From: Nematocida ausubeli
Taxonomy: Eukaryota
DNA: 64,000 nucleotides
NCBI RefSeq assembly: GCF_000738915.1
Contig: NW_026515634.1
Location: 723,156 to 787,155 of the forward strand
Direction: 5' to 3'
The first letter of the stretch is position 1. The number at the start of each line of letters is the position of its first letter. Positions 1 through 64,000 of the stretch are shown piece after piece. The notes beneath the pieces were generated by a model, which saw only the letters and a list, made by a program, of their open reading frames with translations, searched no databases and was not told the DNA's origin. The position numbers and the translations under genes are program-made.

Positions 1-2148
1 TATTTTTAGTCTTTCAAATATATCACAGAATCCTTTTTTTTGTGTTTTTACTTCACAGAACTCTATATTAATACTATTATATAGTGCAATATTCTTAATT
101 ACCTTAGTTAGGTAGTTTCTTATGTCATTTCCTAGTATTATTTTAAGTGTTTTTCCTTGGACAAAATAACTTTTTATATACGCCTGTGTACTTTTCTTAT
201 TGTTTTCTTTCATTATATTCTCTAATGTTTGTATTTCTAGCTTTATTATGGCTGCCTCTACATTTTCTGCATTTTTCAGTCTATTCTCAAGGAGTATTTT
301 TTTCTTCATTTCTATACTTTTAATTATATTTATGATATTTTTCTCAATGAAGACCTTTTCTTTTTTGGAGATTTCTGGACTGGCTGAAATTTCTTTGTAA
401 AGAGTGATTTCTTCTGTCATATCATAATTATTTATCTGATTGATTCTTTCTTTAATCTTATCTATTTCTTTTTTTTTACCTATTCCTGTTATTTCTTTGA
501 TAACGTACAGTATATTTACTAGGCCTGGCATAAGTTGGGTTTTATTCTGCTGGGTATAGCGTATATTTGGGTTATCTAAGTTGCAGAGTACCTTTTTCCA
601 GTCATTTAGTACTCCCTGGGTGACTGCTCCGTACATATTTTTGTGTTTCTTGAAAAAGTTCTTTAGTTCTTCTGAGGGTGTCTTTATGTGGTCTATTGTG
701 TATATATTCTTCTCTTTGTTATATACAGCCCAGCAGAACATCCCTAGTAGTGCTATTTCCGTGTAGTCAGTGAATTTCACTTGATTTTTCAGATTTTCTT
801 CAGAAATAACTGCTTTTTCAGTTGGTTCAAAATACAGAAGATTTTCCTGGTGCTTTATAAAGTCATTGTAAAGCATTCTTGCTGGGTATATTATGTCTTT
901 GCCCTGGGAATCTGTAGATTCCTTCTTGATATTTACAAAACAACTGTTGAAAATGGCTAATTTTTCCATGTACATGAGATCTTCTAGATTAGCATCTTCC
1001 TGCTCCATGCAGCCACCCTTCAGATTACGCCATAACTGCTTGGTTTTGCTGCCTTCAATAATTTCCTCTTCATAACCTATATATTCACTCAGGAGACTGT
1101 AGACTTTTTTCTCAAATAAAACCATTTCTTCTGTGCTTTCTATAGAGTGGCATATATACGTCTGTATGAGGAATCCTGGCCCATCAACAAATCTTCTCTT
1201 TTCAAGCAGATTATCACACGCAGCCATCCCTAAAGTACGCTTTCTTTCTTTAATAATCCGTTTTTTTCTGTTTTTTATAAAGAAATTTACTACACTAACT
1301 GCATTTCTTTCGTACATGATTTTTTGCATATTTGGGAACCATGTGCCTTCTTTATTCGCTTTATCAAATGTATTTATGCTTACCCTGAAGTAATCTTCCT
1401 TATTATCTGCCTTTTTCAGCACCAGACTAACTCTATTCCTGGTTTTCTTGAATTTCAGTGGCACATTTACGCCATTTGCAAGCAGAAATAGACAACCAAG
1501 TATATCATACTTGTGCTCTTTCACGTCCTCTTTATTAATGAATGCGTAGAAAGAGTCATTTCTATCTGTCCATATAGAAGCATATCCATCAAGTGAAGGA
1601 AACATCTCAAGAAGCGTGGTAAAATAGTCTTGCTTGTAATTGAGCAAGCCATCTTCATATGGCAATTTATCACGCACTTTGTCCTTTGTGAAGTCTCGTG
1701 CGTGCATATATATGGGACTCTTTGAAGTAAATTTCGAATTATTTTTCAAAGTTTCTGCTTCTTTAGAAATATCCTTGAGAACGGCTATAGAGTGGGATAA
1801 CTGGATTTCTGGTGAGAGAAATCTTTTCCTATGAATAATTCCAATATTCCAGGCTTCTTCCCTTAGTATCAAGTGTATACGCCTTTCTGAACTGTCTTTT
1901 TTCTTTCTTCCATCACTTGGAGCTGCAACTATCTGGATACTTCTTAGTCTGTCTTCTACTAGAATTTTTTCCCATATTTTGCACAGTGAAAGTAGCCAAA
2001 TAAGCATGGTTATTTTTACTCTGCAAATAGTTCTTACTTTTTCTTGTTGTTTTATTCGACATATCTCTAAGTCTCTTGCTATTATTCCTTTATGCATTGG
2101 CATCTGACTATTTCTCTTCAAAGGACTGCACTTCGTCGCACTCAACAT
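1..2148 (-). CDS. Lineage-specific large-gene-family protein (partial, runs off the window start); paralog of 33111-36179 and 36930-40223
   Basis: Absent from the ORF track because it has no stop inside the window. Manual translation from ATG at 2148 gives MLSATKCSPLKRNSQM...RTICRVKITMLIWLLSLCKIWEKIL...NIGIIHRKRFLSPEIQLSHSI, matching blocks in the paralogs. I did not check every codon. Confidence 0.85.
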   Translation of the reverse strand, partial: MLSATKCSPLKRNSQMPMHKGIIARDLEICRIKQQEKVRTICRVKITMLIWLLSLCKIWEKILVEDRLRSIQIVAAPSDGRKKKDSSERRIHLILREEAWNIGIIHRKRFLSPEIQLSHSIAVLKDISKEAETLKNNSKFTSKSPIYMHARDFTKDKVRDKLPYEDGLLNYKQDYFTTLLEMFPSLDGYASIWTDRNDSFYAFINKEDVKEHKYDILGCLFLLANGVNVPLKFKKTRNRVSLVLKKADNKEDYFRVSINTFDKANKEGTWFPNMQKIMYERNAVSVVNFFIKNRKKRIIKERKRTLGMAACDNLLEKRRFVDGPGFLIQTYICHSIESTEEMVLFEKKVYSLLSEYIGYEEEIIEGSKTKQLWRNLKGGCMEQEDANLEDLMYMEKLAIFNSCFVNIKKESTDSQGKDIIYPARMLYNDFIKHQENLLYFEPTEKAVISEENLKNQVKFTDYTEIALLGMFCWAVYNKEKNIYTIDHIKTPSEELKNFFKKHKNMYGAVTQGVLNDWKKVLCNLDNPNIRYTQQNKTQLMPGLVNILYVIKEITGIGKKKEIDKIKERINQINNYDMTEEITLYKEISASPEISKKEKVFIEKNIINIIKSIEMKKKILLENRLKNAENVEAAIIKLEIQTLENIMKENNKKSTQAYIKSYFVQGKTLKIILGNDIRNYLTKVIKNIALYNSINIEFCEVKTQKKGFCDIFERLKI

Positions 2149-3590
2149 CTTATCATTTATTTTTTCGAAATATTTATAGAAGATAATTTGCAATTTATGT
2201 GTATATATGCGTATTAATGAGCATATTCTAGTTTTAATTAGAAATATTGCATTGTGTTAAGCTAAAAGTTAATTAATTTAAAAAGCTGGGATACTTGCAT
2301 TATATTAGTCTACAACTACTATTACTGCATGTGTATACTCTCTACTGCAGAACTGCCTCTTCTTGTGAACTTCCTTTGTACTCTGAGACATGTAAAATGC
2401 AGAAATTAGTGCAAAACTGTCTGAAGCTAAGAAATACAGCTTGGCCATGAAGCAGAATATCCTAGGGAATAGAAAAGAATGAACTTGTAGTATGGCTAGG
2501 TGCCAAGTGCATTTTCAAGAGATTAATAAAAGTTCTTTATAGAATTAGACTATCCTGCCTTGAAGGGAAGAGGGTTCTTTGTTGGGTTAGGAGTATTCTA
2601 TGTGTGTCTCCTTTATCTTGTGCTAAATTAAGCTAAATTATGGGAAATTTACCATTTCTTTAGAAATTTCTTGTGCTCAACTTCTTTCTCTCTTACTGGA
2701 GACTGCGGCTGCTCTTTGCACAGACCCTCTTAAACATTTCTAAAGTATATTACATTATAATAGGTAATTTTCTTGCAGCCTTTGATATCTTTATTCTATA
2801 TACATCTATTTCTTTACCTCAGATACACTATATCTCTATATGTGCCCTGCTGTTTGTGCATTCTGCATGTTTTCTCGTTATATTTTTCTTTATTTTTTAT
2901 CTTTTTTTTCTTTATAAACAAACCTATCACTCTATAAATTTATATTTCAATGTGTACGCATCTTTTTCAAAGAGAGGAAAATACACAAAAACTGCAAATA
3001 TCAAAGAACCCCATATAAAAGAACCTCAGAAGAAACAAAAGCACAAAAACCCATGAGCATTGCTAGGGCTATACAAAGAGAACAGAATTTTACAAGAAAA
3101 TCACACATATAAGTAAGAATCATTAGAAAAAAGAAGAGTTAAACAAATATGCAGACATAACAAGCCACAATGCGATACAATAGACATCTTTATTTAGTTC
3201 CTGAAAGTCCCACACATTTTTATATTCATTTCCGAATAAAACACAAAAAATATCAAACACCCTATTTCCCAGAAATAGTTGCACTTCAGGCAGTAGAAAC
3301 AAGGATAGATCAAAATGCATTTCAGAAAATCCAAAAGATAAGGTTTTCATACACTGCATACTATAAATACCCAGACTATTAATAAGCAACAAGAAGCTAG
3401 CTAAAAGCAAGTGATACACCACCCCAGAATATTTAATATACATATAATAGAAAAAGATCAATGAAACTAAGCATATAACCAACTAAAACACCAAATAAGC
3501 TTATTTTATCCCATGCACAGAAGAATCTACCATCTAATACTTTATGCTCTACTGTACGGCCAGATTTCCTTCGAATTATTTTTAATTTCC

Positions 3591-3770
3591 ATGCAGACAA
3601 ACAAGTCATTTGAAGAACTATTTAACTTTGTGGAGAATGCACCCAGTGTCATGTCCGCAGCAAACTTATTCACAGACGAAGACTGGTCCCTGGGGTGGCA
3701 AGATAACCCAGAAGGCTATGACATAAAGAGCGAGTTTGACATGCTGACAGAACTCCATAAAAGACTCTAA
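3591..3770 (+). CDS. Small acidic protein, possibly Sem1/DSS1-like
   Basis: 59 aa from the ATG at 3591. The pattern FEE...DEDW...WQDN...EF..L.EL loosely resembles Sem1/DSS1. Confidence 0.3.
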   Translation: MQTNKSFEELFNFVENAPSVMSAANLFTDEDWSLGWQDNPEGYDIKSEFDMLTELHKRL

Positions 3771-3975
3771 ATTGTCTGAAAGAAAGTGCTATTTGTGCAT
3801 TTTATTTTTTATGTGTATGGATAGAAAGTCATTCTCCAGATTATTCCTCTTTAATACTACCTTCTCACAGAGTCCCTCCATCTCCACATCAGACCTAACA
3901 CACAAGCTAGACTGGGGCGCAGAAATAGATGGGCAACTAGCTAGCTTACAGCAGGAAATATTTCAATAAAAATGG

Positions 3976-4305
3976 CTAGAGTGCAATGTAATCCAGGTCA
4001 TCATTTGTCTTTACTTTCTCAGTTATTTCAGGCACTTTTTCCATCTCTTCATGGGAGAAGGTACCTTCCCCTAATAAAATTATGTTTTCACCCCGTAGAA
4101 GAACAGACTCACTCTCAATGGACGAGTACTCAGTAGAGGATGTAGTGTATTCTGTGCTGTCTTCCAGGAGAATATTGTAGTATTGGTCGTATGACCGAAG
4201 GGTACCCACCATGTACTTCCCATCCCGCATGACCACAAAAATAGATTTATCCAGATATTCTTCCATTAGACGGGTTCCTTTAGAGCCAGTGACAGCAGAG
4301 TTCAT
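3976..4305 (-). CDS. LSM1: Sm-like protein Lsm1
   Basis: Sm1 motif VVMRDGKYMVGTLRSYDQYYNILL and Sm2 motif LLRGENIILLGE; ATG at 4305. Confidence 0.85.
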   Translation of the reverse strand: MNSAVTGSKGTRLMEEYLDKSIFVVMRDGKYMVGTLRSYDQYYNILLEDSTEYTTSSTEYSSIESESVLLRGENIILLGEGTFSHEEMEKVPEITEKVKTNDDLDYIAL

Positions 4306-4875
4306 AAAGGAAGAAAAAAGTAAAGAATAAATTGCAGAGAAAAGCACAAGGGCAGCCTACTAGGCAGAAAGTGGAAATAATTAGTCAGTTGAAAAGTGTG
4401 CAAATTATCAAGTAATTTATGTATTACAACAAGAATATTGAATATTTCAAGAATTTAGAATAACTGTATCTGCGGGTTATAAGTATTTAAGGGAAGTGTA
4501 CCAGATATAACCCAAAATAATTCACTTTAATTTTGAAGTCCATTATAATAGACTAATTTCCACTGGAATTTAAATAACTGAAATATTTAGTGCTTTATTA
4601 TCTACCTTTCATCTTATTGAAAATATTCATTATTTATGACTACCCTCAGTACAGAAATATTCTCGACAGAAATAAAAAAATATTCTGAAGAGAAACAAAA
4701 AATACTTAGAATAAAACCACTAATTCAATAAAATATTCCTACAAGTAAAACCAACAGAAACAAAAGACACTAGATAGACTCATCTATTACCTGGGATTAT
4801 AAATATTTCTAGATTGTTTTGTATACAGACTGCCAATATGAAACAATACTTAAACATTTTGGGTTTGTTATTCTT

Positions 4876-6180
4876 ATGAGTGCCACCATGGAAGAGAGAA
4901 TAAAAAGAAGCCACAGCTATAAAGTATATACTCTATACTTTAGAAGTAGACTTGTCATGTTCATGCTGTCTTTATTCGTATTTCACATAATAATCGTATC
5001 GTATGAAATATTCTTCCTTTTATACTGCAAGGTTAAATTAGACGAGAGAATGCTTCCTGAGCAAAACCCAGCCCTGTTTGAACTAATGAAAGGTACAAGG
5101 CAAATAAATGTCTTTAAAATGCAGGCGAAACTATCACTAAAATGGGCCATCAGAAGGGCACAAGGCATATTCTCAAAGCTAATAGATTATATCTTAATTA
5201 TCGTGTTTTTTTCCCATAAAATCAGACAAGGCATAATGAAATACACCAACAGATATAAAGGCCTTGTACAAATACGTTCATCTCATATGCCTGTGAAAGA
5301 TGCTAATTTCATTTGTCTTATATTCCTGGCTATGGGAATAAAATCAGTTATTGGGGAGTGGATTACAAAATCAAGAAGTGATGTAACGGACTTACTCGTA
5401 GGAACACTAATTCAGTTGGTGAAGTACCTGATATTTTGCCCTATTTTTATATGGTTATTTAGCTCAGTCTACAACAAGACAAGAAATGGCCTGATATTTG
5501 CCTCGTACATTGCAATAGTCGTGCTTATCCTTGTGGCTAACTGTACTACAATAATTTCAGAGCCACTTGATGGCCTTGAGAAAATTCCAGCAAAAGAGCT
5601 TGGGCCAGAACTCTACAGGGAGCTAGTGAGAATGAACCTGGATGAAAAAATATTCTGGGACCAAGCAGCAGAAGGGGAGAATGCAGCTCTTGTTAGGACA
5701 GGAGCAGCCAGGTACATTATTGTAATGGGAAACCTGTTAAAATACGGTCAAAAGGAGTTTGCCTCTTTCATAGCACACGAGGTAGGGCATGCAGATGATT
5801 CCAGTACAGAAAAAAAACTACTTGCAACGGTAATTGGTCTAGGCTTATCATGTGGTTTAATGGTTGCAATCCTAAGGATTATCACACCGAAATTTGAGCA
5901 GCATGATGTCCCCAGGTTCTCTGTTGTTCTTTTTTTGCTGCTAGCAAATATTCACATATTTTCAGGTTTAACGAACATGTTCTACAACAACCTATCGATT
6001 CTATCAGAAGTAAATGCAGATTTATATGCGAAAAATCTGGGATTTGGAGAGACATTAGCAAGTGGATTGTATAAGTTAGTCGTAGACAGTGGGAATCTTC
6101 TGTTCCATTCCACAATATACACTTACTATGCGCAAGACCATCCTGTAGTGGCTGCTAGAATTGCGTATTTAAATAAATAG
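4876..6180 (+). CDS. M48-family membrane zinc metalloprotease (Ste24/CAAX protease-like)
   Basis: Several transmembrane segments, HEVGH zinc motif, EVNADLYA third-ligand motif, C-terminal HP..AARI. Confidence 0.85.
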   Translation: MSATMEERIKRSHSYKVYTLYFRSRLVMFMLSLFVFHIIIVSYEIFFLLYCKVKLDERMLPEQNPALFELMKGTRQINVFKMQAKLSLKWAIRRAQGIFSKLIDYILIIVFFSHKIRQGIMKYTNRYKGLVQIRSSHMPVKDANFICLIFLAMGIKSVIGEWITKSRSDVTDLLVGTLIQLVKYLIFCPIFIWLFSSVYNKTRNGLIFASYIAIVVLILVANCTTIISEPLDGLEKIPAKELGPELYRELVRMNLDEKIFWDQAAEGENAALVRTGAARYIIVMGNLLKYGQKEFASFIAHEVGHADDSSTEKKLLATVIGLGLSCGLMVAILRIITPKFEQHDVPRFSVVLFLLLANIHIFSGLTNMFYNNLSILSEVNADLYAKNLGFGETLASGLYKLVVDSGNLLFHSTIYTYYAQDHPVVAARIAYLNK

Positions 6181-6638
6181 AAAAGATCTCAGATTAAAAA
6201 GTGTTAAATTCACGGGTCTCTGGTAGTTTTAAAAGAGATATTCAATGCAGGCATACAATCAAGCATACAGTAAAAATATCCTGCAGTAAGACATGTGTAT
6301 CACAGTAGTACGAGACTGATTATTTTATAGTTTTAAATATTCTATTTAAATATCACAGGAAATAGCACTTTATGCAATAAATTCAATGAAGACACAACGT
6401 ACCATGCATAAAAGCACTCTAATAGAAAGTCTCCCTAAATAATATTCTATCACATAAAATTCAAAATATTCCACCTAAAATAATCTCAGAACATGCCACT
6501 TCCCAGGATACCATATAAAATCACAAGATAACCCAATTTATTACCAGAATAACAAATAATCCCAAAGAAATCCCACTAATACACCTTCCTACCACAGTAA
6601 ATTAAACATATAAAACCAAACAAATAAAATATTTTAAT

Positions 6639-7340
6639 ATGGACTCAGGAAGAAATGTAAATGCATACGGAACAGATGGAAGAATCCACCAATTAGAATA
6701 CGCAATGAAGGCAGCATCACTAGGTACGACTACAATAGGTGTAAAGGTAGACACAGGAGTGGTTGTCGTCTCAGAAAAGAAGATTGTCACAGGACTACAG
6801 ATCCCAGAAAGTGTAAAAAAGCATCACTTAGTCTACGAGCACTGTGGATTTGCATTCTCAGGGCTAAGTGGTGATGCCCGTACGATTATTTCTAAGGCCA
6901 GGGATAATGCAATTAACCACAAATTCATATACAATGAAAAAATACCAGTAGAAGGCGTAGCACAGTTTCTTTCTTCAATTGCCTTAAACTTCTCATCAGA
7001 TAACTCAGCAAACAAGATATTCAGTAGACCATTCGGTATATCTATTTTAGTCCCAGGGTACGACGCAGAACCAAGACTATTTTCACTAGATGCCTCCGGG
7101 TCATACAGAGACTACAAGGCAAAGGCAATTGGGTCAGCCGCAGAGGCAGTCACAACAGAACTAGAGAATACGTATAATAAAGAGAAGTCCATTGAGGAGA
7201 CAATTTGCAGTACCCTTCTTCTGCTAAAATCAGTTATGAAGGATCCAATTAACAAATACAACTGTGAGGTAATGGTATGCAGGAAGGAAGGTGTAGAATT
7301 ACTGGACACAGACAGAATTGAAGAGTACCTGAATAAATAA
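6639..7340 (+). CDS. PUP2: 20S proteasome alpha subunit, probably alpha-5
   Basis: Motifs DGRIHQLEYA, SGLSGDAR, FSRPFG and AKAIGS. Confidence 0.85.
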   Translation: MDSGRNVNAYGTDGRIHQLEYAMKAASLGTTTIGVKVDTGVVVVSEKKIVTGLQIPESVKKHHLVYEHCGFAFSGLSGDARTIISKARDNAINHKFIYNEKIPVEGVAQFLSSIALNFSSDNSANKIFSRPFGISILVPGYDAEPRLFSLDASGSYRDYKAKAIGSAAEAVTTELENTYNKEKSIEETICSTLLLLKSVMKDPINKYNCEVMVCRKEGVELLDTDRIEEYLNK

Positions 7341-7487
7341 GAATATGTTATAGATCTATACAGATTATATTTGACCGTTAGAGATAAGGTGTAATATACT
7401 ACAGAGAGATAAAAATGAAATATTAAAATACGTTATTTTACTGCAGAATATCAGGATAGTAGACAGATTTATTATAGAAGGAACTGT

Positions 7488-7710
7488 CTAGACTAAACTG
7501 AATATACTAGACAGTTACTAGATAAAAGTAGCTAGACACTAGATAGTATAGACAGATATAGTTTAGACTAACCAGTTACTAGATAAAAATATACTAAACT
7601 GAATATATTAACCAGTTACTAAACCGAAATATACTAAACTAAAATATAATTTAGACTAACTAATACTGTCTAAAACCAACCAAAAATATACTAAACTGAA
7701 TGGACTAGTT
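7488..7710. repeat. Degenerate low-complexity tandem repeat
   Basis: Recurring AATATACTAAACTG and CAGTTACTAGATAAAA units between two convergent genes. Confidence 0.7.
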
Positions 7711-7737
7711 TAAATTCCTTGTAAATTTACTTCATAA

Positions 7738-8256
7738 CTATGCATACGAGTATATCTTATCCCCTAATCTGTTGATTATTTTAATGGCAATCCCTGTCCT
7801 TTGAGTATTCACTTCTTCATTATCCATGGCTACTACACCAACACCAAGTGCATTTATTTTTCCATAACCATATATTCCAACTATATCCCCAACTGAAACA
7901 GCAGGATATGTGGATGTAGAGTGTAATAAGCCAGGAGCCATAAGATCAGCCCCATTTATCAAGTACTTTATGGCACCTGCATCTACAACTACCTTAGGCA
8001 ATATATCTGGTACAATATGAACACATTTCAACAAGGGAATGTATGCAGTCCCAGACACTTTAAATATAGGCGTATTATTACGTAATATAAACTGCTCCTT
8101 CTCTTCTGTCTTTATTGTCTCCAGGACATCTTCTTTTCCTAATAGTATAGATAAGTCTGTTGTAAATTGTCCTTTAATTTGTTTTGCTAGTGCCTTAGAG
8201 AGTCTATTCTTTGTTGTAGGAAGAAACATAAGAGTGAAAAAATATTCATATTTCAT
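7738..8256 (-). CDS. TMA20: PUA-domain translation factor Tma20/MCT-1
   Basis: LPKVVVDAGAIKYLINGADLMAPGL and C-terminal GIAIKIINRLGDKIY. Confidence 0.85.
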   Translation of the reverse strand: MKYEYFFTLMFLPTTKNRLSKALAKQIKGQFTTDLSILLGKEDVLETIKTEEKEQFILRNNTPIFKVSGTAYIPLLKCVHIVPDILPKVVVDAGAIKYLINGADLMAPGLLHSTSTYPAVSVGDIVGIYGYGKINALGVGVVAMDNEEVNTQRTGIAIKIINRLGDKIYSYA

Positions 8257-9173
8257 TTTCGCCTAAAAAGACTCATTCTACTGAGCATACCAGAGATACC
8301 TGCTGTTGCAATGGGTTCTTCTTGGGGCATATTAATATAAAGTGATGCCACGTCGTATGAGACAGGGTGGAATAGAAGGGAACTGTCTTGTGGTATATAT
8401 GATATCTCTTGGTTAACCGTATGCAAGTACTCTTCATCCAAATAATTAGCTGCAAATAAGTCTACTGCTTGTGTGTATATTTGGTTCCATTGGGACATGT
8501 ACCTGGGAAGTGTTTTTTTGGAGATTTTATCGTTTCTTTCCTCTAAGGAATGAAGGCCTTTTTTAAATTCTTCTACTTTTGAGACTGCCAGGATGATCAG
8601 AGAGTCAAAGTCTGTCTTACTTCTTAGTTTTCTTATGACATTTTTATAGTTCTTTGAGATAAACTCATTTTTAAGGGTCTCTTCATGGAAGATTAAAGGT
8701 ATCCCTTGGAATACATGTGTGTATTCTGCTGTTGGCTCTGTGTGTGTTAGTAGTATATTTCTAACTGACTTAATTGAGACACAATTTACAATTGAATTCA
8801 TTTCTTTAATTAAGTCTCTGTCTGTTTTTACACTTGCATAGGAGATATATGCTTGTGTCCTTAGATTAATGAATTTTATGAAATCTTCGTTATTTTTGCA
8901 TTCACTCTCTGCAATGTACAATGCACGCCTTATCAAGGGCTTCTTTAATTTTCCAGTCTTCAGATACCTCTCTCTGGCCTTTAAGAATTCCCATTCAATT
9001 CGCATAAAAGTAAAAAGGTCTTTGTTCTCTGACTGCTTCATCATTCCACGAAGTATTTCCAGGGCACGTGTATTCCTTATTTCCAGCTGACTGGGTGAAC
9101 CCACTACTAAGCCAAGCACGCCTTGCAGCTTGCATCTCTTCAAGACTGTCCCAAAGCATTTAAATTCAACCAT
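8253..9173 (-). CDS. Hypothetical protein, possibly a reduced SRP68
   Basis: 306 aa, predicted helical. The C-terminal FHPVSYDVASLYI..P and GISGMLSRMSLFRRK resemble the SRP68 C-terminus. Confidence 0.5.
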   Translation of the reverse strand: MVEFKCFGTVLKRCKLQGVLGLVVGSPSQLEIRNTRALEILRGMMKQSENKDLFTFMRIEWEFLKARERYLKTGKLKKPLIRRALYIAESECKNNEDFIKFINLRTQAYISYASVKTDRDLIKEMNSIVNCVSIKSVRNILLTHTEPTAEYTHVFQGIPLIFHEETLKNEFISKNYKNVIRKLRSKTDFDSLIILAVSKVEEFKKGLHSLEERNDKISKKTLPRYMSQWNQIYTQAVDLFAANYLDEEYLHTVNQEISYIPQDSSLLFHPVSYDVASLYINMPQEEPIATAGISGMLSRMSLFRRK

Positions 9174-10075
9174 GAAAAATATAAAAAATACCGAATTATA
9201 TCCTGCAGAGGGAAATCAGTGAGGTCATACTGAAATACTGTGGGATGCAATTATATTCAGGATATTAGCATATTCATGTAAGTACAGTAGTCTGGTTGAT
9301 CTATACATTAAGAGACTATTGAAATAGAGTGTTTTAAATGAAATTAAGTTTACTTAATCGAATGCTGCACTACTACTGTACGGTACAATAGTTAAATTAG
9401 AGGACAAGTTATTTCTAGTGGATATACAATCTGGTTAAAAAATGATACATTAGTCTAAAATATACTGGGTATCTGTCAAGGATCAATGTACATAAGAGAA
9501 AATAATATTTCAAGCAGATGGCACTAGTCTAAAACTAGATCTAGATAGAAGTATTTTTTCAAAGGCACCTTATTTTTGTCATCCTGTGAGTGTCTATATT
9601 GAGTATATTTTTTTGTATTTTTGTCATTTAGTCATGTTCTATGTCTATATTGACTGTTTCCTTGTGAAGTGCTTTTCTTCTTTTAATATTTTTATAAAAT
9701 TCTAGTAGTAGTCTTCTAGTACGAAAGAATCTTTTCAAAATATTTTTATAAAATTCTAGTAGTAGACTAGTACAACCAAAATATAACTAAAAATTCAGTT
9801 AATTATTAATGGACTCTTTTGGCTTCAGAATATTTATGTGTGATGATAAATTACTATAATTTATAACGGATAAATAATTTTGATTAAATATAACACACTG
9901 TAAGCTAAATTATGGTGAATTCCCATGGAAAATGAATTAATTAAGGGTTAAACTTGGGTTATATCAGGTTATATCAGGAATTTATTGTAGATTCATTCTT
10001 GTATTTAATTTGGTTCATTCTGGTGCAGTAATTTCTTCATTATAGGAGTATTTTTAGTCATAAATTTATACAGAA

Positions 10076-11278
10076 TTATTCATTTTGCGCATAGAACAGT
10101 ATATAGACAGGCTTATTCAGAAGGTCAACCAAAGAAACACGAATTATTTCTTCATCATTTGTGAGGTACCATTGACTATTACGCCTAGTATATGCTATGT
10201 AGTGGCCTGAATCCATCTCTCCACTGTGCATGATCACTGAGAAAAGCGTAAATGTCTTTCCTGCTACTTCAAGTACTTCTGGGTACGTTATAATTGTGTC
10301 TATTTTTGAAACAGTTTTATTATGCACCTGGTACCTCTTTAGGTGCAGGCACAGTACGCTTGGTACCTCTGATATTTCCACTTTTTTAACGTATTTTTCA
10401 GAATTACCGCATGAACATTCCTTGCGTATACTGACTGCCTCTTCCTGAAAGTACCTTTCCAGTGTACTTTCTAATGAACTTCCAAAAATATTCATGCTTA
10501 TCGAGGTAAATGGCTCTTTTGTCTCTTCCTTCCTTGAGCAGGTGCATTTTATCGTTGACAAAAAAGTTCCCCCAAATGTCCCATGAATTGCGCACTTTTC
10601 TAATCCTGGAGTACACTTTACACTCCCATGGATCTGTGAGCTCAAAAACATAAAGAATTCTTGTACGTCTTGGTACTCACTCTTAGCAAAAGCAGGCGTA
10701 TTATTCCAGAATATTTTAAGAAGCTCAGAAATATCAACGTAACCGTCAGAATTATTGTACATCTGAAGGAGAATCCTGTTAAGAGCACAAAGAATACACT
10801 CTTTCTTCTTGCAGTTCTGTAGTACATGAGATATCTCTAATAAGTTCTTTATAAATGGCTTTAAGGAAAGTATTGACTGCAATAAACTACTCATGTAGCA
10901 GGTTCTTTTTAGGTTCAGGAATCCCTTTACCCAATTAAGGTTTAAACCCTGCATATTTTCAGGTAATTTTTGTGAATTTTTAACTGTCATTCTTCTTATA
11001 TCCGGAATAACAACATACTCTGCACATTCCTCACAAGATACAGATATAAATTGAGGTACAAAATAGCTTTTATGCCAGCTCTCTTTCCAGTGCATTTCCA
11101 CGTGTCCTCCTGCCCTGCAAAAGACAGAATTGCAGTCAATGCAGACCTCCTGGGAAAAAGTACTTTTACAGATTGTGCATCCTAATTGCATTCCTGTTCT
11201 TTCTGCTTCTTCTATTTTATTTATTATCCCAGATGACTTTTCAATTGTTTCTTCTACGTCCAGGTGGGTACATGTCAT
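10076..11278 (-). CDS. Ubiquitin-specific protease with N-terminal ZnF-UBP domain (Ubp8/USP22-like)
   Basis: Cys box GFLNLKRTCYMSSLLQ, QDVQEF, His box HSGEMDSGHYIAY, NDEEI; Cys/His-rich N-terminus starting MTCTHL. Confidence 0.9.
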   Translation of the reverse strand: MTCTHLDVEETIEKSSGIINKIEEAERTGMQLGCTICKSTFSQEVCIDCNSVFCRAGGHVEMHWKESWHKSYFVPQFISVSCEECAEYVVIPDIRRMTVKNSQKLPENMQGLNLNWVKGFLNLKRTCYMSSLLQSILSLKPFIKNLLEISHVLQNCKKKECILCALNRILLQMYNNSDGYVDISELLKIFWNNTPAFAKSEYQDVQEFFMFLSSQIHGSVKCTPGLEKCAIHGTFGGTFLSTIKCTCSRKEETKEPFTSISMNIFGSSLESTLERYFQEEAVSIRKECSCGNSEKYVKKVEISEVPSVLCLHLKRYQVHNKTVSKIDTIITYPEVLEVAGKTFTLFSVIMHSGEMDSGHYIAYTRRNSQWYLTNDEEIIRVSLVDLLNKPVYILFYAQNE

Positions 11279-11326
11279 CTTCTCTTTTTTTTCTTCTTCT
11301 ACGAGAAATTCAATAAAAATTACCAA

Positions 11327-12364
11327 ATGAAAGAAGAAGACAGAGAGAAGACAAGAAATCACAAGGAAAAATGGAATAATTTAGGACTAAGAACTGGGCT
11401 GTCAGTTATTTTAATAGGTGGTTTTGCAGTTCTTGTGAAAATGGGAAGATCCTTCCTTATTGGATTCATTATTCTTCTGAGTGGGATAGTGTTTTATGAA
11501 GTTTTAAGGGTTTTTATGCAAATTAGGAGTATATGGAGTATTAAGAGGATATTTTCAACAGGTAGTGAGGAGACAAAGAAAGGAGGCAATCTACCAATTG
11601 GTTTCTTTTGGGGTTGCTTTTTTTTGATTTCTTTAATGAATTACAGCAAGGTTTTATTTCCAGGAAGGTACAGGGTGGTTTACCACGTGATGATGTGGCT
11701 GCAATTTGCATGGATATTGTGGTTTGTGCATTTATTAAGGGGTGGTTCTTATCGGATGAAAATATTTCACCTGTCAATGGTGCTAATGACAATTTTAGGC
11801 TTAATGAAATGCACAGAAGCAGCAATTAATAACGTAAACAGAGGCATCAGGTGGTTTGTCTATCCGTGCCTGCTTGTTGCCATAAATGACACATTTGCGT
11901 ACCTTGTGGGAAAGCACCTTGGGCAAACACCGTTGACAAAACTAAGCCCAAAAAAGACGGTTGAAGGCTTCCTAGGGGGAGGCATTGCTACTGTACTTTT
12001 GGCTATTCCAACGGCAAGAATGGTTCAGCTAGGGATGTGCTATAAAAGAAGGATGGAGCCATTTGATGCGCTGTCACTGGCTGTTTTGGCTTCTGTTATA
12101 GCGCCAATTGGAGGGATACTCGCAAGTGGATACAAAAGAGCCTTTAATGCAAAGCACTTCAGCCGGATACTTCCTGGCCACGGGGGAATATCTGACAGAA
12201 TAGATTGCCAATTAATTATGCAGTTAGTAAGTAATATGTACCTGGCTGGAATATCAAGAAAACAAACACTGAAGGGTTTTGTTCAGGAAATAAACATAAA
12301 TCTATCACAGAGTGAGAAATTAGAGTTAGTTAAGCTATTGGTCATCTCATACAGCAAGGAATGA
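11327..12364 (+). CDS. CDS1: Phosphatidate cytidylyltransferase
   Basis: Motifs NDTFAYLVG, LSPKKTVEGFLGG, SGYKRAF and PGHGGISDRIDCQ. Confidence 0.93.
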   Translation: MKEEDREKTRNHKEKWNNLGLRTGLSVILIGGFAVLVKMGRSFLIGFIILLSGIVFYEVLRVFMQIRSIWSIKRIFSTGSEETKKGGNLPIGFFWGCFFLISLMNYSKVLFPGRYRVVYHVMMWLQFAWILWFVHLLRGGSYRMKIFHLSMVLMTILGLMKCTEAAINNVNRGIRWFVYPCLLVAINDTFAYLVGKHLGQTPLTKLSPKKTVEGFLGGGIATVLLAIPTARMVQLGMCYKRRMEPFDALSLAVLASVIAPIGGILASGYKRAFNAKHFSRILPGHGGISDRIDCQLIMQLVSNMYLAGISRKQTLKGFVQEININLSQSEKLELVKLLVISYSKE

Positions 12365-12615
12365 ATATTCAGTGGGATACGCCCAGAGAATAAACATACT
12401 GAAGTATCCCCCTGGGAGAATAGGCATATGCTTACTTTAGAATTGTAAGAGTCCCAAAAAACACCATAAGAACCCACAGAATTAACATAAAATACAGGAA
12501 TATGCGTAAAATACGCATATCATCAATATAATCATCTATTATTATATAAATCTCCATGAAACAGAACAACTTTAATCTGTAATAATAAAATATTTTATTC
12601 ACCAGAAAATCTAAA

Positions 12616-12846
12616 ATGTCCCCAGAAGACACCCAGAAAGCAGCAGAAGACTGCGGATGCGCAGATGACACACCATGCACAAGTGAATATTTGCAGGCAT
12701 ACGAGTGCTTTTTGAAGAACCCAAAAAATCCCTCAAGTGACTGCATGGCAAAAATATCCGCCATGAAGGAGTGCTACATAAAAAGAGAAAAACAAGAGAG
12801 CATCTGGTCAGTCAGAAATATATTCAGAAGATTCCTAAATAAATAA
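12616..12846 (+). CDS. Twin CX9C protein, Mia40-like
   Basis: Cysteine pattern CGC-x5-C-x9-C-x11-C-x9-C. Confidence 0.6.
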   Translation: MSPEDTQKAAEDCGCADDTPCTSEYLQAYECFLKNPKNPSSDCMAKISAMKECYIKREKQESIWSVRNIFRRFLNK

Positions 12847-13077
12847 GCCAATAACTGCCTGAATCGCAAAGTAGACACATAATAAGGAGATATATGGGGA
12901 AAGTCTCTCACCAACTACTGTTCCTATTGAAATAATTCGTACAAAAAACGATGCATCATCCTTTGCAGCAAGGGATTTCTTAAATTCCTGTGGGAAGTAT
13001 GGCTTAAGGTACGTTGTAGTGCATGCAAATAGCACAAGAACCTTAACCATTGCACTAAAGTTCAATAAAGCCGTCAT
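12835..13077 (-). CDS. KSH1: Protein Kish (Ksh1/TMEM167)
   Basis: MTALLNFSAMVKVLVLFACTTTY...VGERLSPYISLLC; ATG at 13077. Confidence 0.85.
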   Translation of the reverse strand: MTALLNFSAMVKVLVLFACTTTYLKPYFPQEFKKSLAAKDDASFFVRIISIGTVVGERLSPYISLLCVYFAIQAVIGLFI

Positions 13078-13199
13078 AAATAAATAAAAGCAGAAAATAA
13101 ATGAATAATAACCCAAATTAAGCCAGAATATACTAGAAGAGACAAGAGAGTGGAAATATTGTGGGTTTATGGGAATTTGGGATATTTCGAGTTATATGA

Positions 13200-13495
13200 G
13201 CTGAAATATGACTGAAATTACTTAAATTATGCTTAAAACTTCTTAAATTATACTTAAATTATACCATATACTACTTAAAATACGCTTAAAACTACTTAAA
13301 ATCCATCCAAAATCAGTTAAAACTACTTAAATTATACCATATACTACTTGAAATTACTTAAAATATACCATATACTAATTAAAATCACTTTAAACTACTT
13401 AAATTATACCATATACTAATTAAAACCATTTAAAATCACTTAAACTATGACTAAACTATGACTAAAACCACTTAAAATATACCATATACTAAGTA
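13200..13495. repeat. 10-11 bp periodic AT-rich repeat (TACTTAAA.. / TACCATATAC)
   Basis: TTAAA starts at 13222, 13233, 13243, 13254, 13275, 13286, 13296, 13317, 13327 and onward. Confidence 0.85.
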
Positions 13496-13504
13496 AACCC
13501 CCAT

Positions 13505-13810
13505 TTATTTGAACTTCTTAATAATATATCCATATACTAAGTGAGTAGGTATATACGTAGTTGCTTCTTTGTTCTCCAGTGTAATATATTGCATGGTCAT
13601 TCTGGTTATTTTTCCAGTTGAATTATTTATGGAGACTGAGTCACCCACTGAAACTGGCAAATTAAACAGAACAGAAGAAGACTTAGCCATATCCAGAAGG
13701 ACAGGCTTATAAGAATTAAGAATACCAGATCTCCCATCTAGCAAGGATATCCCTGCTACAGCAGAGAGTATAGGCATTTTAGCACTAAAGGAACCAAAGA
13801 GATTTTTCAT
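13505..13810 (-). CDS. Small MscS-family mechanosensitive channel-like protein
   Basis: LFNLPVSVGDSVSINNSTGKITRMTMQYITL...TYIPT matches the MscS beta domain; first ATG at 13810. Confidence 0.7.
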   Translation of the reverse strand: MKNLFGSFSAKMPILSAVAGISLLDGRSGILNSYKPVLLDMAKSSSVLFNLPVSVGDSVSINNSTGKITRMTMQYITLENKEATTYIPTHLVYGYIIKKFK

Positions 13811-14186
13811 GGAAGAATTCAAAAAAGAAATTAAAAGAGCACTTTCCAACAGAGAGACACAGAAGAGAGAAATAAGACAGGCAGAAATACTTAGAATAGT
13901 CAGGGAAAGGACAAAGTACGTATATAATCAGTTTAAAAGGCAAGAAATAACAGAGAAACAGATGGGTGAAATTGCAAGAACAGAAGGTGCATACTTCCCT
14001 TTAATAAAGAGATGGAAAGAGTCAGAAGAAAAAGGAGAAAATAGATTGATTTGTTGCCTTCTTTGCATAAGAAATGGGAAAAGATGCATATGCAGGCGGG
14101 TACCAGGGATACCCTGCATAAATTGTTTGTGCTCTGGGGAGTGCATGGTTAAGCATGGGAATACCACGGATGAACATGGGAAATAG
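13809..14186 (+). CDS. BUD31: Bud31/G10 splicing-associated zinc protein
   Basis: RTKYVY, LIKRWK, CCLLCI..CICR...CINCLCSG reproduce the G10 cysteine pattern. Confidence 0.8.
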   Translation: MEEFKKEIKRALSNRETQKREIRQAEILRIVRERTKYVYNQFKRQEITEKQMGEIARTEGAYFPLIKRWKESEEKGENRLICCLLCIRNGKRCICRRVPGIPCINCLCSGECMVKHGNTTDEHGK

Positions 14187-14264
14187 TAGAGTTCTAAGGG
14201 GGGAGTATTGTAAAGAGAATTATTTCTAGAGGGAAAAGTTATTTATCTGTAAAGATACACAAAA

Positions 14265-14575
14265 CGTATAAAAATCAGTTAGTTTTATCTGTAAAACACA
14301 GGCAAAATCCGTTATCTCTAGTCATAAAACATAGGTAAAATCAATTATTCCTAACCATAAAATATATAAAAAACCCGTTATTTCTAACCATAAAACACAG
14401 GTAAAACCCGTTATTTCTCTCTAAAATATATAAAACCCGTTATCTCTAACCATGAAATATATAAAACCCGTTAGTTTTAGTCATAAAACACATATAAAAC
14501 CCGTTACTTCTAACCACAAAATATATAAAACCGTTACTTCTCTCTAACTACAAAATATACAAACTCGTTATTTAT
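14265..14575. repeat. Minisatellite of ~29-34 bp units with an AAAACCCGTTA core
   Basis: Core copies near 14309, 14342, 14375, 14408, 14437, 14468, 14501, 14531 and 14565. Confidence 0.85.
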
Positions 14576-14642
14576 TTACTCTAAATAATCAACTAAATAA
14601 GACCAAATAAACGAATTCTTCACTCTAAATATCTCAAGGCAC

Positions 14643-16412
14643 CTACATATCCATAATAGCCTTGAATAGATTCCCAGAGAAGTCAAACCTGTAAGAGAAA
14701 GAGACAAATTCCTTCTTTTTCTCACTATCTAGTCTATCTGCACTAAGATATTCCCGTCCTACAACAGCTGCATCTTTCCTTCTGTCTGCCTTTGCAGTAA
14801 CTGACTTATCCTTTATGTTGTACTTTATAATATGCACACAACTAGAGATAGTATCTTCATCATCCCTTAGTACTAACCAATTCACACCCATTTTAGGCAA
14901 AGTACTAGTATACTTTCCTTCTACCTTTATTGTACGCCCGCCTTGATAGTGCAATCTAGGCGTATCAATTGCCTTATCAATAGGATCATCACACAAGAAT
15001 ATCCTGGCAACCGTAGATATAATAGCAGTAGGAATTCTTATACCCCCAGACCCCCCAATAATATATAAGTCATTATCCCGTTTGATAATTGAGGGCATAG
15101 CAGATGAAAGTGGCTGTTTATATGGTTTTATTTGATTTACAGTACTTCCTGTTAGTTTTATACCACTGTACGTTGCAAAGTCAGAGAAAGTGAAATCATC
15201 AATTTGATTGTTCAGAATGATTCCAGTGACAGGATCCATTAAACCAGAACCCCAGTACTGATTAATAGTAGATGTCAGTGCAACTATCATTCCGTCTTTA
15301 TCAATTATATTTATATGGGTTGTCCCATGGTCTTCTACTACACTATTCTTATTAGGAGAGAAAGGACTACTTCCAATGATACTCTGAAGGAGAGTGTCTG
15401 CTACTGTTCTATTTTGGAGGTGAATTTGAAGACTATTTGTGTTTGCTTGTTCATCCTGGAGATCTTCTAATTCTGTCCTAATAGAATATAGTTCGTTATA
15501 TATCCTGATTAAGTAGCTTTGCAGGAGTTCTTCTGATGGAGTACTTGTTGTCTTTATGTGTTCTAGTATATATGCTGCTAGTCTAAGCATATATCCTGTG
15601 GTAGGTAGTGTTGTCGTATATATTTCTGTCTTATTTACTATTTCTGGGAATACTTCCTTCCTAGTGACTTGCTGCTGGCTTAATTCTTCCGGCAGGATGA
15701 CTGTTCCTTCTGAGTTAATGAATTCCAGGAGACTCTTGGAGATTTCACCTGTGAAGAAGCTACTTGGATCTCTACTTATTTCCTTCAAGGTTCTTGCTAA
15801 ATTACGCCTTTGCAATAAGTCATTTTCCTGAAGTATTTTTCCATTTCTTGTATATGCTTCATATAGTCCTCTGTCATTTAGTATTTTTCCCTGAAATTCT
15901 TTTAATTTCTGTGCTAGTACTCTGGGTACAAGAAAGCCATCTTCCAGGATCTTAATTATTTCTGGGAAAAGATCTTCCCATGGGAGAATACCAAAGTCCG
16001 TATGTACTGCAATTAGTCCCATTAGTTCACTAGGTACTGCAATTGACTTCCTGCCTGCACTGGAGTCTTCTTTGTTTTTGTAATTATTTGCATTAGCAGA
16101 GGCTGGTGCCCTCTCCCGGAAATTGTACTCAAAGCACTTTCCATCTGGGATTTTCACTAAAAGGAAACCACCTCCCCCTAGGCCAGATGCAAATGCATTC
16201 ATAGCCCCTACAGCAATTGCTGTTGTAACGGCTGCATCTACTGCATTACCACCTTTCTCCATAATTTTATATCCACATTCTGCAGCCAGTTTTAAATCTG
16301 AGGTTACAACAGGCAGAGTGTATTTTCCCAGATACCCACTCATAAATAGACTAAAATAGATATAAAATACCCCTGTCTGGAATATCTTTCCCTTCACTCC
16401 CTTCCACTTCAT
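14643..16412 (-). CDS. Gamma-glutamyltranspeptidase
   Basis: GGNAVDAAV, SGLGGGGF, NFRERAP, autocatalytic Thr motif HGTTHINIIDKDG, LNNQIDDF, PLSSAMP; N-terminal hydrophobic anchor. Confidence 0.95.
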   Translation of the reverse strand: MKWKGVKGKIFQTGVFYIYFSLFMSGYLGKYTLPVVTSDLKLAAECGYKIMEKGGNAVDAAVTTAIAVGAMNAFASGLGGGGFLLVKIPDGKCFEYNFRERAPASANANNYKNKEDSSAGRKSIAVPSELMGLIAVHTDFGILPWEDLFPEIIKILEDGFLVPRVLAQKLKEFQGKILNDRGLYEAYTRNGKILQENDLLQRRNLARTLKEISRDPSSFFTGEISKSLLEFINSEGTVILPEELSQQQVTRKEVFPEIVNKTEIYTTTLPTTGYMLRLAAYILEHIKTTSTPSEELLQSYLIRIYNELYSIRTELEDLQDEQANTNSLQIHLQNRTVADTLLQSIIGSSPFSPNKNSVVEDHGTTHINIIDKDGMIVALTSTINQYWGSGLMDPVTGIILNNQIDDFTFSDFATYSGIKLTGSTVNQIKPYKQPLSSAMPSIIKRDNDLYIIGGSGGIRIPTAIISTVARIFLCDDPIDKAIDTPRLHYQGGRTIKVEGKYTSTLPKMGVNWLVLRDDEDTISSCVHIIKYNIKDKSVTAKADRRKDAAVVGREYLSADRLDSEKKKEFVSFSYRFDFSGNLFKAIMDM

Positions 16413-16484
16413 TTTATTTATTTTTTATTTATTATTATTATGGAAAAGCCTTCAGAGATTTAGTGCGAAATATTTTTTAATTTT

Positions 16485-17990
16485 ATGGCAGAGCTGCTTA
16501 AACCAGGAGCAACCCAAGAGAAAGCAGATGAAGCAAGAACTTCCTTCTTAGTAGGTGCAATTACAGTGTCAAATATGGTTAAAAGTACACTAGGTCCCAG
16601 GGGTATGTTGAAATTATTGTACTCCCAGAATGGCCAGCCTATTATAACGAATGACGGTGCTACTGTCTTGAAGAATATTCTACCTTCTGGGGCATCTTCA
16701 AAGATCCTCATAAATTCAGCAAAGGAGCATGGGGAGAAGGAAGGAGATGGGACTACTACACTGACAGTTCTAACGGGAGGATTATTGCATGAAGCAGACA
16801 AGCTTATTTTCAATGGGTATCACCCGTATAAGATAATGGGAGAGTACAGGAGTGCACACAAACAAGCCATAGACCTTCTGAGGAGTTTGACTCTGAAGGA
16901 AAATCAGGCAGATAGATTATCTCTTGCTAAGACAACACTTTCTTCAAAGTTCTCACCGATTGAGCTGGAGGCACTGAGTAACTTGGCTATTTCTGCGGCT
17001 AGCAAGATAGAAGGGTCCTTGGAGATGCTTAATATCATAAAGGTAGAAGGCGGTGAGGTGGGTGATTCTTATGTGCACCCAGGCCTATTATTAGAGTGTG
17101 ATGTAGGACCAGGCCAGAAAGAGTCTTTTGATGAGCCGCGTGTGCTTATAATTAATACAAGCCTGGACACGGACAAGGTTAAAATATTCGGGGCAAAGGC
17201 ATCTGTCTCTTCGCCTGCTGAGCTGGAGAAGTTGGAGGCAGCAGAGACCCTAAGGATGCGAAACAAGGTGGAGAGCATTGCCAGATATGCAGATGTAATT
17301 GTAAACAGACAGATTATATACGACTATCCCACACAGGAATTTACAAGACATGGTAAAATATCAATAGAAAGGGCTGATTTCACAGGTGTAGAGATGCTTG
17401 CTAAGGTACTCCATGGGAGAATTCTTAGTACGTTTGATAATGTATCTGATGGGGATATTGGCAGGTGCAGCAGATTTGAGAAAGTGAAGATCCAAGGGAG
17501 GTCATTTTGTTCCTTTACGGGTGGTCTGAAGGATGGAGCATGCACCGTGGTAATTAGGGGGTCATCCCAGGAGATACAGGAGGAGTGCGAGAGGTCCCTG
17601 GTGGGGGCGATAAAGGTCCTGGTGAAAACCAAAGATGAGTACGTGTGCGGGGGAGGCAGTGCAGAAGCTGCAGTTGCACAGATGCTGCAGCCAAAGACAG
17701 AAGGAGAGAGAGCATATGCCAGAGCCCTTTTGGACGTGACACGGGCCCTGGCTGAGAATGCAGGTATCCCAGCGGATGACTTGCTTGATGCGCTGGCTGT
17801 GAAGAATGCCCAGGGCGTGCACACATTTGGTGTGGGGCCAGATGGGGCAGTGTGTATGGAAGCAGCAGGTGTCCGGGAGTCCTTGCGTCTTAAGGAGATC
17901 GTATGGAGCAAAGCCGCAGAGACAGCAGAGGTACTTTTAAGGTGCGATGGAAACATAAAGTGCAGGCCCCGGGAAAGAGTCCATGAGTAG
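16485..17990 (+). CDS. CCT2: Chaperonin CCT/TRiC beta subunit
   Basis: STLGPRGM, TNDGATVLK, GDGTTT, plus the beta-type motifs LDTDKVKIFGA and NRQIIYDYP. Confidence 0.92.
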   Translation: MAELLKPGATQEKADEARTSFLVGAITVSNMVKSTLGPRGMLKLLYSQNGQPIITNDGATVLKNILPSGASSKILINSAKEHGEKEGDGTTTLTVLTGGLLHEADKLIFNGYHPYKIMGEYRSAHKQAIDLLRSLTLKENQADRLSLAKTTLSSKFSPIELEALSNLAISAASKIEGSLEMLNIIKVEGGEVGDSYVHPGLLLECDVGPGQKESFDEPRVLIINTSLDTDKVKIFGAKASVSSPAELEKLEAAETLRMRNKVESIARYADVIVNRQIIYDYPTQEFTRHGKISIERADFTGVEMLAKVLHGRILSTFDNVSDGDIGRCSRFEKVKIQGRSFCSFTGGLKDGACTVVIRGSSQEIQEECERSLVGAIKVLVKTKDEYVCGGGSAEAAVAQMLQPKTEGERAYARALLDVTRALAENAGIPADDLLDALAVKNAQGVHTFGVGPDGAVCMEAAGVRESLRLKEIVWSKAAETAEVLLRCDGNIKCRPRERVHE

Positions 17991-18972
17991 TGGGCTTACT
18001 ATTAATTATAAGAGCAATTAAATTAGTCAAGAAATACTTATTATCTACAGATTTTCTGCTATATTTTATCTTGCCTGAAGACACTTGGATATTCTGCCTG
18101 CAGATCTGCAATTAAAGAGGGATATGTATCTGGGGGAGTGCCAGGCATATGCTGATTTATACGGGTAGAGACACCAGGAGAAAAAAGATTGAAATAGTAT
18201 TGCAGATGGCATATCTAGAAAAAAACATGTCCCTGTGATATTTTGATAAAATTTATCAGATATACGCATAAATATCTAAAAAATGCAAACCTACCGTGGA
18301 AAATCAGAGATCCATCGAAAATGAGTAACCACCTTAAAATATCTTTATTTACTGTCTAGATGCATTATACTGTGCAGTTTGCAAGTATATTTATAAATAT
18401 ATAGGTATTATCCCATTGTATGCGATAAATATATGGTCTTTCTTCTTTCTATGTCATTTTCAGTGGAAATATGGGCTTCTGTGAGTCATTACCTCATGTA
18501 GACCCAGAATAACCAAATACCCTACCCAACTGTCTCAATATACCCCTATATAGTATCTAAAACATCACCTATTTATACAAGTTTTTTACAAATTTCAACT
18601 ACTCCTGCTTTCTTTGCTATCTTCAGATAAATTGCTTGAAGTATTTTCATATTATTCCTATTAGCTCTGGCTCTTTTAACATACTCATAATTGGTTTCTT
18701 CATCTTTCCTTGGTGTTTTATCTTAGAGCATGTGTGACCCAGACAACCCCAGACATGTAAATAACGACTAAAAATAGTATTATAAAGCATCTTAGCTTCA
18801 CCGCATCCTCACGAGACGCCATTATATGCAGATTATTCAATGTATTACTTATAAATAGTCTAATTATCAAGTAGATCATAGCGAATTAATTGAATTCAAC
18901 TTATAGTGAGATATATCGTGTGATATCGTGTGATATAGGGATATAACCGTATGCAGATGGCGTTGGGATGAA

Positions 18973-19200
18973 GTGTATTATATTTTGTCGGTTTAGGATA
19001 ATGTGGATTAAGTCCTGGCATTTTTATAAAAAGTGTATTAAGTCTTGTCACTCTTCCATAAGTCTTGACAAAGTGGCATAAGTTCTGTCATTTTTATAAA
19101 AAGTGCATTAAGTCTTGTCACTCTTCCATAAGTCCTGACAAAGTGTATTAAGTCTTGTCACTCTGCCATAAGTCTTGGCAAAGTGCATTAAGTCTTGTTT
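18973..19200 (+). repeat. Phased array of the GTG(G/T/C)ATTAAGTCTTGTCA motif
   Basis: About 10 copies at 18973, 19003, 19033, 19053, 19073, 19103, 19123, 19143, 19163 and 19183 (20 or 30 bp spacing). Confidence 0.9.
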
Positions 19201-19611
19201 TGTCTAATTTTCCCAATAATTACATGTATAAGTCTACATATACCTTATACACGCCCATATATCCTCTTAAATAAATTCCCTTTGTCTAATATACAATATA
19301 TACGTATTCTTCCTTAAATATACTAATTCTGCACTAAAGTATCTGGAAATTAATTAGTCAGAATTATCACGTATGATTAATAAATATATTCTGGAAATAT
19401 ACCATAAATAAATGTGATATCCTTGTGGTATATAAATACAGACAAAAAATAAACCACAGGGATAGAAATATCCCTCACAAAAAAATGAAAAAACTAAAAA
19501 ATGAACATAACGGTCAATTAGAAAACAAAAACAAGAAAACAAATCAAAACTAAAAACAAAAACCAACCGCATTTTAATTAATTAATAAAAATAACGACAT
19601 TTTAATAAAAA

Positions 19612-20367
19612 TCACTCTTTAACTATTTTCACACGCTTCACAACAGAATGAGAATAAGCCTTAATAGTACTAAGCACAACAAGAATGAATATGCAACAAA
19701 ATAATACAGAAATAATTCTATTCTTAATATGCGACCCAAATACAGATATTTCACCTATTTCAGCAACGCACTTATTAGAGCCCGTTGTAATATAGTCCAT
19801 TGCCACATCCAGCCTATCAATCTTATCAGATTGTGAAATTACAACGGTTTTTAGTTCTCTAATTAATTCTGTTATAATATGCACAGATTTATATACGGCA
19901 TCAATTCCCGTTGTATCTTTATGCATCTGTATATGCTTAGTCTGTATTTTTTCAATTTCCTGCAGAGATATATGCATTCTTTTAATTAAGGTGTCAATTT
20001 TATACTGGAAATGTATGGAAATTGACTCTACTAGGCCGTGATTTATGGATTTATGGAATTTCTGTGAGAAATAGTCTAAGGCTGCCCTGGCCTTAGTCAG
20101 GATTACTGTTATATTCTGCTTATTTTCTTCAATTTTATCAATTATCTGTGACTTAGATGTGAATCTGGGGATGGAATATTTTATGCACTCTTTTTCAACG
20201 GAAATTATTAATTCTTCCAGTTGTATTAGGCTATTTGAGATCCTGCTGAACAAAAATTGCACTTCTGTTTTCTCTTTTATCTTGATTTTCTCGTATAAAA
20301 TTACCCTTTTCTTCTTTAATTCTTCACTTCTGTTGCGCATTCTTGGGTGTTTGTTTGTTTCGTGCAT
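19612..20367 (-). CDS. Syntaxin-family Qa-SNARE (Tlg2/STX16-like)
   Basis: SNARE motif ITELIRELKTVVISQSDKIDRLD followed by a C-terminal transmembrane helix. Confidence 0.8.
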   Translation of the reverse strand: MHETNKHPRMRNRSEELKKKRVILYEKIKIKEKTEVQFLFSRISNSLIQLEELIISVEKECIKYSIPRFTSKSQIIDKIEENKQNITVILTKARAALDYFSQKFHKSINHGLVESISIHFQYKIDTLIKRMHISLQEIEKIQTKHIQMHKDTTGIDAVYKSVHIITELIRELKTVVISQSDKIDRLDVAMDYITTGSNKCVAEIGEISVFGSHIKNRIISVLFCCIFILVVLSTIKAYSHSVVKRVKIVKE

Positions 20368-20541
20368 GTTTTGTGGTTGTTTTGTGTTTTATGGTTGATT
20401 TTTGGTTGTTATTGAGGGTTTCAGGTAATATATTTTGACAGCATATTACCATACTAGGAAATAAGATTCCATATTAGGAAATTCCACATTAGGAAATAAT
20501 ACGTTATATTTTATTTTTATTCATTAATAATACGTTATAAT

Positions 20542-20780
20542 TAGTCTATACATATATACTTATTATTTATCACTTGCTTAGTATATTTTATATACAGGAT
20601 AGTCTACATTATATACGTGATATACATATTAGTATATTTTATATACAGGATAGTCTACATTATATACAGGATATATTGCTTAGTCTACATTATATACGTG
20701 ATATACATATTAGTCAGGTTTATATACAGGATAGTCTACATTATATACAGCATGCACTCCCTTAGTCTATTTTATATACA
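20542..20780 (+). repeat. Phased array of the TAGTCTACATTATATAC motif
   Basis: Copies at 20579, 20600, 20630, 20651, 20681, 20711, 20732 and 20763. Confidence 0.9.
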
Positions 20781-20784
20781 CAAA

Positions 20785-20915
20785 TATATCTCTCCAATGG
20801 TCCCCCCTTGTATCCTCTATATTCCCAATACCTCCAATGGTCCCCCCTTACATCCCTCTCATAAATATAATATAAGGGGGTACCCTTACAGACCCTCTTT
20901 TTCCCGTATATATTT
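20785..20915 (-). repeat. Left arm of an inverted repeat (partner at 24015-24195)
   Basis: Its reverse complement TATATACGGGAAAAAGAGGGTCTGTAAGGGT..CCCCTT..ATTATATTTATGAGAGGGATGTAAGGG matches from 24020 onward. Confidence 0.9.
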
Positions 20916-20920
20916 ACTAT

Positions 20921-21220
20921 TTATTTATAATTTTCTTCTATAAAACTATTATAATATTCATCATATGATGTGATTGTAATATGTTTATCATCTGTATCTG
21001 GCTGTATATTTATATTTATATCTGTCTTATTTTGTCTTAATCTCTTATCTTTTGCTCTTTTATTTTGGAACCATATTTGGACTGTTCTAATTGGAATATT
21101 AAAGTCCTTTGAGATTTCCTTACGCAGGATATTATTTGGCTTTTGGTTTTGTTCGTATACGGCGGACAGGAATTTAGTTTGCGTTGTAGTTAGTCTGGGT
21201 CTTTTTATTTTTTTGTCCAT
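20921..21220 (-). CDS. Small homeodomain protein (Q50)
   Basis: KRPRLTTTQTKFL...KPNNILRKEIS...VQIWFQNKRAKDKR. Confidence 0.93.
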   Translation of the reverse strand: MDKKIKRPRLTTTQTKFLSAVYEQNQKPNNILRKEISKDFNIPIRTVQIWFQNKRAKDKRLRQNKTDININIQPDTDDKHITITSYDEYYNSFIEENYK

Positions 21221-21354
21221 CCTGTGGGAATCTCTTAATTATTTATTTATAGGCTGGGGATCATAGTGATTTCACCTGGATTTAATAGAGTGCTCACAGT
21301 ATTATGTATATATTAAGGAGGCCAGGAAATATGTGAAAAATAGGTTAATTATAA

Positions 21355-22045
21355 TAGGATTATAGCATGGTACAGGACTTAATCCACTTTGTCAGGACTT
21401 ATGGCAGAGTGACAAGACTTAATCCACTCTATCCTAAACTTGACAAGACTTAATCCACTTATAAACTCACCAAGACTTATTACATATACACCATAAGTTA
21501 TGTCATATATTACACTATTTAATCCACTAGCACCATAAGTCCTGCATAACCCCACTAACTACACCATAAACACATTACTTATTCCACTATGTCCATAAGT
21601 CCTGCACATGTTTTAATTATTTATTACACCCATGGAATAAGTCTTGTCTGTGCATTACTTACGGCCTCAGTGGAATAAGTAATAGTAAAATTGTCAGAAT
21701 ATATGGACAAAGTGTAATATATCCTGCAATATATGACTAATTACAATACAATTCCATTATTTATTACACCATGTCCATAATTCTTGTCAATTTCACCATT
21801 AATTATTCCACTAGTATCATAAGTTGTGGATTTGTGTTGTAATTAGTCAGGAAATCCACAATATATTACACCCACTCCATAATTCTTGTCAATTTCATCA
21901 TTACTTATTCCACTAGTATCATAAGTCCTGCAATATAAGACTAACTCTAACACAAATTCACAATATATTACACTATATCCATATATCCTGCAATATAAGA
22001 CTAATTACAACACAAATCCACAATATATTACACTATACATAATAT
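21355..22045. repeat. Array of the same ACAAGACTTAATCCAC motif family in mixed orientation, with higher-order repeats
   Basis: ACTT cores at 21377, 21397, 21417 and 21448; ACTTA-N-TAAGT dyads; internal duplications with 102 bp and 60 bp offsets. Confidence 0.85.
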
Positions 22046-22099
22046 ATTCTGTCTCTCCCGTATATATTTTATACTAATTTTAAACTATAATTTCATTTA

Positions 22100-22420
22100 T
22101 TATCTTGTTGATCCAAAGCCAATTAGTGTCACCCCCTGCTTCTTCAGTGAATACAATACATCTTGGCAGGAAACTGTCTTTCTCTTTCCGTGATTGCAAT
22201 ATGTCACTGCGCATCTGATGATTCCTTCAAGATACGTCTTAGCCATGTTGTTTATCTCACTGTATACTCCTGCACTAACTCTCTTTACTCCTCCTCTTCT
22301 GGCAAGGCGTCTGATTGCTGGCTTGGATATTCCCATTGTCTGTTGTGTTGTCTTTCTGTGTCTTTTTGCTGATCCTTTTCCTAATCCTTTTCCTCCCTTT
22401 CCTCTTCCTGCGACTGTCAT
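22100..22420 (-). CDS. H4: Histone H4
   Basis: [41 protein letters not shown]. Confidence 0.97.
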
Positions 22421-22440
22421 AATTTTAAAAAACAAAAAAT

Positions 22441-22505
22441 TATTTATAGTTTTATTTGGCGGGAAAAAAGGGCGGGAACGGGAATGGGCGGGGGTTATCC
22501 CGCCG
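22441..22505 (-). promoter_or_regulatory. H4 promoter: CTATAAATA box plus clustered TTCCCGCC (E2F-like) motifs
   Basis: TATTTATAG at 22441-22449; GGCGGGAAA at 22458-22466; GGCGGGAA at 22471-22478. Confidence 0.65.
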
Positions 22506-22556
22506 GAAATTGCAAGAATTATGAGTTTATAGGGGAATATGGGGTTATTATAGGGA

Positions 22557-23470
22557 GTGGATTAAGTTTTGTCAGGTTTTGAGAAAGTGGAATAAGTCTT
22601 GGCATGTTTATAAAAAGTGGAAAAAGTCTTATTAGTGTGGAATAAATTATGGCAATGTGGAAAAAGTCTTGTAGGAGTGGAATAAGTCCTGGCAGGTTTG
22701 GGGAGAGAAGGAAAAAGTTCTGCCATATTTATAAAAAATGGAATAAGTCTTGTTTAGTGTGAAATAAGTTGTGACAAAGTGGAATAAGTTGTGTAATATG
22801 TGCCATAAGTCTTGTTAGTGCGGAATAAATTGTGACATTTATTAGAAGGTGTGGAAAAAGTCTTGGTGGTTTAGGGGAGAGTAGGAAAAGTCCTGTCATT
22901 TTTAGGATGATGTGGAAAAAGTCTTGTTTACCCCATAATAAAGTGGATTAAGTCTTGTTTGCCTCATAATAAAGTGGAATAAGTCTTACACTCTATGTAA
23001 TAAGTTCTGACAAAGTGGATTAAGTCCTGTTCACCTCACAATAAAGTGGATTAAGTTCTATCATATTTAGAATAAGGTGGATTAAATTATGTCATATTTA
23101 GGATAAGGTGTAAAAAGTCCTGTCATTTTCTCAATAAGGTGGAATAAGTCCTGTCACATTAATTTGCATTACTTATTCCGCAGGTATAAAAAGTCATGTC
23201 CATTCTATCATTATTTATTCCGCAGGTATAAAAAGTCCTACCCATATTATATATATATTTACAACACAATCCCTTTCATTACTTTTTCCATCTACTCCAA
23301 AAGTCCCGCCATAATTTACAAGACTTAATCCACTCATACCATAAGTCTTGTCACAAATAAATAACAAATTATACCACAATCCCCTCCATTACTTATTCCA
23401 CTCACACCAAAAGTCCTGTCAATATCACCATTACTTAATCGACCCTACCAAAAGTCCTGCACCAAGACAC
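22557..23470. repeat. Phased GTGGA(T/A)(T/A)AAGTC(T/C)TG array filling the H4-H3 intergenic region
   Basis: 23 direct copies from 22557 to 23139 at 20/21/30/31 bp spacing, then inverted and dyad copies up to ~23470. Confidence 0.95.
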
Positions 23471-23526
23471 ACCCTATTTTCACCAAACAAAAAGTACCCC
23501 CACACAAAATATAAAATATTTTCTAC

Positions 23527-23578
23527 TTTCCCGCCTTTTTCCCCCCGCCCATTTCCCCCGCCTTTTTGCCTATAAATA
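23527..23578 (+). promoter_or_regulatory. H3 promoter: TTTCCCGCC (E2F-like) motifs plus CTATAAATA box
   Basis: TTTCCCGCC at 23527-23535, CCCGCC variants between 23541 and 23562, CTATAAATA at 23570-23578. Confidence 0.65.
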
Positions 23579-23597
23579 AAACAAGAATTTTCACAGC

Positions 23598-23993
23598 ATG
23601 GCAAGAACCAAGCAGACAGCAAGAAAGAGCACAGGAGGAAAAGCACCAAGAAAGCAATTAGCCACAAAGGCAGCAAAGAAAAGCACAGTAGCCACAAAAA
23701 GACCACACAGATTCAAGGCAGGCACAGTGGCCCTAAGGGAAATAAGAAAGTACCAAAAGACAACGGATTTATTAATCAGAAAATTACCATTCCAGAGACT
23801 AGTCAGGGAAGTAGCCTCAGAGTTTAAGGCGGAGGTTCGATTCCAGTCATCTTCAATTCTTGCAATCCAGGAAAGTCTGGAGAATTATCTCACAGGATTA
23901 TTTGAAGACAGCAACAGATGCGCAATTCATGCGAAGAGAGTCACATTAATGGCACGGGACTTGCATTTGGTGCACAAGATAAAATCAATATAA
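23598..23993 (+). CDS. H3: Histone H3
   Basis: [53 protein letters not shown]. Confidence 0.97.
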
Positions 23994-24014
23994 TAAAATG
24001 TTTAAATTTAATTA

Positions 24015-24195
24015 GTAATTATATACGGGAAAAAGAGGGTCTGTAAGGGTGTCCCCTTGGATTATATTTATGAGAGGGATGTAAGGGTACCCCCTTAGAA
24101 GTGTTTATTATTTTAGTGGATGCAAGGGGGGAGTATTGGATTATATATTTATAAGAGGGATGTAAGGGAGGAGTATTGGAGGTATTGAGAAATGG
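24015..24195 (+). repeat. Right arm of an inverted repeat (partner at 20785-20915), built of GGATGTAAGGG subunits
   Basis: Direct sequence match to the reverse complement of the left arm. Confidence 0.9.
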
Positions 24196-24225
24196 ACGGA
24201 GTTTATGATAAATTAGTAGGAAATG

Positions 24226-24395
24226 ACAAGACTTAATCCACTTTGACAGAACTTATTACGCGAGGTGCAAGACTTAATCCACCTTATCCCAAAAATGACA
24301 GAACTTAATCCACTTTGACAAAACTTAATCCACTCTATCCTAAAACCAACAAGACTTAATCCACCTTATCCTAAAACCTACAAGACTTAATCCGC
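24226..24395 (-). repeat. Phased ACAAGACTTAATCCAC array (reverse orientation of the H4-H3 motif)
   Basis: ACTT cores at 24231, 24251, 24272, 24303, 24323, 24354 and 24385. Confidence 0.92.
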
Positions 24396-24800
24396 AAACT
24401 AATATATTCAATCTATCCTAAAGTACCCACAATAAGTACACGCAAGAAACAGACAATCTCCCTAAATACCCATTCACACTATAAATACCACAAAACACCC
24501 AAATATATATATATGCGTTTCCTACTGTGTGGAAGATGAAAAAATTTAAAGACCATCAGATTGAAGGGGTAGAGTGGATGTGGGAGAGAGTTAGGAATCG
24601 GAAGGGCGTTGTATTGAGTGATGAAATGGGGACAGGGAAGACCCTTCAGTCTTTGGAGATAATTCAGAGAGTCTGGAACTCCATTGGAAAGTCAGTTCTT
24701 ATTGTCGCACCGTGCACCCTCCTGCACAACTGGGAGAAGGAAATGGAGAAGTTTCAGTTTCCAATTCCTGCCCGAATTGTTAGATCTAGTGACACGAATG

Positions 24801-24900
24801 NNNNNNNNNNNNNNNNNNNNNNNNNNNNNNNNNNNNNNNNNNNNNNNNNNNNNNNNNNNNNNNNNNNNNNNNNNNNNNNNNNNNNNNNNNNNNNNNNNNN
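24801..24900. other. Assembly gap (100 N) flanked by an artefactual 296-bp duplication
   Basis: 24505-24800 appears identical to 24901-25196. Confidence 0.95.
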
Positions 24901-24931
24901 ATATATATATGCGTTTCCTACTGTGTGGAAG

Positions 24932-26425
24932 ATGAAAAAATTTAAAGACCATCAGATTGAAGGGGTAGAGTGGATGTGGGAGAGAGTTAGGAATCGGAAG
25001 GGCGTTGTATTGAGTGATGAAATGGGGACAGGGAAGACCCTTCAGTCTTTGGAGATAATTCAGAGAGTCTGGAACTCCATTGGAAAGTCAGTTCTTATTG
25101 TCGCACCGTGCACCCTCCTGCACAACTGGGAGAAGGAAATGGAGAAGTTTCAGTTTCCAATTCCTGCCCGAATTGTTAGATCTAGTGACACGAATGGGGT
25201 GCAATTAGTTAATGCAGCAGACGGAGAATATATTCTAATAGTGAATTATGAGCTGCTTCAGAAGAAGAAGAGTGTATTCCTGCAGACATTCTTTGATTTG
25301 GTTGTATTTGATGAAGCACAAAGGATAAAGAACCATACGACATGGGTCTCCAGGATATCCAGAACTATTGATGCAATGTGCAAGATATGCGTCACAGGTA
25401 CGCCTATACAGAATAGTCTGTCAGAACTATGGAGCATAGCAGAGACTGTGAGACCTGGGTACTTTGGGGACTATACCACGTTCAAGGCTGAAATAGAAGA
25501 CCCCTTGAAGAAGAGCACACTGAAGCACGCGACTGAATTGGAGAAAAGGAAAGGGGCTTCAATTAAGAAGCACATTAATGAGCTTATTGCGGATGTAGTA
25601 ATAAGAAGAACGAAGAAGGAAATATTCAATGAGGAGTTTAAGAAAAGGGAAGGACTATTTGTCCCAAAGAGAAAGGAGTATGTGATATACTGCGGATTCA
25701 CAGAGGAGCAGGAGGCTGTATATAATGACGTGCTGAATATGGACCTAGTTAAGAGCACTGTTCTTGGCAGGAAATCTCCTTTGAAGAGCATATCACACCT
25801 GAAGAGCGTATGCAGCCATCCATCGCTTGTGGATAAAAGAGTAACCAGCTGGCATGCAAGTGGAAAGATGAAAGTGGTCCATAGATTGCTGTTTATGTGG
25901 AGGTCTTCAAATAGAAAGATCATTCTGTTTAGTCAGTACAAGAACACGCTTAAGATTCTTGAAAGATTCATAGACACGCATGTATATAGGATTGACGGGG
26001 ACAGTCCAATAGGCAAGAGAGAAGAAATATTTAAAATATTTGGAAGTAAAGACGGGATGGAGGTGCTTTTAATGAGCATGAAGGTGGGGGGCGTTGGAGT
26101 GAATTTGCAGAAGAGTGATACTGTGATTCTATTTGACATTGACTGGAACCCATTTAATGAGGAGCAAGCTAAAGGAAGGGCACACAGAATAGGACAGGAG
26201 AAAGAAGTGGAAGTGTACAGATTACTGTGCAAAGGCACAATTGAAGAGACCATACAGATGATACAAGATGTGAAAAGAACTATTTCGAAGGGGGTTCTGG
26301 ACGGGATAAGCTCGAAGAAAGTCTTTGATAAGGTGGATCTGTGCAAACTATTCCATTACTCACACGACCCAACTGATGTTACAGATATAGATAATCTTGT
26401 CCCAACGGAAGAGACTGACCTATAG
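24932..26425 (+). CDS. SNF2-family ATPase/helicase (Rad26/ERCC6-like), ~497 aa
   Basis: LSDEMGTGKT, DEAQRIKN, TGTPIQNSLSELWS, SGKM, GGVGVNL, DWNP, QAKGRAHRIGQ. Confidence 0.93.
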   Translation: MKKFKDHQIEGVEWMWERVRNRKGVVLSDEMGTGKTLQSLEIIQRVWNSIGKSVLIVAPCTLLHNWEKEMEKFQFPIPARIVRSSDTNGVQLVNAADGEYILIVNYELLQKKKSVFLQTFFDLVVFDEAQRIKNHTTWVSRISRTIDAMCKICVTGTPIQNSLSELWSIAETVRPGYFGDYTTFKAEIEDPLKKSTLKHATELEKRKGASIKKHINELIADVVIRRTKKEIFNEEFKKREGLFVPKRKEYVIYCGFTEEQEAVYNDVLNMDLVKSTVLGRKSPLKSISHLKSVCSHPSLVDKRVTSWHASGKMKVVHRLLFMWRSSNRKIILFSQYKNTLKILERFIDTHVYRIDGDSPIGKREEIFKIFGSKDGMEVLLMSMKVGGVGVNLQKSDTVILFDIDWNPFNEEQAKGRAHRIGQEKEVEVYRLLCKGTIEETIQMIQDVKRTISKGVLDGISSKKVFDKVDLCKLFHYSHDPTDVTDIDNLVPTEETDL

Positions 26426-27441
26426 GATTCTTAAGTGCTGCATGAGAGTGTATAATAGTGTAGACACAGCCTGTAAGAATAGTATCTTTAAATTGAAGGG
26501 CCCTTATTGCCTGTTTTATGTGGCAATGTGTCTACTTCTTTATTGAAGAGGCATATACATATTTTGAGTGCACGGTTCTGAGGGTATAATAGAACTATAG
26601 AATAGAATACTGCTGTATAATTTTACAAATAAATATGCAGAAATACTGCACATTATAAATGAACAAAGTGAATAGTACTGGGTGCATACTTTCCCTGCAC
26701 CATAGTACGATAAAAATAATAAAGAAATGCTTTTATCCATCTATGCTTATAATATTGCTTACTTTCTTGTGGAATGACTGTCTTTTGATTGTTTGCTAGT
26801 GACATGCCTAAAGGGAGGGGTATTCCCGCCAGGTGATAGTAGTTTAAGATAGATAGTAGATAGGGGTATTTGCCAAGAATAACTCAAGTACAATGGCAAG
26901 CAGCTACAGAATATTTGTATATCTGTAAAGATAGGAATCATAATACTACAACTCTTTTAATGAAAGGTATATTTATTGACTAAGATCCTGTCAGAGAGGA
27001 TGCCTATAAAACTCTACTGGCCACAGAGAACAAAACAACACTCATACTATTCCTTACGGAGGCCATAATACTTCTGTGTATTCGACTGCTAGTATAATAC
27101 AATCCTCCTTGACAACAGCTCTATCGAGCTATATACTACTATCTCCCTGCCAGGTTGCCATCTTCTCTTAGACGTGTCAGTGTCTCTGGGCTATTTCGAG
27201 TTATAGGTATACCACAGGAACATGTCATTTTACAACTTCTAGCTTTATAAATAAATCCTTTAAAAACTTGTCTGTATATTGTCCGGGCTAGAGGCAAGCA
27301 CATAGAAAACAGGCTACACTGGGCTATTTTAAGAATATTATCTATTGCATTTATTACTATGTGATAAACATGCTGTTTATACTATGTTAGGCATAAATAA
27401 TAGTCTCTTCTAGTTGGCTCAAACAGAATATGTCTACTTGG

Positions 27442-27924
27442 TTATGTGCTTCTAGTGACTGCTTCTATATATGTAGGAAGTTCTGATTGCTCCGTGGTAT
27501 TGCTACCTACAGAAGATGCTGTGCTTCTCATGGCTTCATCATATGTTGGGGGGAAGTGCTCTGGCCTGCTTGAGCTTATTAAAGGAGAAAGTTCTTGTCT
27601 GTTTGTATACGCTGGGTTATTCAATCTTTGTATATCTGAATCTGACATTGATTCTTCTTGAATTGTTGATAATCCTGGTCTATATCTATTTGTGCCTCTA
27701 GTTCTATATATTACGTGATGTGTTTCTGCAGTTACTCTTCTGAGAAAACGCTTTAGTAATAAAATTGTAACCGTAAATCCAATTAAAAGTAGTATCAAAA
27801 TACCAAATAAAATTAATTCATGGCTTCCCATTTCTTCAATTGGGCGATTGTCTTCTTCACACCATATTTCATGTGGCTCACAGTTGGTTTCTTGTACTGA
27901 AGATGGTATACTCTGCTCGTCCAT
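27442..27924 (-). CDS. Single-pass membrane protein with PY motifs
   Basis: Transmembrane segment LILFGILILLLIGFTVTILLL followed by KRFLRR; PPTY and LPTY in the tail. Confidence 0.8.
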   Translation of the reverse strand: MDEQSIPSSVQETNCEPHEIWCEEDNRPIEEMGSHELILFGILILLLIGFTVTILLLKRFLRRVTAETHHVIYRTRGTNRYRPGLSTIQEESMSDSDIQRLNNPAYTNRQELSPLISSSRPEHFPPTYDEAMRSTASSVGSNTTEQSELPTYIEAVTRST

Positions 27925-28818
27925 TTAAAACTTTGCAAAAATACTATTAATAAATCATTTAAAACAGCAGTTATGATTTTACTGTATATAATTATTTTAA
28001 TAGGCAAATATTATTATTTTATTCTGCTGTAAGAGCGTAAACTCCTACTCTTATGCCAGACACACTGATAGTTGCAGTGGCCATCTTTGGTTCTTAGTTA
28101 TGAACAGTGCACCAAATGATTCTTCCTATTTTCACAGTTTGGCTTTGTAAGTTAGATCCCAGGTCTTTTTTATTAGTCTGCAACTTGTCAACTGTGTACT
28201 TTACTACTCTGGCTATATTGCTTAAGAGTTTTTAAGTCGCAGTATGCATATATTTGTTGTTTTAAAAACAAATTTGCTTGGGTTTTATGCTTATCTATTA
28301 CATATGTTTTCTATGGTTGCTTGCCTCTGCCTAACTTATTTTCTCTTACTTTTTATATACCTGTAAAAAATATCTCTTCCATACTTCATATACAAATATA
28401 TAAGTAGAAGGGGTTTTTCTCAAAAAAAAGAGGAAAGCACAGGAAAATCCAAAAAATGACATATTTTAAAGACCCATCCATGCACCGTCGCTATCCAAAG
28501 TGGTTTAGCATACAGTACAAACAAGAGATTTGATGTATAAAGAGAACATACGATGCATGCAATGTTGACATGTGGTGTGTCTTGTTATGCTCTTGTGTTT
28601 GGTTATGCATATTGCAATCTTGTCTAAATGAGCTTTCTTAAGGAATAATGTCTAGCTCTATATCCAACCTGGAGTCATGTGCTTAGTCAATTCTATTAAA
28701 ATAATTTTATTTGAAACTCTGTACAGCAGAAAGAAAGATACAAAGTAGTATTGCTACTAAAATAGTCACTCAATCGCTGTAAACAAAGAAGTGGATGTAA
28801 ACCGCTGTCTAATCTATT

Positions 28819-31668
28819 CTAAAAAAAAGACTTAATCCATGCAATACAAGATCTCACAATTCCTCTTACCCATTGGTATAAACTCTTTTTTATAACAATT
28901 GTTCCTGGGCACCGTCTTCCAAGTTGTTCTAATACTTTGTTGTATTTTTCTACACTCTGTTCACTGCCTTCTGAGCACAGCATAGTCTTATTTCTCTCTA
29001 AAACTAGAATAGTATTTATGAAGTATGGGATATGGTCTGATAGATTAGGATCATGTGGGGTAGTCAATTCTTCTGTTTTTATAAGGTTGTAAATAAGAAC
29101 AATGGCATTTAGGCTAGGGTTTGGCCCCATACATGCATTAATAAGCCAGCCCACGTAGATATAGTTGAGGCTTTCTTCTGGCGCCTTGGTTTTCTCAAGT
29201 ATAGATCGAAGCTTTGCAAATTGAGCTATTTTCCCTTGTGCCACTATAACATTAAATATGCTTCTGTTCTGCTGTTTGCTTCCCAGTAAAGAATACATAG
29301 CATTTCTACGTATGGGCTGATTGAGATAGTTTTCTATACATTTTACTGCAAATCCTATTGATTTCTTTTTTAGTATACATCCATACATAGAATCTATATT
29401 AGGCCTATAAGAATTTTGCACTAATATATTGTTGAATAATAAATAGCTAAGCTGTGGATAATGTGTCTGGCAACTTGAAAGGAAGAGAAGAGGGGACAGC
29501 ATACGGCCCCGTATATACTCTTTATCAAGTGGAGCACTTCCCAGAACGTTTGCAACAAAGCGTGTTGCAGGATTGGTTGGGCTCAATTCGTTTTCTATCA
29601 AGTGGAGTATAAATTGTTCTATAATATGGATCTTACACTCTTTGTTAGCAATCTTTCCTATTAAGAATAATTTAGATACATTTTCGTATCCAGTACTTAA
29701 AATAGCGTCTGTTCTCTCTATAGGATAACGCCAGCTATACCGCTGCGCCATAAAAGATGTATCTTCTATTTCCAAGTCAATGTACCGATTAACAGTATAC
29801 ATAATGTAGCTGCATGTGTCTGTATACATCCTTCTTACTTCTTCATACTGGTTTGTATTGCTAGAGTCTATGCCTGAACCCTCAATAAAATTAAAAGTAG
29901 CATAGTCTCTTTTTAGTTGTAATATAAAAGTGCTATTTTTATAGTTATGCGTAGAAACAATATGAATTCCACCAAGAATATCGGCGCTTTCATCTGGTCT
30001 GTGGCCCAGTTTCATGCCCCAATCCATTACTAATATGCCTAATTTAGGAGATGCTAAAGACCTAAAAACTTCCTGCATCTTAGATGCAATATCATGTATT
30101 TTGCTGATGTCTAGATTGTTTTCTCTACATCTTTCTTCTATATACTCAACTAGATCCACTATGTCTGTGCCAGTCTTCTGCCCGGTTATTTCTGCTATGA
30201 CAAGCAAAATATTTGCAAGACCAGACTCAAGCTGGTTTCTGTTGTGTCTGTACTGGATTTTCTTGTTGTCCAGGCAAGAAACGACCTTACTCCACTCCAT
30301 GTGCATTTCTAAGGTAATAGTGTCAGTTGGCTTAGGATACTTTTTAAAGAAGGCAGTTACTGCTGGGCTTACTTCTTCTCCCATGTGGCTGGTTTCGTAC
30401 TCTTTTTTCTCTGGGTTGTATGCCAAGCAGCAGAACAGCCCAAGAAGAGCTGTTTCTGTGTGGTTTATGTAGTCTAAAGTGCGGTCCTCCTCAAAGCCAG
30501 ATAGATCCTGCTTGTACTGCGGTACTTTGACAGCTATTGGAAGCGTGCTTTCCTTCCAGAAGGAAAAGGCTGCTTCTTCAGTTTTGTTCTTTACCAGATC
30601 ACAGAAAGACGTAATATATTTCATGCTTGCACTGGCAGACTCTTCGCGGAGGAACAGTTTATGGAATATTTGACTCTTCTTATTGCTACTTGCATTTCCT
30701 GTGTTATATTGGTCTATGGCAGCCTGCTGCTCTTCCTTAGCACCGCTCTGGCCAATGAGAAGCTCGCTCTTCTCCTCTTCTGTCATTTGGTCAAGAAGCA
30801 GCTCATGCACTGCCTCCACAAAACTTGCATACTCCGCAAAGCTGTCAATGAAGTGATATATGTACGTCTGCATGAGGAACTCTAAGCTGTTCAAAAAGTC
30901 TCCCGTGTCAAATGCCTCCTGGCTGGACGGCATTACAAATGCGGGTGCTTTTCTAATTACTATTCTGTCTTTGCACCGTACACAGAAGTTGACAATCTCT
31001 TCCACTTCACTTTGGTAAATGCTGTCGATGCGCAGATTTGTAGCAGGGTCAATGCCTGCAGTGTACAGCTCTACATCTGCAAACTTTTTTCCCTTGCATG
31101 TCTTGCTCTTTATGACAAGTCTCTTTTTCTCCCCTGAGTGGTCCACGCCTATTTGGACGTCAATCTCTTCTGAAAGAAGCAGCAGCGCTGCAAGAATGTA
31201 CTTGGCATCCTGCTTAACATGGTCTGCCCTTAAGAAGTTTGTAAGTGCATTTGGCCGGGTAGTCTCAATTGAGAGGTCTCCATGCTCGGATGGAAACATC
31301 TTTAAGAGCTGTGCATGGTACGCGCTGAGATATCTTCCATCAGAGCCACTAACACCCAGCTCTTTGTATATCTTATCATTTGCAGGCGTTCTTGTAAATC
31401 CGTACTTTTGTGTGCTGTTAACTGCCGATCCATTTTCATATAACGCATAGTCTGTTTCTATTTCAGGAGAAAAAACCGCTTGTTGTACATGTATCCGTTT
31501 TGGAAGCCCATATATCCGCAATAGCAGATTCAGAGGGCCCTCTGGGTTAATGAATAGCCGTTGGCTGCCTTTTATCTTAGTTTCATGCGCTCTTCTTATA
31601 TCTTCCACAGAAACTCTTGCAAAGAGATTCTGCACCATAAACAAACTAGCAATCACCCTGTAGATCAT
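28819..31668 (-). CDS. Secreted-type large-gene-family protein (Nematocida-type), 949 aa
   Basis: Signal-peptide-like N-terminus; family blocks FSPEIE, LLKMFPS, KYILAALLLLSE, FLMQTYIYHFI, ETALLGLFCCLAY. Confidence 0.88.
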   Translation of the reverse strand: MIYRVIASLFMVQNLFARVSVEDIRRAHETKIKGSQRLFINPEGPLNLLLRIYGLPKRIHVQQAVFSPEIETDYALYENGSAVNSTQKYGFTRTPANDKIYKELGVSGSDGRYLSAYHAQLLKMFPSEHGDLSIETTRPNALTNFLRADHVKQDAKYILAALLLLSEEIDVQIGVDHSGEKKRLVIKSKTCKGKKFADVELYTAGIDPATNLRIDSIYQSEVEEIVNFCVRCKDRIVIRKAPAFVMPSSQEAFDTGDFLNSLEFLMQTYIYHFIDSFAEYASFVEAVHELLLDQMTEEEKSELLIGQSGAKEEQQAAIDQYNTGNASSNKKSQIFHKLFLREESASASMKYITSFCDLVKNKTEEAAFSFWKESTLPIAVKVPQYKQDLSGFEEDRTLDYINHTETALLGLFCCLAYNPEKKEYETSHMGEEVSPAVTAFFKKYPKPTDTITLEMHMEWSKVVSCLDNKKIQYRHNRNQLESGLANILLVIAEITGQKTGTDIVDLVEYIEERCRENNLDISKIHDIASKMQEVFRSLASPKLGILVMDWGMKLGHRPDESADILGGIHIVSTHNYKNSTFILQLKRDYATFNFIEGSGIDSSNTNQYEEVRRMYTDTCSYIMYTVNRYIDLEIEDTSFMAQRYSWRYPIERTDAILSTGYENVSKLFLIGKIANKECKIHIIEQFILHLIENELSPTNPATRFVANVLGSAPLDKEYIRGRMLSPLLFLSSCQTHYPQLSYLLFNNILVQNSYRPNIDSMYGCILKKKSIGFAVKCIENYLNQPIRRNAMYSLLGSKQQNRSIFNVIVAQGKIAQFAKLRSILEKTKAPEESLNYIYVGWLINACMGPNPSLNAIVLIYNLIKTEELTTPHDPNLSDHIPYFINTILVLERNKTMLCSEGSEQSVEKYNKVLEQLGRRCPGTIVIKKSLYQWVRGIVRSCIAWIKSFF

Positions 31669-31817
31669 TTAATGGAAAATGAAAAATTTTAACTTAACTA
31701 CTACAGCACCTGGTTTAAGTTGCACTGAAATAACAGCTATTTCAGGTATATAACTCGAACAACTTTTCCAGCACATTTATGGCGTACTTTCACATATTCA
31801 TTCAATCATATGAAGTG

Positions 31818-31913
31818 GCAATGTATTTAAAAATGACAGAGTACTTAAGACAAATTTATTATAAGTGCAGAAGCCAAGAGTATTTTTTCTAAAAATAAAA
31901 GTTGTTTTCTTAG
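31818..31913 (-). repeat. 96-bp inverted repeat copy (partner at 40272-40367), cut off by the gap
   Basis: Reverse complement matches 40272-40367 with about 2 mismatches. Confidence 0.92.
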
Positions 31914-32878
31914 NNNNNNNNNNNNNNNNNNNNNNNNNNNNNNNNNNNNNNNNNNNNNNNNNNNNNNNNNNNNNNNNNNNNNNNNNNNNNNNNNNNNNNN
32001 NNNNNNNNNNNNNNNNNNNNNNNNNNNNNNNNNNNNNNNNNNNNNNNNNNNNNNNNNNNNNNNNNNNNNNNNNNNNNNNNNNNNNNNNNNNNNNNNNNNN
32101 NNNNNNNNNNNNNNNNNNNNNNNNNNNNNNNNNNNNNNNNNNNNNNNNNNNNNNNNNNNNNNNNNNNNNNNNNNNNNNNNNNNNNNNNNNNNNNNNNNNN
32201 NNNNNNNNNNNNNNNNNNNNNNNNNNNNNNNNNNNNNNNNNNNNNNNNNNNNNNNNNNNNNNNNNNNNNNNNNNNNNNNNNNNNNNNNNNNNNNNNNNNN
32301 NNNNNNNNNNNNNNNNNNNNNNNNNNNNNNNNNNNNNNNNNNNNNNNNNNNNNNNNNNNNNNNNNNNNNNNNNNNNNNNNNNNNNNNNNNNNNNNNNNNN
32401 NNNNNNNNNNNNNNNNNNNNNNNNNNNNNNNNNNNNNNNNNNNNNNNNNNNNNNNNNNNNNNNNNNNNNNNNNNNNNNNNNNNNNNNNNNNNNNNNNNNN
32501 NNNNNNNNNNNNNNNNNNNNNNNNNNNNNNNNNNNNNNNNNNNNNNNNNNNNNNNNNNNNNNNNNNNNNNNNNNNNNNNNNNNNNNNNNNNNNNNNNNNN
32601 NNNNNNNNNNNNNNNNNNNNNNNNNNNNNNNNNNNNNNNNNNNNNNNNNNNNNNNNNNNNNNNNNNNNNNNNNNNNNNNNNNNNNNNNNNNNNNNNNNNN
32701 NNNNNNNNNNNNNNNNNNNNNNNNNNNNNNNNNNNNNNNNNNNNNNNNNNNNNNNNNNNNNNNNNNNNNNNNNNNNNNNNNNNNNNNNNNNNNNNNNNNN
32801 NNNNNNNNNNNNNNNNNNNNNNNNNNNNNNNNNNNNNNNNNNNNNNNNNNNNNNNNNNNNNNNNNNNNNNNNNNNNNN
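31914..32878. other. Assembly gap (965 N)
   Basis: Run of N. Confidence 1.
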
Positions 32879-33110
32879 TTCTTTCCCAGAGTTAGAAATG
32901 CAGATGTATGCTGGTCTTTGCCTTCCAAGATTTCGTTGTAGACTACTAGAATATAAGAGGCTTTGTTTTTTTCTGCTAAAATTAAATTAATTAGAGTTAA
33001 TTCGGGAATACTTTTAATTAAAAGTATATTAATTTTAACTATAAGCACAGAATACTGATAAATTGCTAATTTTATGGTCTATAAATAGACAACAAAAAGT
33101 AAGCTATAGA

Positions 33111-36100
33111 ATGTTTAGTATAATGAAGTCTAATCTTTCGAAGAGAAAGAACCAGCTATTAGAGAATAAAGAAGTAGAAACAGAAGACTTAAGAACACAC
33201 AAGATAAGACAAGAGAAAAAGGAAAGAGCTATCTGCAGAGCAAAGATATACATGCTCATTGGAGTAGCTATATTGTGCCATGTGTGGGACAAAGTATTGA
33301 CAGTGGACAGGCTAAGAAATTTCCAGATAAAAGCTGCTGCTATTTCTGAAGAAACAAAAGAAGGCAGCCAAGGTGGAGAGAAATTCACAGTAGAAGAAAT
33401 AGCTAGAAATATTGGATTTATGAGTAGGAAGAGGTTTTTGTCACCCGAGATACAGCTAGACCACTCTATAGAAGTTCTCAAAAAAGACTCTGAAAATATA
33501 GAGGCGTGCAATGAAGATAACTCGGATAAGCACATTCCAAGTGATTCTATTATCTACAAACATACACGAAAATTCAACCAGGACAGATTACGTAATAACC
33601 CTCTATATGAAGATGGTCTACTCAAGTACAATAATGGATATTTTAACATGCTTCTTGAGCTGTTTCCCTCGCTAGGTGGATTTGCGTCAATATGTTCAGA
33701 AGATGTTTGTTCTTTTTATGAATTTATTAACAGAGCTTCTGTAGAAAAGAATAAGCACAAAATACTTGCCTCGCTGCTGCTTCTTGCAGAAGGAGTGAAT
33801 GTGCCACTGGAAGTTAATAAAGGTGAAAGAACTGATCTGGTTCTTAAGAAGGCAGATGGAAAGGAAGAGCACTTCAGAATTAATATGACTTTTATGGCTA
33901 ACAAGAATAAATATAAGAAAAAACCCACAGGCGTGCATGAAAAGGTATTGCAGGAAAAGGCAATTAATGTTATAAACTTCTTTATAGAAAGCAGAGAAAA
34001 TCCAGTTTACAAAAAAGAGGAGCCCACTCTACAGTCACTTTTCTGTAGAAAGCTTGTGGATAACAAGTTTTTAAACAGCCCTAGCTTCCTTATACAAGCT
34101 TATATATATCACTACATAGAGAAGACTGAGGAGATGGTTTTATTCATTCAAACAGTGCATGATCTACTAAATGAGTTTATAGATAAGAAAGAAGGAGTTT
34201 CAAGAGAAGTGCGCATAGAAGAGGCTGTGAATAATCTTCTAAGTTTGTATATGGAGGAGATATGTGTCAAACCAGAAGATAAAAAGCCTAATAACAAAGC
34301 TGCAGTGCAAAAAAAGAGTGTGTGTGCCGAATGCAATATACCAAAGAAATATATTTCAATTGGAAGAAGAAGAATAGATATAACTCATCTGGCAAAAAGA
34401 TCTCTGTACAATGATTTCAGAAACCAAGTGTTTCATAAGCTATGTCTCGAACCACTTGAGGATCCTGCTTCTAAAAAAGAGAATATGGATAGCAGTATGG
34501 GCCAGACTAACTATTGTGAGACAGCACTGTTTGGCCTATTCTGCTCAGCTGCATATAGACAAAATGAGAATATATATACAGTTCACGATGTAAAGTCTGC
34601 CTCTAAGGAGCTAAGAGGCTTTTTCAGAAAGTACATGATCGCCCCCACAGACAGGGCAATCATAAAGAGAATGCACCAAGACTGGGTAGATGATGTAGTG
34701 TTTGGAGAAAATAACCAGGGAACACAATATATGTGGATAGATGGAAAAACACTTATGCCAGGATTGATAAATATACTGTATGGATTTTCAAAGATAGCAG
34801 GTATATGTGACTTAAGTAAGATAAATGAGATTAGAAGAAGGGTGGATGATATGAACATTAATGGTTCCGTAGATGACTCTAATAAAATAGAGAAAGAAAA
34901 GAAGGAAGGACTTGAGAGTATAATAAGCGCATATATGACTGAGCTAATTAAGAAAATTGCGTTAGGTTATGATGTTAGTGTTCAGACATCCATTAACTCT
35001 AAAATGTCTTTTAAAGATGGTTGCAGTGATGTATTTGGGGGCCTAAAAATATCTTATACTCCCATTAATGAACAGGACAGGGATGATTTCCAAACTTATT
35101 CATATTGTTATGAATTTAATATATGTCCTGATTGTTCTAATGATGGTAAAGAACTGGCATGGACAACCAATTTTAATGCTTTTCACTTACAAGAAATATC
35201 AAAAAAGCTAAAATTAAAGAAAAAGAAGAAAGAGAAGAAGAAAGAGAAAAAGCAAGAGAAGAAGGTAGAGAAAAAGAAGGAATTGTCTATTATAGAGAAA
35301 GTTGAATTATATGTAGGTGAAGAAATACAGTTAAGTAGAAAAAAGGCAGAAGAATGTAAGAAAAACTCTAAGTTGAATAAACAAGAGCAGCCCAAGCATA
35401 GCTATGCCGACTGGAGCGAGAGTATTAACACGCTTCTGCTTGATCCACAAATCTATTTGGGTAAGGATAGAAGAACAATTCTATGCGGGTTATTTCTATT
35501 CGCAAAAGGCCAAGATTTTGAAGAAATCCATCCTCTTGCATGTTTAGCAGAGAATATTATGAAAAATTCTTGCCATAATTTTAATACTACTAAAGGTGAA
35601 GTGCTTATAATGCATAGCTTGGAGATAGCAGACAAGTGCTATCCAAATACACCCATAGACATGGATGCATTTAAAGAACGCCCTAATTGTTTTATAACTG
35701 CATTAAAACATGTATTAATATTAGCAACTGATGCAAAATACATAAGCCATAAAAAATATGCTGATATAATCACAGACTTAATGATTAAATTCCGAGAAAC
35801 GTGCTTGGAAGATAGCTACTATTCAAGTTTGGAGTCATTTGCTAAAGAGCTGGATGAGGACAAAAGAATTTTACTTATAAAGATTTTGACACGGAATGGA
35901 CACAATATTAAGCATATTACTAAAATTGTTCAATCTATGCAGAAAATAGAGAAAGAACATTCAGTTGCCGATTATGAGAAGCATAGTAACCAGTTCCTGC
36001 TATGGTTTATTTGGGCCATAAAGGAAAGTAACCATAAGAGTTTTTTTACTAAACTAAAAAAATGCCAGGGATTAATTGACATAGCAGAGATAGAAAAAAT

Positions 36101-36179
36101 TAATAGTGAGACATTTTCTTCTAAATGGGGTATAGACATAAATATACCAGAACTGCTTAAAGAGATAAGATACACATGA
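33111..36179 (+). CDS. Large-gene-family protein (~1020 aa)
   Basis: KRFLSPEI, LLELFPSL, HKILASLLLLAEG, FLIQAYIYHYI, ETALFGLFCSAAY; hydrophobic segment near the N-terminus; first ATG at 33111. Confidence 0.88.
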   Translation: MFSIMKSNLSKRKNQLLENKEVETEDLRTHKIRQEKKERAICRAKIYMLIGVAILCHVWDKVLTVDRLRNFQIKAAAISEETKEGSQGGEKFTVEEIARNIGFMSRKRFLSPEIQLDHSIEVLKKDSENIEACNEDNSDKHIPSDSIIYKHTRKFNQDRLRNNPLYEDGLLKYNNGYFNMLLELFPSLGGFASICSEDVCSFYEFINRASVEKNKHKILASLLLLAEGVNVPLEVNKGERTDLVLKKADGKEEHFRINMTFMANKNKYKKKPTGVHEKVLQEKAINVINFFIESRENPVYKKEEPTLQSLFCRKLVDNKFLNSPSFLIQAYIYHYIEKTEEMVLFIQTVHDLLNEFIDKKEGVSREVRIEEAVNNLLSLYMEEICVKPEDKKPNNKAAVQKKSVCAECNIPKKYISIGRRRIDITHLAKRSLYNDFRNQVFHKLCLEPLEDPASKKENMDSSMGQTNYCETALFGLFCSAAYRQNENIYTVHDVKSASKELRGFFRKYMIAPTDRAIIKRMHQDWVDDVVFGENNQGTQYMWIDGKTLMPGLINILYGFSKIAGICDLSKINEIRRRVDDMNINGSVDDSNKIEKEKKEGLESIISAYMTELIKKIALGYDVSVQTSINSKMSFKDGCSDVFGGLKISYTPINEQDRDDFQTYSYCYEFNICPDCSNDGKELAWTTNFNAFHLQEISKKLKLKKKKKEKKKEKKQEKKVEKKKELSIIEKVELYVGEEIQLSRKKAEECKKNSKLNKQEQPKHSYADWSESINTLLLDPQIYLGKDRRTILCGLFLFAKGQDFEEIHPLACLAENIMKNSCHNFNTTKGEVLIMHSLEIADKCYPNTPIDMDAFKERPNCFITALKHVLILATDAKYISHKKYADIITDLMIKFRETCLEDSYYSSLESFAKELDEDKRILLIKILTRNGHNIKHITKIVQSMQKIEKEHSVADYEKHSNQFLLWFIWAIKESNHKSFFTKLKKCQGLIDIAEIEKINSETFSSKWGIDINIPELLKEIRYT

Positions 36180-36929
36180 TGTGTTAAAGAAGGTAGAGAA
36201 GAGTGCGAATAAGTTTGCATAAATTCTAAAATTACCCAATGAATCTTAGTACAAGTAAGAAGGCTTTAAATAAACAAAGTGGTTTAAAAATGTGTTATAC
36301 TTCTTGTGTGTGCCTGTGTAAATAGGCTATTTTAAAATATATCACTTAAGAGTGCACTAACTAGCAGTGGCTAGAATTATTCTAAAGCGAGTCTATTTGG
36401 TTTTGTACACTGGCATATTAACAGCTGGTTACTGCATATTTCCTATGAATAAAATGTTTTAATTTTAGCTGTGCTACTTGAAGAAGCTTTGTAAAAGTAT
36501 TTTAGCTAGAATTTGGATTGTATCAGGCCAATAAACGTATATGGTGTGTATAAAGTGTAGTAAACCACTACATCATTATCCCAAGGCCATGAGAGAACAT
36601 CACAGATGGAAAATAATTCCAGAAAGAATTCTATAAATAAAAAGACCACTAAGCGTATGAAAATATTAAAAGAAGCGGTACATGCTAGCAGTAAGAAATA
36701 CATCTAACAAGAATAGAAAAGGGTACAGTCACCAAAAACATCCAGATAGTAAATATAAACCTCTCTTGGCAACTACCCCGTATATTATACTACCTCCTGA
36801 CTGGAACTTTGCCCCTCTTTTGAACATATCAATTCTATCATTCAGATTGGAAAACTCCGTAATAAAAAGAAATCTCTGATAAAGTGGAATTTTCAAAAAT
36901 ATAAATATTGAAATTTTTTAGATAAGAAT

Positions 36930-39900
36930 ATGAAATTAGATATACAATTGAAGAGTAAAGAAGTAGGAACAGAAGACTTAAGAACTCACAAGATAAGACA
37001 AGAGGAGAAGGAAAGAGCTATCTACAGAGCAAAGATATACATGCTCATTGGAGTAGCTATACTGTGCCATGTGTGGGACAGAGTATTGACAGTAGATGAG
37101 CTAAGAAATGTCCAGATAAAAGCTGCTGCTATTTCTGAAGAAACAGAAGAAGTCGGCGTAGATAGTAGAATAATGCCAGTGCTAAAAGAAGAAGCCAGAA
37201 ACATTGGGTTTATGCACAGAAAGAGGTTTTTTTCGCCTGAGATAAAGCTAGACCACTCTATAACACATGATAAGTTTTACAATGAATCTACTGACTACAT
37301 AAATTCACGAGACTGCAGTCTGGACAAAGTACGTGATGATAATGAGCTTTTATATGAAGGTGGCTTGCTCAAGTACAAAAAAGAGTACTTTAATACGCTT
37401 CTTAACATGTTTCCCTCACTAGGTGAATGTGTGTCCATATTGTCAGACGATCTTGACTCTTTCTATACATTTATTAATAGTGCTAATGTAAAAGAGCATA
37501 AGTACAAAATACTTGCCTCATTGCTAATGCTTGCAGAGGGAAAGCGTGTACCACTCTCATTTAATAAAAGTTATAACAGAACAGAGCTCGTTCTGAGGAA
37601 GACAAATAGCGAAGAAGAGCACTTCAGACTCAACATGAATGTGTTGGTTAAAACTAGCAAAGAAGGAACAGAGTCTACAGATGTGTTTGAAGAGGTGCTG
37701 CAAGAAAAGGCAATTGAAGTTATAAACTTCTTTATAGAAAACAGAGAAAATAAGGTCTTTATAGAAGAGAAAGATAGCTCAGAGCCATCTGACTGTGATA
37801 TGCATGAGAAAGCTCAGTTTGTAAACAGCCCAGCCTTCCTTATACAAACCTATATACACTACTGCCTAGAAACTACCAAAGAGGCAGTTTTATTCATTCA
37901 CACAGCCTATTGCTTGCTAGGCGAATGGATGCTACAGAAAGAAGAATCCTTGAGAAAAGAGAAGATGGAAAACATTGCAAGATATCTAATAAGTAGATAT
38001 ATAGAGCAAGAAGGAGAGAGAAGAGCTGAGAGGGATAATGCTTTTTTCAAATCCATAGTGTCAGAAGAGAATCGCCCATTTGATATAGAGAAGATCGACA
38101 TAACTCATATGAAGAAAAAGCCTCTGCAAGATGATTATATTTGTTTGCTCGGAGATCTTTTATATGTAGGTGTAGCTTCAGATGTTGTTCCTGTCCCAAT
38201 GAAGACAAACAATTTGAGCTCTTCTTCTCCTGCGCTTGGAATAAATTCCCTAGATGACAAGCATATTCAAGAGGATGCTAAGCCCGCACTATCGTCTGGA
38301 TTTACTGACCCTGCAGAGACAGTGCTTCTAGCCATCCTAATGTCTATTGCATATGATGCTAAGAATAATATATACAGAGTTGACCACATAGAGTCTGCGT
38401 CTGAGGAGCTGAAAAGCTTTTTCAAGAAATATTCGAGCGTGCGTGAACGAGTAGGAAAGGAAATGCACAATGACTGGAACAAAGTAGTGGGGGGCCTGCC
38501 CAATCCAAAAATACGCTATATGCGACCAGACAGAAATCAGCTTGCGCTCGGCATGATCAATATGCTGTATGTTATTAAAGAGATAACAGGTTTCAGTGAT
38601 ACAAAGAATCTGAAGATAGATAGGCTTAGAGACTTGATGGATGCGATAAATAATGATGAGATTATTATTAGTAATTGCAATAAGGTTACAGATATGGATG
38701 AGTTTAGCGAAAAGGCGAATATTAAAATGGATCTCATAGACATGTTTAATAAAAAAATCCAGAGGATGCAAACATTTCTTAAAGAGAAGCAAAAAGTTCT
38801 TGAGAAGAAACAAATAGTGCTTAAGGAAAAAGAATTGTTTAAAGAGAAAAATCCAGAAATTGAAGAACGTTTAGCTATGGTGGAGGCAGAGATAGAGGAA
38901 TTGCAGAAGGAGAATGATCAAAGAAATCAAGGTTCTATCCTTGATTTTACAAGTGAGTACAGAACTAGATGTGAATCTAGAAAGAAATGCCTAGAAGATG
39001 ATGTATTTGAATATCTAAATGAAATTATTAAGAGATTTTCATTCAATAACAATATCAAGTTATGTCTATCTAAGCATAAATGGGTTACTAATGAAAAGTA
39101 CAGTGATCTTGAAGAAAGAATAGAAATCGAATATAAACTAAATGAGCATTTGGAAGACGAATATCACTATTCAGTTAGTATTTCGATTGGAATTGGCTCG
39201 GAACTGGGAAAAGATCATATCGAGTTAAATAAAACTAAGCAGGATATATACGAATCTACAGAATCGCCTATTATAGGGATGCTTAGTTCCTATACAGATA
39301 AAGGTATCAAGACAAGTGAACCCAAAGAAGAGAATAGGAACCCCTCTACACTGAATAAACATGTGGGTCCTACTTTTTTGTATGGAAAAGAGCACAGGGT
39401 TGTTGATATTCTCCTGCTTAATCCTCCAATCCATAATATGGATCACATAAACCAAAATGTATGGCTGCTGCTTCTATATGGAATGGAAAAAAAACTTGAC
39501 AAAAATCATCCTTTTTTACGCCTAGCAGATAACATCTTGGGCAGTGCTTGCTTTATGGATAGTGAGATTAGAAATACAATGTTTATATTTCTTAGTCACA
39601 TCCCAGTAGATAAGCATTATCCGCTAACAGGAATAGACAAGAGTATAGATGAAAAATATATTCCATCCACAATACGTGATGTATTATACTTAGCACAAAT
39701 TACAAAATTTGTATCGCAGACAACGTATGCCAATATACTAACTGACTTAATGATTAGTTTGCAAAGAAAATGTAGTAATGATAACTACAAATCCAATGAT
39801 CTTCCTGAAGACCAGGTTTCTATAATTCTATCCGAACCTTTGCTTATCGAGATTTTAACACTGAATGGAACCACTATGGACTATATTACTAAAATTATTC

Positions 39901-40223
39901 AATCTATGGAGGGAGTAGAAACTAAGTATACAGCTAGTGATTGTAAGAGATTTGGCAACCGGCCTTTGATGTGGATTATTTGCTCCGCACAAACATTTAA
40001 ATATACAAGATGGTCTAATATAGCACAAGAATGCTATAACTTAATTGATATAGAAATCGCCACCGATGATGGTGCCTATATGTATTATTGTAGTGACAAG
40101 TGGACTGGAAAGATAAAAAATGTGCTTAAAGAGATAGAAGACCTAGTGTGTGTTAAGAAAGATAGGGAGAGTATGGAAAGGTTTTCAAAAATTCGACGTT
40201 ATTTTCCATATGCTTTTTGGTAA
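36930..40223 (+). CDS. Large-gene-family protein (1097 aa), tandem paralog
   Basis: Same family blocks; N-terminus nearly identical to the upstream paralog; coiled-coil insertion. Confidence 0.9.
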   Translation: MKLDIQLKSKEVGTEDLRTHKIRQEEKERAIYRAKIYMLIGVAILCHVWDRVLTVDELRNVQIKAAAISEETEEVGVDSRIMPVLKEEARNIGFMHRKRFFSPEIKLDHSITHDKFYNESTDYINSRDCSLDKVRDDNELLYEGGLLKYKKEYFNTLLNMFPSLGECVSILSDDLDSFYTFINSANVKEHKYKILASLLMLAEGKRVPLSFNKSYNRTELVLRKTNSEEEHFRLNMNVLVKTSKEGTESTDVFEEVLQEKAIEVINFFIENRENKVFIEEKDSSEPSDCDMHEKAQFVNSPAFLIQTYIHYCLETTKEAVLFIHTAYCLLGEWMLQKEESLRKEKMENIARYLISRYIEQEGERRAERDNAFFKSIVSEENRPFDIEKIDITHMKKKPLQDDYICLLGDLLYVGVASDVVPVPMKTNNLSSSSPALGINSLDDKHIQEDAKPALSSGFTDPAETVLLAILMSIAYDAKNNIYRVDHIESASEELKSFFKKYSSVRERVGKEMHNDWNKVVGGLPNPKIRYMRPDRNQLALGMINMLYVIKEITGFSDTKNLKIDRLRDLMDAINNDEIIISNCNKVTDMDEFSEKANIKMDLIDMFNKKIQRMQTFLKEKQKVLEKKQIVLKEKELFKEKNPEIEERLAMVEAEIEELQKENDQRNQGSILDFTSEYRTRCESRKKCLEDDVFEYLNEIIKRFSFNNNIKLCLSKHKWVTNEKYSDLEERIEIEYKLNEHLEDEYHYSVSISIGIGSELGKDHIELNKTKQDIYESTESPIIGMLSSYTDKGIKTSEPKEENRNPSTLNKHVGPTFLYGKEHRVVDILLLNPPIHNMDHINQNVWLLLLYGMEKKLDKNHPFLRLADNILGSACFMDSEIRNTMFIFLSHIPVDKHYPLTGIDKSIDEKYIPSTIRDVLYLAQITKFVSQTTYANILTDLMISLQRKCSNDNYKSNDLPEDQVSIILSEPLLIEILTLNGTTMDYITKIIQSMEGVETKYTASDCKRFGNRPLMWIICSAQTFKYTRWSNIAQECYNLIDIEIATDDGAYMYYCSDKWTGKIKNVLKEIEDLVCVKKDRESMERFSKIRRYFPYAFW

Positions 40224-40271
40224 GAAAGCTTTAATAACCCAAAAAATAGTGGCTAAATATAATTCCAAGTG

Positions 40272-40367
40272 CTAAGCAAACAACTTTTATTTTTAGAAAA
40301 AATACTCTTGGCTTCTGCACTTATAATAAATTTGTTTTAAGTACTCTGTCATTTTTAAATACATTGC
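40272..40367 (+). repeat. 96-bp inverted repeat copy (partner at 31818-31913)
   Basis: Direct sequence comparison. Confidence 0.92.
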
Positions 40368-40753
40368 AGGAGTAAATTTGGACTATATAATAGGACAGTG
40401 GACGTAACTTTAGGAAAATATTGTTACAGTTGTTCTATTTTATTTCCTATTTAGCAGAAAGAAAGTTTTGCAGAAGTAGTAGGTTTACTACACTTCTTAA
40501 CAAATATTTGTAATAATATAACTCTCGGGGCTCTTTAAGCCATGGGCCTATAGATGGACCTGTTATTTTCTTAATACATGTTTATATAAAATTATCTAAG
40601 GTTGGTTTATTAACACCAATTTTAAATAACCCAATAAGCATTGGATTATTTGGCGCTGCAATTGCTAAAGTTTATATAGATCGAATAATATTCGCCTCTT
40701 AGGTGGCATGACTAGCTATTATAGTAGGTATAGACAATTTGGTACACGCCAAA

Positions 40754-42400
40754 TTAAAATATAAAGGATATTGTTCTGCCAGGAGAGAGAAACTCAACAA
40801 ATCTAGTGACAACCCTGCAGACATTAGAGTGACAAGCTGGCTCACTTATAACCACCTTAATATCAGATGTAAACCACAGCTCAATACAGGATCGCATAAC
40901 ATCTGGCATCTTTCCTTTTTCAGTATTAAATATTAGGCTGGGATATATTACTGCATCTGAATTGGCACTTTGTATTCTTGTCATCCTTAGTACTGAAGTA
41001 TATATATCTGTATTGTATCTTTGTATGCTTTCCTTCAAAGTAGTGCTTTCTATGCAAGCATACCATAAGGGATGGATAAGCGACAAGCTAATCATCTTAC
41101 CAAATACAATATTGTACTTTTTCATTTGCAGAGTGTTTTCTACTGCAAAGTCCAATGAATACATCCATCTACACTTAATTAATTCGTTCCTTATAAACCT
41201 GACTGCCTTTGGGCTTATTTCCATTTCATTGCATGCCCGGGATATATTCGAGACATTTGAAAATGACTCATCGCGTACCTCCCACAACATACTAAATAGG
41301 CTAAGCAGCGAATCTCTTGAGCTTTTTACACGGTTTATATTCGATTCCCCTTTATCTGTTAAATATATCATATGCAAAGAATTCACTATTGTTTCTATCA
41401 CCTTTAACAAAGTGTTTCTCTTGTGATTAATTAGCCCACCGGATAAAAAATACTCAAGACATATCATATTTAGTATGGATTTCTGGTTTATCTTTTTCGA
41501 CTCAATTTGTATTGAAGAAGACTCCTTGCATAGTTTAAGAAGGTGCGCGTATGTTTCAGCATACGAATTTTGGCTCTTGAATGCACTGAGAGAAAAGAAT
41601 GAGTTATGCACTAAGCTATCGATTCCAACACCCGCTGCATGCAGTATATCATTGGAATATACCACTGACAATGATCTTACAAGAGAAACATATTGGCCAA
41701 AATGCATTTCACTAATATGCGGCATTCTTACATGCAGATCGCGCGCCATCCCTTCTAAGGCTTTGCAATCCATCATTTTTTTCGGGTTAATTAAGAAGAA
41801 GTACTGTATTAGCTCAATTGCCACTGGTTTGTTTGCTTTGGACAAATACCAAATAGGCGAAGACTCCAAAGAAGCAAACTTATTATTCTCAGTGTAGTGC
41901 ATCTTAATTATCTCAAGAAACTGCCTGTCAATATTTTCCAAAATTGAGCATCCTATCTCAAATGTAAAAAACAGTTGGGAAAGAAGCATATCTATGCTGG
42001 ATATGTTATCTTCAATCTGCGATGCCCTTTTATCAATAGGAATTTTGTTACTTTTACTGCTAGAAATATCTGCTATTGATTTTATCAAGCTGGAAATTCT
42101 TTCTAAGTCTTTATTCATAGATTTCAGACTTTCTCTGCCAGGAGCAAGATCTATCTCTATTTCCTGCAGGATATTATGGACTTTTCTTTGATTTATTTCT
42201 TTTTTAATAAGCGCGCGAAACTTGTCTCTGCGCTCAAAAGTATCTTTCAACAATTTAACCTTTCTTTTCCAATAGTCAGCCGCCTGCTCAATATCTTCTT
42301 CCAAAATACGGCCAGAGACATAGACTGCACATAGAAGAAAGCTGCATAGAAATACCAAAGTAATCCTTTTTCTTAGTGACTTTTTCATCATAACCTCCAT
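40754..42400 (-). CDS. Hypothetical protein with N-terminal signal/anchor
   Basis: 548-aa ORF; basic N-terminus followed by hydrophobic ITLVFLCSFLLCAVYVSG. Confidence 0.75.
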   Translation of the reverse strand: MEVMMKKSLRKRITLVFLCSFLLCAVYVSGRILEEDIEQAADYWKRKVKLLKDTFERRDKFRALIKKEINQRKVHNILQEIEIDLAPGRESLKSMNKDLERISSLIKSIADISSSKSNKIPIDKRASQIEDNISSIDMLLSQLFFTFEIGCSILENIDRQFLEIIKMHYTENNKFASLESSPIWYLSKANKPVAIELIQYFFLINPKKMMDCKALEGMARDLHVRMPHISEMHFGQYVSLVRSLSVVYSNDILHAAGVGIDSLVHNSFFSLSAFKSQNSYAETYAHLLKLCKESSSIQIESKKINQKSILNMICLEYFLSGGLINHKRNTLLKVIETIVNSLHMIYLTDKGESNINRVKSSRDSLLSLFSMLWEVRDESFSNVSNISRACNEMEISPKAVRFIRNELIKCRWMYSLDFAVENTLQMKKYNIVFGKMISLSLIHPLWYACIESTTLKESIQRYNTDIYTSVLRMTRIQSANSDAVIYPSLIFNTEKGKMPDVMRSCIELWFTSDIKVVISEPACHSNVCRVVTRFVEFLSPGRTISFIF

Positions 42401-42755
42401 AAATAAAATATTTTCATTAAGAAAACGGACTATAGGTAAAAACAGCTATTTATTCTTATAACTTTAGAGATTACAGTAAGCCTAGTGCTTTCCCACCGCA
42501 CTTAGCCTATTTTATCTCTGTGCAGTATTTTTTTCATTTTTTATAGCAGGCCTTTATAACACATATGAATAGATTTATTAAGTGCATCCGTTTTGGGCTA
42601 TACTGGCCACAGCGCACAAAGAGTATGTCTAAACAAGAGACTGCGTTTTAAATATTATATTTGTAGATTACGCTTAATAGTTGCTAGGCAAACAAAGAAG
42701 CCTATACAGCCAAATCTAGCCAAAGTATGCACTATATCCTGCATAGATGAAACCA

Positions 42756-43640
42756 CTACTTCATTAGATCAATGTGCTTCATTTCTATCTGTGTGGACAA
42801 ATTAACAAACGCAATGTCTGTTGTAATTATCCATCCTTTAATAATAATTCTAAACGCCTTCTTTCCTGATCTATTCTCAGATCTAACAGTATATGTAGGC
42901 TTTTTCAGTATTGAATTCACAAAAGGATACTTTGATAGAACCAAAGGAAGTGACTGTATTGTGCTTACCTGCGTGTTTAGAATTGTATCAAGAATAAACA
43001 AGACTTCTTTCCCAGATAAGTAAAACTCGTCGCCGCTCTGTACAAAATTGCTTTCAAATCTTTCCAAAATATCCGTTGTTTTCATGTTCTTTGCAGAAAT
43101 ATACAGAGAGTACCCTGCCTTATGGCAGCATGGCTTATCACAGCCATTATACTTGTTTGTATGAAAGTAGTAGACAAGCTTGTCAGAGTATACATAGAAT
43201 GAAAATTTGCTTCCCTGCGTGTTTGCTCTTCTGTACTCAGAGAATAGCTCTGTAAGGCCTTGTCTCCAGCTAACAAAAATACTATTATAGACAGAACTGC
43301 TTTCTTTTTTAAACATATGTGACTCTGGCACTTGATAATACAAAAGGTTCTTTACTGTTTCTTCTAGCCTATTCTTAATCTCTTCATCTGCAGAGACCAC
43401 CCGGGTGTAATTATAAATATAATTTAAAGGTATTTCTGAAAGTATCTTTTGTTCTTTTTTATGAGTTTGGAGTGCTTTTAGTACGTCCGTCTCGTTGACC
43501 GCAGATACTTCCTCTGTCTTATCCAGGTCTTCTGTATTTTTGTCTGTACTTTCCTCGCACTCTTCAGCAAGCACGCCCTGGATGACTTTTTCTATTGTGG
43601 TCTCCTGCTGCTTTTTGCATTGAAAGGGGTTTTTCTTCAT
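42756..43640 (-). CDS. Hypothetical protein, DONSON-like
   Basis: LLYYQ, SWRQGLTELFSEY...FYVYSDKLVYYF, LPLVLSKYPF and IIIKGWII resemble DONSON conserved blocks in order. Confidence 0.5.
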   Translation of the reverse strand: MKKNPFQCKKQQETTIEKVIQGVLAEECEESTDKNTEDLDKTEEVSAVNETDVLKALQTHKKEQKILSEIPLNYIYNYTRVVSADEEIKNRLEETVKNLLYYQVPESHMFKKESSSVYNSIFVSWRQGLTELFSEYRRANTQGSKFSFYVYSDKLVYYFHTNKYNGCDKPCCHKAGYSLYISAKNMKTTDILERFESNFVQSGDEFYLSGKEVLFILDTILNTQVSTIQSLPLVLSKYPFVNSILKKPTYTVRSENRSGKKAFRIIIKGWIITTDIAFVNLSTQIEMKHIDLMK

Positions 43641-43658
43641 GAAAGTGCAAATTTTCTT

Positions 43659-44156
43659 ATGGATTCAAAGGAAAAGAAACAGACAAAGAGAAAACAAGCG
43701 CATCAAAATACATTTGCATTTAGGCATAATCCAAACTCATCACTGACCAAGGAAATTGCAGCAATAAAAATATCTGGGCTGTGCAGAAGATGCACTGACA
43801 AAATTGACTGGAGAAAGAAGTACAGAAAGTACAAAATTCAAACACATGTATCTAGATGCACAGTGTGCCTAGAAAAAAGCATAACAAAGGCATATAACAT
43901 AGTGTGTGAGCCCTGTGGAGAGGCTAAAACCATCTGCAGAATGTGCAAAGTGGTTCTTTGCTTTGAGACATGCGCACCACTAGAGCAAGTACTTGCAGCA
44001 CAAAAGAAAGAAAATACTGCAGCTCCAGAAAAGAATCCAGAAGAAGTAAAAACTGCGCCATCTGGTGTAACAGACGAACAAGATTTAGTATCAGAAGAAG
44101 CCTCAATAAGTGATGCATCCGGTTGTGCATTAAGTGAGGACTTAGTAGATGAATGA
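43659..44156 (+). CDS. DUF2039/C9orf85-like cysteine-rich protein
   Basis: QAHQNTFAFRHN, GLCRRCTDKIDWRKKYRKYK and several CxxC pairs; ATG at 43659. Confidence 0.8.
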   Translation: MDSKEKKQTKRKQAHQNTFAFRHNPNSSLTKEIAAIKISGLCRRCTDKIDWRKKYRKYKIQTHVSRCTVCLEKSITKAYNIVCEPCGEAKTICRMCKVVLCFETCAPLEQVLAAQKKENTAAPEKNPEEVKTAPSGVTDEQDLVSEEASISDASGCALSEDLVDE

Positions 44157-44803
44157 ATAAAGACTTACTAGATAATATACCAGTGCCACAGCAGGAGAAC
44201 AGAAGTTAGTTGCAGAAGACTAAGCTTATTAAAGAATCTATTTTAAGTGGGGAATCGTGCTATGGTATATTTAGAGTAGAATATTTGGATAGAATTAATT
44301 TCCACTAGAAATAAGCTATCTAGAAGGTTCTTTATAATAAGGTGCATAGAAGGAGTATTCAGGCTGTATTATATACAATAATCCACTATATGCATAATTA
44401 TGACTTTTTCTATTTATTTATCGCAGCAAAGTAATTTTTAGTGCACTCTTTGTTGCATGACACCCAAAGGGTGCTTCTTGCAGAGTGCACAGCCTAAATA
44501 ATCCTATAAAATACTCCATTAAAGAGCCACAACAATCGTATATCTATTCTATCAAGAAATAATATCTTATGATACATAACAGGATATGCAGTTGAATGAT
44601 TTAATTAAATCTAGTATACAACAATAGTAGAATGGTAAGACTAAATATCAGAGTAAAAATTAGATGGCCTTTTAATAACCCACTAATTCTTACATAGTCT
44701 AAATTCTACCATGCACACGGCAATTATGCCTTCTACTTCTGGCCTGCACACCAGATACTAGATCTACAATATATCCGGAGCTTGCACAAAATACTTACAT
44801 ATT

Positions 44804-45649
44804 TTACTCTACATTGCGCGTGCCGTCTGTGTTAATTGCCACCCTGCTGCTTGTAACAGACTTGGACATGCGCATGGGTGGCCAGTATTCGGAGTATCCG
44901 AATTCGTGCGCATCCTCTGGCTCTTGGCACAAAAGAAACCCCTTAATTCCGCCGAGTGAATTTCTTATGTTGTGCAGTGTGCCCTTGTCGTACGGGTTAT
45001 GTGGCACAACCACCCCAAGTCTTTTCAAAATTCTTATCTGCAAGGACTCTAAATACGTTATATTTCGAGCTAGAAGCCTTAGCTGCCGTATGAGAATCAA
45101 TAATACCCCGCACGATATAAGCGTAAGCAAGCATATATTCAGCCCAATCATGCAGATCTTTGTGCTTACAGAAAAAGGGTCCTGCAAAACCTGCACTTTC
45201 TTATGGAATGCGTACCCATGGAGACCTAAGCACAAAACAGAACTCAGAAATATGCAGGTTATGAGCTTAATGAAGTTTCCCAAGTTATTTGCATTCACGC
45301 AAGAGCCAACCCAAGGACAGTGGTGGTCCATTCTGTTAATGCATGTTTTGCATCTTGAGCAGTGGTGGGCTCTTTCAGGCTTAGCCTTCTTGCAGTCATA
45401 GCAGAATTTCCCACCCGGCACATACTCCTCTGTCTCCACATACCCTCTCGTTGTGCTCACATAAATTAGCAAAAATATGTCAAGAAATACCATTGCATTT
45501 AAAAACACCAGACCCATGCGAGTAACTGGGCTGTCCCTTAGTTCATCCCACAGTAAAAAAGGCCCAGATATTGCCCCCATATACGTAATCAGGCCGTATG
45601 TTAGGCAGAGACCAATTTTGTCTGTGGTACCTCTCTTTCTGAAATACAT
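44804..45649 (-). CDS. DHHC palmitoyltransferase
   Basis: CYDCKKAKPERAHHCSRCKTCINRMDHHCPWVGSCV, four transmembrane segments, NPYDKG. Confidence 0.95.
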   Translation of the reverse strand: MYFRKRGTTDKIGLCLTYGLITYMGAISGPFLLWDELRDSPVTRMGLVFLNAMVFLDIFLLIYVSTTRGYVETEEYVPGGKFCYDCKKAKPERAHHCSRCKTCINRMDHHCPWVGSCVNANNLGNFIKLITCIFLSSVLCLGLHGYAFHKKVQVLQDPFSVSTKICMIGLNICLLTLISCGVLLILIRQLRLLARNITYLESLQIRILKRLGVVVPHNPYDKGTLHNIRNSLGGIKGFLLCQEPEDAHEFGYSEYWPPMRMSKSVTSSRVAINTDGTRNVE

Positions 45650-45674
45650 TTTAAACAAAGAAAACAATTATTTA

Positions 45675-46412
45675 TTATGAACAATTCCATCCTTCTGGGT
45701 CTATAATGAGTTCGAGTCCTTTTGCATTCTTCTTGTTTTTGTATCTTTCTGCTCTTTTATATTGTTTGTATTCCTTTTGGTCCTGTGTGCGAATTTCCTT
45801 TCCGTAGTGCGTGTGTATCTTTTTTTCTGTATATTTGAAGTTTTTGCTGAGATTTAGCTCAATCTTGCCGTCTGTCTCAGTGTACGACACTTTACTTATT
45901 GTGTGGTATCCGCATGACTTGCAGAAGTCTTGCTTCACATCTGTCTTATATATGCGTGTGCACGTGTAGCACCGTTGCAAATACTTTTTATTGTTTTCCT
46001 TGAAGGAGTCGTGCAACTGCAGGCCTAAGTGCGTCACAAGATTCTTCAGTGCAATATCCAGTGTTACCACGACTACTTCTGTTGTGGAGTCAAGGGTATC
46101 CTGCCCAAGCCAAGAAGAGAAAATAGACGTGTACTCATTTGAGACTTCCAGGGCCAGGGCAGCCAGCTCTATATCCTGCGCACTTAGTCCAGTATATCCC
46201 AGTTCTGCTGCTTTGTCAGCTGCTATTTTTATTGACTCTTCTGTTGGATTTCTTATTTCTAGCTTGCACATATGCAGGGACAGAAGCTTTGAACTATCTT
46301 GGCACTTTATTTCGTCTGCAATCACTTGTGGTAGGTAGCCTTTTGTGTACCCCATCTCAGAGAGTGTTAAAGAGATAACTGCAGAGGCGTCTACAATAAG
46401 AACTGTTGGCAT
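45675..46412 (-). CDS. NOB1: 20S pre-rRNA D-site endonuclease Nob1
   Basis: PIN domain (LIVDASAVI, LSAQDIELAALALE) plus zinc ribbon RCYTC...FCKSCG. Confidence 0.92.
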   Translation of the reverse strand: MPTVLIVDASAVISLTLSEMGYTKGYLPQVIADEIKCQDSSKLLSLHMCKLEIRNPTEESIKIAADKAAELGYTGLSAQDIELAALALEVSNEYTSIFSSWLGQDTLDSTTEVVVVTLDIALKNLVTHLGLQLHDSFKENNKKYLQRCYTCTRIYKTDVKQDFCKSCGYHTISKVSYTETDGKIELNLSKNFKYTEKKIHTHYGKEIRTQDQKEYKQYKRAERYKNKKNAKGLELIIDPEGWNCS

Positions 46413-46748
46413 AAAATTAGTGCAAATTTTTAGAGTGAATTAGCTGCAGGAAAACCGGCATAAATATGCAGTCTACAACGAACAGCAGATGCCCAATGGA
46501 ATAAAGAAATTTAAACAGAGAATTCAGAAAGTATCATAGACTGAATAATTCCTGAATAACCCAAACCAAATTACAACATATCTAAAGTGCACTATTATTT
46601 ATTGTCTGTTAAGACTCTTTGTGTCCTAATTATTCATGGCACACTACGTCTGTGCAACTTAAATTCTTTTGAATTCTTAAATTCTTGAATTATTTCTTTG
46701 CGTGTGCTGCACTAAAATAAGCATAGTTTATTTTCTGACTATTTCTAT

Positions 46749-49277
46749 TTAGGCAATTTCTTTTTTGTTCTTGCATATGAGCAAGGTGCGCTGGAATAAT
46801 TCCTGTATCCTTTTTACTGATCCTGCCTGGTGCTTCTTGAATATTGCACAGATCTTCTCCTGAAGAATTGATAGAATTTCTTCTTTTAGCTGAGAATTTG
46901 CTGGGTGCTCTAAGTGCCACAGCACTCTATCCACTTGGCACTTTATATACAGCCGGATATTCTTCTCTTTATTTGGGTTATTTTTGCAGATAAGGTCCTT
47001 TATGTGCTTTACATTTAAGCTATTCGCGATTTTTCTTATGATCAGTCTCTTGCTGTGCCCCATTCTCACTCCACTTGCAGGCAACCAGACCATTTTAGTG
47101 AAAAGTGACTTTGTGTCAAACTGCATGCCGCACCATGTAAAGTGCTCCTTGTACTGGATTTGCACTTTCCCTGCAACTACAATATTCTTCATGCCTACCT
47201 CAGGCGAAGACACAAACATTTTGCACTTGTCTTTGTTTAGCTTAATCCCGGTCTCTTCAAGATTCTTCATTCTCGCGAAGACTTCTTCAATTTCCTTGAG
47301 AGACCACGACAGCACAAGAGAATCATCCACGTACCTGACTATTTCTGTTTCGCAAAGACCCTCCATCAGATATGGATCATTTGCTGCCATTGCATACCCG
47401 CATATGTGGGATGAAAATCTGCTGCCTTGGTATATCCCTTCCTTTCTTCTGTACTCCTGCCCATTATGGAGCACCTTTGCTCCTTCAACATCTTTTCGGA
47501 TTGCCTCAAGAATTTCTTCCTGGGAGAAAGCATCTCTATACGAGTGAGAGATGAATCTAATGCAGTGCCCCTTGTGCTCCATTGCAGATTCATTTGGGTA
47601 CAAAACTTGCTTTTTCGCTATGCTAAGGCCAGTTTTGTCTATTTCATTCCACCAGTGGACTGCGTATTCTGCATGGCCTGGAATTTTTCTTAAAAGACCG
47701 TTACCCACAGGGAGAGTGTCAAAGCACTTTTTCACATCAAGGAGCAAGATAAATAGCGGCCTATTCTGTGCAAAACATGCAGAGAACTTCTTTCTGAATG
47801 CATCAATCCTGGGAAATACGTCAGTCACCCGGAATATCGAATTATATGTTCTTATCCTAGGGACACTTCCCTTTTTCTCCACCTCCCAGGCACTTCTTTC
47901 AACAGCCTCTCTGGATAGAATGTGGCACATCATTTTTTCTCGCCTCGCTGTCTCTGCGCACAGCGAAAATCCATTTCTCTGAATCTTCATGAAAGATGCC
48001 CGGAAAGAGTCTTTTTTCGGGATAAGGTGCATCCTAAAGGTAGATGCATCTTGGCTCTGTTCATTTTCCTTATGAAAATACTCTTGAAGGTGCGCCTCTT
48101 TAAAGGCGTTTGAGCATGCAATATATTCTGTCCGTAGGAAGTATCTGGGGATTGTCTGCAGTCCTTTTGAGCACCGGAAGTGCAGGGAGAAAAGAGAAGG
48201 CATATACTTCAAGAATATGTAGTTATAAATCTCTGTGATAAATTTCCTATAAAGCAGCGGGTTATCCACTCTCCCTTTGCTAGTTCTAAGGCCTGTAAGG
48301 ATCTCGTGCTTTGGTATTCTTGCAGTGCCTGCCTGCAGAAGAAATCTAATTTTCTTTTTAATCCTGGGCATCCACTGGGCAGGAATAATTCCCGTGAGAA
48401 TCTTCCGAATGGCCATATGCAGGAAGCGAATAACTGTCTCCTGGCTTATTTCGTACTCCAAGAGTGATGCTTTTTCAGTGTTTGACTCTGGTCTTTTTTC
48501 TGTTTCTGCTAGTCTCAGTGGCTCTGCAGCAGATGAACTCATCTCTATATCTGAGACATCTATATCTGAGAATTCTATGCTAGACAGTTCTCTTGAACTT
48601 TGCACAGAATTAAGTTTCTTCCCATTACACCCAGGAGTAGATATAAACTCTTCACAGACACTTTCCACAGGATTACTGCATGTTTTCCTGTGGTTTTTGC
48701 GCATTACACTTTCCTTCTTTGACTTTGCCAAAATTGCAGCCATTCTGTGCGTATTTTGTCTTTTTATCCTCTCTAGTAGAGACTTAATTTCTGCTGAAAA
48801 TTCACTATGTACTTCCAAGCTAAAAATATCCGAGGCATCTACGGTCTTAAGGTCCCTTGCATCCCCAGGCCTCCATAAAACACTTTTCTCTTTTAGCTTC
48901 ATTTCTTTCCTGCTGACAGGCAGAGGGTCATTTGCGAAGTACAAAGTAAAGACACTTTCCTGTCTGTCAAGCACAGTGTATTTCTTGAACAAAGAAATAA
49001 TTCCTTTCTTCCCTATTTCTGAATATAAATTCACCCATCGCTGCGTGCTTAGATGAAAATGGAAAGGCGAGTACTTTGTGACACGCGTGCATCCTTTACT
49101 TTTGACGATATCATCCAGGATTTGTCTAATTTGGTATCTATCTGTAGAAGGACTTGTTTGAATTTCTTCGTACTCTGACGTGTGGCTGTAGACATATATT
49201 GACGTATCTGAGATTCTGCTGGATATTTCCTCAGGAAGAACTTTCTGAATTGGGTAGAAGGGCAGCCAGAAGTGCAT
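46749..49277 (-). CDS. TERT: Telomerase reverse transcriptase (~842 aa)
   Basis: T-motif-like RYFLR, motif 1/2 HLIPKKDSFR, A LLDVKKCFDTL, B' GIYQGS, C RYVDDSL, D GIKLNKDK, E TWCGM. No endonuclease, RNase H or integrase domain. ATG at 49277 is preceded by CCCC. Confidence 0.88.
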   Translation of the reverse strand: MHFWLPFYPIQKVLPEEISSRISDTSIYVYSHTSEYEEIQTSPSTDRYQIRQILDDIVKSKGCTRVTKYSPFHFHLSTQRWVNLYSEIGKKGIISLFKKYTVLDRQESVFTLYFANDPLPVSRKEMKLKEKSVLWRPGDARDLKTVDASDIFSLEVHSEFSAEIKSLLERIKRQNTHRMAAILAKSKKESVMRKNHRKTCSNPVESVCEEFISTPGCNGKKLNSVQSSRELSSIEFSDIDVSDIEMSSSAAEPLRLAETEKRPESNTEKASLLEYEISQETVIRFLHMAIRKILTGIIPAQWMPRIKKKIRFLLQAGTARIPKHEILTGLRTSKGRVDNPLLYRKFITEIYNYIFLKYMPSLFSLHFRCSKGLQTIPRYFLRTEYIACSNAFKEAHLQEYFHKENEQSQDASTFRMHLIPKKDSFRASFMKIQRNGFSLCAETARREKMMCHILSREAVERSAWEVEKKGSVPRIRTYNSIFRVTDVFPRIDAFRKKFSACFAQNRPLFILLLDVKKCFDTLPVGNGLLRKIPGHAEYAVHWWNEIDKTGLSIAKKQVLYPNESAMEHKGHCIRFISHSYRDAFSQEEILEAIRKDVEGAKVLHNGQEYRRKEGIYQGSRFSSHICGYAMAANDPYLMEGLCETEIVRYVDDSLVLSWSLKEIEEVFARMKNLEETGIKLNKDKCKMFVSSPEVGMKNIVVAGKVQIQYKEHFTWCGMQFDTKSLFTKMVWLPASGVRMGHSKRLIIRKIANSLNVKHIKDLICKNNPNKEKNIRLYIKCQVDRVLWHLEHPANSQLKEEILSILQEKICAIFKKHQAGSVKRIQELFQRTLLICKNKKEIA

Positions 49278-49304
49278 GGGGTGTTTTTTAAAAAGAGCAA
49301 AAAA

Positions 49305-49386
49305 CGACACAGATGGGAATCGAACCCACGAACCCAAAGGGTCACGGCTTAGCAAGCCGTCGCAATAACCATTCTGCCACTGTGCC
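49305..49386 (-). tRNA. tRNA-Ser (anticodon GCT), 82 nt, long variable arm
   Basis: GGCACAG/CTGTGTC acceptor stem, TGGCAGAATGG D-arm, ACGGC-TTGCTAA-GCCGT anticodon arm, GGTTCGATTCC T-loop, discriminator G, then a T6 terminator. Confidence 0.96.
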
Positions 49387-49705
49387 CCTGATAACCCTAA
49401 TGCGCCTGTCTACTGGAAGGGCATAGAATGCCTGCTCAAAGTTCAGTGTCTTGTAGTGTGGGGTGCTGTCTTTTATGCTGTGCTTCAGGTGGGTGCATTG
49501 CAGGATGTGCACTTTTTTGTGCTGAGTGAAATTATTTCGGATATTTTTGGTGTTCATGAATTTATTGCCGTGCAGATAGAGACTATCCATATATGTACTT
49601 GCAGTGGGATGAAAATGCACTATTATTACACGGGAATTGCTATTTCCTTATACGGCTAATTAGGTGCTAATTTGTATTTTTATTTTCGTGCAGGCGTATT
49701 GCAGG

Positions 49706-50791
49706 ATGTGCATAAATCAAGATATTTTGCTGGGAAGTCTTCAGGCGTATTTAAGCCTTTCTTTGGATCTAGCGAAAAGTCTTTTCAAGAGCCAGGAATA
49801 TTCCGAGGAAGAGACAAATTGGCTTAAAATAAACTTGAATGGAATAATTCACAGGGGAAAGTTTAAAACGATACTGCAAATGGTCAATGGAAAGGGGGGA
49901 GGTGAGGAGTGGGTTAGAAAAATGGTGTCCCAAGGAGTAACTGAATCCATTGCTGTTTTCAGAATATTTAAGAGCCTAATGCTGGCATATCCCGAGAGAA
50001 ATGAGTTTTATTCAGAAGTATTGCAGGAGTGCATGGCTGCAAGAGAAAAATACTTTTATGCAAACACCAATGCACTTATATCTCTTATCCAGGCTGTAGA
50101 GTGCACGTCCTCAGATTGCAAATTGAAAAACCACTTTATTTCAGGATACTCAAAGGATGCAAGATATTACGGACTGTACACTTTAGAAGAAATATATGAG
50201 AGAATAGGATACGAAGGAATATTTTGGTTTGTGTCAAAGAATCATAAGGCAATGAGTCAAAGGCTCTTGCGCAGCCTAATATTCCATTGGAACACTCTCT
50301 TGGAAAATGACATTTTCATTGAGAATAACTTACCGTGCAGCCATCTCTTTGACCACAGCTATTCTTACAGGATGAGTGTACGGGACCACAGGATCAACGC
50401 AAATGAAGTCATCTACGAATATTCAAATCTCAGGGACAATTTCATAATGTACTTGGAAAACACGCAGGAGCCTCCAGTTTACAAGGAAATGTTCTATGAG
50501 ACGCAGTATGAAGCAGAGCGAAAAGTAAAAAGAGTTCCAAAGATAATGATAAAAAGAAAGATAAAGGAATTACTCCGGGGAAAAAGAAAGAATTACACTA
50601 TGCTTGCTGTGATTATTGTGATATTAATTGTATTTCTACTTGACATAGCGTATACAGAACTGTACAAGGCTATTCCTATAGCTATTTATCGCATCCTGCA
50701 ACTTGCACTCTACATAACACTGAGGCTATCAACCGTTGCGCAGAGATTAGAGAAAGAAGTGTCTACAGCGGGTGTTTACATGCTGATCTAG
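49706..50791 (+). CDS. Hypothetical protein with C-terminal transmembrane segment(s)
   Basis: Long ORF; hydrophobic MLAVIIVILIVFLL after a basic stretch. Confidence 0.75.
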   Translation: MCINQDILLGSLQAYLSLSLDLAKSLFKSQEYSEEETNWLKINLNGIIHRGKFKTILQMVNGKGGGEEWVRKMVSQGVTESIAVFRIFKSLMLAYPERNEFYSEVLQECMAAREKYFYANTNALISLIQAVECTSSDCKLKNHFISGYSKDARYYGLYTLEEIYERIGYEGIFWFVSKNHKAMSQRLLRSLIFHWNTLLENDIFIENNLPCSHLFDHSYSYRMSVRDHRINANEVIYEYSNLRDNFIMYLENTQEPPVYKEMFYETQYEAERKVKRVPKIMIKRKIKELLRGKRKNYTMLAVIIVILIVFLLDIAYTELYKAIPIAIYRILQLALYITLRLSTVAQRLEKEVSTAGVYMLI

Positions 50792-51338
50792 TGAATTATA
50801 GTAAAATAGAGGGTTTAAGCATATATTTTCGCCTCTTATAAAGTTTCAGCTTATAGTGAACCTTTTTGTTTTGTGCTCTGCTAATTTTAATTACATGAAT
50901 AGACTGCGTCTCTAGAAGATCTTTATAATCCGAAAAATAGTGGGGTAGCAGCACGTGCCATGGCAGGATATACCAATTAATAAATTGCGCATATCTCTTG
51001 TCTTATTGTTCTGTTGCTACTCTGTTGTCTTTTCGACTCTCTTTTGGAAGTTTCTGCAGATTCTTCTGTTAAAGAGTGCAAAACAAGTTTAGACCCAGAA
51101 GCACTGACAATCTGCTGTTATACAGAAGGATCTGGTTACTATAAGGGCCTTCTGTGCAGTATATAGGAACACTAGTGAAACATAAAATATTTCATTTTTT
51201 ACACTCACTGGTGCAAAGTATTTCTGTATAAAGGTGTAATTATTTTGCAATTTAAATATGAAAAATGAAGGCTTCTAGATAAAAAAGTAAAAGCTACAGG
51301 ACAAACAATTTATTCATAGAGAAACTATTTCTAGAAAA

Positions 51339-53375
51339 TCACTTGACAATCTCTAATCTTTGCACAGGCAGTGCATACTCTATCTTCTGCTCTATGATTG
51401 CTTGCTTTAAGAACATAATGAACTTTGCCTTTCTCTGCAAGTATCCTTCATAGTTCTGCCAGTTACTTGCATGCTGCAAATAGATCTTCAGATGCAGTTT
51501 ATTCGCGTCTTCTATCCCGTGGTAGTTGAACATGAAATACGGAGAGAAGTCTTTCGGGTGCTTTTTAATGAACTTTGTTATTTCTGTCTTTAGGTGCTGG
51601 ATTTTCTCTGGAAGCGTGTCAAAGCCCACTTGGAAGACTATATTCTCTGCCATCAGCCCACTTCTTCTCACATTCACTATTGCCTTCTGCAGCAGCACGT
51701 GATTTGGTATGTATATCTTTGACCCATTCCACTCATAGAACACTGTTGAGAAGACATTCAGCTCTGACACGATCATGTTCATCTCCTCCTTATCTATCTC
51801 TATTCTTATTCTGTCCCCAATATCGTACGGGTGTATTATAAACAGAAATATCACACTGTCAATCGCATTCTTGACACTTGTCTGGAAGATAAACCCAAGA
51901 CCAAAAAAGGTTCCAAAGACCCCCTTCACCACATCATTTGCAGAGATAGTTGGGGCCAAAAGTGCAATAATTGCAAACAGGAAAATGGTTCCTGTGATAA
52001 AATGGCTCACCCGCAAGAGTGCCTTATCCATCTGCTCCAAACTCTTTTTCACTGCGTATTTTTCTCTTTTTGTTTTCTCAATGAGAGAAGAAACCTCCTT
52101 CTCTGAGAGAGACTGCGACTCAGAGAGATTCAGAAGGGAAGAAATGTGGTCTATATACTCTGGGTCAATGTACTTCTTAAGATGCTTTATCTGGAACTTT
52201 TTCTTCTCTGTTGAGAGCCAGTAGCAAATCTTCTCTGCTTTCTTTGTTGACTCGTGCTTTATATCAGGTATTCCCCTATCCACGTGGTATATCTTTAAGT
52301 TCATCATCTTCTCAAATTCCTTGAAGATGATCATTTTTTGCTTTATGTCTGAGAGGTCATTCAGTGCAGGATTTAGTGTCTTTGGCTTAAAGTACGCAAT
52401 GTCATCAAACTCTTCGTTATTGTCGTTTGCTTCAGTGCCTTCATTATTATCTGCCTGAGTGAGATTATTATTTCTATCTGGCTGAGTGTCATCTACTCTA
52501 CTAAGAGTGCTTGGATCATTTGCATTTCCTGGGTTCTCAATGCGAGATGCACTTCCTGTGCTGCTGGGGACAGGAGTGCCTGCAGGATTTCTCTCTGCTG
52601 TGCTTGAGTGCCTCTCCCGGACTGTCCCTCTCTCACTTGCTCTGGTTGTGTTGTTTGTGTCCTTGAACATCCAGTACTTCTTCCTTCCACTTTTCAATGC
52701 TTTAATTCGCTTCTTCACAACTTCCAGTGTCCTAATGAACTGGTGCTCCCACAAGCACTTCTGTATTCTTATGAGGTAGTTGCTGTGATTGAAACCCATT
52801 CTGACTTTCTTCACAAAAATATCCTTGCTCAGGATGACAAGCAGTGATAAACAGCAGGTTGTCAGGACCTGCTCCAGCCCAATTATGTGAGTACTTTTTA
52901 GCTTATAATCCAGATCATTTATCTTCATGTACAAAATGCTCATTATAATTACTATTATGCTAGAGACAAGACTTGTCACATTGTTCGTGTAAAATAGCAC
53001 TAATATCAAAATATCTCTATTTAACAGATAACCCGTCACATAATACAGAAATACATCAATAATCGTATAAGATAACACTGCTATGCACAGCAGGGAAATA
53101 ATATACGATAGATTTACGGTAATTTGAGTGCTATTATTATACAGTGTTATAGCTGTGTCTATATTACAGTAAAGTATAACATACTTAACAATAAATAGTA
53201 ATAATGATAGTAAGAACAGAGAATAATAGTAGAGAGAGACTTCTTTAAGAGATAGCATCTTATTATAAAATCTATCATACATTGTGTACTTAATTATGAT
53301 CTCTTCATTATCATCGCAGATGCTTTCGGATGTGCTATTAGATATATCATGAGACTCTTCTTCAGACACTGCCAT
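51339..53375 (-). CDS. Eukaryotic-type MscS-like mechanosensitive channel
   Basis: Multi-transmembrane N-terminus; IFLFIIHPYDIGDRI, KIYIPNHVLLQKAIVNVRRS. Confidence 0.92.
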   Translation of the reverse strand: MAVSEEESHDISNSTSESICDDNEEIIIKYTMYDRFYNKMLSLKEVSLYYYSLFLLSLLLFIVKYVILYCNIDTAITLYNNSTQITVNLSYIISLLCIAVLSYTIIDVFLYYVTGYLLNRDILILVLFYTNNVTSLVSSIIVIIMSILYMKINDLDYKLKSTHIIGLEQVLTTCCLSLLVILSKDIFVKKVRMGFNHSNYLIRIQKCLWEHQFIRTLEVVKKRIKALKSGRKKYWMFKDTNNTTRASERGTVRERHSSTAERNPAGTPVPSSTGSASRIENPGNANDPSTLSRVDDTQPDRNNNLTQADNNEGTEANDNNEEFDDIAYFKPKTLNPALNDLSDIKQKMIIFKEFEKMMNLKIYHVDRGIPDIKHESTKKAEKICYWLSTEKKKFQIKHLKKYIDPEYIDHISSLLNLSESQSLSEKEVSSLIEKTKREKYAVKKSLEQMDKALLRVSHFITGTIFLFAIIALLAPTISANDVVKGVFGTFFGLGFIFQTSVKNAIDSVIFLFIIHPYDIGDRIRIEIDKEEMNMIVSELNVFSTVFYEWNGSKIYIPNHVLLQKAIVNVRRSGLMAENIVFQVGFDTLPEKIQHLKTEITKFIKKHPKDFSPYFMFNYHGIEDANKLHLKIYLQHASNWQNYEGYLQRKAKFIMFLKQAIIEQKIEYALPVQRLEIVK

Positions 53376-54400
53376 AACAAAATAAAATAAAATAATAATA
53401 AATAGAAATGATTATAAATAATATTACTTCTGGTTAAATTGGCCTGGGGGCAAGTGAGAGTGCACTCTAGTGAATTAAGTGTTTTTTTGGCTTATCTTTG
53501 GATATCCTGGTGCTTGAAAAATAAAATAATTTGAGGGCCCTGGGTGCCTTCTGTTTGTGTGAATTTCAGGTGGCTGTCTACCCTGAGATTTCCAGTGTGA
53601 AAATTACAGATATTTAATTCTTGTTATTTTTAGTGTATACAGTATATGTGGCTGAGTGCATGGGTTACAGTGTATATTTAGTGTTTGTTTGTGTAATATA
53701 AGAGTCTTTATAGGTATACTAGAAGTATTCAGAATATTTTTATTTAAGTGATGTTTGAGTGTTTGCTGCAAGCGCAAGAAAGAGCCAAAAACAGTGAAAA
53801 ACAAGCACTACAGAAGGAGCCACGGTATATATATAAAGAAGGGCACTCGCACTATGTAACAAGAGATGTGTCTCTTACTGAAATACTGCAAATTAAAAGG
53901 GAAAATAGTTCTTAAGCAGTAGATGAGAAGTATCCAATGACTGCAAATATTCTGTGCACTTCTTCTTGGGCTTTCTTTCACTCTGGGATAAATTATGGTG
54001 ATTTCTTCTGAGCTGGAAGTTTGCTGTCTATTTGAATATTTTTGGAGTATTCTGCTGTTTCTTCTATTTTTATTTGAGTGTGCATGAGAGTGCACTAATA
54101 CATTATTAAACACTGCATATTACATCTGTCTTAGAAGGCTCTTATTTGGGCTGGATTTCTTTAGTAGACGCATCGATAAACAGCGACTTTTTAAGGCCCT
54201 GGAATGAAAAGTCTTCAATTAGGGATACGCAGTTGAAAAGTAAAGGATTTCCAGCTAGAAATATCATGAGTATACGATAGAACAGACACTTTTATAGAGG
54301 GCAAGTGAAGGATAGGATATTTCCTGTCTAGACTTTCAGATAACTTGCAGATATATTTTCTGATCTTCTGCTATCTCTTGCAGTATCACTATAGACCTAC

Positions 54401-55672
54401 TTATTTATTGCTGATTTCCTCTAGTATTTGGGTGTACTTTAGTGCTAGCTCTGTTATAATTTGCATATTTAGCAATAATTTCCGGTTACTAATAAGAATT
54501 GCACTAAGAAGGCTTCTATGAATGTCCTTTACAATTGCATTTTTTTGCTTGAGATATTCTTCTCTCTTAATTAGTATTCCGCTGTAAACCCTTTCCATTC
54601 TCTTTTCCTGGTGGTTGTATACTTTCCCTATATAAGGAATGCTTCCTATTCCACTTATGCTGTACTTAATTGAGTCTGTTTCTTGCAGATATATGCTATC
54701 TTGGGGTATATCCCTTAGTGTAAACAGTCTATATTCTTTACTATCTGGGTCTTGTGCATTTTCTATGTCTATTGTCTGCCACGGGGCGTATAGAAGTACT
54801 TTTCCTTCTGTACTGCTATTAATTACAGGTATTTTTGGCTTTCCGCTTGTTTCTATTATTCTGTATGGGACAGTTTCACTTGGGATAGTTTTGTTGCGCT
54901 GCCACAGCTCATTTTGCGTCAGTAGCTTGTGTATGTGTGATATGGGGTATATTCTGAGTGCTGCCTTTTTCTGCACTTTTGATTTATTCGTGTGCCGTTG
55001 TGTTTTGTCCTTTATCTCCCCTACATGTCCTATTTCCCGGGGGTAGACAACGTATCTTCTGCTTTCTGGCTCTATTCTATAGAAGGGGTGGGTGTTTCCT
55101 TCCTGTCTGTTTGTAGGCAGGGTGTGCAGAGTCTTCCAGTCGTGCTCATGAAAATAACTGTTATTTTTCGCATTACTGCGGGGTATAACAGTGCTGATGG
55201 CTGCATTTATTGTATTTGTTGTGTATACGGTGTGATTAATTACCGTTCCAAAAGAGTCAACTGAAACATGAATGAATTTTGTTTTTGTGACTAAACTATC
55301 CGTTATAACTGCTTTTCCAGACAGAATTTCCAGAGATTCTTCATAAAACAAGTCAGTTACTGATATTTTATAAACTATCCTGCAAAGAATCCCTGCTTCT
55401 GATAGATCTTTGAATAGTGCAAGACGATCTAATTTGTCTCTTCTATTAGGGTTTTCGTATTTTTCCTTCTGCTTCTCTCGCATGTACGTGTTAAAAGGGG
55501 ATTCATGCAGGGGTGGTTTGAATTCTACATGAGATATCAGAGAAAGAGCCTTTTTAAGTGCAAATGACAATATGCAAATAGCCATGCACGTGGAAACATT
55601 CTTCTTTTTCTGCTGCGGGGTGGTATCAACACTACTTCTGTCCTCTTCGCTTGAGAAGTATTCCATAAACAT
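54401..55672 (-). CDS. Hypothetical protein
   Basis: 423-aa ATG-initiated ORF; no motif recognised. Confidence 0.7.
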   Translation of the reverse strand: MFMEYFSSEEDRSSVDTTPQQKKKNVSTCMAICILSFALKKALSLISHVEFKPPLHESPFNTYMREKQKEKYENPNRRDKLDRLALFKDLSEAGILCRIVYKISVTDLFYEESLEILSGKAVITDSLVTKTKFIHVSVDSFGTVINHTVYTTNTINAAISTVIPRSNAKNNSYFHEHDWKTLHTLPTNRQEGNTHPFYRIEPESRRYVVYPREIGHVGEIKDKTQRHTNKSKVQKKAALRIYPISHIHKLLTQNELWQRNKTIPSETVPYRIIETSGKPKIPVINSSTEGKVLLYAPWQTIDIENAQDPDSKEYRLFTLRDIPQDSIYLQETDSIKYSISGIGSIPYIGKVYNHQEKRMERVYSGILIKREEYLKQKNAIVKDIHRSLLSAILISNRKLLLNMQIITELALKYTQILEEISNK

Positions 55673-55864
55673 TTAAAATATTTCGGGCTTATAACCATGC
55701 GCATGCACAGAGAATGCAGTCAAATAAGTAAGAATAACGTACCTGAAGCTAATAATTTGAAAACCAAACAGATTTAAGAAAATGCATTTATTTATCAGAT
55801 TTCCCTTAGATATCCCTAACAAGAATAGATTTTATTGTGAAAGTACAGTCTAGACTAATAGACT

Positions 55865-57562
55865 TCACTCTGCAGAATCTTTTTTCAGGTTATAATGCCT
55901 TTTTTTTGATATCTTTCCACTATTTTCTCGCACTAAATATGATCCATCTCTGCACTCTTCCAGTATTATTCCTTCTGATATACATCCTACTGCATACTTA
56001 TTTCCTTGCATTTCTGAGCCCCCATCCTCAAATATTCCCACTTTTTCGCCTTTTTTAAATTCTTCCAGTTTGCTCTTTTTAAATTGTTCTGTGCACGCGT
56101 TCTCTTTGATGTCAATTTCATCAAACTCTTCAGAGCTATTCATCCATGCTGTATTTGGAGAGCAGTTTGCCACACTGTAGAATCTGCTGTTGTATCTTTC
56201 TTCGATTATTTTCAGTGCGTCTTCCAGGCTTTCACTTTCTTTCATTTCTGCCCATAATTCTCTTATTATTCTGGCTGCTCTGAGCATTCTTAGATTCTTG
56301 CTGTACAGTTCCTTCAAGCCTATCTTTCTGTGTAATATCCCACTTCTTGCAAAATATCTTTGGGTTTCTTCTTCCACTAGTTCTGTCATGCAAGGAGATA
56401 TTATTTCTTCAGGTTTTCCTCTTCTTTTTATCCACTCTTCAACGACTTTTTTTATATCCCGCACATTCATTTTTTCAACTGCCCTAGCCTGCATCACTCT
56501 TGTGTAGTGGTCTACCATCACTATAATAGATTTATTTTCCTTTGCTTCATCAAGTACGCACAGTATCACCTTCTCCAATTTTCTTTTGGTCACCACATAC
56601 TCAGTGACACTCTTTGGTCCACTACTATTCTCCGAGCACTTTTCGCAATTATTTACAGCCTGCACTGCATCACCCCATATGCCCTTCCAGCACTTTCCCA
56701 TATCCATTATGATGCACTTCTTTATTTGCTCTGCTGTTGCATGCATTTTCTCCAAATGCACTCTTTCCACTAACTCTTTTCTTTCAACCCACTCAGGCAC
56801 TTCTCTTTTTAATCCATCCTTGCATATAGTGTACTTTTTATCCTTCTCTCCATCCACTGTCTTATTTGGAATTTCATTTATCTCTTCTTTAGTCTTCGCA
56901 GGGTAGTGAATATTTCTATCTCCTGTGCTCAGGCTTCTGCTTCCCCTTCTATACCAGCAGGCTACTGTCTTGTGGCCTTTCTTTCCACAAGTGTAGCACT
57001 CCATGTCCATTTTATTCTGGTCATCCATCTCGTCCAATATTCTTCCTATTCTTTCTTTAGATAATCTCTCTTGCTCCTTTTTCTTTGAATTTTCAAATAG
57101 TTCATTCCTTCTTTCTCTTGTCTCTTCGTTATTTTTCTTTTCTTCTTCTTTTTCCTTTTGCATCTTTCTCTCTTGTAATTCACTATCTTTCTGTGCTTTC
57201 TTTTCTTCTGCATCCTGTTTCTCTCTTGTTTCAATTACTTTCATCTCTATCATGTACCGGATGAGTCTGTCTATGCCATCCAGCTGCACTCCCTTTATTC
57301 CTAGTTCTTCCTTCAAAAGTCCTTTGTACGCCTGCCATTGCTTCTCATTTCTGAATTCTTGATCATTTATTAGCTCTCTCTTTAATTTTTTGCTTTTCTC
57401 TCCCCAGGTGGTTTCCAGAACTGCAAGCTCCATCCATCTGCTCCATCTCTTATTTATGCTTTGCTTTTCTTCCGCTTCTACTCTTGCCATTAAATTATTA
57501 AACCTAGTCTCTTCTACACTATTATACTGGGTGTCATATAGACTGTTGTTACTTAAATGCAT
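55865..57562 (-). CDS. LTR-retrotransposon-derived Gag zinc-knuckle/integrase-like fusion protein
   Basis: CYTCGKKGHKTVAC (CX2CX4HX4C); integrase HHCC domain (VHLEKMH...CEKC); rve-like IIVMVDHYTR, GKPEEIIS, GILHR, YNSRFYS...SP; C-terminal GEKV...Y.V. No protease, RT or RNase H. Confidence 0.8.
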   Translation of the reverse strand: MHLSNNSLYDTQYNSVEETRFNNLMARVEAEEKQSINKRWSRWMELAVLETTWGEKSKKLKRELINDQEFRNEKQWQAYKGLLKEELGIKGVQLDGIDRLIRYMIEMKVIETREKQDAEEKKAQKDSELQERKMQKEKEEEKKNNEETRERRNELFENSKKKEQERLSKERIGRILDEMDDQNKMDMECYTCGKKGHKTVACWYRRGSRSLSTGDRNIHYPAKTKEEINEIPNKTVDGEKDKKYTICKDGLKREVPEWVERKELVERVHLEKMHATAEQIKKCIIMDMGKCWKGIWGDAVQAVNNCEKCSENSSGPKSVTEYVVTKRKLEKVILCVLDEAKENKSIIVMVDHYTRVMQARAVEKMNVRDIKKVVEEWIKRRGKPEEIISPCMTELVEEETQRYFARSGILHRKIGLKELYSKNLRMLRAARIIRELWAEMKESESLEDALKIIEERYNSRFYSVANCSPNTAWMNSSEEFDEIDIKENACTEQFKKSKLEEFKKGEKVGIFEDGGSEMQGNKYAVGCISEGIILEECRDGSYLVRENSGKISKKRHYNLKKDSAE

Positions 57563-57981
57563 GGTTTATTAAATTTTTCACTATTTATACTTTAACCTGC
57601 TGCATGCCCACGGACTCTCATGCACTGGGATTATTTATCGTGAAAAATAGCAGAATCTACAGAAGGCCACAAATGAAGTAATTATTAGATGAATTTCAAG
57701 ATGCATGAATGAATAGTATAAAAATACCATAGATATGCCTATTTATACAAGAAGACAGTGATAATATACTGGTCTTATGGTATTTCTTGTTTTTAGGCTT
57801 ATTTTGTGGCTTTATCCTTATTTATTTCTTATTTCTTCTTGTGCAGTAGAATAATATTAAGCAACAGATGAAGTACTTTTTCTAAATAACTTATGTACTC
57901 TGGAGACCAAGGAAGCCGTAGATGCCAATCTTATGATTGAAAGTATAAATTCTATTGTAGATTAAATTTAAAAAGAATAGT

Positions 57982-59421
57982 ATGGAAGTAGAACCCATTT
58001 TTAAAAGCAATGAATATGACAAAAGACCTTATAAATATGCTAGAATGCATTTATCCAAGCGTAATATCATGTTCTCTATAGATTATAGAAATATCTTCTG
58101 TGGATCCACTTGTCCTTCTGGATTTCCATCTTCTATGGGCGACAAAAAGAACAAGATTCAGAAGTCTTTGTGCATATCGATTTTATCAGTCCTTGCATTT
58201 GTATTGTGCTTATTACAAGCAGATGCATATGTTTCTGCAGCTGCAAATCCAAGTGAAGGAAATGGGCTTTGCACAGAGTCAAGTGGAAACTTGGAAGCCA
58301 TGAAAATTAGAGCAGAGCAGGGTGCCATAAAGAAAACCCCAAGGATTTCTAGAAAAAAGACGAAAGCACAGAAGAACTTGGATAGTTCTGATAGTACAGA
58401 CAGTGAGAGCAAAGAGACAATCCTTGCAGAAAACAAGCAGAAACGAAAAATGCGTGAAAGAGATGCATTGCTAGAGTTCAAAATAGAAGAGCCAAAGGAA
58501 ATCGCAGAGAATAATGTAGATTTATGCTTAGACCCACCTAAAGAGCCAGATTACAGGTATCCATGCAGGGAAAAGTTATTGCAAGATTTTGAAGTCCGGA
58601 AAGAAATGCTTGATGGCTTGGAAGAGTGCATGGCAGCAGCAAAGGAAAAGTTCAATGCACAGAATAAAGAGCTGTTAAGATTGAATAAAGAAATGTACAA
58701 GAAAAAGGGCATTTATGATGGGAGCATAGAAATTCTAGAAAGTGTGTACTTAGAGGCATCTATAGAGATGAGTAAACACAATGACAATGTAGACAGAATA
58801 CAGGAAGCAATAGAATTAGTTAGTGATTTCAGTAGAAAACTCACAAGTACAACAAAAAAATTACCAAAAGAACATGAAGATCTTGTGAATAAGATAGAAC
58901 AACTGCCTTTGCATATATATGTACCATGCAAGGACTCAGAGAACTCAGAAGGCATATCTCCAGAAAGTCAAAATAATTTAATGCTAGCCTACCCTACTGT
59001 AGAAAGTATAGACGAAACACCAGAAGCATATATGGAGTATATAATAAAAATTGCAACAGAAACAGAACAGAAAGAATTAAGTCTAGTAGATTATTTACAG
59101 GATATAAAGAGCATTATTGAGTCTATATATTCAGTAGAAATAATAAAGACGGCAAACATAAGAAGCCAAAAGAAGACAATCAACAGAGGTATAGAATTAA
59201 AGCGTAAAATAAGAGTTTTAGAGAATGGAGTTAAAATATTAAAAAGTCTATCTAAAAAGCATAGAGCCCTTATATATCTAGCCAGTGACAGTATGAGCAT
59301 TGCAAAGGATATATCTGCAGTCTATGAAGAATACAATGAGAAAAGTAAAAGTATAGAAGTGAATGATTCCTATTTAAATCAGGCAGCTAGAATCTTAGAG
59401 AAATACCTAGAGTGCGAATAA
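57982..59421 (+). CDS. Hypothetical coiled-coil protein with a hydrophobic segment near the N-terminus
   Basis: 479-aa ORF; LCISILSVLAFVLCLLQADA may be a signal peptide if a downstream Met is the start. Confidence 0.75.
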   Translation: MEVEPIFKSNEYDKRPYKYARMHLSKRNIMFSIDYRNIFCGSTCPSGFPSSMGDKKNKIQKSLCISILSVLAFVLCLLQADAYVSAAANPSEGNGLCTESSGNLEAMKIRAEQGAIKKTPRISRKKTKAQKNLDSSDSTDSESKETILAENKQKRKMRERDALLEFKIEEPKEIAENNVDLCLDPPKEPDYRYPCREKLLQDFEVRKEMLDGLEECMAAAKEKFNAQNKELLRLNKEMYKKKGIYDGSIEILESVYLEASIEMSKHNDNVDRIQEAIELVSDFSRKLTSTTKKLPKEHEDLVNKIEQLPLHIYVPCKDSENSEGISPESQNNLMLAYPTVESIDETPEAYMEYIIKIATETEQKELSLVDYLQDIKSIIESIYSVEIIKTANIRSQKKTINRGIELKRKIRVLENGVKILKSLSKKHRALIYLASDSMSIAKDISAVYEEYNEKSKSIEVNDSYLNQAARILEKYLECE

Positions 59422-59791
59422 CCATGTTATACGTACTTTATTTCCTCTTTGAATAGTATTAGTAAATATAATATTTCGAGTTTTGTTCCAAGCGTACTTC
59501 TCTTAGCATACTTAAATTCTCCTATTTTTCACTCTTTATTTCTTCTGTATAGGCAGCTAGGAATTAATTTATCAGTAATACGTAACTAGCAATAAGCAAG
59601 ATATACAGCAGCATATTGTGCTGTATACGTGTATTTATGCTGTATATTCAACAGGAATACGTATATACTTATTTTTATGCGATATAAATCGTAGTAACTT
59701 TGAATAATCTTATCTAATTGAGTGAATTATTAAATATAACAATATGATTGCTTGCTTATATTAGTCTATTTGCCAAAGAAATATTATTCAA

Positions 59792-61666
59792 ATGACAAAG
59801 AGACAGAAGAATTTTATCCTAGAATTTTCTAGACTACTTATATGCATAACTTATTTCCTTGGGGCAGAAGTATATATTATGGCTGCTCATGGCAGTCGCA
59901 GGAATATTGCAGGGCCAAGTGCTTTGCCTTTTCAAGCGAATTCAATGCACAATCTAGCAAAAGAAGTGGAAAGACTCAGTCGCGCGCGTAGAAAAAACAT
60001 ACTTGCAGACAATAAGCTAAATATTAAGCATGAAAGAACTGAAAGTCCTTGTGATGGGATCTGCCCAAGAGAGAAGCTTAAAAGGATATCCACACAAAAA
60101 GAACGCCCAAATCCTGCTAAAACCCATTTAGATTTCGATTCTGACTACGACCTGCAAGAGATAGAAGAGTATTATAAAGTACCAGCGAACCCATTTGCTT
60201 CATTTATAGACCAGCTCCTGAAGAATGAAAGTTTTAATGGAAATAGACAGACTGCATCTGATTTAGTCCCTTCTGATGAAAAGAGCTTAATAATTCATCC
60301 TCAGCACGCGTCCTTTCAAAAGGAAAAAAATTCAAGCACAATATTCCATAACAGAATACAAAAAGTAGCATCCTCTCTTATAGGCAAAGACGTAGATGAA
60401 AAAGGCAAATTTAACTATTACTCAAGTCCCAGCATAAAATCTGCACAAGAAGAATCTGCTGCAATGAGCTGTTCTGAGGGTACAGTTTCTGACTTTTCAG
60501 TTAGAACCTGTCTTCTCTCTTATAGAGCAGGCCTATACGAGCATCCAGTACAAAACAGTAGTCTAAGCACATATTCAGCAAGTTTGAATAGTGATTCGCG
60601 CTCAGATATAACCCGAAGCGCAAAGAAAAAACTCTCTGATAGAACTGTCCCCAGAAGCAAAGCAAATGATCCAGTAGATATCCCCATAGAGTCAATGGGC
60701 ACTCATTCCCCAGCCAACTACATAATACCCATGAATGTTAAGAATAATTACAAAGAACTAGAAAATCTTTTTATAGAAGAAATAAGCCAAAACCCTCCTG
60801 AGTGGAGATCTCTTTTATTCGCAGTAAATCAATGGAAGGAGGAAATTAAAAAGAACAATGCTTTGGCAGAAGTAGACTGCATATTTGAGGAGAAAAAGTT
60901 AGAAGAAGCTAAGATACAAATATGTTTAGTGGGTTCTGAGTATAATCAAAAAAGAAAAGAATTTGAGGATATTTATGCAGAGATGCAGTCTATAGCGACA
61001 TGCTATTTCGAAAAATGGCAAACCTCAAAGAACATTATAATGGAAATCAAAAATGACATATCTTATAACTGCGGTGATATATTATCCATACCACAAGGCG
61101 ATAATTACAACTATAAAATAACCAAAGAGTCCATTAGTCTCATTAATGCAGAGGTAATGCCGATAATTCGTACTATGCAGGAAGCTACAGATTTATGCAG
61201 CAAGAAGATTAGTGAATTGAAAAAACTAGAAGAAAATGCAGATAAAACCTTGAATGGAAATATATATTACCTAGGGGGCCTTATAGCTGCTCAAAAGGCT
61301 GATATGTCACGGATTAAACTATCAATAAAGTCCTTTGACCTTCTCAACACTAAAGGGAGTCTATTAGGGTGTTTGAGAAAACTGGAGCTAGAGCATGCAG
61401 AGAGACTAAAAAAGAATGTGGATTTGGCTGAAAGAAGAATGTCACTTCATAAGAGATATATAGCGAATTTAAAGGATCTTGTTATTATATTAGAGAATCT
61501 TCATAATACTATGGCGATTTCTGAGCCAATTCTAAAGAGTCTAACTAATATAGCTATAAAATTCTATGCACTAAAAAAAGTAGAATATATTTACACAGAA
61601 TCTCTAACAACCATTAAAGCGAAGCTAAATAAAGCGGAGCCAAATAAAGCGAAGAAGTCCAAATAG
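59792..61666 (+). CDS. Hypothetical coiled-coil protein with N-terminal hydrophobic segment
   Basis: 624-aa ORF; Ser-rich middle region and heptad-rich C-terminal half. Confidence 0.75.
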   Translation: MTKRQKNFILEFSRLLICITYFLGAEVYIMAAHGSRRNIAGPSALPFQANSMHNLAKEVERLSRARRKNILADNKLNIKHERTESPCDGICPREKLKRISTQKERPNPAKTHLDFDSDYDLQEIEEYYKVPANPFASFIDQLLKNESFNGNRQTASDLVPSDEKSLIIHPQHASFQKEKNSSTIFHNRIQKVASSLIGKDVDEKGKFNYYSSPSIKSAQEESAAMSCSEGTVSDFSVRTCLLSYRAGLYEHPVQNSSLSTYSASLNSDSRSDITRSAKKKLSDRTVPRSKANDPVDIPIESMGTHSPANYIIPMNVKNNYKELENLFIEEISQNPPEWRSLLFAVNQWKEEIKKNNALAEVDCIFEEKKLEEAKIQICLVGSEYNQKRKEFEDIYAEMQSIATCYFEKWQTSKNIIMEIKNDISYNCGDILSIPQGDNYNYKITKESISLINAEVMPIIRTMQEATDLCSKKISELKKLEENADKTLNGNIYYLGGLIAAQKADMSRIKLSIKSFDLLNTKGSLLGCLRKLELEHAERLKKNVDLAERRMSLHKRYIANLKDLVIILENLHNTMAISEPILKSLTNIAIKFYALKKVEYIYTESLTTIKAKLNKAEPNKAKKSK

Positions 61667-62501
61667 TCATATAAGAGGCGTCAACTGTGCACCGTATAAA
61701 AGAATGCTTTATTAATCTAAGAATTATTTCTTAAGAAATTCCAAGTAATAAATCTATATACGCTAATACTTGCACATTGCAGATTCTTTAAGCTTAGCTT
61801 TAATTTTCGCATGTAAATGGGTGTGCTTGCAAAAAGCCTTTAATGAACAGTAAAAAGACTGCTACCACTCAGCACTAGCTGGTTATTTAATGGTAAAATA
61901 TGCTGTTTTACGGTTAATTCAGGCTATATCACTATACTATCAGTGATAATCCAGTCAGATGAAATATCAGGTCATACAGGTTCATTTTGTTCTCTATTTG
62001 CTTCTCTCTTAGTTCAGGTTATATATGCATAAGAGACTCTCTGTGTAGTTAAACCATTAATGGTTCTTGAAATAGTTCCTTATTTTGGATTTTTTATTCC
62101 TTTGCTTTAAAATATGCAATTCATTCAGTAAAACAAATTGAATACGCAGTGAAGCGTACACTTTATTTTTGCATTCTTAAAAGCAAAGAATAATCCATAA
62201 AGAAAGATCTACTAAATAATTTCTGTTAAACACTTCTAGACAATCTATTGAAGAAATCTCCATAGATGCGTATAAACATTACATAATATGCAGTACTCAG
62301 TAAGAATTTACTACTTGACAAGCAAGATATGCCTTTCTATCCTAAATACTGCCTAATAACATCTGTTTACCACAATTTATGCCCTTTCTGCTACTAAAAT
62401 ACTGCAGATTAAGCCCATCTGCTGCCTGCTTTCTCGAATTATTAATCAAGCCACCTCATATATCAATAATTAACCTTATAGGAATTCGCAAATAATATTT
62501 T

Positions 62502-62954
62502 ATGGAAGCAAATAAAACAGGAAGAAGATGGACTTTTACTGTAAATGGCGTGAATCTCAAACAAACAATTGAAGAAAGGCTTAGGAAAGACAAAAGAGTA
62601 AGATATTGCATCTTTAATGTGTTCAAAAAAGACAAAATAATAATAAAAGGATATATTGAGTTTAAAACCTCAGTCAAAAAAACAGGAGTTTACAAAGTGC
62701 TTGGACTAAGTATACACGTGAAGGTTCTAATTGAAAGAAGAGAAAGAGAAGAAATAATAAAAGAAATTAAAGACCTCGCATACAGATGCGCAAGCAGCAC
62801 AGTGGAAATAGGGGAAAGATACTTAAAAAAAGGAGGCAGACCAAGAAAGGACAAAAAGTCAGCAACTACTGCAGTCTTGAAGAATATGATAGACTTAAAT
62901 AACTATTATATTGTCACATCCTTAAGAACCGAGTTTGACATATTCTACTACTAG
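62502..62954 (+). CDS. CRESS-DNA-virus (circovirus-like) Rep endonuclease-domain-like protein, degenerate
   Basis: RRWTFTVN (motif I), VRYCIF, IIKGYIEFK at the HLQGYIEF position, V.K.LG..IHV, EIGE, then GGRPRK. Confidence 0.6.
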   Translation: MEANKTGRRWTFTVNGVNLKQTIEERLRKDKRVRYCIFNVFKKDKIIIKGYIEFKTSVKKTGVYKVLGLSIHVKVLIERREREEIIKEIKDLAYRCASSTVEIGERYLKKGGRPRKDKKSATTAVLKNMIDLNNYYIVTSLRTEFDIFYY

Positions 62955-63112
62955 CACAGTATACGCTCAAACAAATGTAAATCACTTTCTATCACAAAAA
63001 TAGTAATCTTGAATTATTGCATGCAGGAACATGGCTGAGTAATAATATAGCACAAAGGAAAGTCCTGCATTCTTTAATCTAAGGGTATTATAATTAAATA
63101 TTCTTTTATTCT

Positions 63113-63262
63113 TTAATATCTGCTTAGCTCTTTGGCCATTTCTATTACACCATTACAAGAGATGTTTCTGTCTGAGACAAGCTCAATGAACTCCAAGAGC
63201 TGTTCTTTTTTCATTCCTGTCTGAATTATTTCTTCTGCTTCTATTATTATGTCTTTGTTCAT
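63113..63262 (-). CDS. MZT1: Mzt1/MOZART1-like gamma-tubulin complex microprotein (49 aa)
   Basis: Manual translation MNKDIIIEAEEIIQTGMKKEQLLEFIELVSDRNISCNGVIEMAKELSRY* follows the Mzt1 pattern E.S.ILNTGLD.E.L..C..L.E.GINP.AL..VIKELR. Below the 60-aa ORF cutoff. Confidence 0.7.
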   Translation of the reverse strand: MNKDIIIEAEEIIQTGMKKEQLLEFIELVSDRNISCNGVIEMAKELSRY

Positions 63263-64000
63263 TATTCCATGCAGTGCAAAAAGTATTTATATAAAGCCAG
63301 AAAGAAGTGCAGAAAATAAGCACTAATATTCGGGTTATAGTTAGACTAGTGCATCTTAGATATTAGAAGCAGTTATTCATTGCAGTCTACAGATATTCTA
63401 GAAGAGTCTTAGGAAAGAGACACTAGTGCCTTTCAGTGACTTATATATTTAAGAATTCGCAGATATATAATTAAATTTGTATGCGAGTATATGCTATGCA
63501 TATAGTAAAAGCAATGTATATATGAAATAACTTGTATTTTAGTACAGAAAAATAAGCAGAATAAATTAGCCATAAAAAGACAGTGAAATTCACACTTTTC
63601 TCTTCCTAAGACACAAAGTCACTAGTGAATACAGAAGAGTATTATAAAAGCAGCACATATGAAAATGAAGAGTCAGAAAAGCAAAAAGACTAAAAGTCCC
63701 CATATACCCAGAGACACATATATCTACAACAAAATATTCTTATACTCTATATAGTACTAGAAAGACTAAAAAGCCATTCCTTTGGGAACATAAAAAATCA
63801 ACATATTTCTATATAGATTTATACATATTCTGTATGCAGTTACTTAAAAACCTGTTAGACAATTATGATCATATATTAATGAAATTTTTATTAAAAACGG
63901 ATGAAAAGAGAAACAGCCGCTGCAGAACAGAATAGTAGCCAGAGTGAATTAAATCGATTACTCCAGGATGACTCCTTAAGGACCACAAAGCACAGATCTT

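What the first reader, a model, noticed from the sequence alone, without database searches (positions are those of the whole stretch)
18973..24395. One motif family forms arrays of alternating orientation across a 5.4-kb homeobox-H4-H3-SNF2 domain
Seen: the motif occurs as a + array at 18973-19200 (20/30 spacing), a - array at 21377-21460 (20,20,31), a + array at 22557-23150 and a - array at 24231-24395 (20,21,31,20,31,31). I saw no such arrays in 26-64 kb. Three of the embedded genes (H3, H4, the SNF2 ATPase) are chromatin genes and one is a DNA-binding homeodomain. Inference: a regional cis-system that organises or co-regulates this cluster, or a regional centromere-like domain interspersed with genes. 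Opposed arrays could also pair, loop or recombine.
Basis: partly seen in the sequence, partly recalled or inferred. Interest (0 to 1): 0.8.

Follow-up and report, generated by a model that had tools for sequence, protein, structure and literature searches.

The report
Helically phased repeat cluster, candidate centromere
Around the histone H3/H4 genes of the worm parasite Nematocida ausubeli, a 17-base motif sits in four opposed arrays spaced at whole turns of the DNA helix and recurs at other places in the genome, which makes the cluster a possible but untested marker of this parasite's still unmapped centromeres.

Summary
In this Nematocida ausubeli (microsporidian) window a 17-bp motif, GTGGAWWAAGTYYTGTC, forms four arrays (+,-,+,-) at 19.0-24.4 kb: 35 strong copies inside, none outside; 36 of 38 spacings are 0 or 1 mod 10. 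A t-SNARE gene lies inside, so the first array sits between convergent gene ends. Unrelated 10-bp-phased repeats extend the domain to 13.2 kb: 7 consecutive gaps are periodic, 0 of 15 to the right. The family recurs elsewhere in the genome: 37 contigs lie on one array, only 4 recognised as this locus, with phasing kept (12 of 14 joints). It is therefore not a private control system of these genes, and no transposon ends were found. Best guess (0.35): a nucleosome-phasing repeat domain marking a short regional centromere, shared between chromosomes. Non-centromeric chromatin or regulatory arrays (0.25) and a neutral minisatellite (0.25) are close rivals. No genome assembly was held, so the decisive count of clusters per chromosome is open.

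The parts
18973..19199 (+). Array A1: 7 scored copies of GTGGAWWAAGTYYTGTC plus half-sites, period 10.0 bp; lies between the convergent 3' ends of CCT2 and the t-SNARE gene
21371..21485 (-). Array A2: 5 copies (20, 20, 31, 27), 150-265 bp upstream of the homeobox gene
21478..22042 (.). Module B: decayed copies and + half-sites (CCATAAGTYYTG) in both orientations, WW period 10.15 bp
22557..23155 (+). Array A3: 22 phased copies (a 23rd weak one at 23184 is off phase), period 10.22 bp, between the divergent H4 and H3 genes
23281..23461 (.). Short module-B-like block with one minus copy (23333) facing a plus half-site (a 10-bp inverted pair) upstream of H3
24225..24395 (-). Array A4: 7 copies (20, 21, 31, 20, 31, 31), period 10.27 bp, between H3 and the ERCC6-like gene
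13219..13491 (+). Unrelated phased repeat family (TACTTAAAWT; spacings 21/31/32/41), WW period 10.35 bp
14271..14573 (+). Unrelated phased repeat family (AAAACCCGTTAT; 29-33 bp), between the convergent BUD31 and gamma-glutamyltranspeptidase ends
20574..20779 (+). Unrelated phased repeat family (TAGTCTACATT / TATATACAGGA; 21/30/31/51 bp)
20782..20941 (-). 3' flank of the homeobox gene; inverted copy (80% over 164 nt) of the H3 3' flank
23988..24191 (+). 3' flank of H3; partner of the inverted repeat, with 40-bp sub-repeats
16485..17990 (+). CCT2 (T-complex protein 1 beta) gene, left neighbour
19612..20367 (-). t-SNARE-like gene (name from a cluster member; no Pfam hit)
20921..21220 (-). Homeobox gene, 99 aa, recognition helix WFQNKR (Q50)
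22100..22420 (-). Histone H4 gene
22458..22466 (-). E2F-like site TTTCCCGCC upstream of the H4 TATA box (E2F consensus recalled)
23527..23535 (+). E2F-like site TTTCCCGCC upstream of the H3 TATA box
23598..23993 (+). Histone H3 gene (canonical N-terminal tail, paired with H4)
24932..26425 (+). SNF2-family ATPase, ERCC-6-like; its first 286 bp are repeated before the N gap (24505-24790)

Best explanation
The arrays are one cluster of a genome-wide family of helically phased 20/31-bp minisatellite units, set in an 11-kb stretch where every large intergenic gap is 10-bp periodic, and this stretch most likely marks a short regional centromere. Shown: the motif, its opposed arrays, the 10.0-10.3-bp phase, WW/SS counter-phasing, the local clustering, and recurrence of phased arrays at other loci in several strains. 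Inferred mechanism: the phased units would fix the rotational setting of nucleosomes (possibly CENP-A nucleosomes in one gap) or present binding sites on one face of the helix; length changes would be tolerated only in whole turns; and exchange between clustered centromeres would keep one motif family alike on different chromosomes while private families arise in neighbouring gaps. The embedded genes would be bystanders with their own promoters.
For: Phase: 36 of 38 spacings are 0/1 mod 10, best periods 10.00, 9.87, 10.22, 10.27. WW dinucleotides are phased at 9.95-10.65 bp in 8 of 8 blocks (0-17 of 300 shuffles reach them) and in 0 of 3 control gaps (93-131 of 300), with SS offset 3-6 bp. At least four unrelated repeat families share the phase in 7 consecutive gaps of 28, which points to a property of the region, not of one motif or gene. 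The family recurs: run X1 lays 37 contigs on A4, 4 recognised as this locus; the pile-up is also in X4, X6 and X9 from two other studies. 12 of 14 non-self joints keep the phase. Of 6 non-self records shown, 5 are at most 2 kb with the match near an end and the sixth (20.6 kb) has it 1.6 kb from its end, as for A1 in the 37.6-kb record here. If other clusters break into 4-6 records like this one, the counts give about 5-17 clusters; N. parisii is put at fewer than eight chromosomes (PMC3514677, passage). A second ERCC6-like copy lies on another scaffold and the two-copy contig starts 110 bp from A4. Precedents: regularly spaced 21-bp motif arrays at Wickerhamomyces anomalus centromeres (PMC12711049) and an oriented IR-motif at Candida tropicalis centromeres (PMC7292649), both read as passages.
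Against: No chromosome map: no genome was held, and only 8 of 58 pieces and 8 X1 rows were shown. The cluster estimate assumes clustering; if arrays stand singly the same counts give 11-33 loci. Short contigs may also come from heterozygous sites. Core histone genes and other intact genes lie inside, and the largest gap is only 1.6 kb, against 3.7-7.9 kb in W. anomalus (PMC12711049). There is no GC3 trough and the gaps are no more AT-rich than others. No retroelement cluster lies in the domain, unlike the candidates in Microsporidia sp. MB (PMC13174016). Slippage on an internally 10-bp-repetitive unit gives 10n spacings without selection. Spacers are also conserved (0.69 against 0.85 for the core), as in an ordinary minisatellite. 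A 325-genome survey saw no satellite centromeres in its 49 fungi (10.64898/2026.09.17.752431, passages).
Confidence: 0.35

Rival explanations
1. Non-centromeric chromatin or regulatory arrays: a sequence-specific protein (or the DNA's own bending) sets nucleosomes at dozens of loci, for example beside S-phase or stage-specific genes; this is the first reader's cis-system made genome-wide.
For: A2, A3, the 23333 block and A4 each end or start 140-270 bp from a start codon. The motif core is better kept than the spacer, with AA-GT-TG nearly invariant. Gene order H4-(H3)-ERCC6 is conserved in 6 of 6 other Nematocida species labels where both accessions are shown. Up to 33-67 other records would fit a regulon.
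Against: A1 and the 14.3-kb array lie between convergent 3' ends; a small two-frame ORF beside A1 has no credible homologue. Array orientation does not track gene direction. The histone pair has separate E2F-like sites, the only 2 exact matches in the window. Unrelated motif families share the phase, which one factor would not explain.
Confidence: 0.25
2. A neutral dispersed minisatellite, possibly the relic of Foldback/Mutator-type subterminal repeats, spread by slippage, gene conversion and local copying.
For: TRF calls the blocks as ordinary tandem repeats. The 31-bp unit is conserved through its spacer. Local duplication is active here: the homeobox and H3 3' flanks are 80% identical. A1/A2 and A3/A4 form facing pairs up to 93% complementary over 57 nt, like arms with subterminal repeats (PMC5225508, passages; 10/20/31-bp units in Drosophila FB elements recalled).
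Against: No shared termini: 0 of 12 flank pairs are clearly alike (best 11 of 300 shuffles), and similarity to other loci stops at the last motif copy (summed depth 519 to 70 at 24222). The genes between the arms are syntenic in other species, so they were not captured. No transposase was found among the 35 proteins scanned. Four unrelated families converge on one period in one stretch.
Confidence: 0.25
3. A replication origin zone: opposed, helically phased initiator sites load helicases in both directions beside the early-replicating histone locus (analogy to opposed DnaA/ORC sites recalled).
For: Opposed phased arrays; tens of related loci in a genome of 3.1-4.7 Mb (genus range, PMC10393165) is the right order for origins.
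Against: Four arrays within 5.4 kb and none in the other 58 kb is too clumped for origin spacing; no unwinding element or skew switch stands out; no data on microsporidian origin sequences was found.
Confidence: 0.1

Closest known systems
Wickerhamomyces anomalus centromeres (PMC12711049, passages)
   Same: Short degenerate motif in regularly spaced arrays of 5-9 copies, shared between loci.
   Different: There: one array per large gap (3.7-7.9 kb), almost all on one strand, mapped by Hi-C. Here: four opposed arrays in small gaps between intact genes, spacing in whole helical turns, not mapped to chromosomes.
Candida tropicalis inverted-repeat centromeres with the 12-bp IR-motif (PMC7292649, passages)
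   Same: Motif clusters in opposed orientation, shared between loci.
   Different: There the motifs lie in kilobase inverted repeats around a gene-free CENP-A core; here there is no long inverted repeat and no gene-free core.
Candidate microsporidian centromeres: Microsporidia sp. MB (PMC13174016), Antonospora locustae (PMC7643970), Encephalitozoon (PMC10158259); passages
   Same: Same phylum; positions unconfirmed in all.
   Different: Those are retroelement/CpG-methylated regions, 25-kb ultra-low-GC regions, or no shared sequence at all; none is described as a phased short-motif array in the passages read.
Foldback / Mutator-like subterminal repeats (Muta1, PMC5225508 passages; Drosophila FB 10/20/31-bp units recalled)
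   Same: Short motif in tandem with variable spacers, in facing arrays.
   Different: No shared terminal motif, no defined ends, genes between the arms are ancestral neighbours.
Divergent H3-H4 gene pair of fungi and Encephalitozoon (PMC10158259, passage)
   Same: Same gene arrangement; ordinary.
   Different: The phased arrays in and around the pair are not mentioned in the passages read.

Membership tests
Motif-defined or short regional fungal centromere | One locus per chromosome | tested here: inconclusive
   At most 33 or about 67 other records; 5-17 clusters if built like this one, 11-33 loci if single; no assembly held.
Motif-defined or short regional fungal centromere | CENP-A / kinetochore occupancy | not testable with these tools
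   Needs ChIP or CUT&RUN.
Motif-defined or short regional fungal centromere | Inter-chromosomal Hi-C clustering | not testable with these tools
   No Hi-C run among the 24 listed.
Motif-defined or short regional fungal centromere | Motif enriched locally and shared between loci | tested here: met
   35 inside, 0 outside; other loci in 4 of 4 runs laid; whether they are on other chromosomes is not shown.
Motif-defined or short regional fungal centromere | Large gene-free interval | tested here: not met
   Gaps of 0.43-1.6 kb with intact genes between.
Motif-defined or short regional fungal centromere | AT-rich trough / low GC3 in flanking genes | tested here: not met
   2-kb GC dips to 0.30, the lowest outside N-diluted bins, but the gaps are like other gaps and GC3 of CCT2 and ERCC6 is 0.46-0.48.
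Foldback / MULE transposon ends | Subterminal tandem motif in facing arms | tested here: met
   A1/A2 and A3/A4 face each other; resemblance only.
Foldback / MULE transposon ends | Shared terminal motif at the outer ends | tested here: not met
   0 of 12 flank pairs clearly alike; homology to other loci ends at the motif.
Foldback / MULE transposon ends | 8-9 bp target-site duplication | not tested
   No element ends could be defined.
Foldback / MULE transposon ends | Internal DNA is transposase or captured, non-syntenic sequence | tested here: not met
   Internal genes are syntenic in other species; no transposase among 35 proteins scanned.
Dispersed minisatellite | Head-to-tail units of 10-60 bp at several loci | tested here: met
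Homeodomain autoregulatory array | Invariant TAAT core matching residue 50 of the encoded homeodomain | tested here: not met
   The position is A in 47% and T in 52% of copies, so TAATCC is in about half; the protein is Q50, while TAATCC is the K50 site (recalled).

The most novel reading that the evidence does not exclude
Nematocida centromeres are gene-interspersed domains of about 5-11 kb, one per chromosome, defined by opposed arrays of a 17-bp motif held in helical phase: the first sequence-defined centromere in Microsporidia, here built around the core histone genes.
Probability: 0.3. Interest if true: 0.8.

Novelty: new variant of a known kind. Interest (0 to 1): 0.55.

Why it matters
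Centromere positions are unconfirmed in any microsporidian (PMC13174016, passage), and Nematocida has no genetic tools (PMC10393165, passage on nematode-infecting microsporidia). A short, scannable motif turns that open question into a simple test on existing assemblies, followed by ChIP or Hi-C. If it is a centromere or origin, it is also the obvious part for a stable episome in this model parasite of C. elegans. If it is only a minisatellite, it is still an unusual case of several unrelated repeats converging on the nucleosomal period in a highly compact genome.

Tried and rejected
Whole-genome scan: no genome held. Two-copy pattern in metagenome contigs: 1 hit, L001, a bacterial coding 21-bp (heptad) repeat, judged chance; viral contigs 0. 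Rfam: only tRNA-Ser at 49305 by gathering score; one sub-threshold snoRNA match in 12.8-24.8 kb (E 0.24). Expression: no RNA holder listed; no RNA run was laid. Inversion polymorphism: 'opposite strand' joints have sides of at most 46 letters in the rows shown and fit paralogous loci; contigs cannot show rare inversions. Strain-level conservation of core against spacer could not be read: the variant table was cut (40 of 893 rows). Small two-frame ORF at 18573-18885 as a hidden gene served by A1: the downstream 49-aa piece has no candidate and one hit to an unrelated repeat protein through summed weak repeats; not accepted as a gene. Host origin of the motif: host-depth contigs pile on H3/H4 in X4 but not on the array bins. 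Hairpin function: only local inverted pairs fold; A4 does not (z 0.8). Earlier scan notes: nothing on this genome or sequence. Literature: ten searches gave no description of this motif; PMC10393165 has 0 hits for motif, intergenic and centromer. PMC3514677 mentions five candidate promoter elements of N. parisii in a supplement that could not be read; one of them might be this motif.
Full report
Organism and genes. Named members of the protein clusters identify the window as Nematocida ausubeli, a microsporidian of Caenorhabditis. No whole genome is held. The region reads CCT2 (16485-17990 +), t-SNARE-like (19612-20367 -), homeobox (20921-21220 -), H4 (22100-22420 -), H3 (23598-23993 +) and an ERCC-6-like SNF2 ATPase (24932-26425 +). 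The stretch 24505-24790 is a 100% copy of 24901-25186 across a 100-N gap, most simply a scaffolding artefact. By accession numbers, H4 and ERCC6 are two genes apart in 6 of 6 other species labels where both are shown, and the homeobox gene is next to H4 in N. parisii. The divergent H3-H4 pair is the usual fungal and Encephalitozoon arrangement (PMC10158259, passage). The gene cluster is therefore old and ordinary.

The observation. A 15-letter pattern with one mismatch gives 36 matches, all in 19003-24395. A matrix from them (consensus GTGGAWWAAGTYYTGTC) gives 35 sites of at least 16 bits inside and 0 outside, against 0.09 expected from a Markov model of the region. One isolated copy lies at 28840.

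Phase. Among 42 copies of at least 9 bits assigned to the four arrays (six isolated copies at 21632, 21913, 21916, 23333, 23336 and 23401 were left out), 36 of 38 spacings are 0 or 1 mod 10 (binomial p about 3e-23 if copies were placed independently, which tandem copies are not). Best periods are 10.00, 9.87, 10.22 and 10.27 bp, below the 10.5 of free DNA and near the 10.2 of nucleosomal DNA (values recalled). The 31-bp unit is conserved through its spacer (core 0.85, spacer 0.69, 13 units), so the family is a 20/31-bp minisatellite with 10-bp sub-units, not isolated sites in random DNA.

A wider domain. All 7 gaps of at least 250 bp from 13078 to 24535 peak at 9.8-10.5 bp (amplitude 0.004-0.017 at 10.2), the next gap to the left is borderline (0.0038), and none of the 15 gaps right of 26.4 kb exceeds 0.0025. 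Seven marked gaps in a row among 28 has p about 2e-5. The other gaps hold unrelated families at 13.2, 14.3 and 20.6 kb. WW dinucleotides are phased in 8 of 8 blocks and 0 of 3 control gaps, with SS roughly half a turn off; two of the eight (14.3 kb, A2) are weak, reached by 10 and 17 of 300 shuffles. This is the pattern recalled for rotational nucleosome positioning, though any 10n tandem repeat will tend to show it.

The family is not private. Public runs were found and contigs of four were laid on 12.5-24.8 kb at 80% likeness. In X1, flagged by the tool as a possible source, single-copy DNA has depth 33; 75 records were laid, 50 only partly, and summed depth rises only over the arrays and module B, not over H3 or H4. 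The same pile-up appears in X4, X6 (one study) and X9 (another). The 13.2- and 14.3-kb families show no such rise in X1. On A4 alone, 37 X1 records were laid; 4 of the 8 rows shown belong to this locus, so at most 33 come from elsewhere, and the non-self rows shown have depths of 31-35. Summed depth is no copy number, so I count records. Similarity stops at the last motif copy. Of 21 joint rows shown with intervening letters, two were duplicates, two ran into module B and were left out, and three were this locus; 12 of the other 14 imply spacings within 0.15 turn of phase (one row printed as 0 is a 20-bp step). One joint (19090 to 23158, opposite strands, in X1 and X9) indicates opposed copies in another record.

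Are the other copies clustered? Only six non-self records were shown: 385, 1055, 1134, 1256 and 1978 bp with the match near an end, and 20.6 kb with the match 1.6 kb from its end. That mirrors this locus, where arrays 1-2 kb apart cut the assembly into short pieces beside a 37.6-kb contig. Heterozygous sites could also make short contigs. If clusters break into 4-6 records, the counts give about 5-17 clusters; if arrays stand singly, 11-33 loci. N. parisii is put at fewer than eight chromosomes (PMC3514677, passage). Under even spreading of 33-67 arrays over 3.1-4.7 Mb, four in 5.45 kb somewhere in the genome has p about 3e-4 to 2e-2.

Against a control system for these genes. A1 lies between two convergent 3' ends, as does the 14.3-kb array. 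A small two-frame ORF beside A1 has no credible homologue. Arrays are sense to one gene and antisense to others. The histones have their own E2F-like TTTCCCGCC sites, the only two exact matches in the window; microsporidia keep E2F and DP (PMC3514677, passage). The homeobox, H4 and H3 genes share an exact TATATACGGGA just past their stops, so some co-regulation may exist, but through elements other than the arrays. The motif's TAATCC is present in only about half the copies and the homeodomain is Q50.

Against transposon ends. The four arrays share no flanks (0 of 12 pairs clearly alike), the enclosed genes are syntenic, and no transposase was found among 35 window proteins scanned. An earlier AI note on a domesticated Mutator transposase in microsporidia (e1-599766) is an untested lead for a binding protein.

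Mechanism. I commit, at 0.35, to a centromere-associated domain: phased repeats would position nucleosomes or present sites on one helical face, and exchange between centromeres would keep one family alike across loci. The duplicated ERCC6-like gene, whose two-copy contig starts 110 bp from A4 and whose second copy is on another scaffold, fits such exchange but does not show it. Against it stand the embedded genes, the small gaps, the lack of a GC3 trough and of retroelements in the domain. Regulatory or chromatin arrays (0.25), a neutral minisatellite (0.25) and an origin zone (0.1) remain.

Comparison and novelty. The closest systems are the motif-array centromeres of W. anomalus (PMC12711049) and the IR-motif of C. 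tropicalis (PMC7292649); the domain works like them at best, and membership is not shown. Microsporidian candidates so far are of other kinds (PMC13174016, PMC7643970, PMC10158259). All of these, and PMC3514677, PMC10393165, PMC5225508, 10.1101/2025.05.12.652816 and 10.64898/2026.09.17.752431, were read as term passages; PMC11592040 as abstract and outline. Ten searches found no description of the motif, but an unreadable supplement of PMC3514677 lists five N. parisii promoter motifs that may include it. Verdict: a real, non-random feature, larger than reported and shared across the genome; function undecided; interest 0.55.

Noticed in passing
window 20902-20912 (-), 22056-22066 (-), 24020-24030 (+): An exact TATATACGGGA lies about 8-35 nt past the stop codons of the homeobox, H4 and H3 genes, behind an AATAAA at the stop; possibly a shared 3'-end element. 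The homeobox and H3 3' flanks are 80% identical over 164 nt.
   Followed up: partly
window 22458-22500 and 23527-23567: E2F-like TTTCCCGCC / GGCGGG clusters directly upstream of the TATA boxes of H4 and H3; the only two exact sites in 64 kb.
   Followed up: partly
window 24505-26425: The ERCC6-like gene has a second, near-identical copy on another scaffold in N. ausubeli (contig at twice the depth), with the shared stretch starting 110 bp from array A4.
   Followed up: partly
window 24505-24900: 286-bp perfect duplicate across a 100-N gap; likely scaffolding artefact that makes the SNF2 ORF look longer.
   Followed up: yes
window 18573-18885 (-): Two overlapping short frames, the first with a hydrophobic stretch; no credible homologue for the second.
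   Followed up: partly
window 62502-62954 (+): 150-aa ORF whose start (WTFT ... IIIKGYIEF) recalls motifs I and II of CRESS-DNA virus Rep proteins (recalled); no Pfam hit at E 0.01.
   Followed up: no
window 55865-57562 (-): 565-aa ORF with a weak integrase core (rve, E 2.6e-5); possible retroelement relic about 31 kb from the arrays.
   Followed up: no
window 46749-49277 (-): 842-aa reverse-transcriptase-domain protein (RVT_1, E 9e-11), telomerase-like by size (inference).
   Followed up: no
window 13505-13810 (-): 101-aa ORF with only a mechanosensitive-channel beta domain, ending inside the edge of the 13.2-kb repeat block; perhaps a fragment.
   Followed up: no
window 28819-42400: Several 550-1100-aa ORFs without Pfam hits, two of them close paralogues (33111-36179, 36930-40223); likely Nematocida large gene families.
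   Followed up: no
L001 9917-10042: Bacterial gene with a 21-bp coding heptad repeat that matches the motif pattern by chance.
   Followed up: yes

Follow-up and report, generated by a model that had tools for sequence, protein, structure and literature searches.

A helix-phased motif array between the divergent histone H4 and H3 genes of a Nematocida microsporidian belongs to a dispersed array family that may dock a protein

Drosophila foldback (FB) elements carry 10- and 20-bp repeats in addition to their 31-bp repeats. As described (PMC7642927, PMC4079207), FB elements share with the arrays reported here a modular composition of short repeats, 31-bp units, mirrored blocks, and variable copy number; unlike FB elements, however, the arrays show no shared termini, target-site duplication, or transposase, and the genes they enclose are syntenic in a relative. 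The PATCs of C. elegans (bioRxiv 10.64898/2026.08.08.743475) are, like these arrays, reported to be non-coding, minisatellite-derived, and matched to the helical repeat, with ongoing turnover between strains as seen here and with a proposed role in chromatin. While PATCs are An/Tn clusters that are described in that report as not being short protein motifs, the arrays repeat a defined motif of 15 bp, some bases of which never vary, every two to three helical turns and have only marginal AA/TT periodicity. In addition, PATCs are reported to derive from Helitron minisatellites, whereas no link to Helitrons was seen in the arrays, and Helitron is absent from the list of Nematocida transposable elements in Table 1 of PMC4202319. 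The 10-bp Prod satellite of Drosophila and the phased CentO satellite of rice (PMC8122249) resemble the arrays in a unit length matched to the helical turn, rapid species-specific turnover, and dyad symmetry, but differ from them in that the array blocks are 100–600 bp long, lie between genes, and contain heterogeneous units. Microdeletions and ectopic insertions that arise from SPO11 double cuts (PMC13532658) present the same ~21 and ~30 bp classes and 10-bp periodicity; they are reported there, however, from mouse mutants, each as one mutational event, and not as arrays of a conserved motif. The divergent H3-H4 pair that flanks the array described here is the usual arrangement in fungi and Encephalitozoon (PMC10158259). 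No description of this repeat was found in the part of the literature that was covered, and the phased array family of Nematocida is apparently undescribed; the five candidate N. parisii promoter motifs in Fig. S4 of PMC3514677 lie outside this comparison and may bear on its novelty.

The window analyzed here is a eukaryotic, gene-dense stretch of 64 kb. Its histone H3 gene (23598–23993, + strand) encodes a protein of 131 aa that is 93–94% identical to the H3 proteins named for Nematocida displodere, N. minor, and N. parisii and ~75% or less identical to non-microsporidian H3; the source of the DNA is therefore a Nematocida microsporidian. As compared to other Nematocida H3s, this protein lacks three to four tail residues before the K36-equivalent region and has three to four residues fewer at its C-terminus. 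The histone H4 gene (22100–22420, − strand) was read directly as H4 from its ORF, which presented histone-fold Pfam hits near or below the cut-off.

Between these two genes lies block F (22557–23160, + strand), which was found by motif scan and profile scan to contain 23 head-to-tail copies of a motif with the core WWAARTYNTR within GTGGAWWAAGTCYTG. The main claims of a first-pass annotation of this DNA were borne out for this block: the motif is present at all 23 starts with zero to four mismatches to the consensus (eight copies are exact, five have one mismatch, four have two, five have three, and one, at 22820, has four), every one of the 22 intervals is 20, 21, 30, or 31 bp (31 bp nine times, 20 bp six times, 30 bp four times, and 21 bp three times), and the ORFs place H4 and H3 divergently on its two sides. 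With up to two mismatches allowed, 42 matches were found in the window, as compared to 0.87 expected, and none of 100 shuffles contained as many; 38 of the 42 are located at 19.0–24.4 kb. A single contig of X1, a public run that is possibly the source of this DNA, covers 22480–23220 unbroken and with 0 differences; an assembly artefact was therefore rejected.

Block F spans 57 turns with a regression slope of 10.22 bp per turn, so that the annotated 10.2 bp per turn holds as an average of an uneven array, with 10.13 bp in the left half and 10.3 bp in the right half. A long-range helical register was rejected, as drift is without compensation (93% of 20,000 permutations of the interval order drift as little or less); constraint on the phase of this block, if any, would act between neighbors. 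The spacers, annotated as variable, do vary in sequence but cannot count as independent of one another, since the 14 long ones are mutually alike (mean alignment score of 6.76 vs. 4.35 ± 0.16 for shuffled sequence), fall into ~4 classes, and contain a two-copy 121-bp higher-order repeat, and because they are related by duplication, the 22 intervals do not represent 22 independent events. Two- and three-turn units are present in the block and one-turn units are not. WW dinucleotides have a period of 10.25 bp (power 7.63 vs. a shuffle maximum of 3.47), while AA/TT power at 10.25 bp is marginal (2.07 vs. a shuffle maximum of 2.16). Together with the mean turn of the arrays (10.2–10.3 bp), the WW period is compatible with, but not proof of, DNA lying on a nucleosome or another surface, as had been proposed from the nucleosomal value of 10.2 bp; no nucleosome-length unit or period was seen in the arrays. 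Self-similarity at lag 9 (z 4.1), present in blocks F, C, H, and D, and at lags 9–11 in block A, as well as AAGT echoes spaced 9 and 11 bp, point to a putative old ~10-bp subunit beneath the arrays; the annotation had set spacing by slippage of a 10-bp ancestral unit against its own interpretation, and the subunit fits this alternative in part. A structured non-coding RNA was rejected, with 0 hits in an Rfam search of 12–28 kb and a z of −1.67 for the RNA fold of the + strand of block F. A run guessed to be RNA (X13) presented 0 contigs on block F, which says nothing either way on expression.

The array is not confined to the annotated 22557–23160; five more blocks lie beside block F. A profile scan of the 64-kb window identified 72 copies on both strands, which form six blocks between 18,973 and 24,395, and no motif block outside this interval; this count omits one 7.0-bit hit inside H4 that is at the background level (10 hits ≥6 bits in 57 kb). 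Block C (18973–19200, + strand) contains 10 copies spaced 20 or 30 bp, block E1 (21370–21485, − strand) contains five copies spaced 20, 20, 31, and 27 bp, and block H (24224–24395, − strand), located between H3 and a SNF2-family gene, contains seven copies spaced 20, 21, or 31 bp. The other two blocks are mixed in orientation; block E2 (21488–22033) contains 16 copies and includes an imperfect palindrome at 21669–21914 (z of −7.7 for the single-strand DNA fold), and block G (23164–23462) contains 11 copies, mostly alternating, with head-to-head cores 19–20 bp apart. Four of the six blocks are in intergenic gaps other than the histone one. Over the whole field, 44 of the 46 same-strand intervals <70 bp are whole helical turns (20, 21, 30, 31, 42, or 60 bp), the remaining two (27 and 38 bp) being out of phase. 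Among inverted pairs, cores are 19–20 bp apart in 10 of the 11 head-to-head pairs (62 bp in the other), and tail-to-tail pairs are spaced 22 (×4), 40 (×4), 25, and 48 (×2) bp, with 3 of 11 off phase. Inversion between quasi-palindromic TGNCA words was rejected, as it would yield offsets of 13/27 bp and not the 20/22 bp observed.

Two separate arrays nearby follow a comparable length rule and are possibly distant relatives of the motif family. Block A (13195–13495, − strand) presents a TAAGT-like word every 10–11 bp (period 10.36), and block D (20540–20780, + strand) presents a TAGTC-like word spaced 21, 30, or 31 bp, with one gap of 37 bp. Block B (14262–14575), located between convergent BUD31 and gamma-glutamyltransferase-like genes, has units of 29–33 bp and was rejected as part of the 10.2-bp rule, being off grid and unrelated in sequence. 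In non-array noncoding DNA (17.6 kb), exact in-phase repeats are only marginally in excess (intergenic 7-mers outside arrays, ratio 0.45 vs. 0.449 for the best of 30 shuffles; 6-mers, 0.33 vs. 0.34).

The arrays differ between strains roughly three times more than the intergenic DNA around them. As compared to strain X9, 41 of 488 bases (8.4%) differ in block F and 43 of 467 bases (9.2%) differ in block E2, vs. 21 of 755 (2.8%) in neighboring non-array intergenic DNA (P ~1e-5 for F and 2e-6 for E2), although some of the aligned pieces behind these figures could be paralogues. Alleles of block F differ by +51, −31, and net −83 bp (i.e., five, three, and eight turns) in addition to single-base changes, and single-base indels are tolerated inside the block (30 to 29 or 31 bp, 20 to 21 bp). 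Beside the array, four of eight X9 pieces are without gaps and four have gaps in the same direction only (net 16–23 bp); single-base indels thus look rare there, and the spacing could therefore persist without selection.

Evidence for selection on the core comes from the 43 distinct copies in the four gap-free runs (C, F, H, and E1), in all of which columns A7, A8, T10, and T13 are invariant; columns 9 and 14 are purine-only and column 11 is pyrimidine-only, while flanking columns present three or four bases. The four invariant columns require 0 parsimony steps, as compared to a mean of 6.6 at columns with an A/T consensus, and four empty columns were obtained in 0 of 200,000 equal-rate draws, a contrast that unit conversion inflates. 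Neutral simulations of duplication, matched for mean conservation, produced four invariant columns in 0 of 64 runs when matched diversity was greatest (32 distinct copies vs. 43 observed) and in 3%, 10%, and 39% of matched runs at lower diversity. Of the 32 strain differences that lie inside block F among the best-supported 40 of 57 rows, some come from paralogue-derived rows and some form a cluster that may be a single unit replacement; 10 are within the 15-bp motif, which makes up 58% of the length (P 0.002), and 0 are in the invariant columns (P 0.005). The case for selection on the core is thus fair and the case for selection on the phase is weaker; of the conserved core at whole turns that the first-pass annotation had proposed, the invariant columns and the phased spacing elsewhere stand, but the drift, the related spacers, and the ~10-bp subunit speak against strong selection on phase.

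Contigs and reads of public runs, on which statements beyond the window rest, place the family at other loci as well. In X1, 22 contigs align to block F at ≥87% likeness, and summed contig depth on this block peaks at 327 and 397, as compared to 31.5 for single copy; a telomeric or high-copy satellite repeat was rejected on this depth, a rough measure that amounts to at most ~13 times single copy. One of ten probes from loose ends and junctions of X1 is exact in the window (block H), six are absent from it, and three have one-mismatch matches only, at unrelated places. Across 12 of 36 X1 junctions, which include block H and at least one allele of F, motif spacing was 20 (×4), 21 (×2), 30, 31, 32 (×2), 42, and 62 bp. 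The motif family occurs at further loci outside the window, where it is likewise phased, and loose ends at these loci are heterogeneous. The arrays are thus real, and larger and more dispersed than first reported.

In a related species (X21), raw reads from 26% of the run give 50–87 per direction over H4 and H3 and 0–0.15 over the array bins, and the arrays were undetected at 80% likeness, a level at which a diverged motif would be missed. A 19-kb contig from a related organism (X7) carries H4, H3, and the SNF2 gene together with the left-hand neighbor of the homeobox gene, with an H4-H3 gap of 579 unrelated letters, as compared to the 1,182 letters (1.2 kb) filled with phased repeats here. 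In another relative, 367 letters extend from the H4 start to the middle of H3, which would correspond to a gap of ~130–140 bp. These comparisons suggest that the array family is lineage-restricted, although those species may carry a phased array of another motif. Phasing that is not conserved in relatives had been named at the outset as an outcome that would tell against a selected array, and the lack of conservation of the motif itself goes part of the way to it. A metagenome scan with the C-terminal part of H3 (6 of 64 parts) returned 80 loci at 55–66% identity, none of them Nematocida-like; as a control, 0 motif hits ≥14 bits were found in 414,407 bp of those 80 loci.

We tentatively place block F in a lineage-specific family of protein-docking arrays that would present their sites on one face of the DNA, a reading to which we assign a probability of roughly 0.4 and which rests on core columns that are invariant beside varying ones, on neighbors two or three turns apart, and on gain and loss of whole units. 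A candidate sequence-specific DNA-binding protein would recognize the core WWAARTYNTR and bind cooperatively in rows along one side of the helix; its footprint would permit two or three turns between sites but not one. Units would spread and be renewed by unequal exchange and gene conversion, selection would spare the contacted bases and remove off-face neighbors, and the bound row may organize chromatin between genes by setting or excluding nucleosomes, an effect that would not be specific to histone genes. The 19–20-bp spacing of head-to-head cores, the whole-turn intervals, the invariance of the core, and the strain differences that avoid it count for docking; the related spacers, the tolerated single-base indels, and the out-of-phase spacings (27, 38, 25, and 48 (×2) bp) count against it. 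Because the motif was undetected in a related species, docking demands a quickly evolving binder; if this binder exists, the protein and its DNA sites would coevolve rapidly, in a parasite for which C. elegans can serve as the host for growth.

A homeodomain gene (20921–21220, − strand; PF00046, E 2.7e-15) is located inside the field and encodes a protein of the Q50/A54 type, as read from its ORF. The preference of Q50 homeodomains presumably does not fit the array core, and this neighboring protein was rejected as the binder, since TAAT occurs in a minority of copies only (T at column 5 in 19 of 43).

It is unlikely that the arrays are a neutral modular minisatellite, in which an old ~10-bp AAGT unit was doubled and tripled to 20/21 and 30/31 bp, units would be spread by slippage and gene conversion, and phase would simply be inherited. 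The lag-9 self-similarity and AAGT echoes described above, the related spacers and uncompensated drift of block F, the whole-unit strain changes in this block, the length rule shared by arrays A and D, the marginal in-phase excess of non-array 7-mers, and the absence of the arrays in a relative are consistent with such an origin. However, it leaves unexplained an invariance of single-base resolution beside the varying columns 11 and 12, as well as the 19–20-bp spacing across inverted pairs, and while the alleles of F do differ by whole units, the arrays have two length classes and mixed orientation in place of the one fixed head-to-tail unit of a minisatellite. If there is neither a binder nor a mutational process behind the arrays, they represent a species-specific minisatellite that would be useful for strain typing.

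Microsporidia have the most reduced genomes among eukaryotes, and a compact genome that devotes ~2 kb of a 5.4-kb stretch to a phased motif, part of it invariant, provides a specific candidate that can be mapped. The location of microsporidian centromeres and replication origins is described as open (PMC12449221, PMC10158259, PMC13174016), centromeres being reported as unlocated in the first two of these sources and only inferred in the third. The 5.4-kb field (11 kb with A, B, and D) could be a sequence-marked chromosome centromere, with one field per chromosome and arrays that would seed CENP-A chromatin or a kinetochore DNA-binder, but we regard this as quite doubtful. The single dense field in 64 kb, its rapid evolution (8.4–9.2% vs. 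2.8%) and species restriction, and the dyad symmetry of the E2 palindrome (z −7.7) fit a centromere. By rough arithmetic, the 22 X1 contigs would make ~seven fields at about three contigs per field, as here, which is close to the figures given for N. parisii, seven contigs or a chromosome number below eight (10.64898/2026.01.30.702766; PMC3514677) and was therefore counted for this reading; the same 22 contigs are, however, equally compatible with scattered single blocks. Ordinary genes, histones included, interleave the blocks in place of gene-poor DNA, GC in the blocks (30–40%) is not below that of the window (~35%), so that they are not AT-rich, and the H4-H3 gap of the second relative is apparently only ~130–140 bp. 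If the centromere reading is true, short rows of a species-specific site, each row on one helical face, would occupy the gaps between working genes; no sequence-marked centromere would have been located in microsporidia before this one, and its interleaving with genes would set it between the point and regional types.

Phased arrays may also be built by mutation alone, as scars of a break hotspot. Here, double cuts made in the same orientation by SPO11 or topoisomerase II would release fragments of two and three turns, which would then be lost, be duplicated, or enter other hotspots in one or the other orientation; we consider this improbable. The presence in F of two- and three-turn units but no one-turn unit agrees with SPO11-like lengths, and raised divergence, dispersal and inversion of blocks, and the adherence of unrelated nearby arrays to the same length rule would also follow. 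A hotspot motif is expected to erode, however, and not to persist. In mouse and yeast, double cuts are reported to have ~10-bp periodicity from ~three turns, with ~21-bp events and ectopic fragment insertion, but they are shown mainly in ATM or MRE11 mutants, and their products are predicted to be rare where end joining is weak (PMC13532658). Nematocida is reported to have 20 of 29 core meiotic genes (PMC3514677), but sexual recombination has reportedly not been seen under laboratory conditions (10.64898/2026.01.30.702766). Arrays built by mutation alone would be a record of a helix-phased mutational process.

Three of the functions initially proposed for the array, a histone-locus control region, a dedicated nucleosome platform, or a replication origin, are very unlikely. 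Blocks F and G are arranged mirror-wise upstream of H4 and H3 and are C-rich on the sense strand of each gene, the power of the WW period of 10.25 bp is above the shuffle maximum, and GC skew turns from negative to positive across H4, all of which would suit one of these roles. Orientation to the nearest promoter is inconsistent, however, being opposite at the homeobox gene, the arrays have no nucleosome-length period, and the skew flips several times within 5 kb. The same family is found at four non-histone intergenic sites in the field and elsewhere in the genome and was undetected at the H3-H4 pair of relatives; a histone-specific role is therefore unsupported. Control of the histone genes more likely rests on proximal GC boxes, four CCCGCC words upstream of H4 (22458–22504, − strand) and three upstream of H3 (23527–23562, + strand), such that 7 of the 11 CCCGCC words of the window are within ~85 bp of the start codons of these genes. 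We take the boxes of both promoters to be E2F-like by consensus. Microsporidia are reported to retain E2F and DP (PMC3514677).

The least credible source of the arrays is a decayed transposon of the foldback or Mutator-like kind, with modular inverted repeats that would bear transposase sites, as FB-type repeats are reported to be able to do (PMC4079207). Despite blocks mirrored like FB arms with their short-repeat blocks and 31-bp repeats (C+/E1− and F+/H−), no common termini were seen when the sequences flanking C, E1, F, and H were compared by eye, no target-site duplication was found, the enclosed genes are in the same order in a relative, a comparison of 18 distinct window proteins with Pfam found no DNA-transposon transposase, and the Nematocida families in Table 1 of PMC4202319 are LINE, LTR, Mariner, and piggyBac only.

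Several other elements were identified in the window. An inverted repeat of ~160 bp (80% identity) has its left arm (20782–20941) just 3′ of the homeobox gene and its right arm (23988–24150) just 3′ of H3; TATATACGGG, a word of this repeat, is also found after the H4 stop codon (three of its four window copies), and the repeat is possibly a shared 3′-end element. Positions 24505–24800 and 24901–25196 present 296 identical bases flanking a gap of 100 N; this identity is an overlap left by scaffolding, through which the SNF2-family ORF wrongly has its start twice. A stretch of ~1 kb (17991–18960) without a convincing ORF is 2–3% divergent between strains.

The ORF at 62502–62954 (+ strand, 150 aa) presented no Pfam hit; its nearest Atlas clusters are Rep endonuclease domains of CRESS-DNA viruses (feature score 0.95, TM 0.63), and it is likely an endogenous Rep-like gene without the helicase part. 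This rolling-circle Rep gene at 62.5 kb was rejected as a mobilizer of the arrays, with no motif nearby. The ORF at 55865–57562 (− strand), which contains a zinc-knuckle-like stretch and a weak integrase-core hit (PF00665, below the cut-off), appears to be derived from an LTR retroelement. An 842-aa gene at 46749–49277 (− strand) encodes a reverse-transcriptase domain (PF00078) and, from its size and the absence of retroelement domains, likely encodes telomerase; the only tRNA of the window is at 49.3 kb. Four large ORFs (700–1,100 aa; 1–2148, 28819–31668, 33111–36179, and 36930–40223) probably belong to a Nematocida large gene family, and three of the four are mutual paralogues with 66–73% DNA identity.
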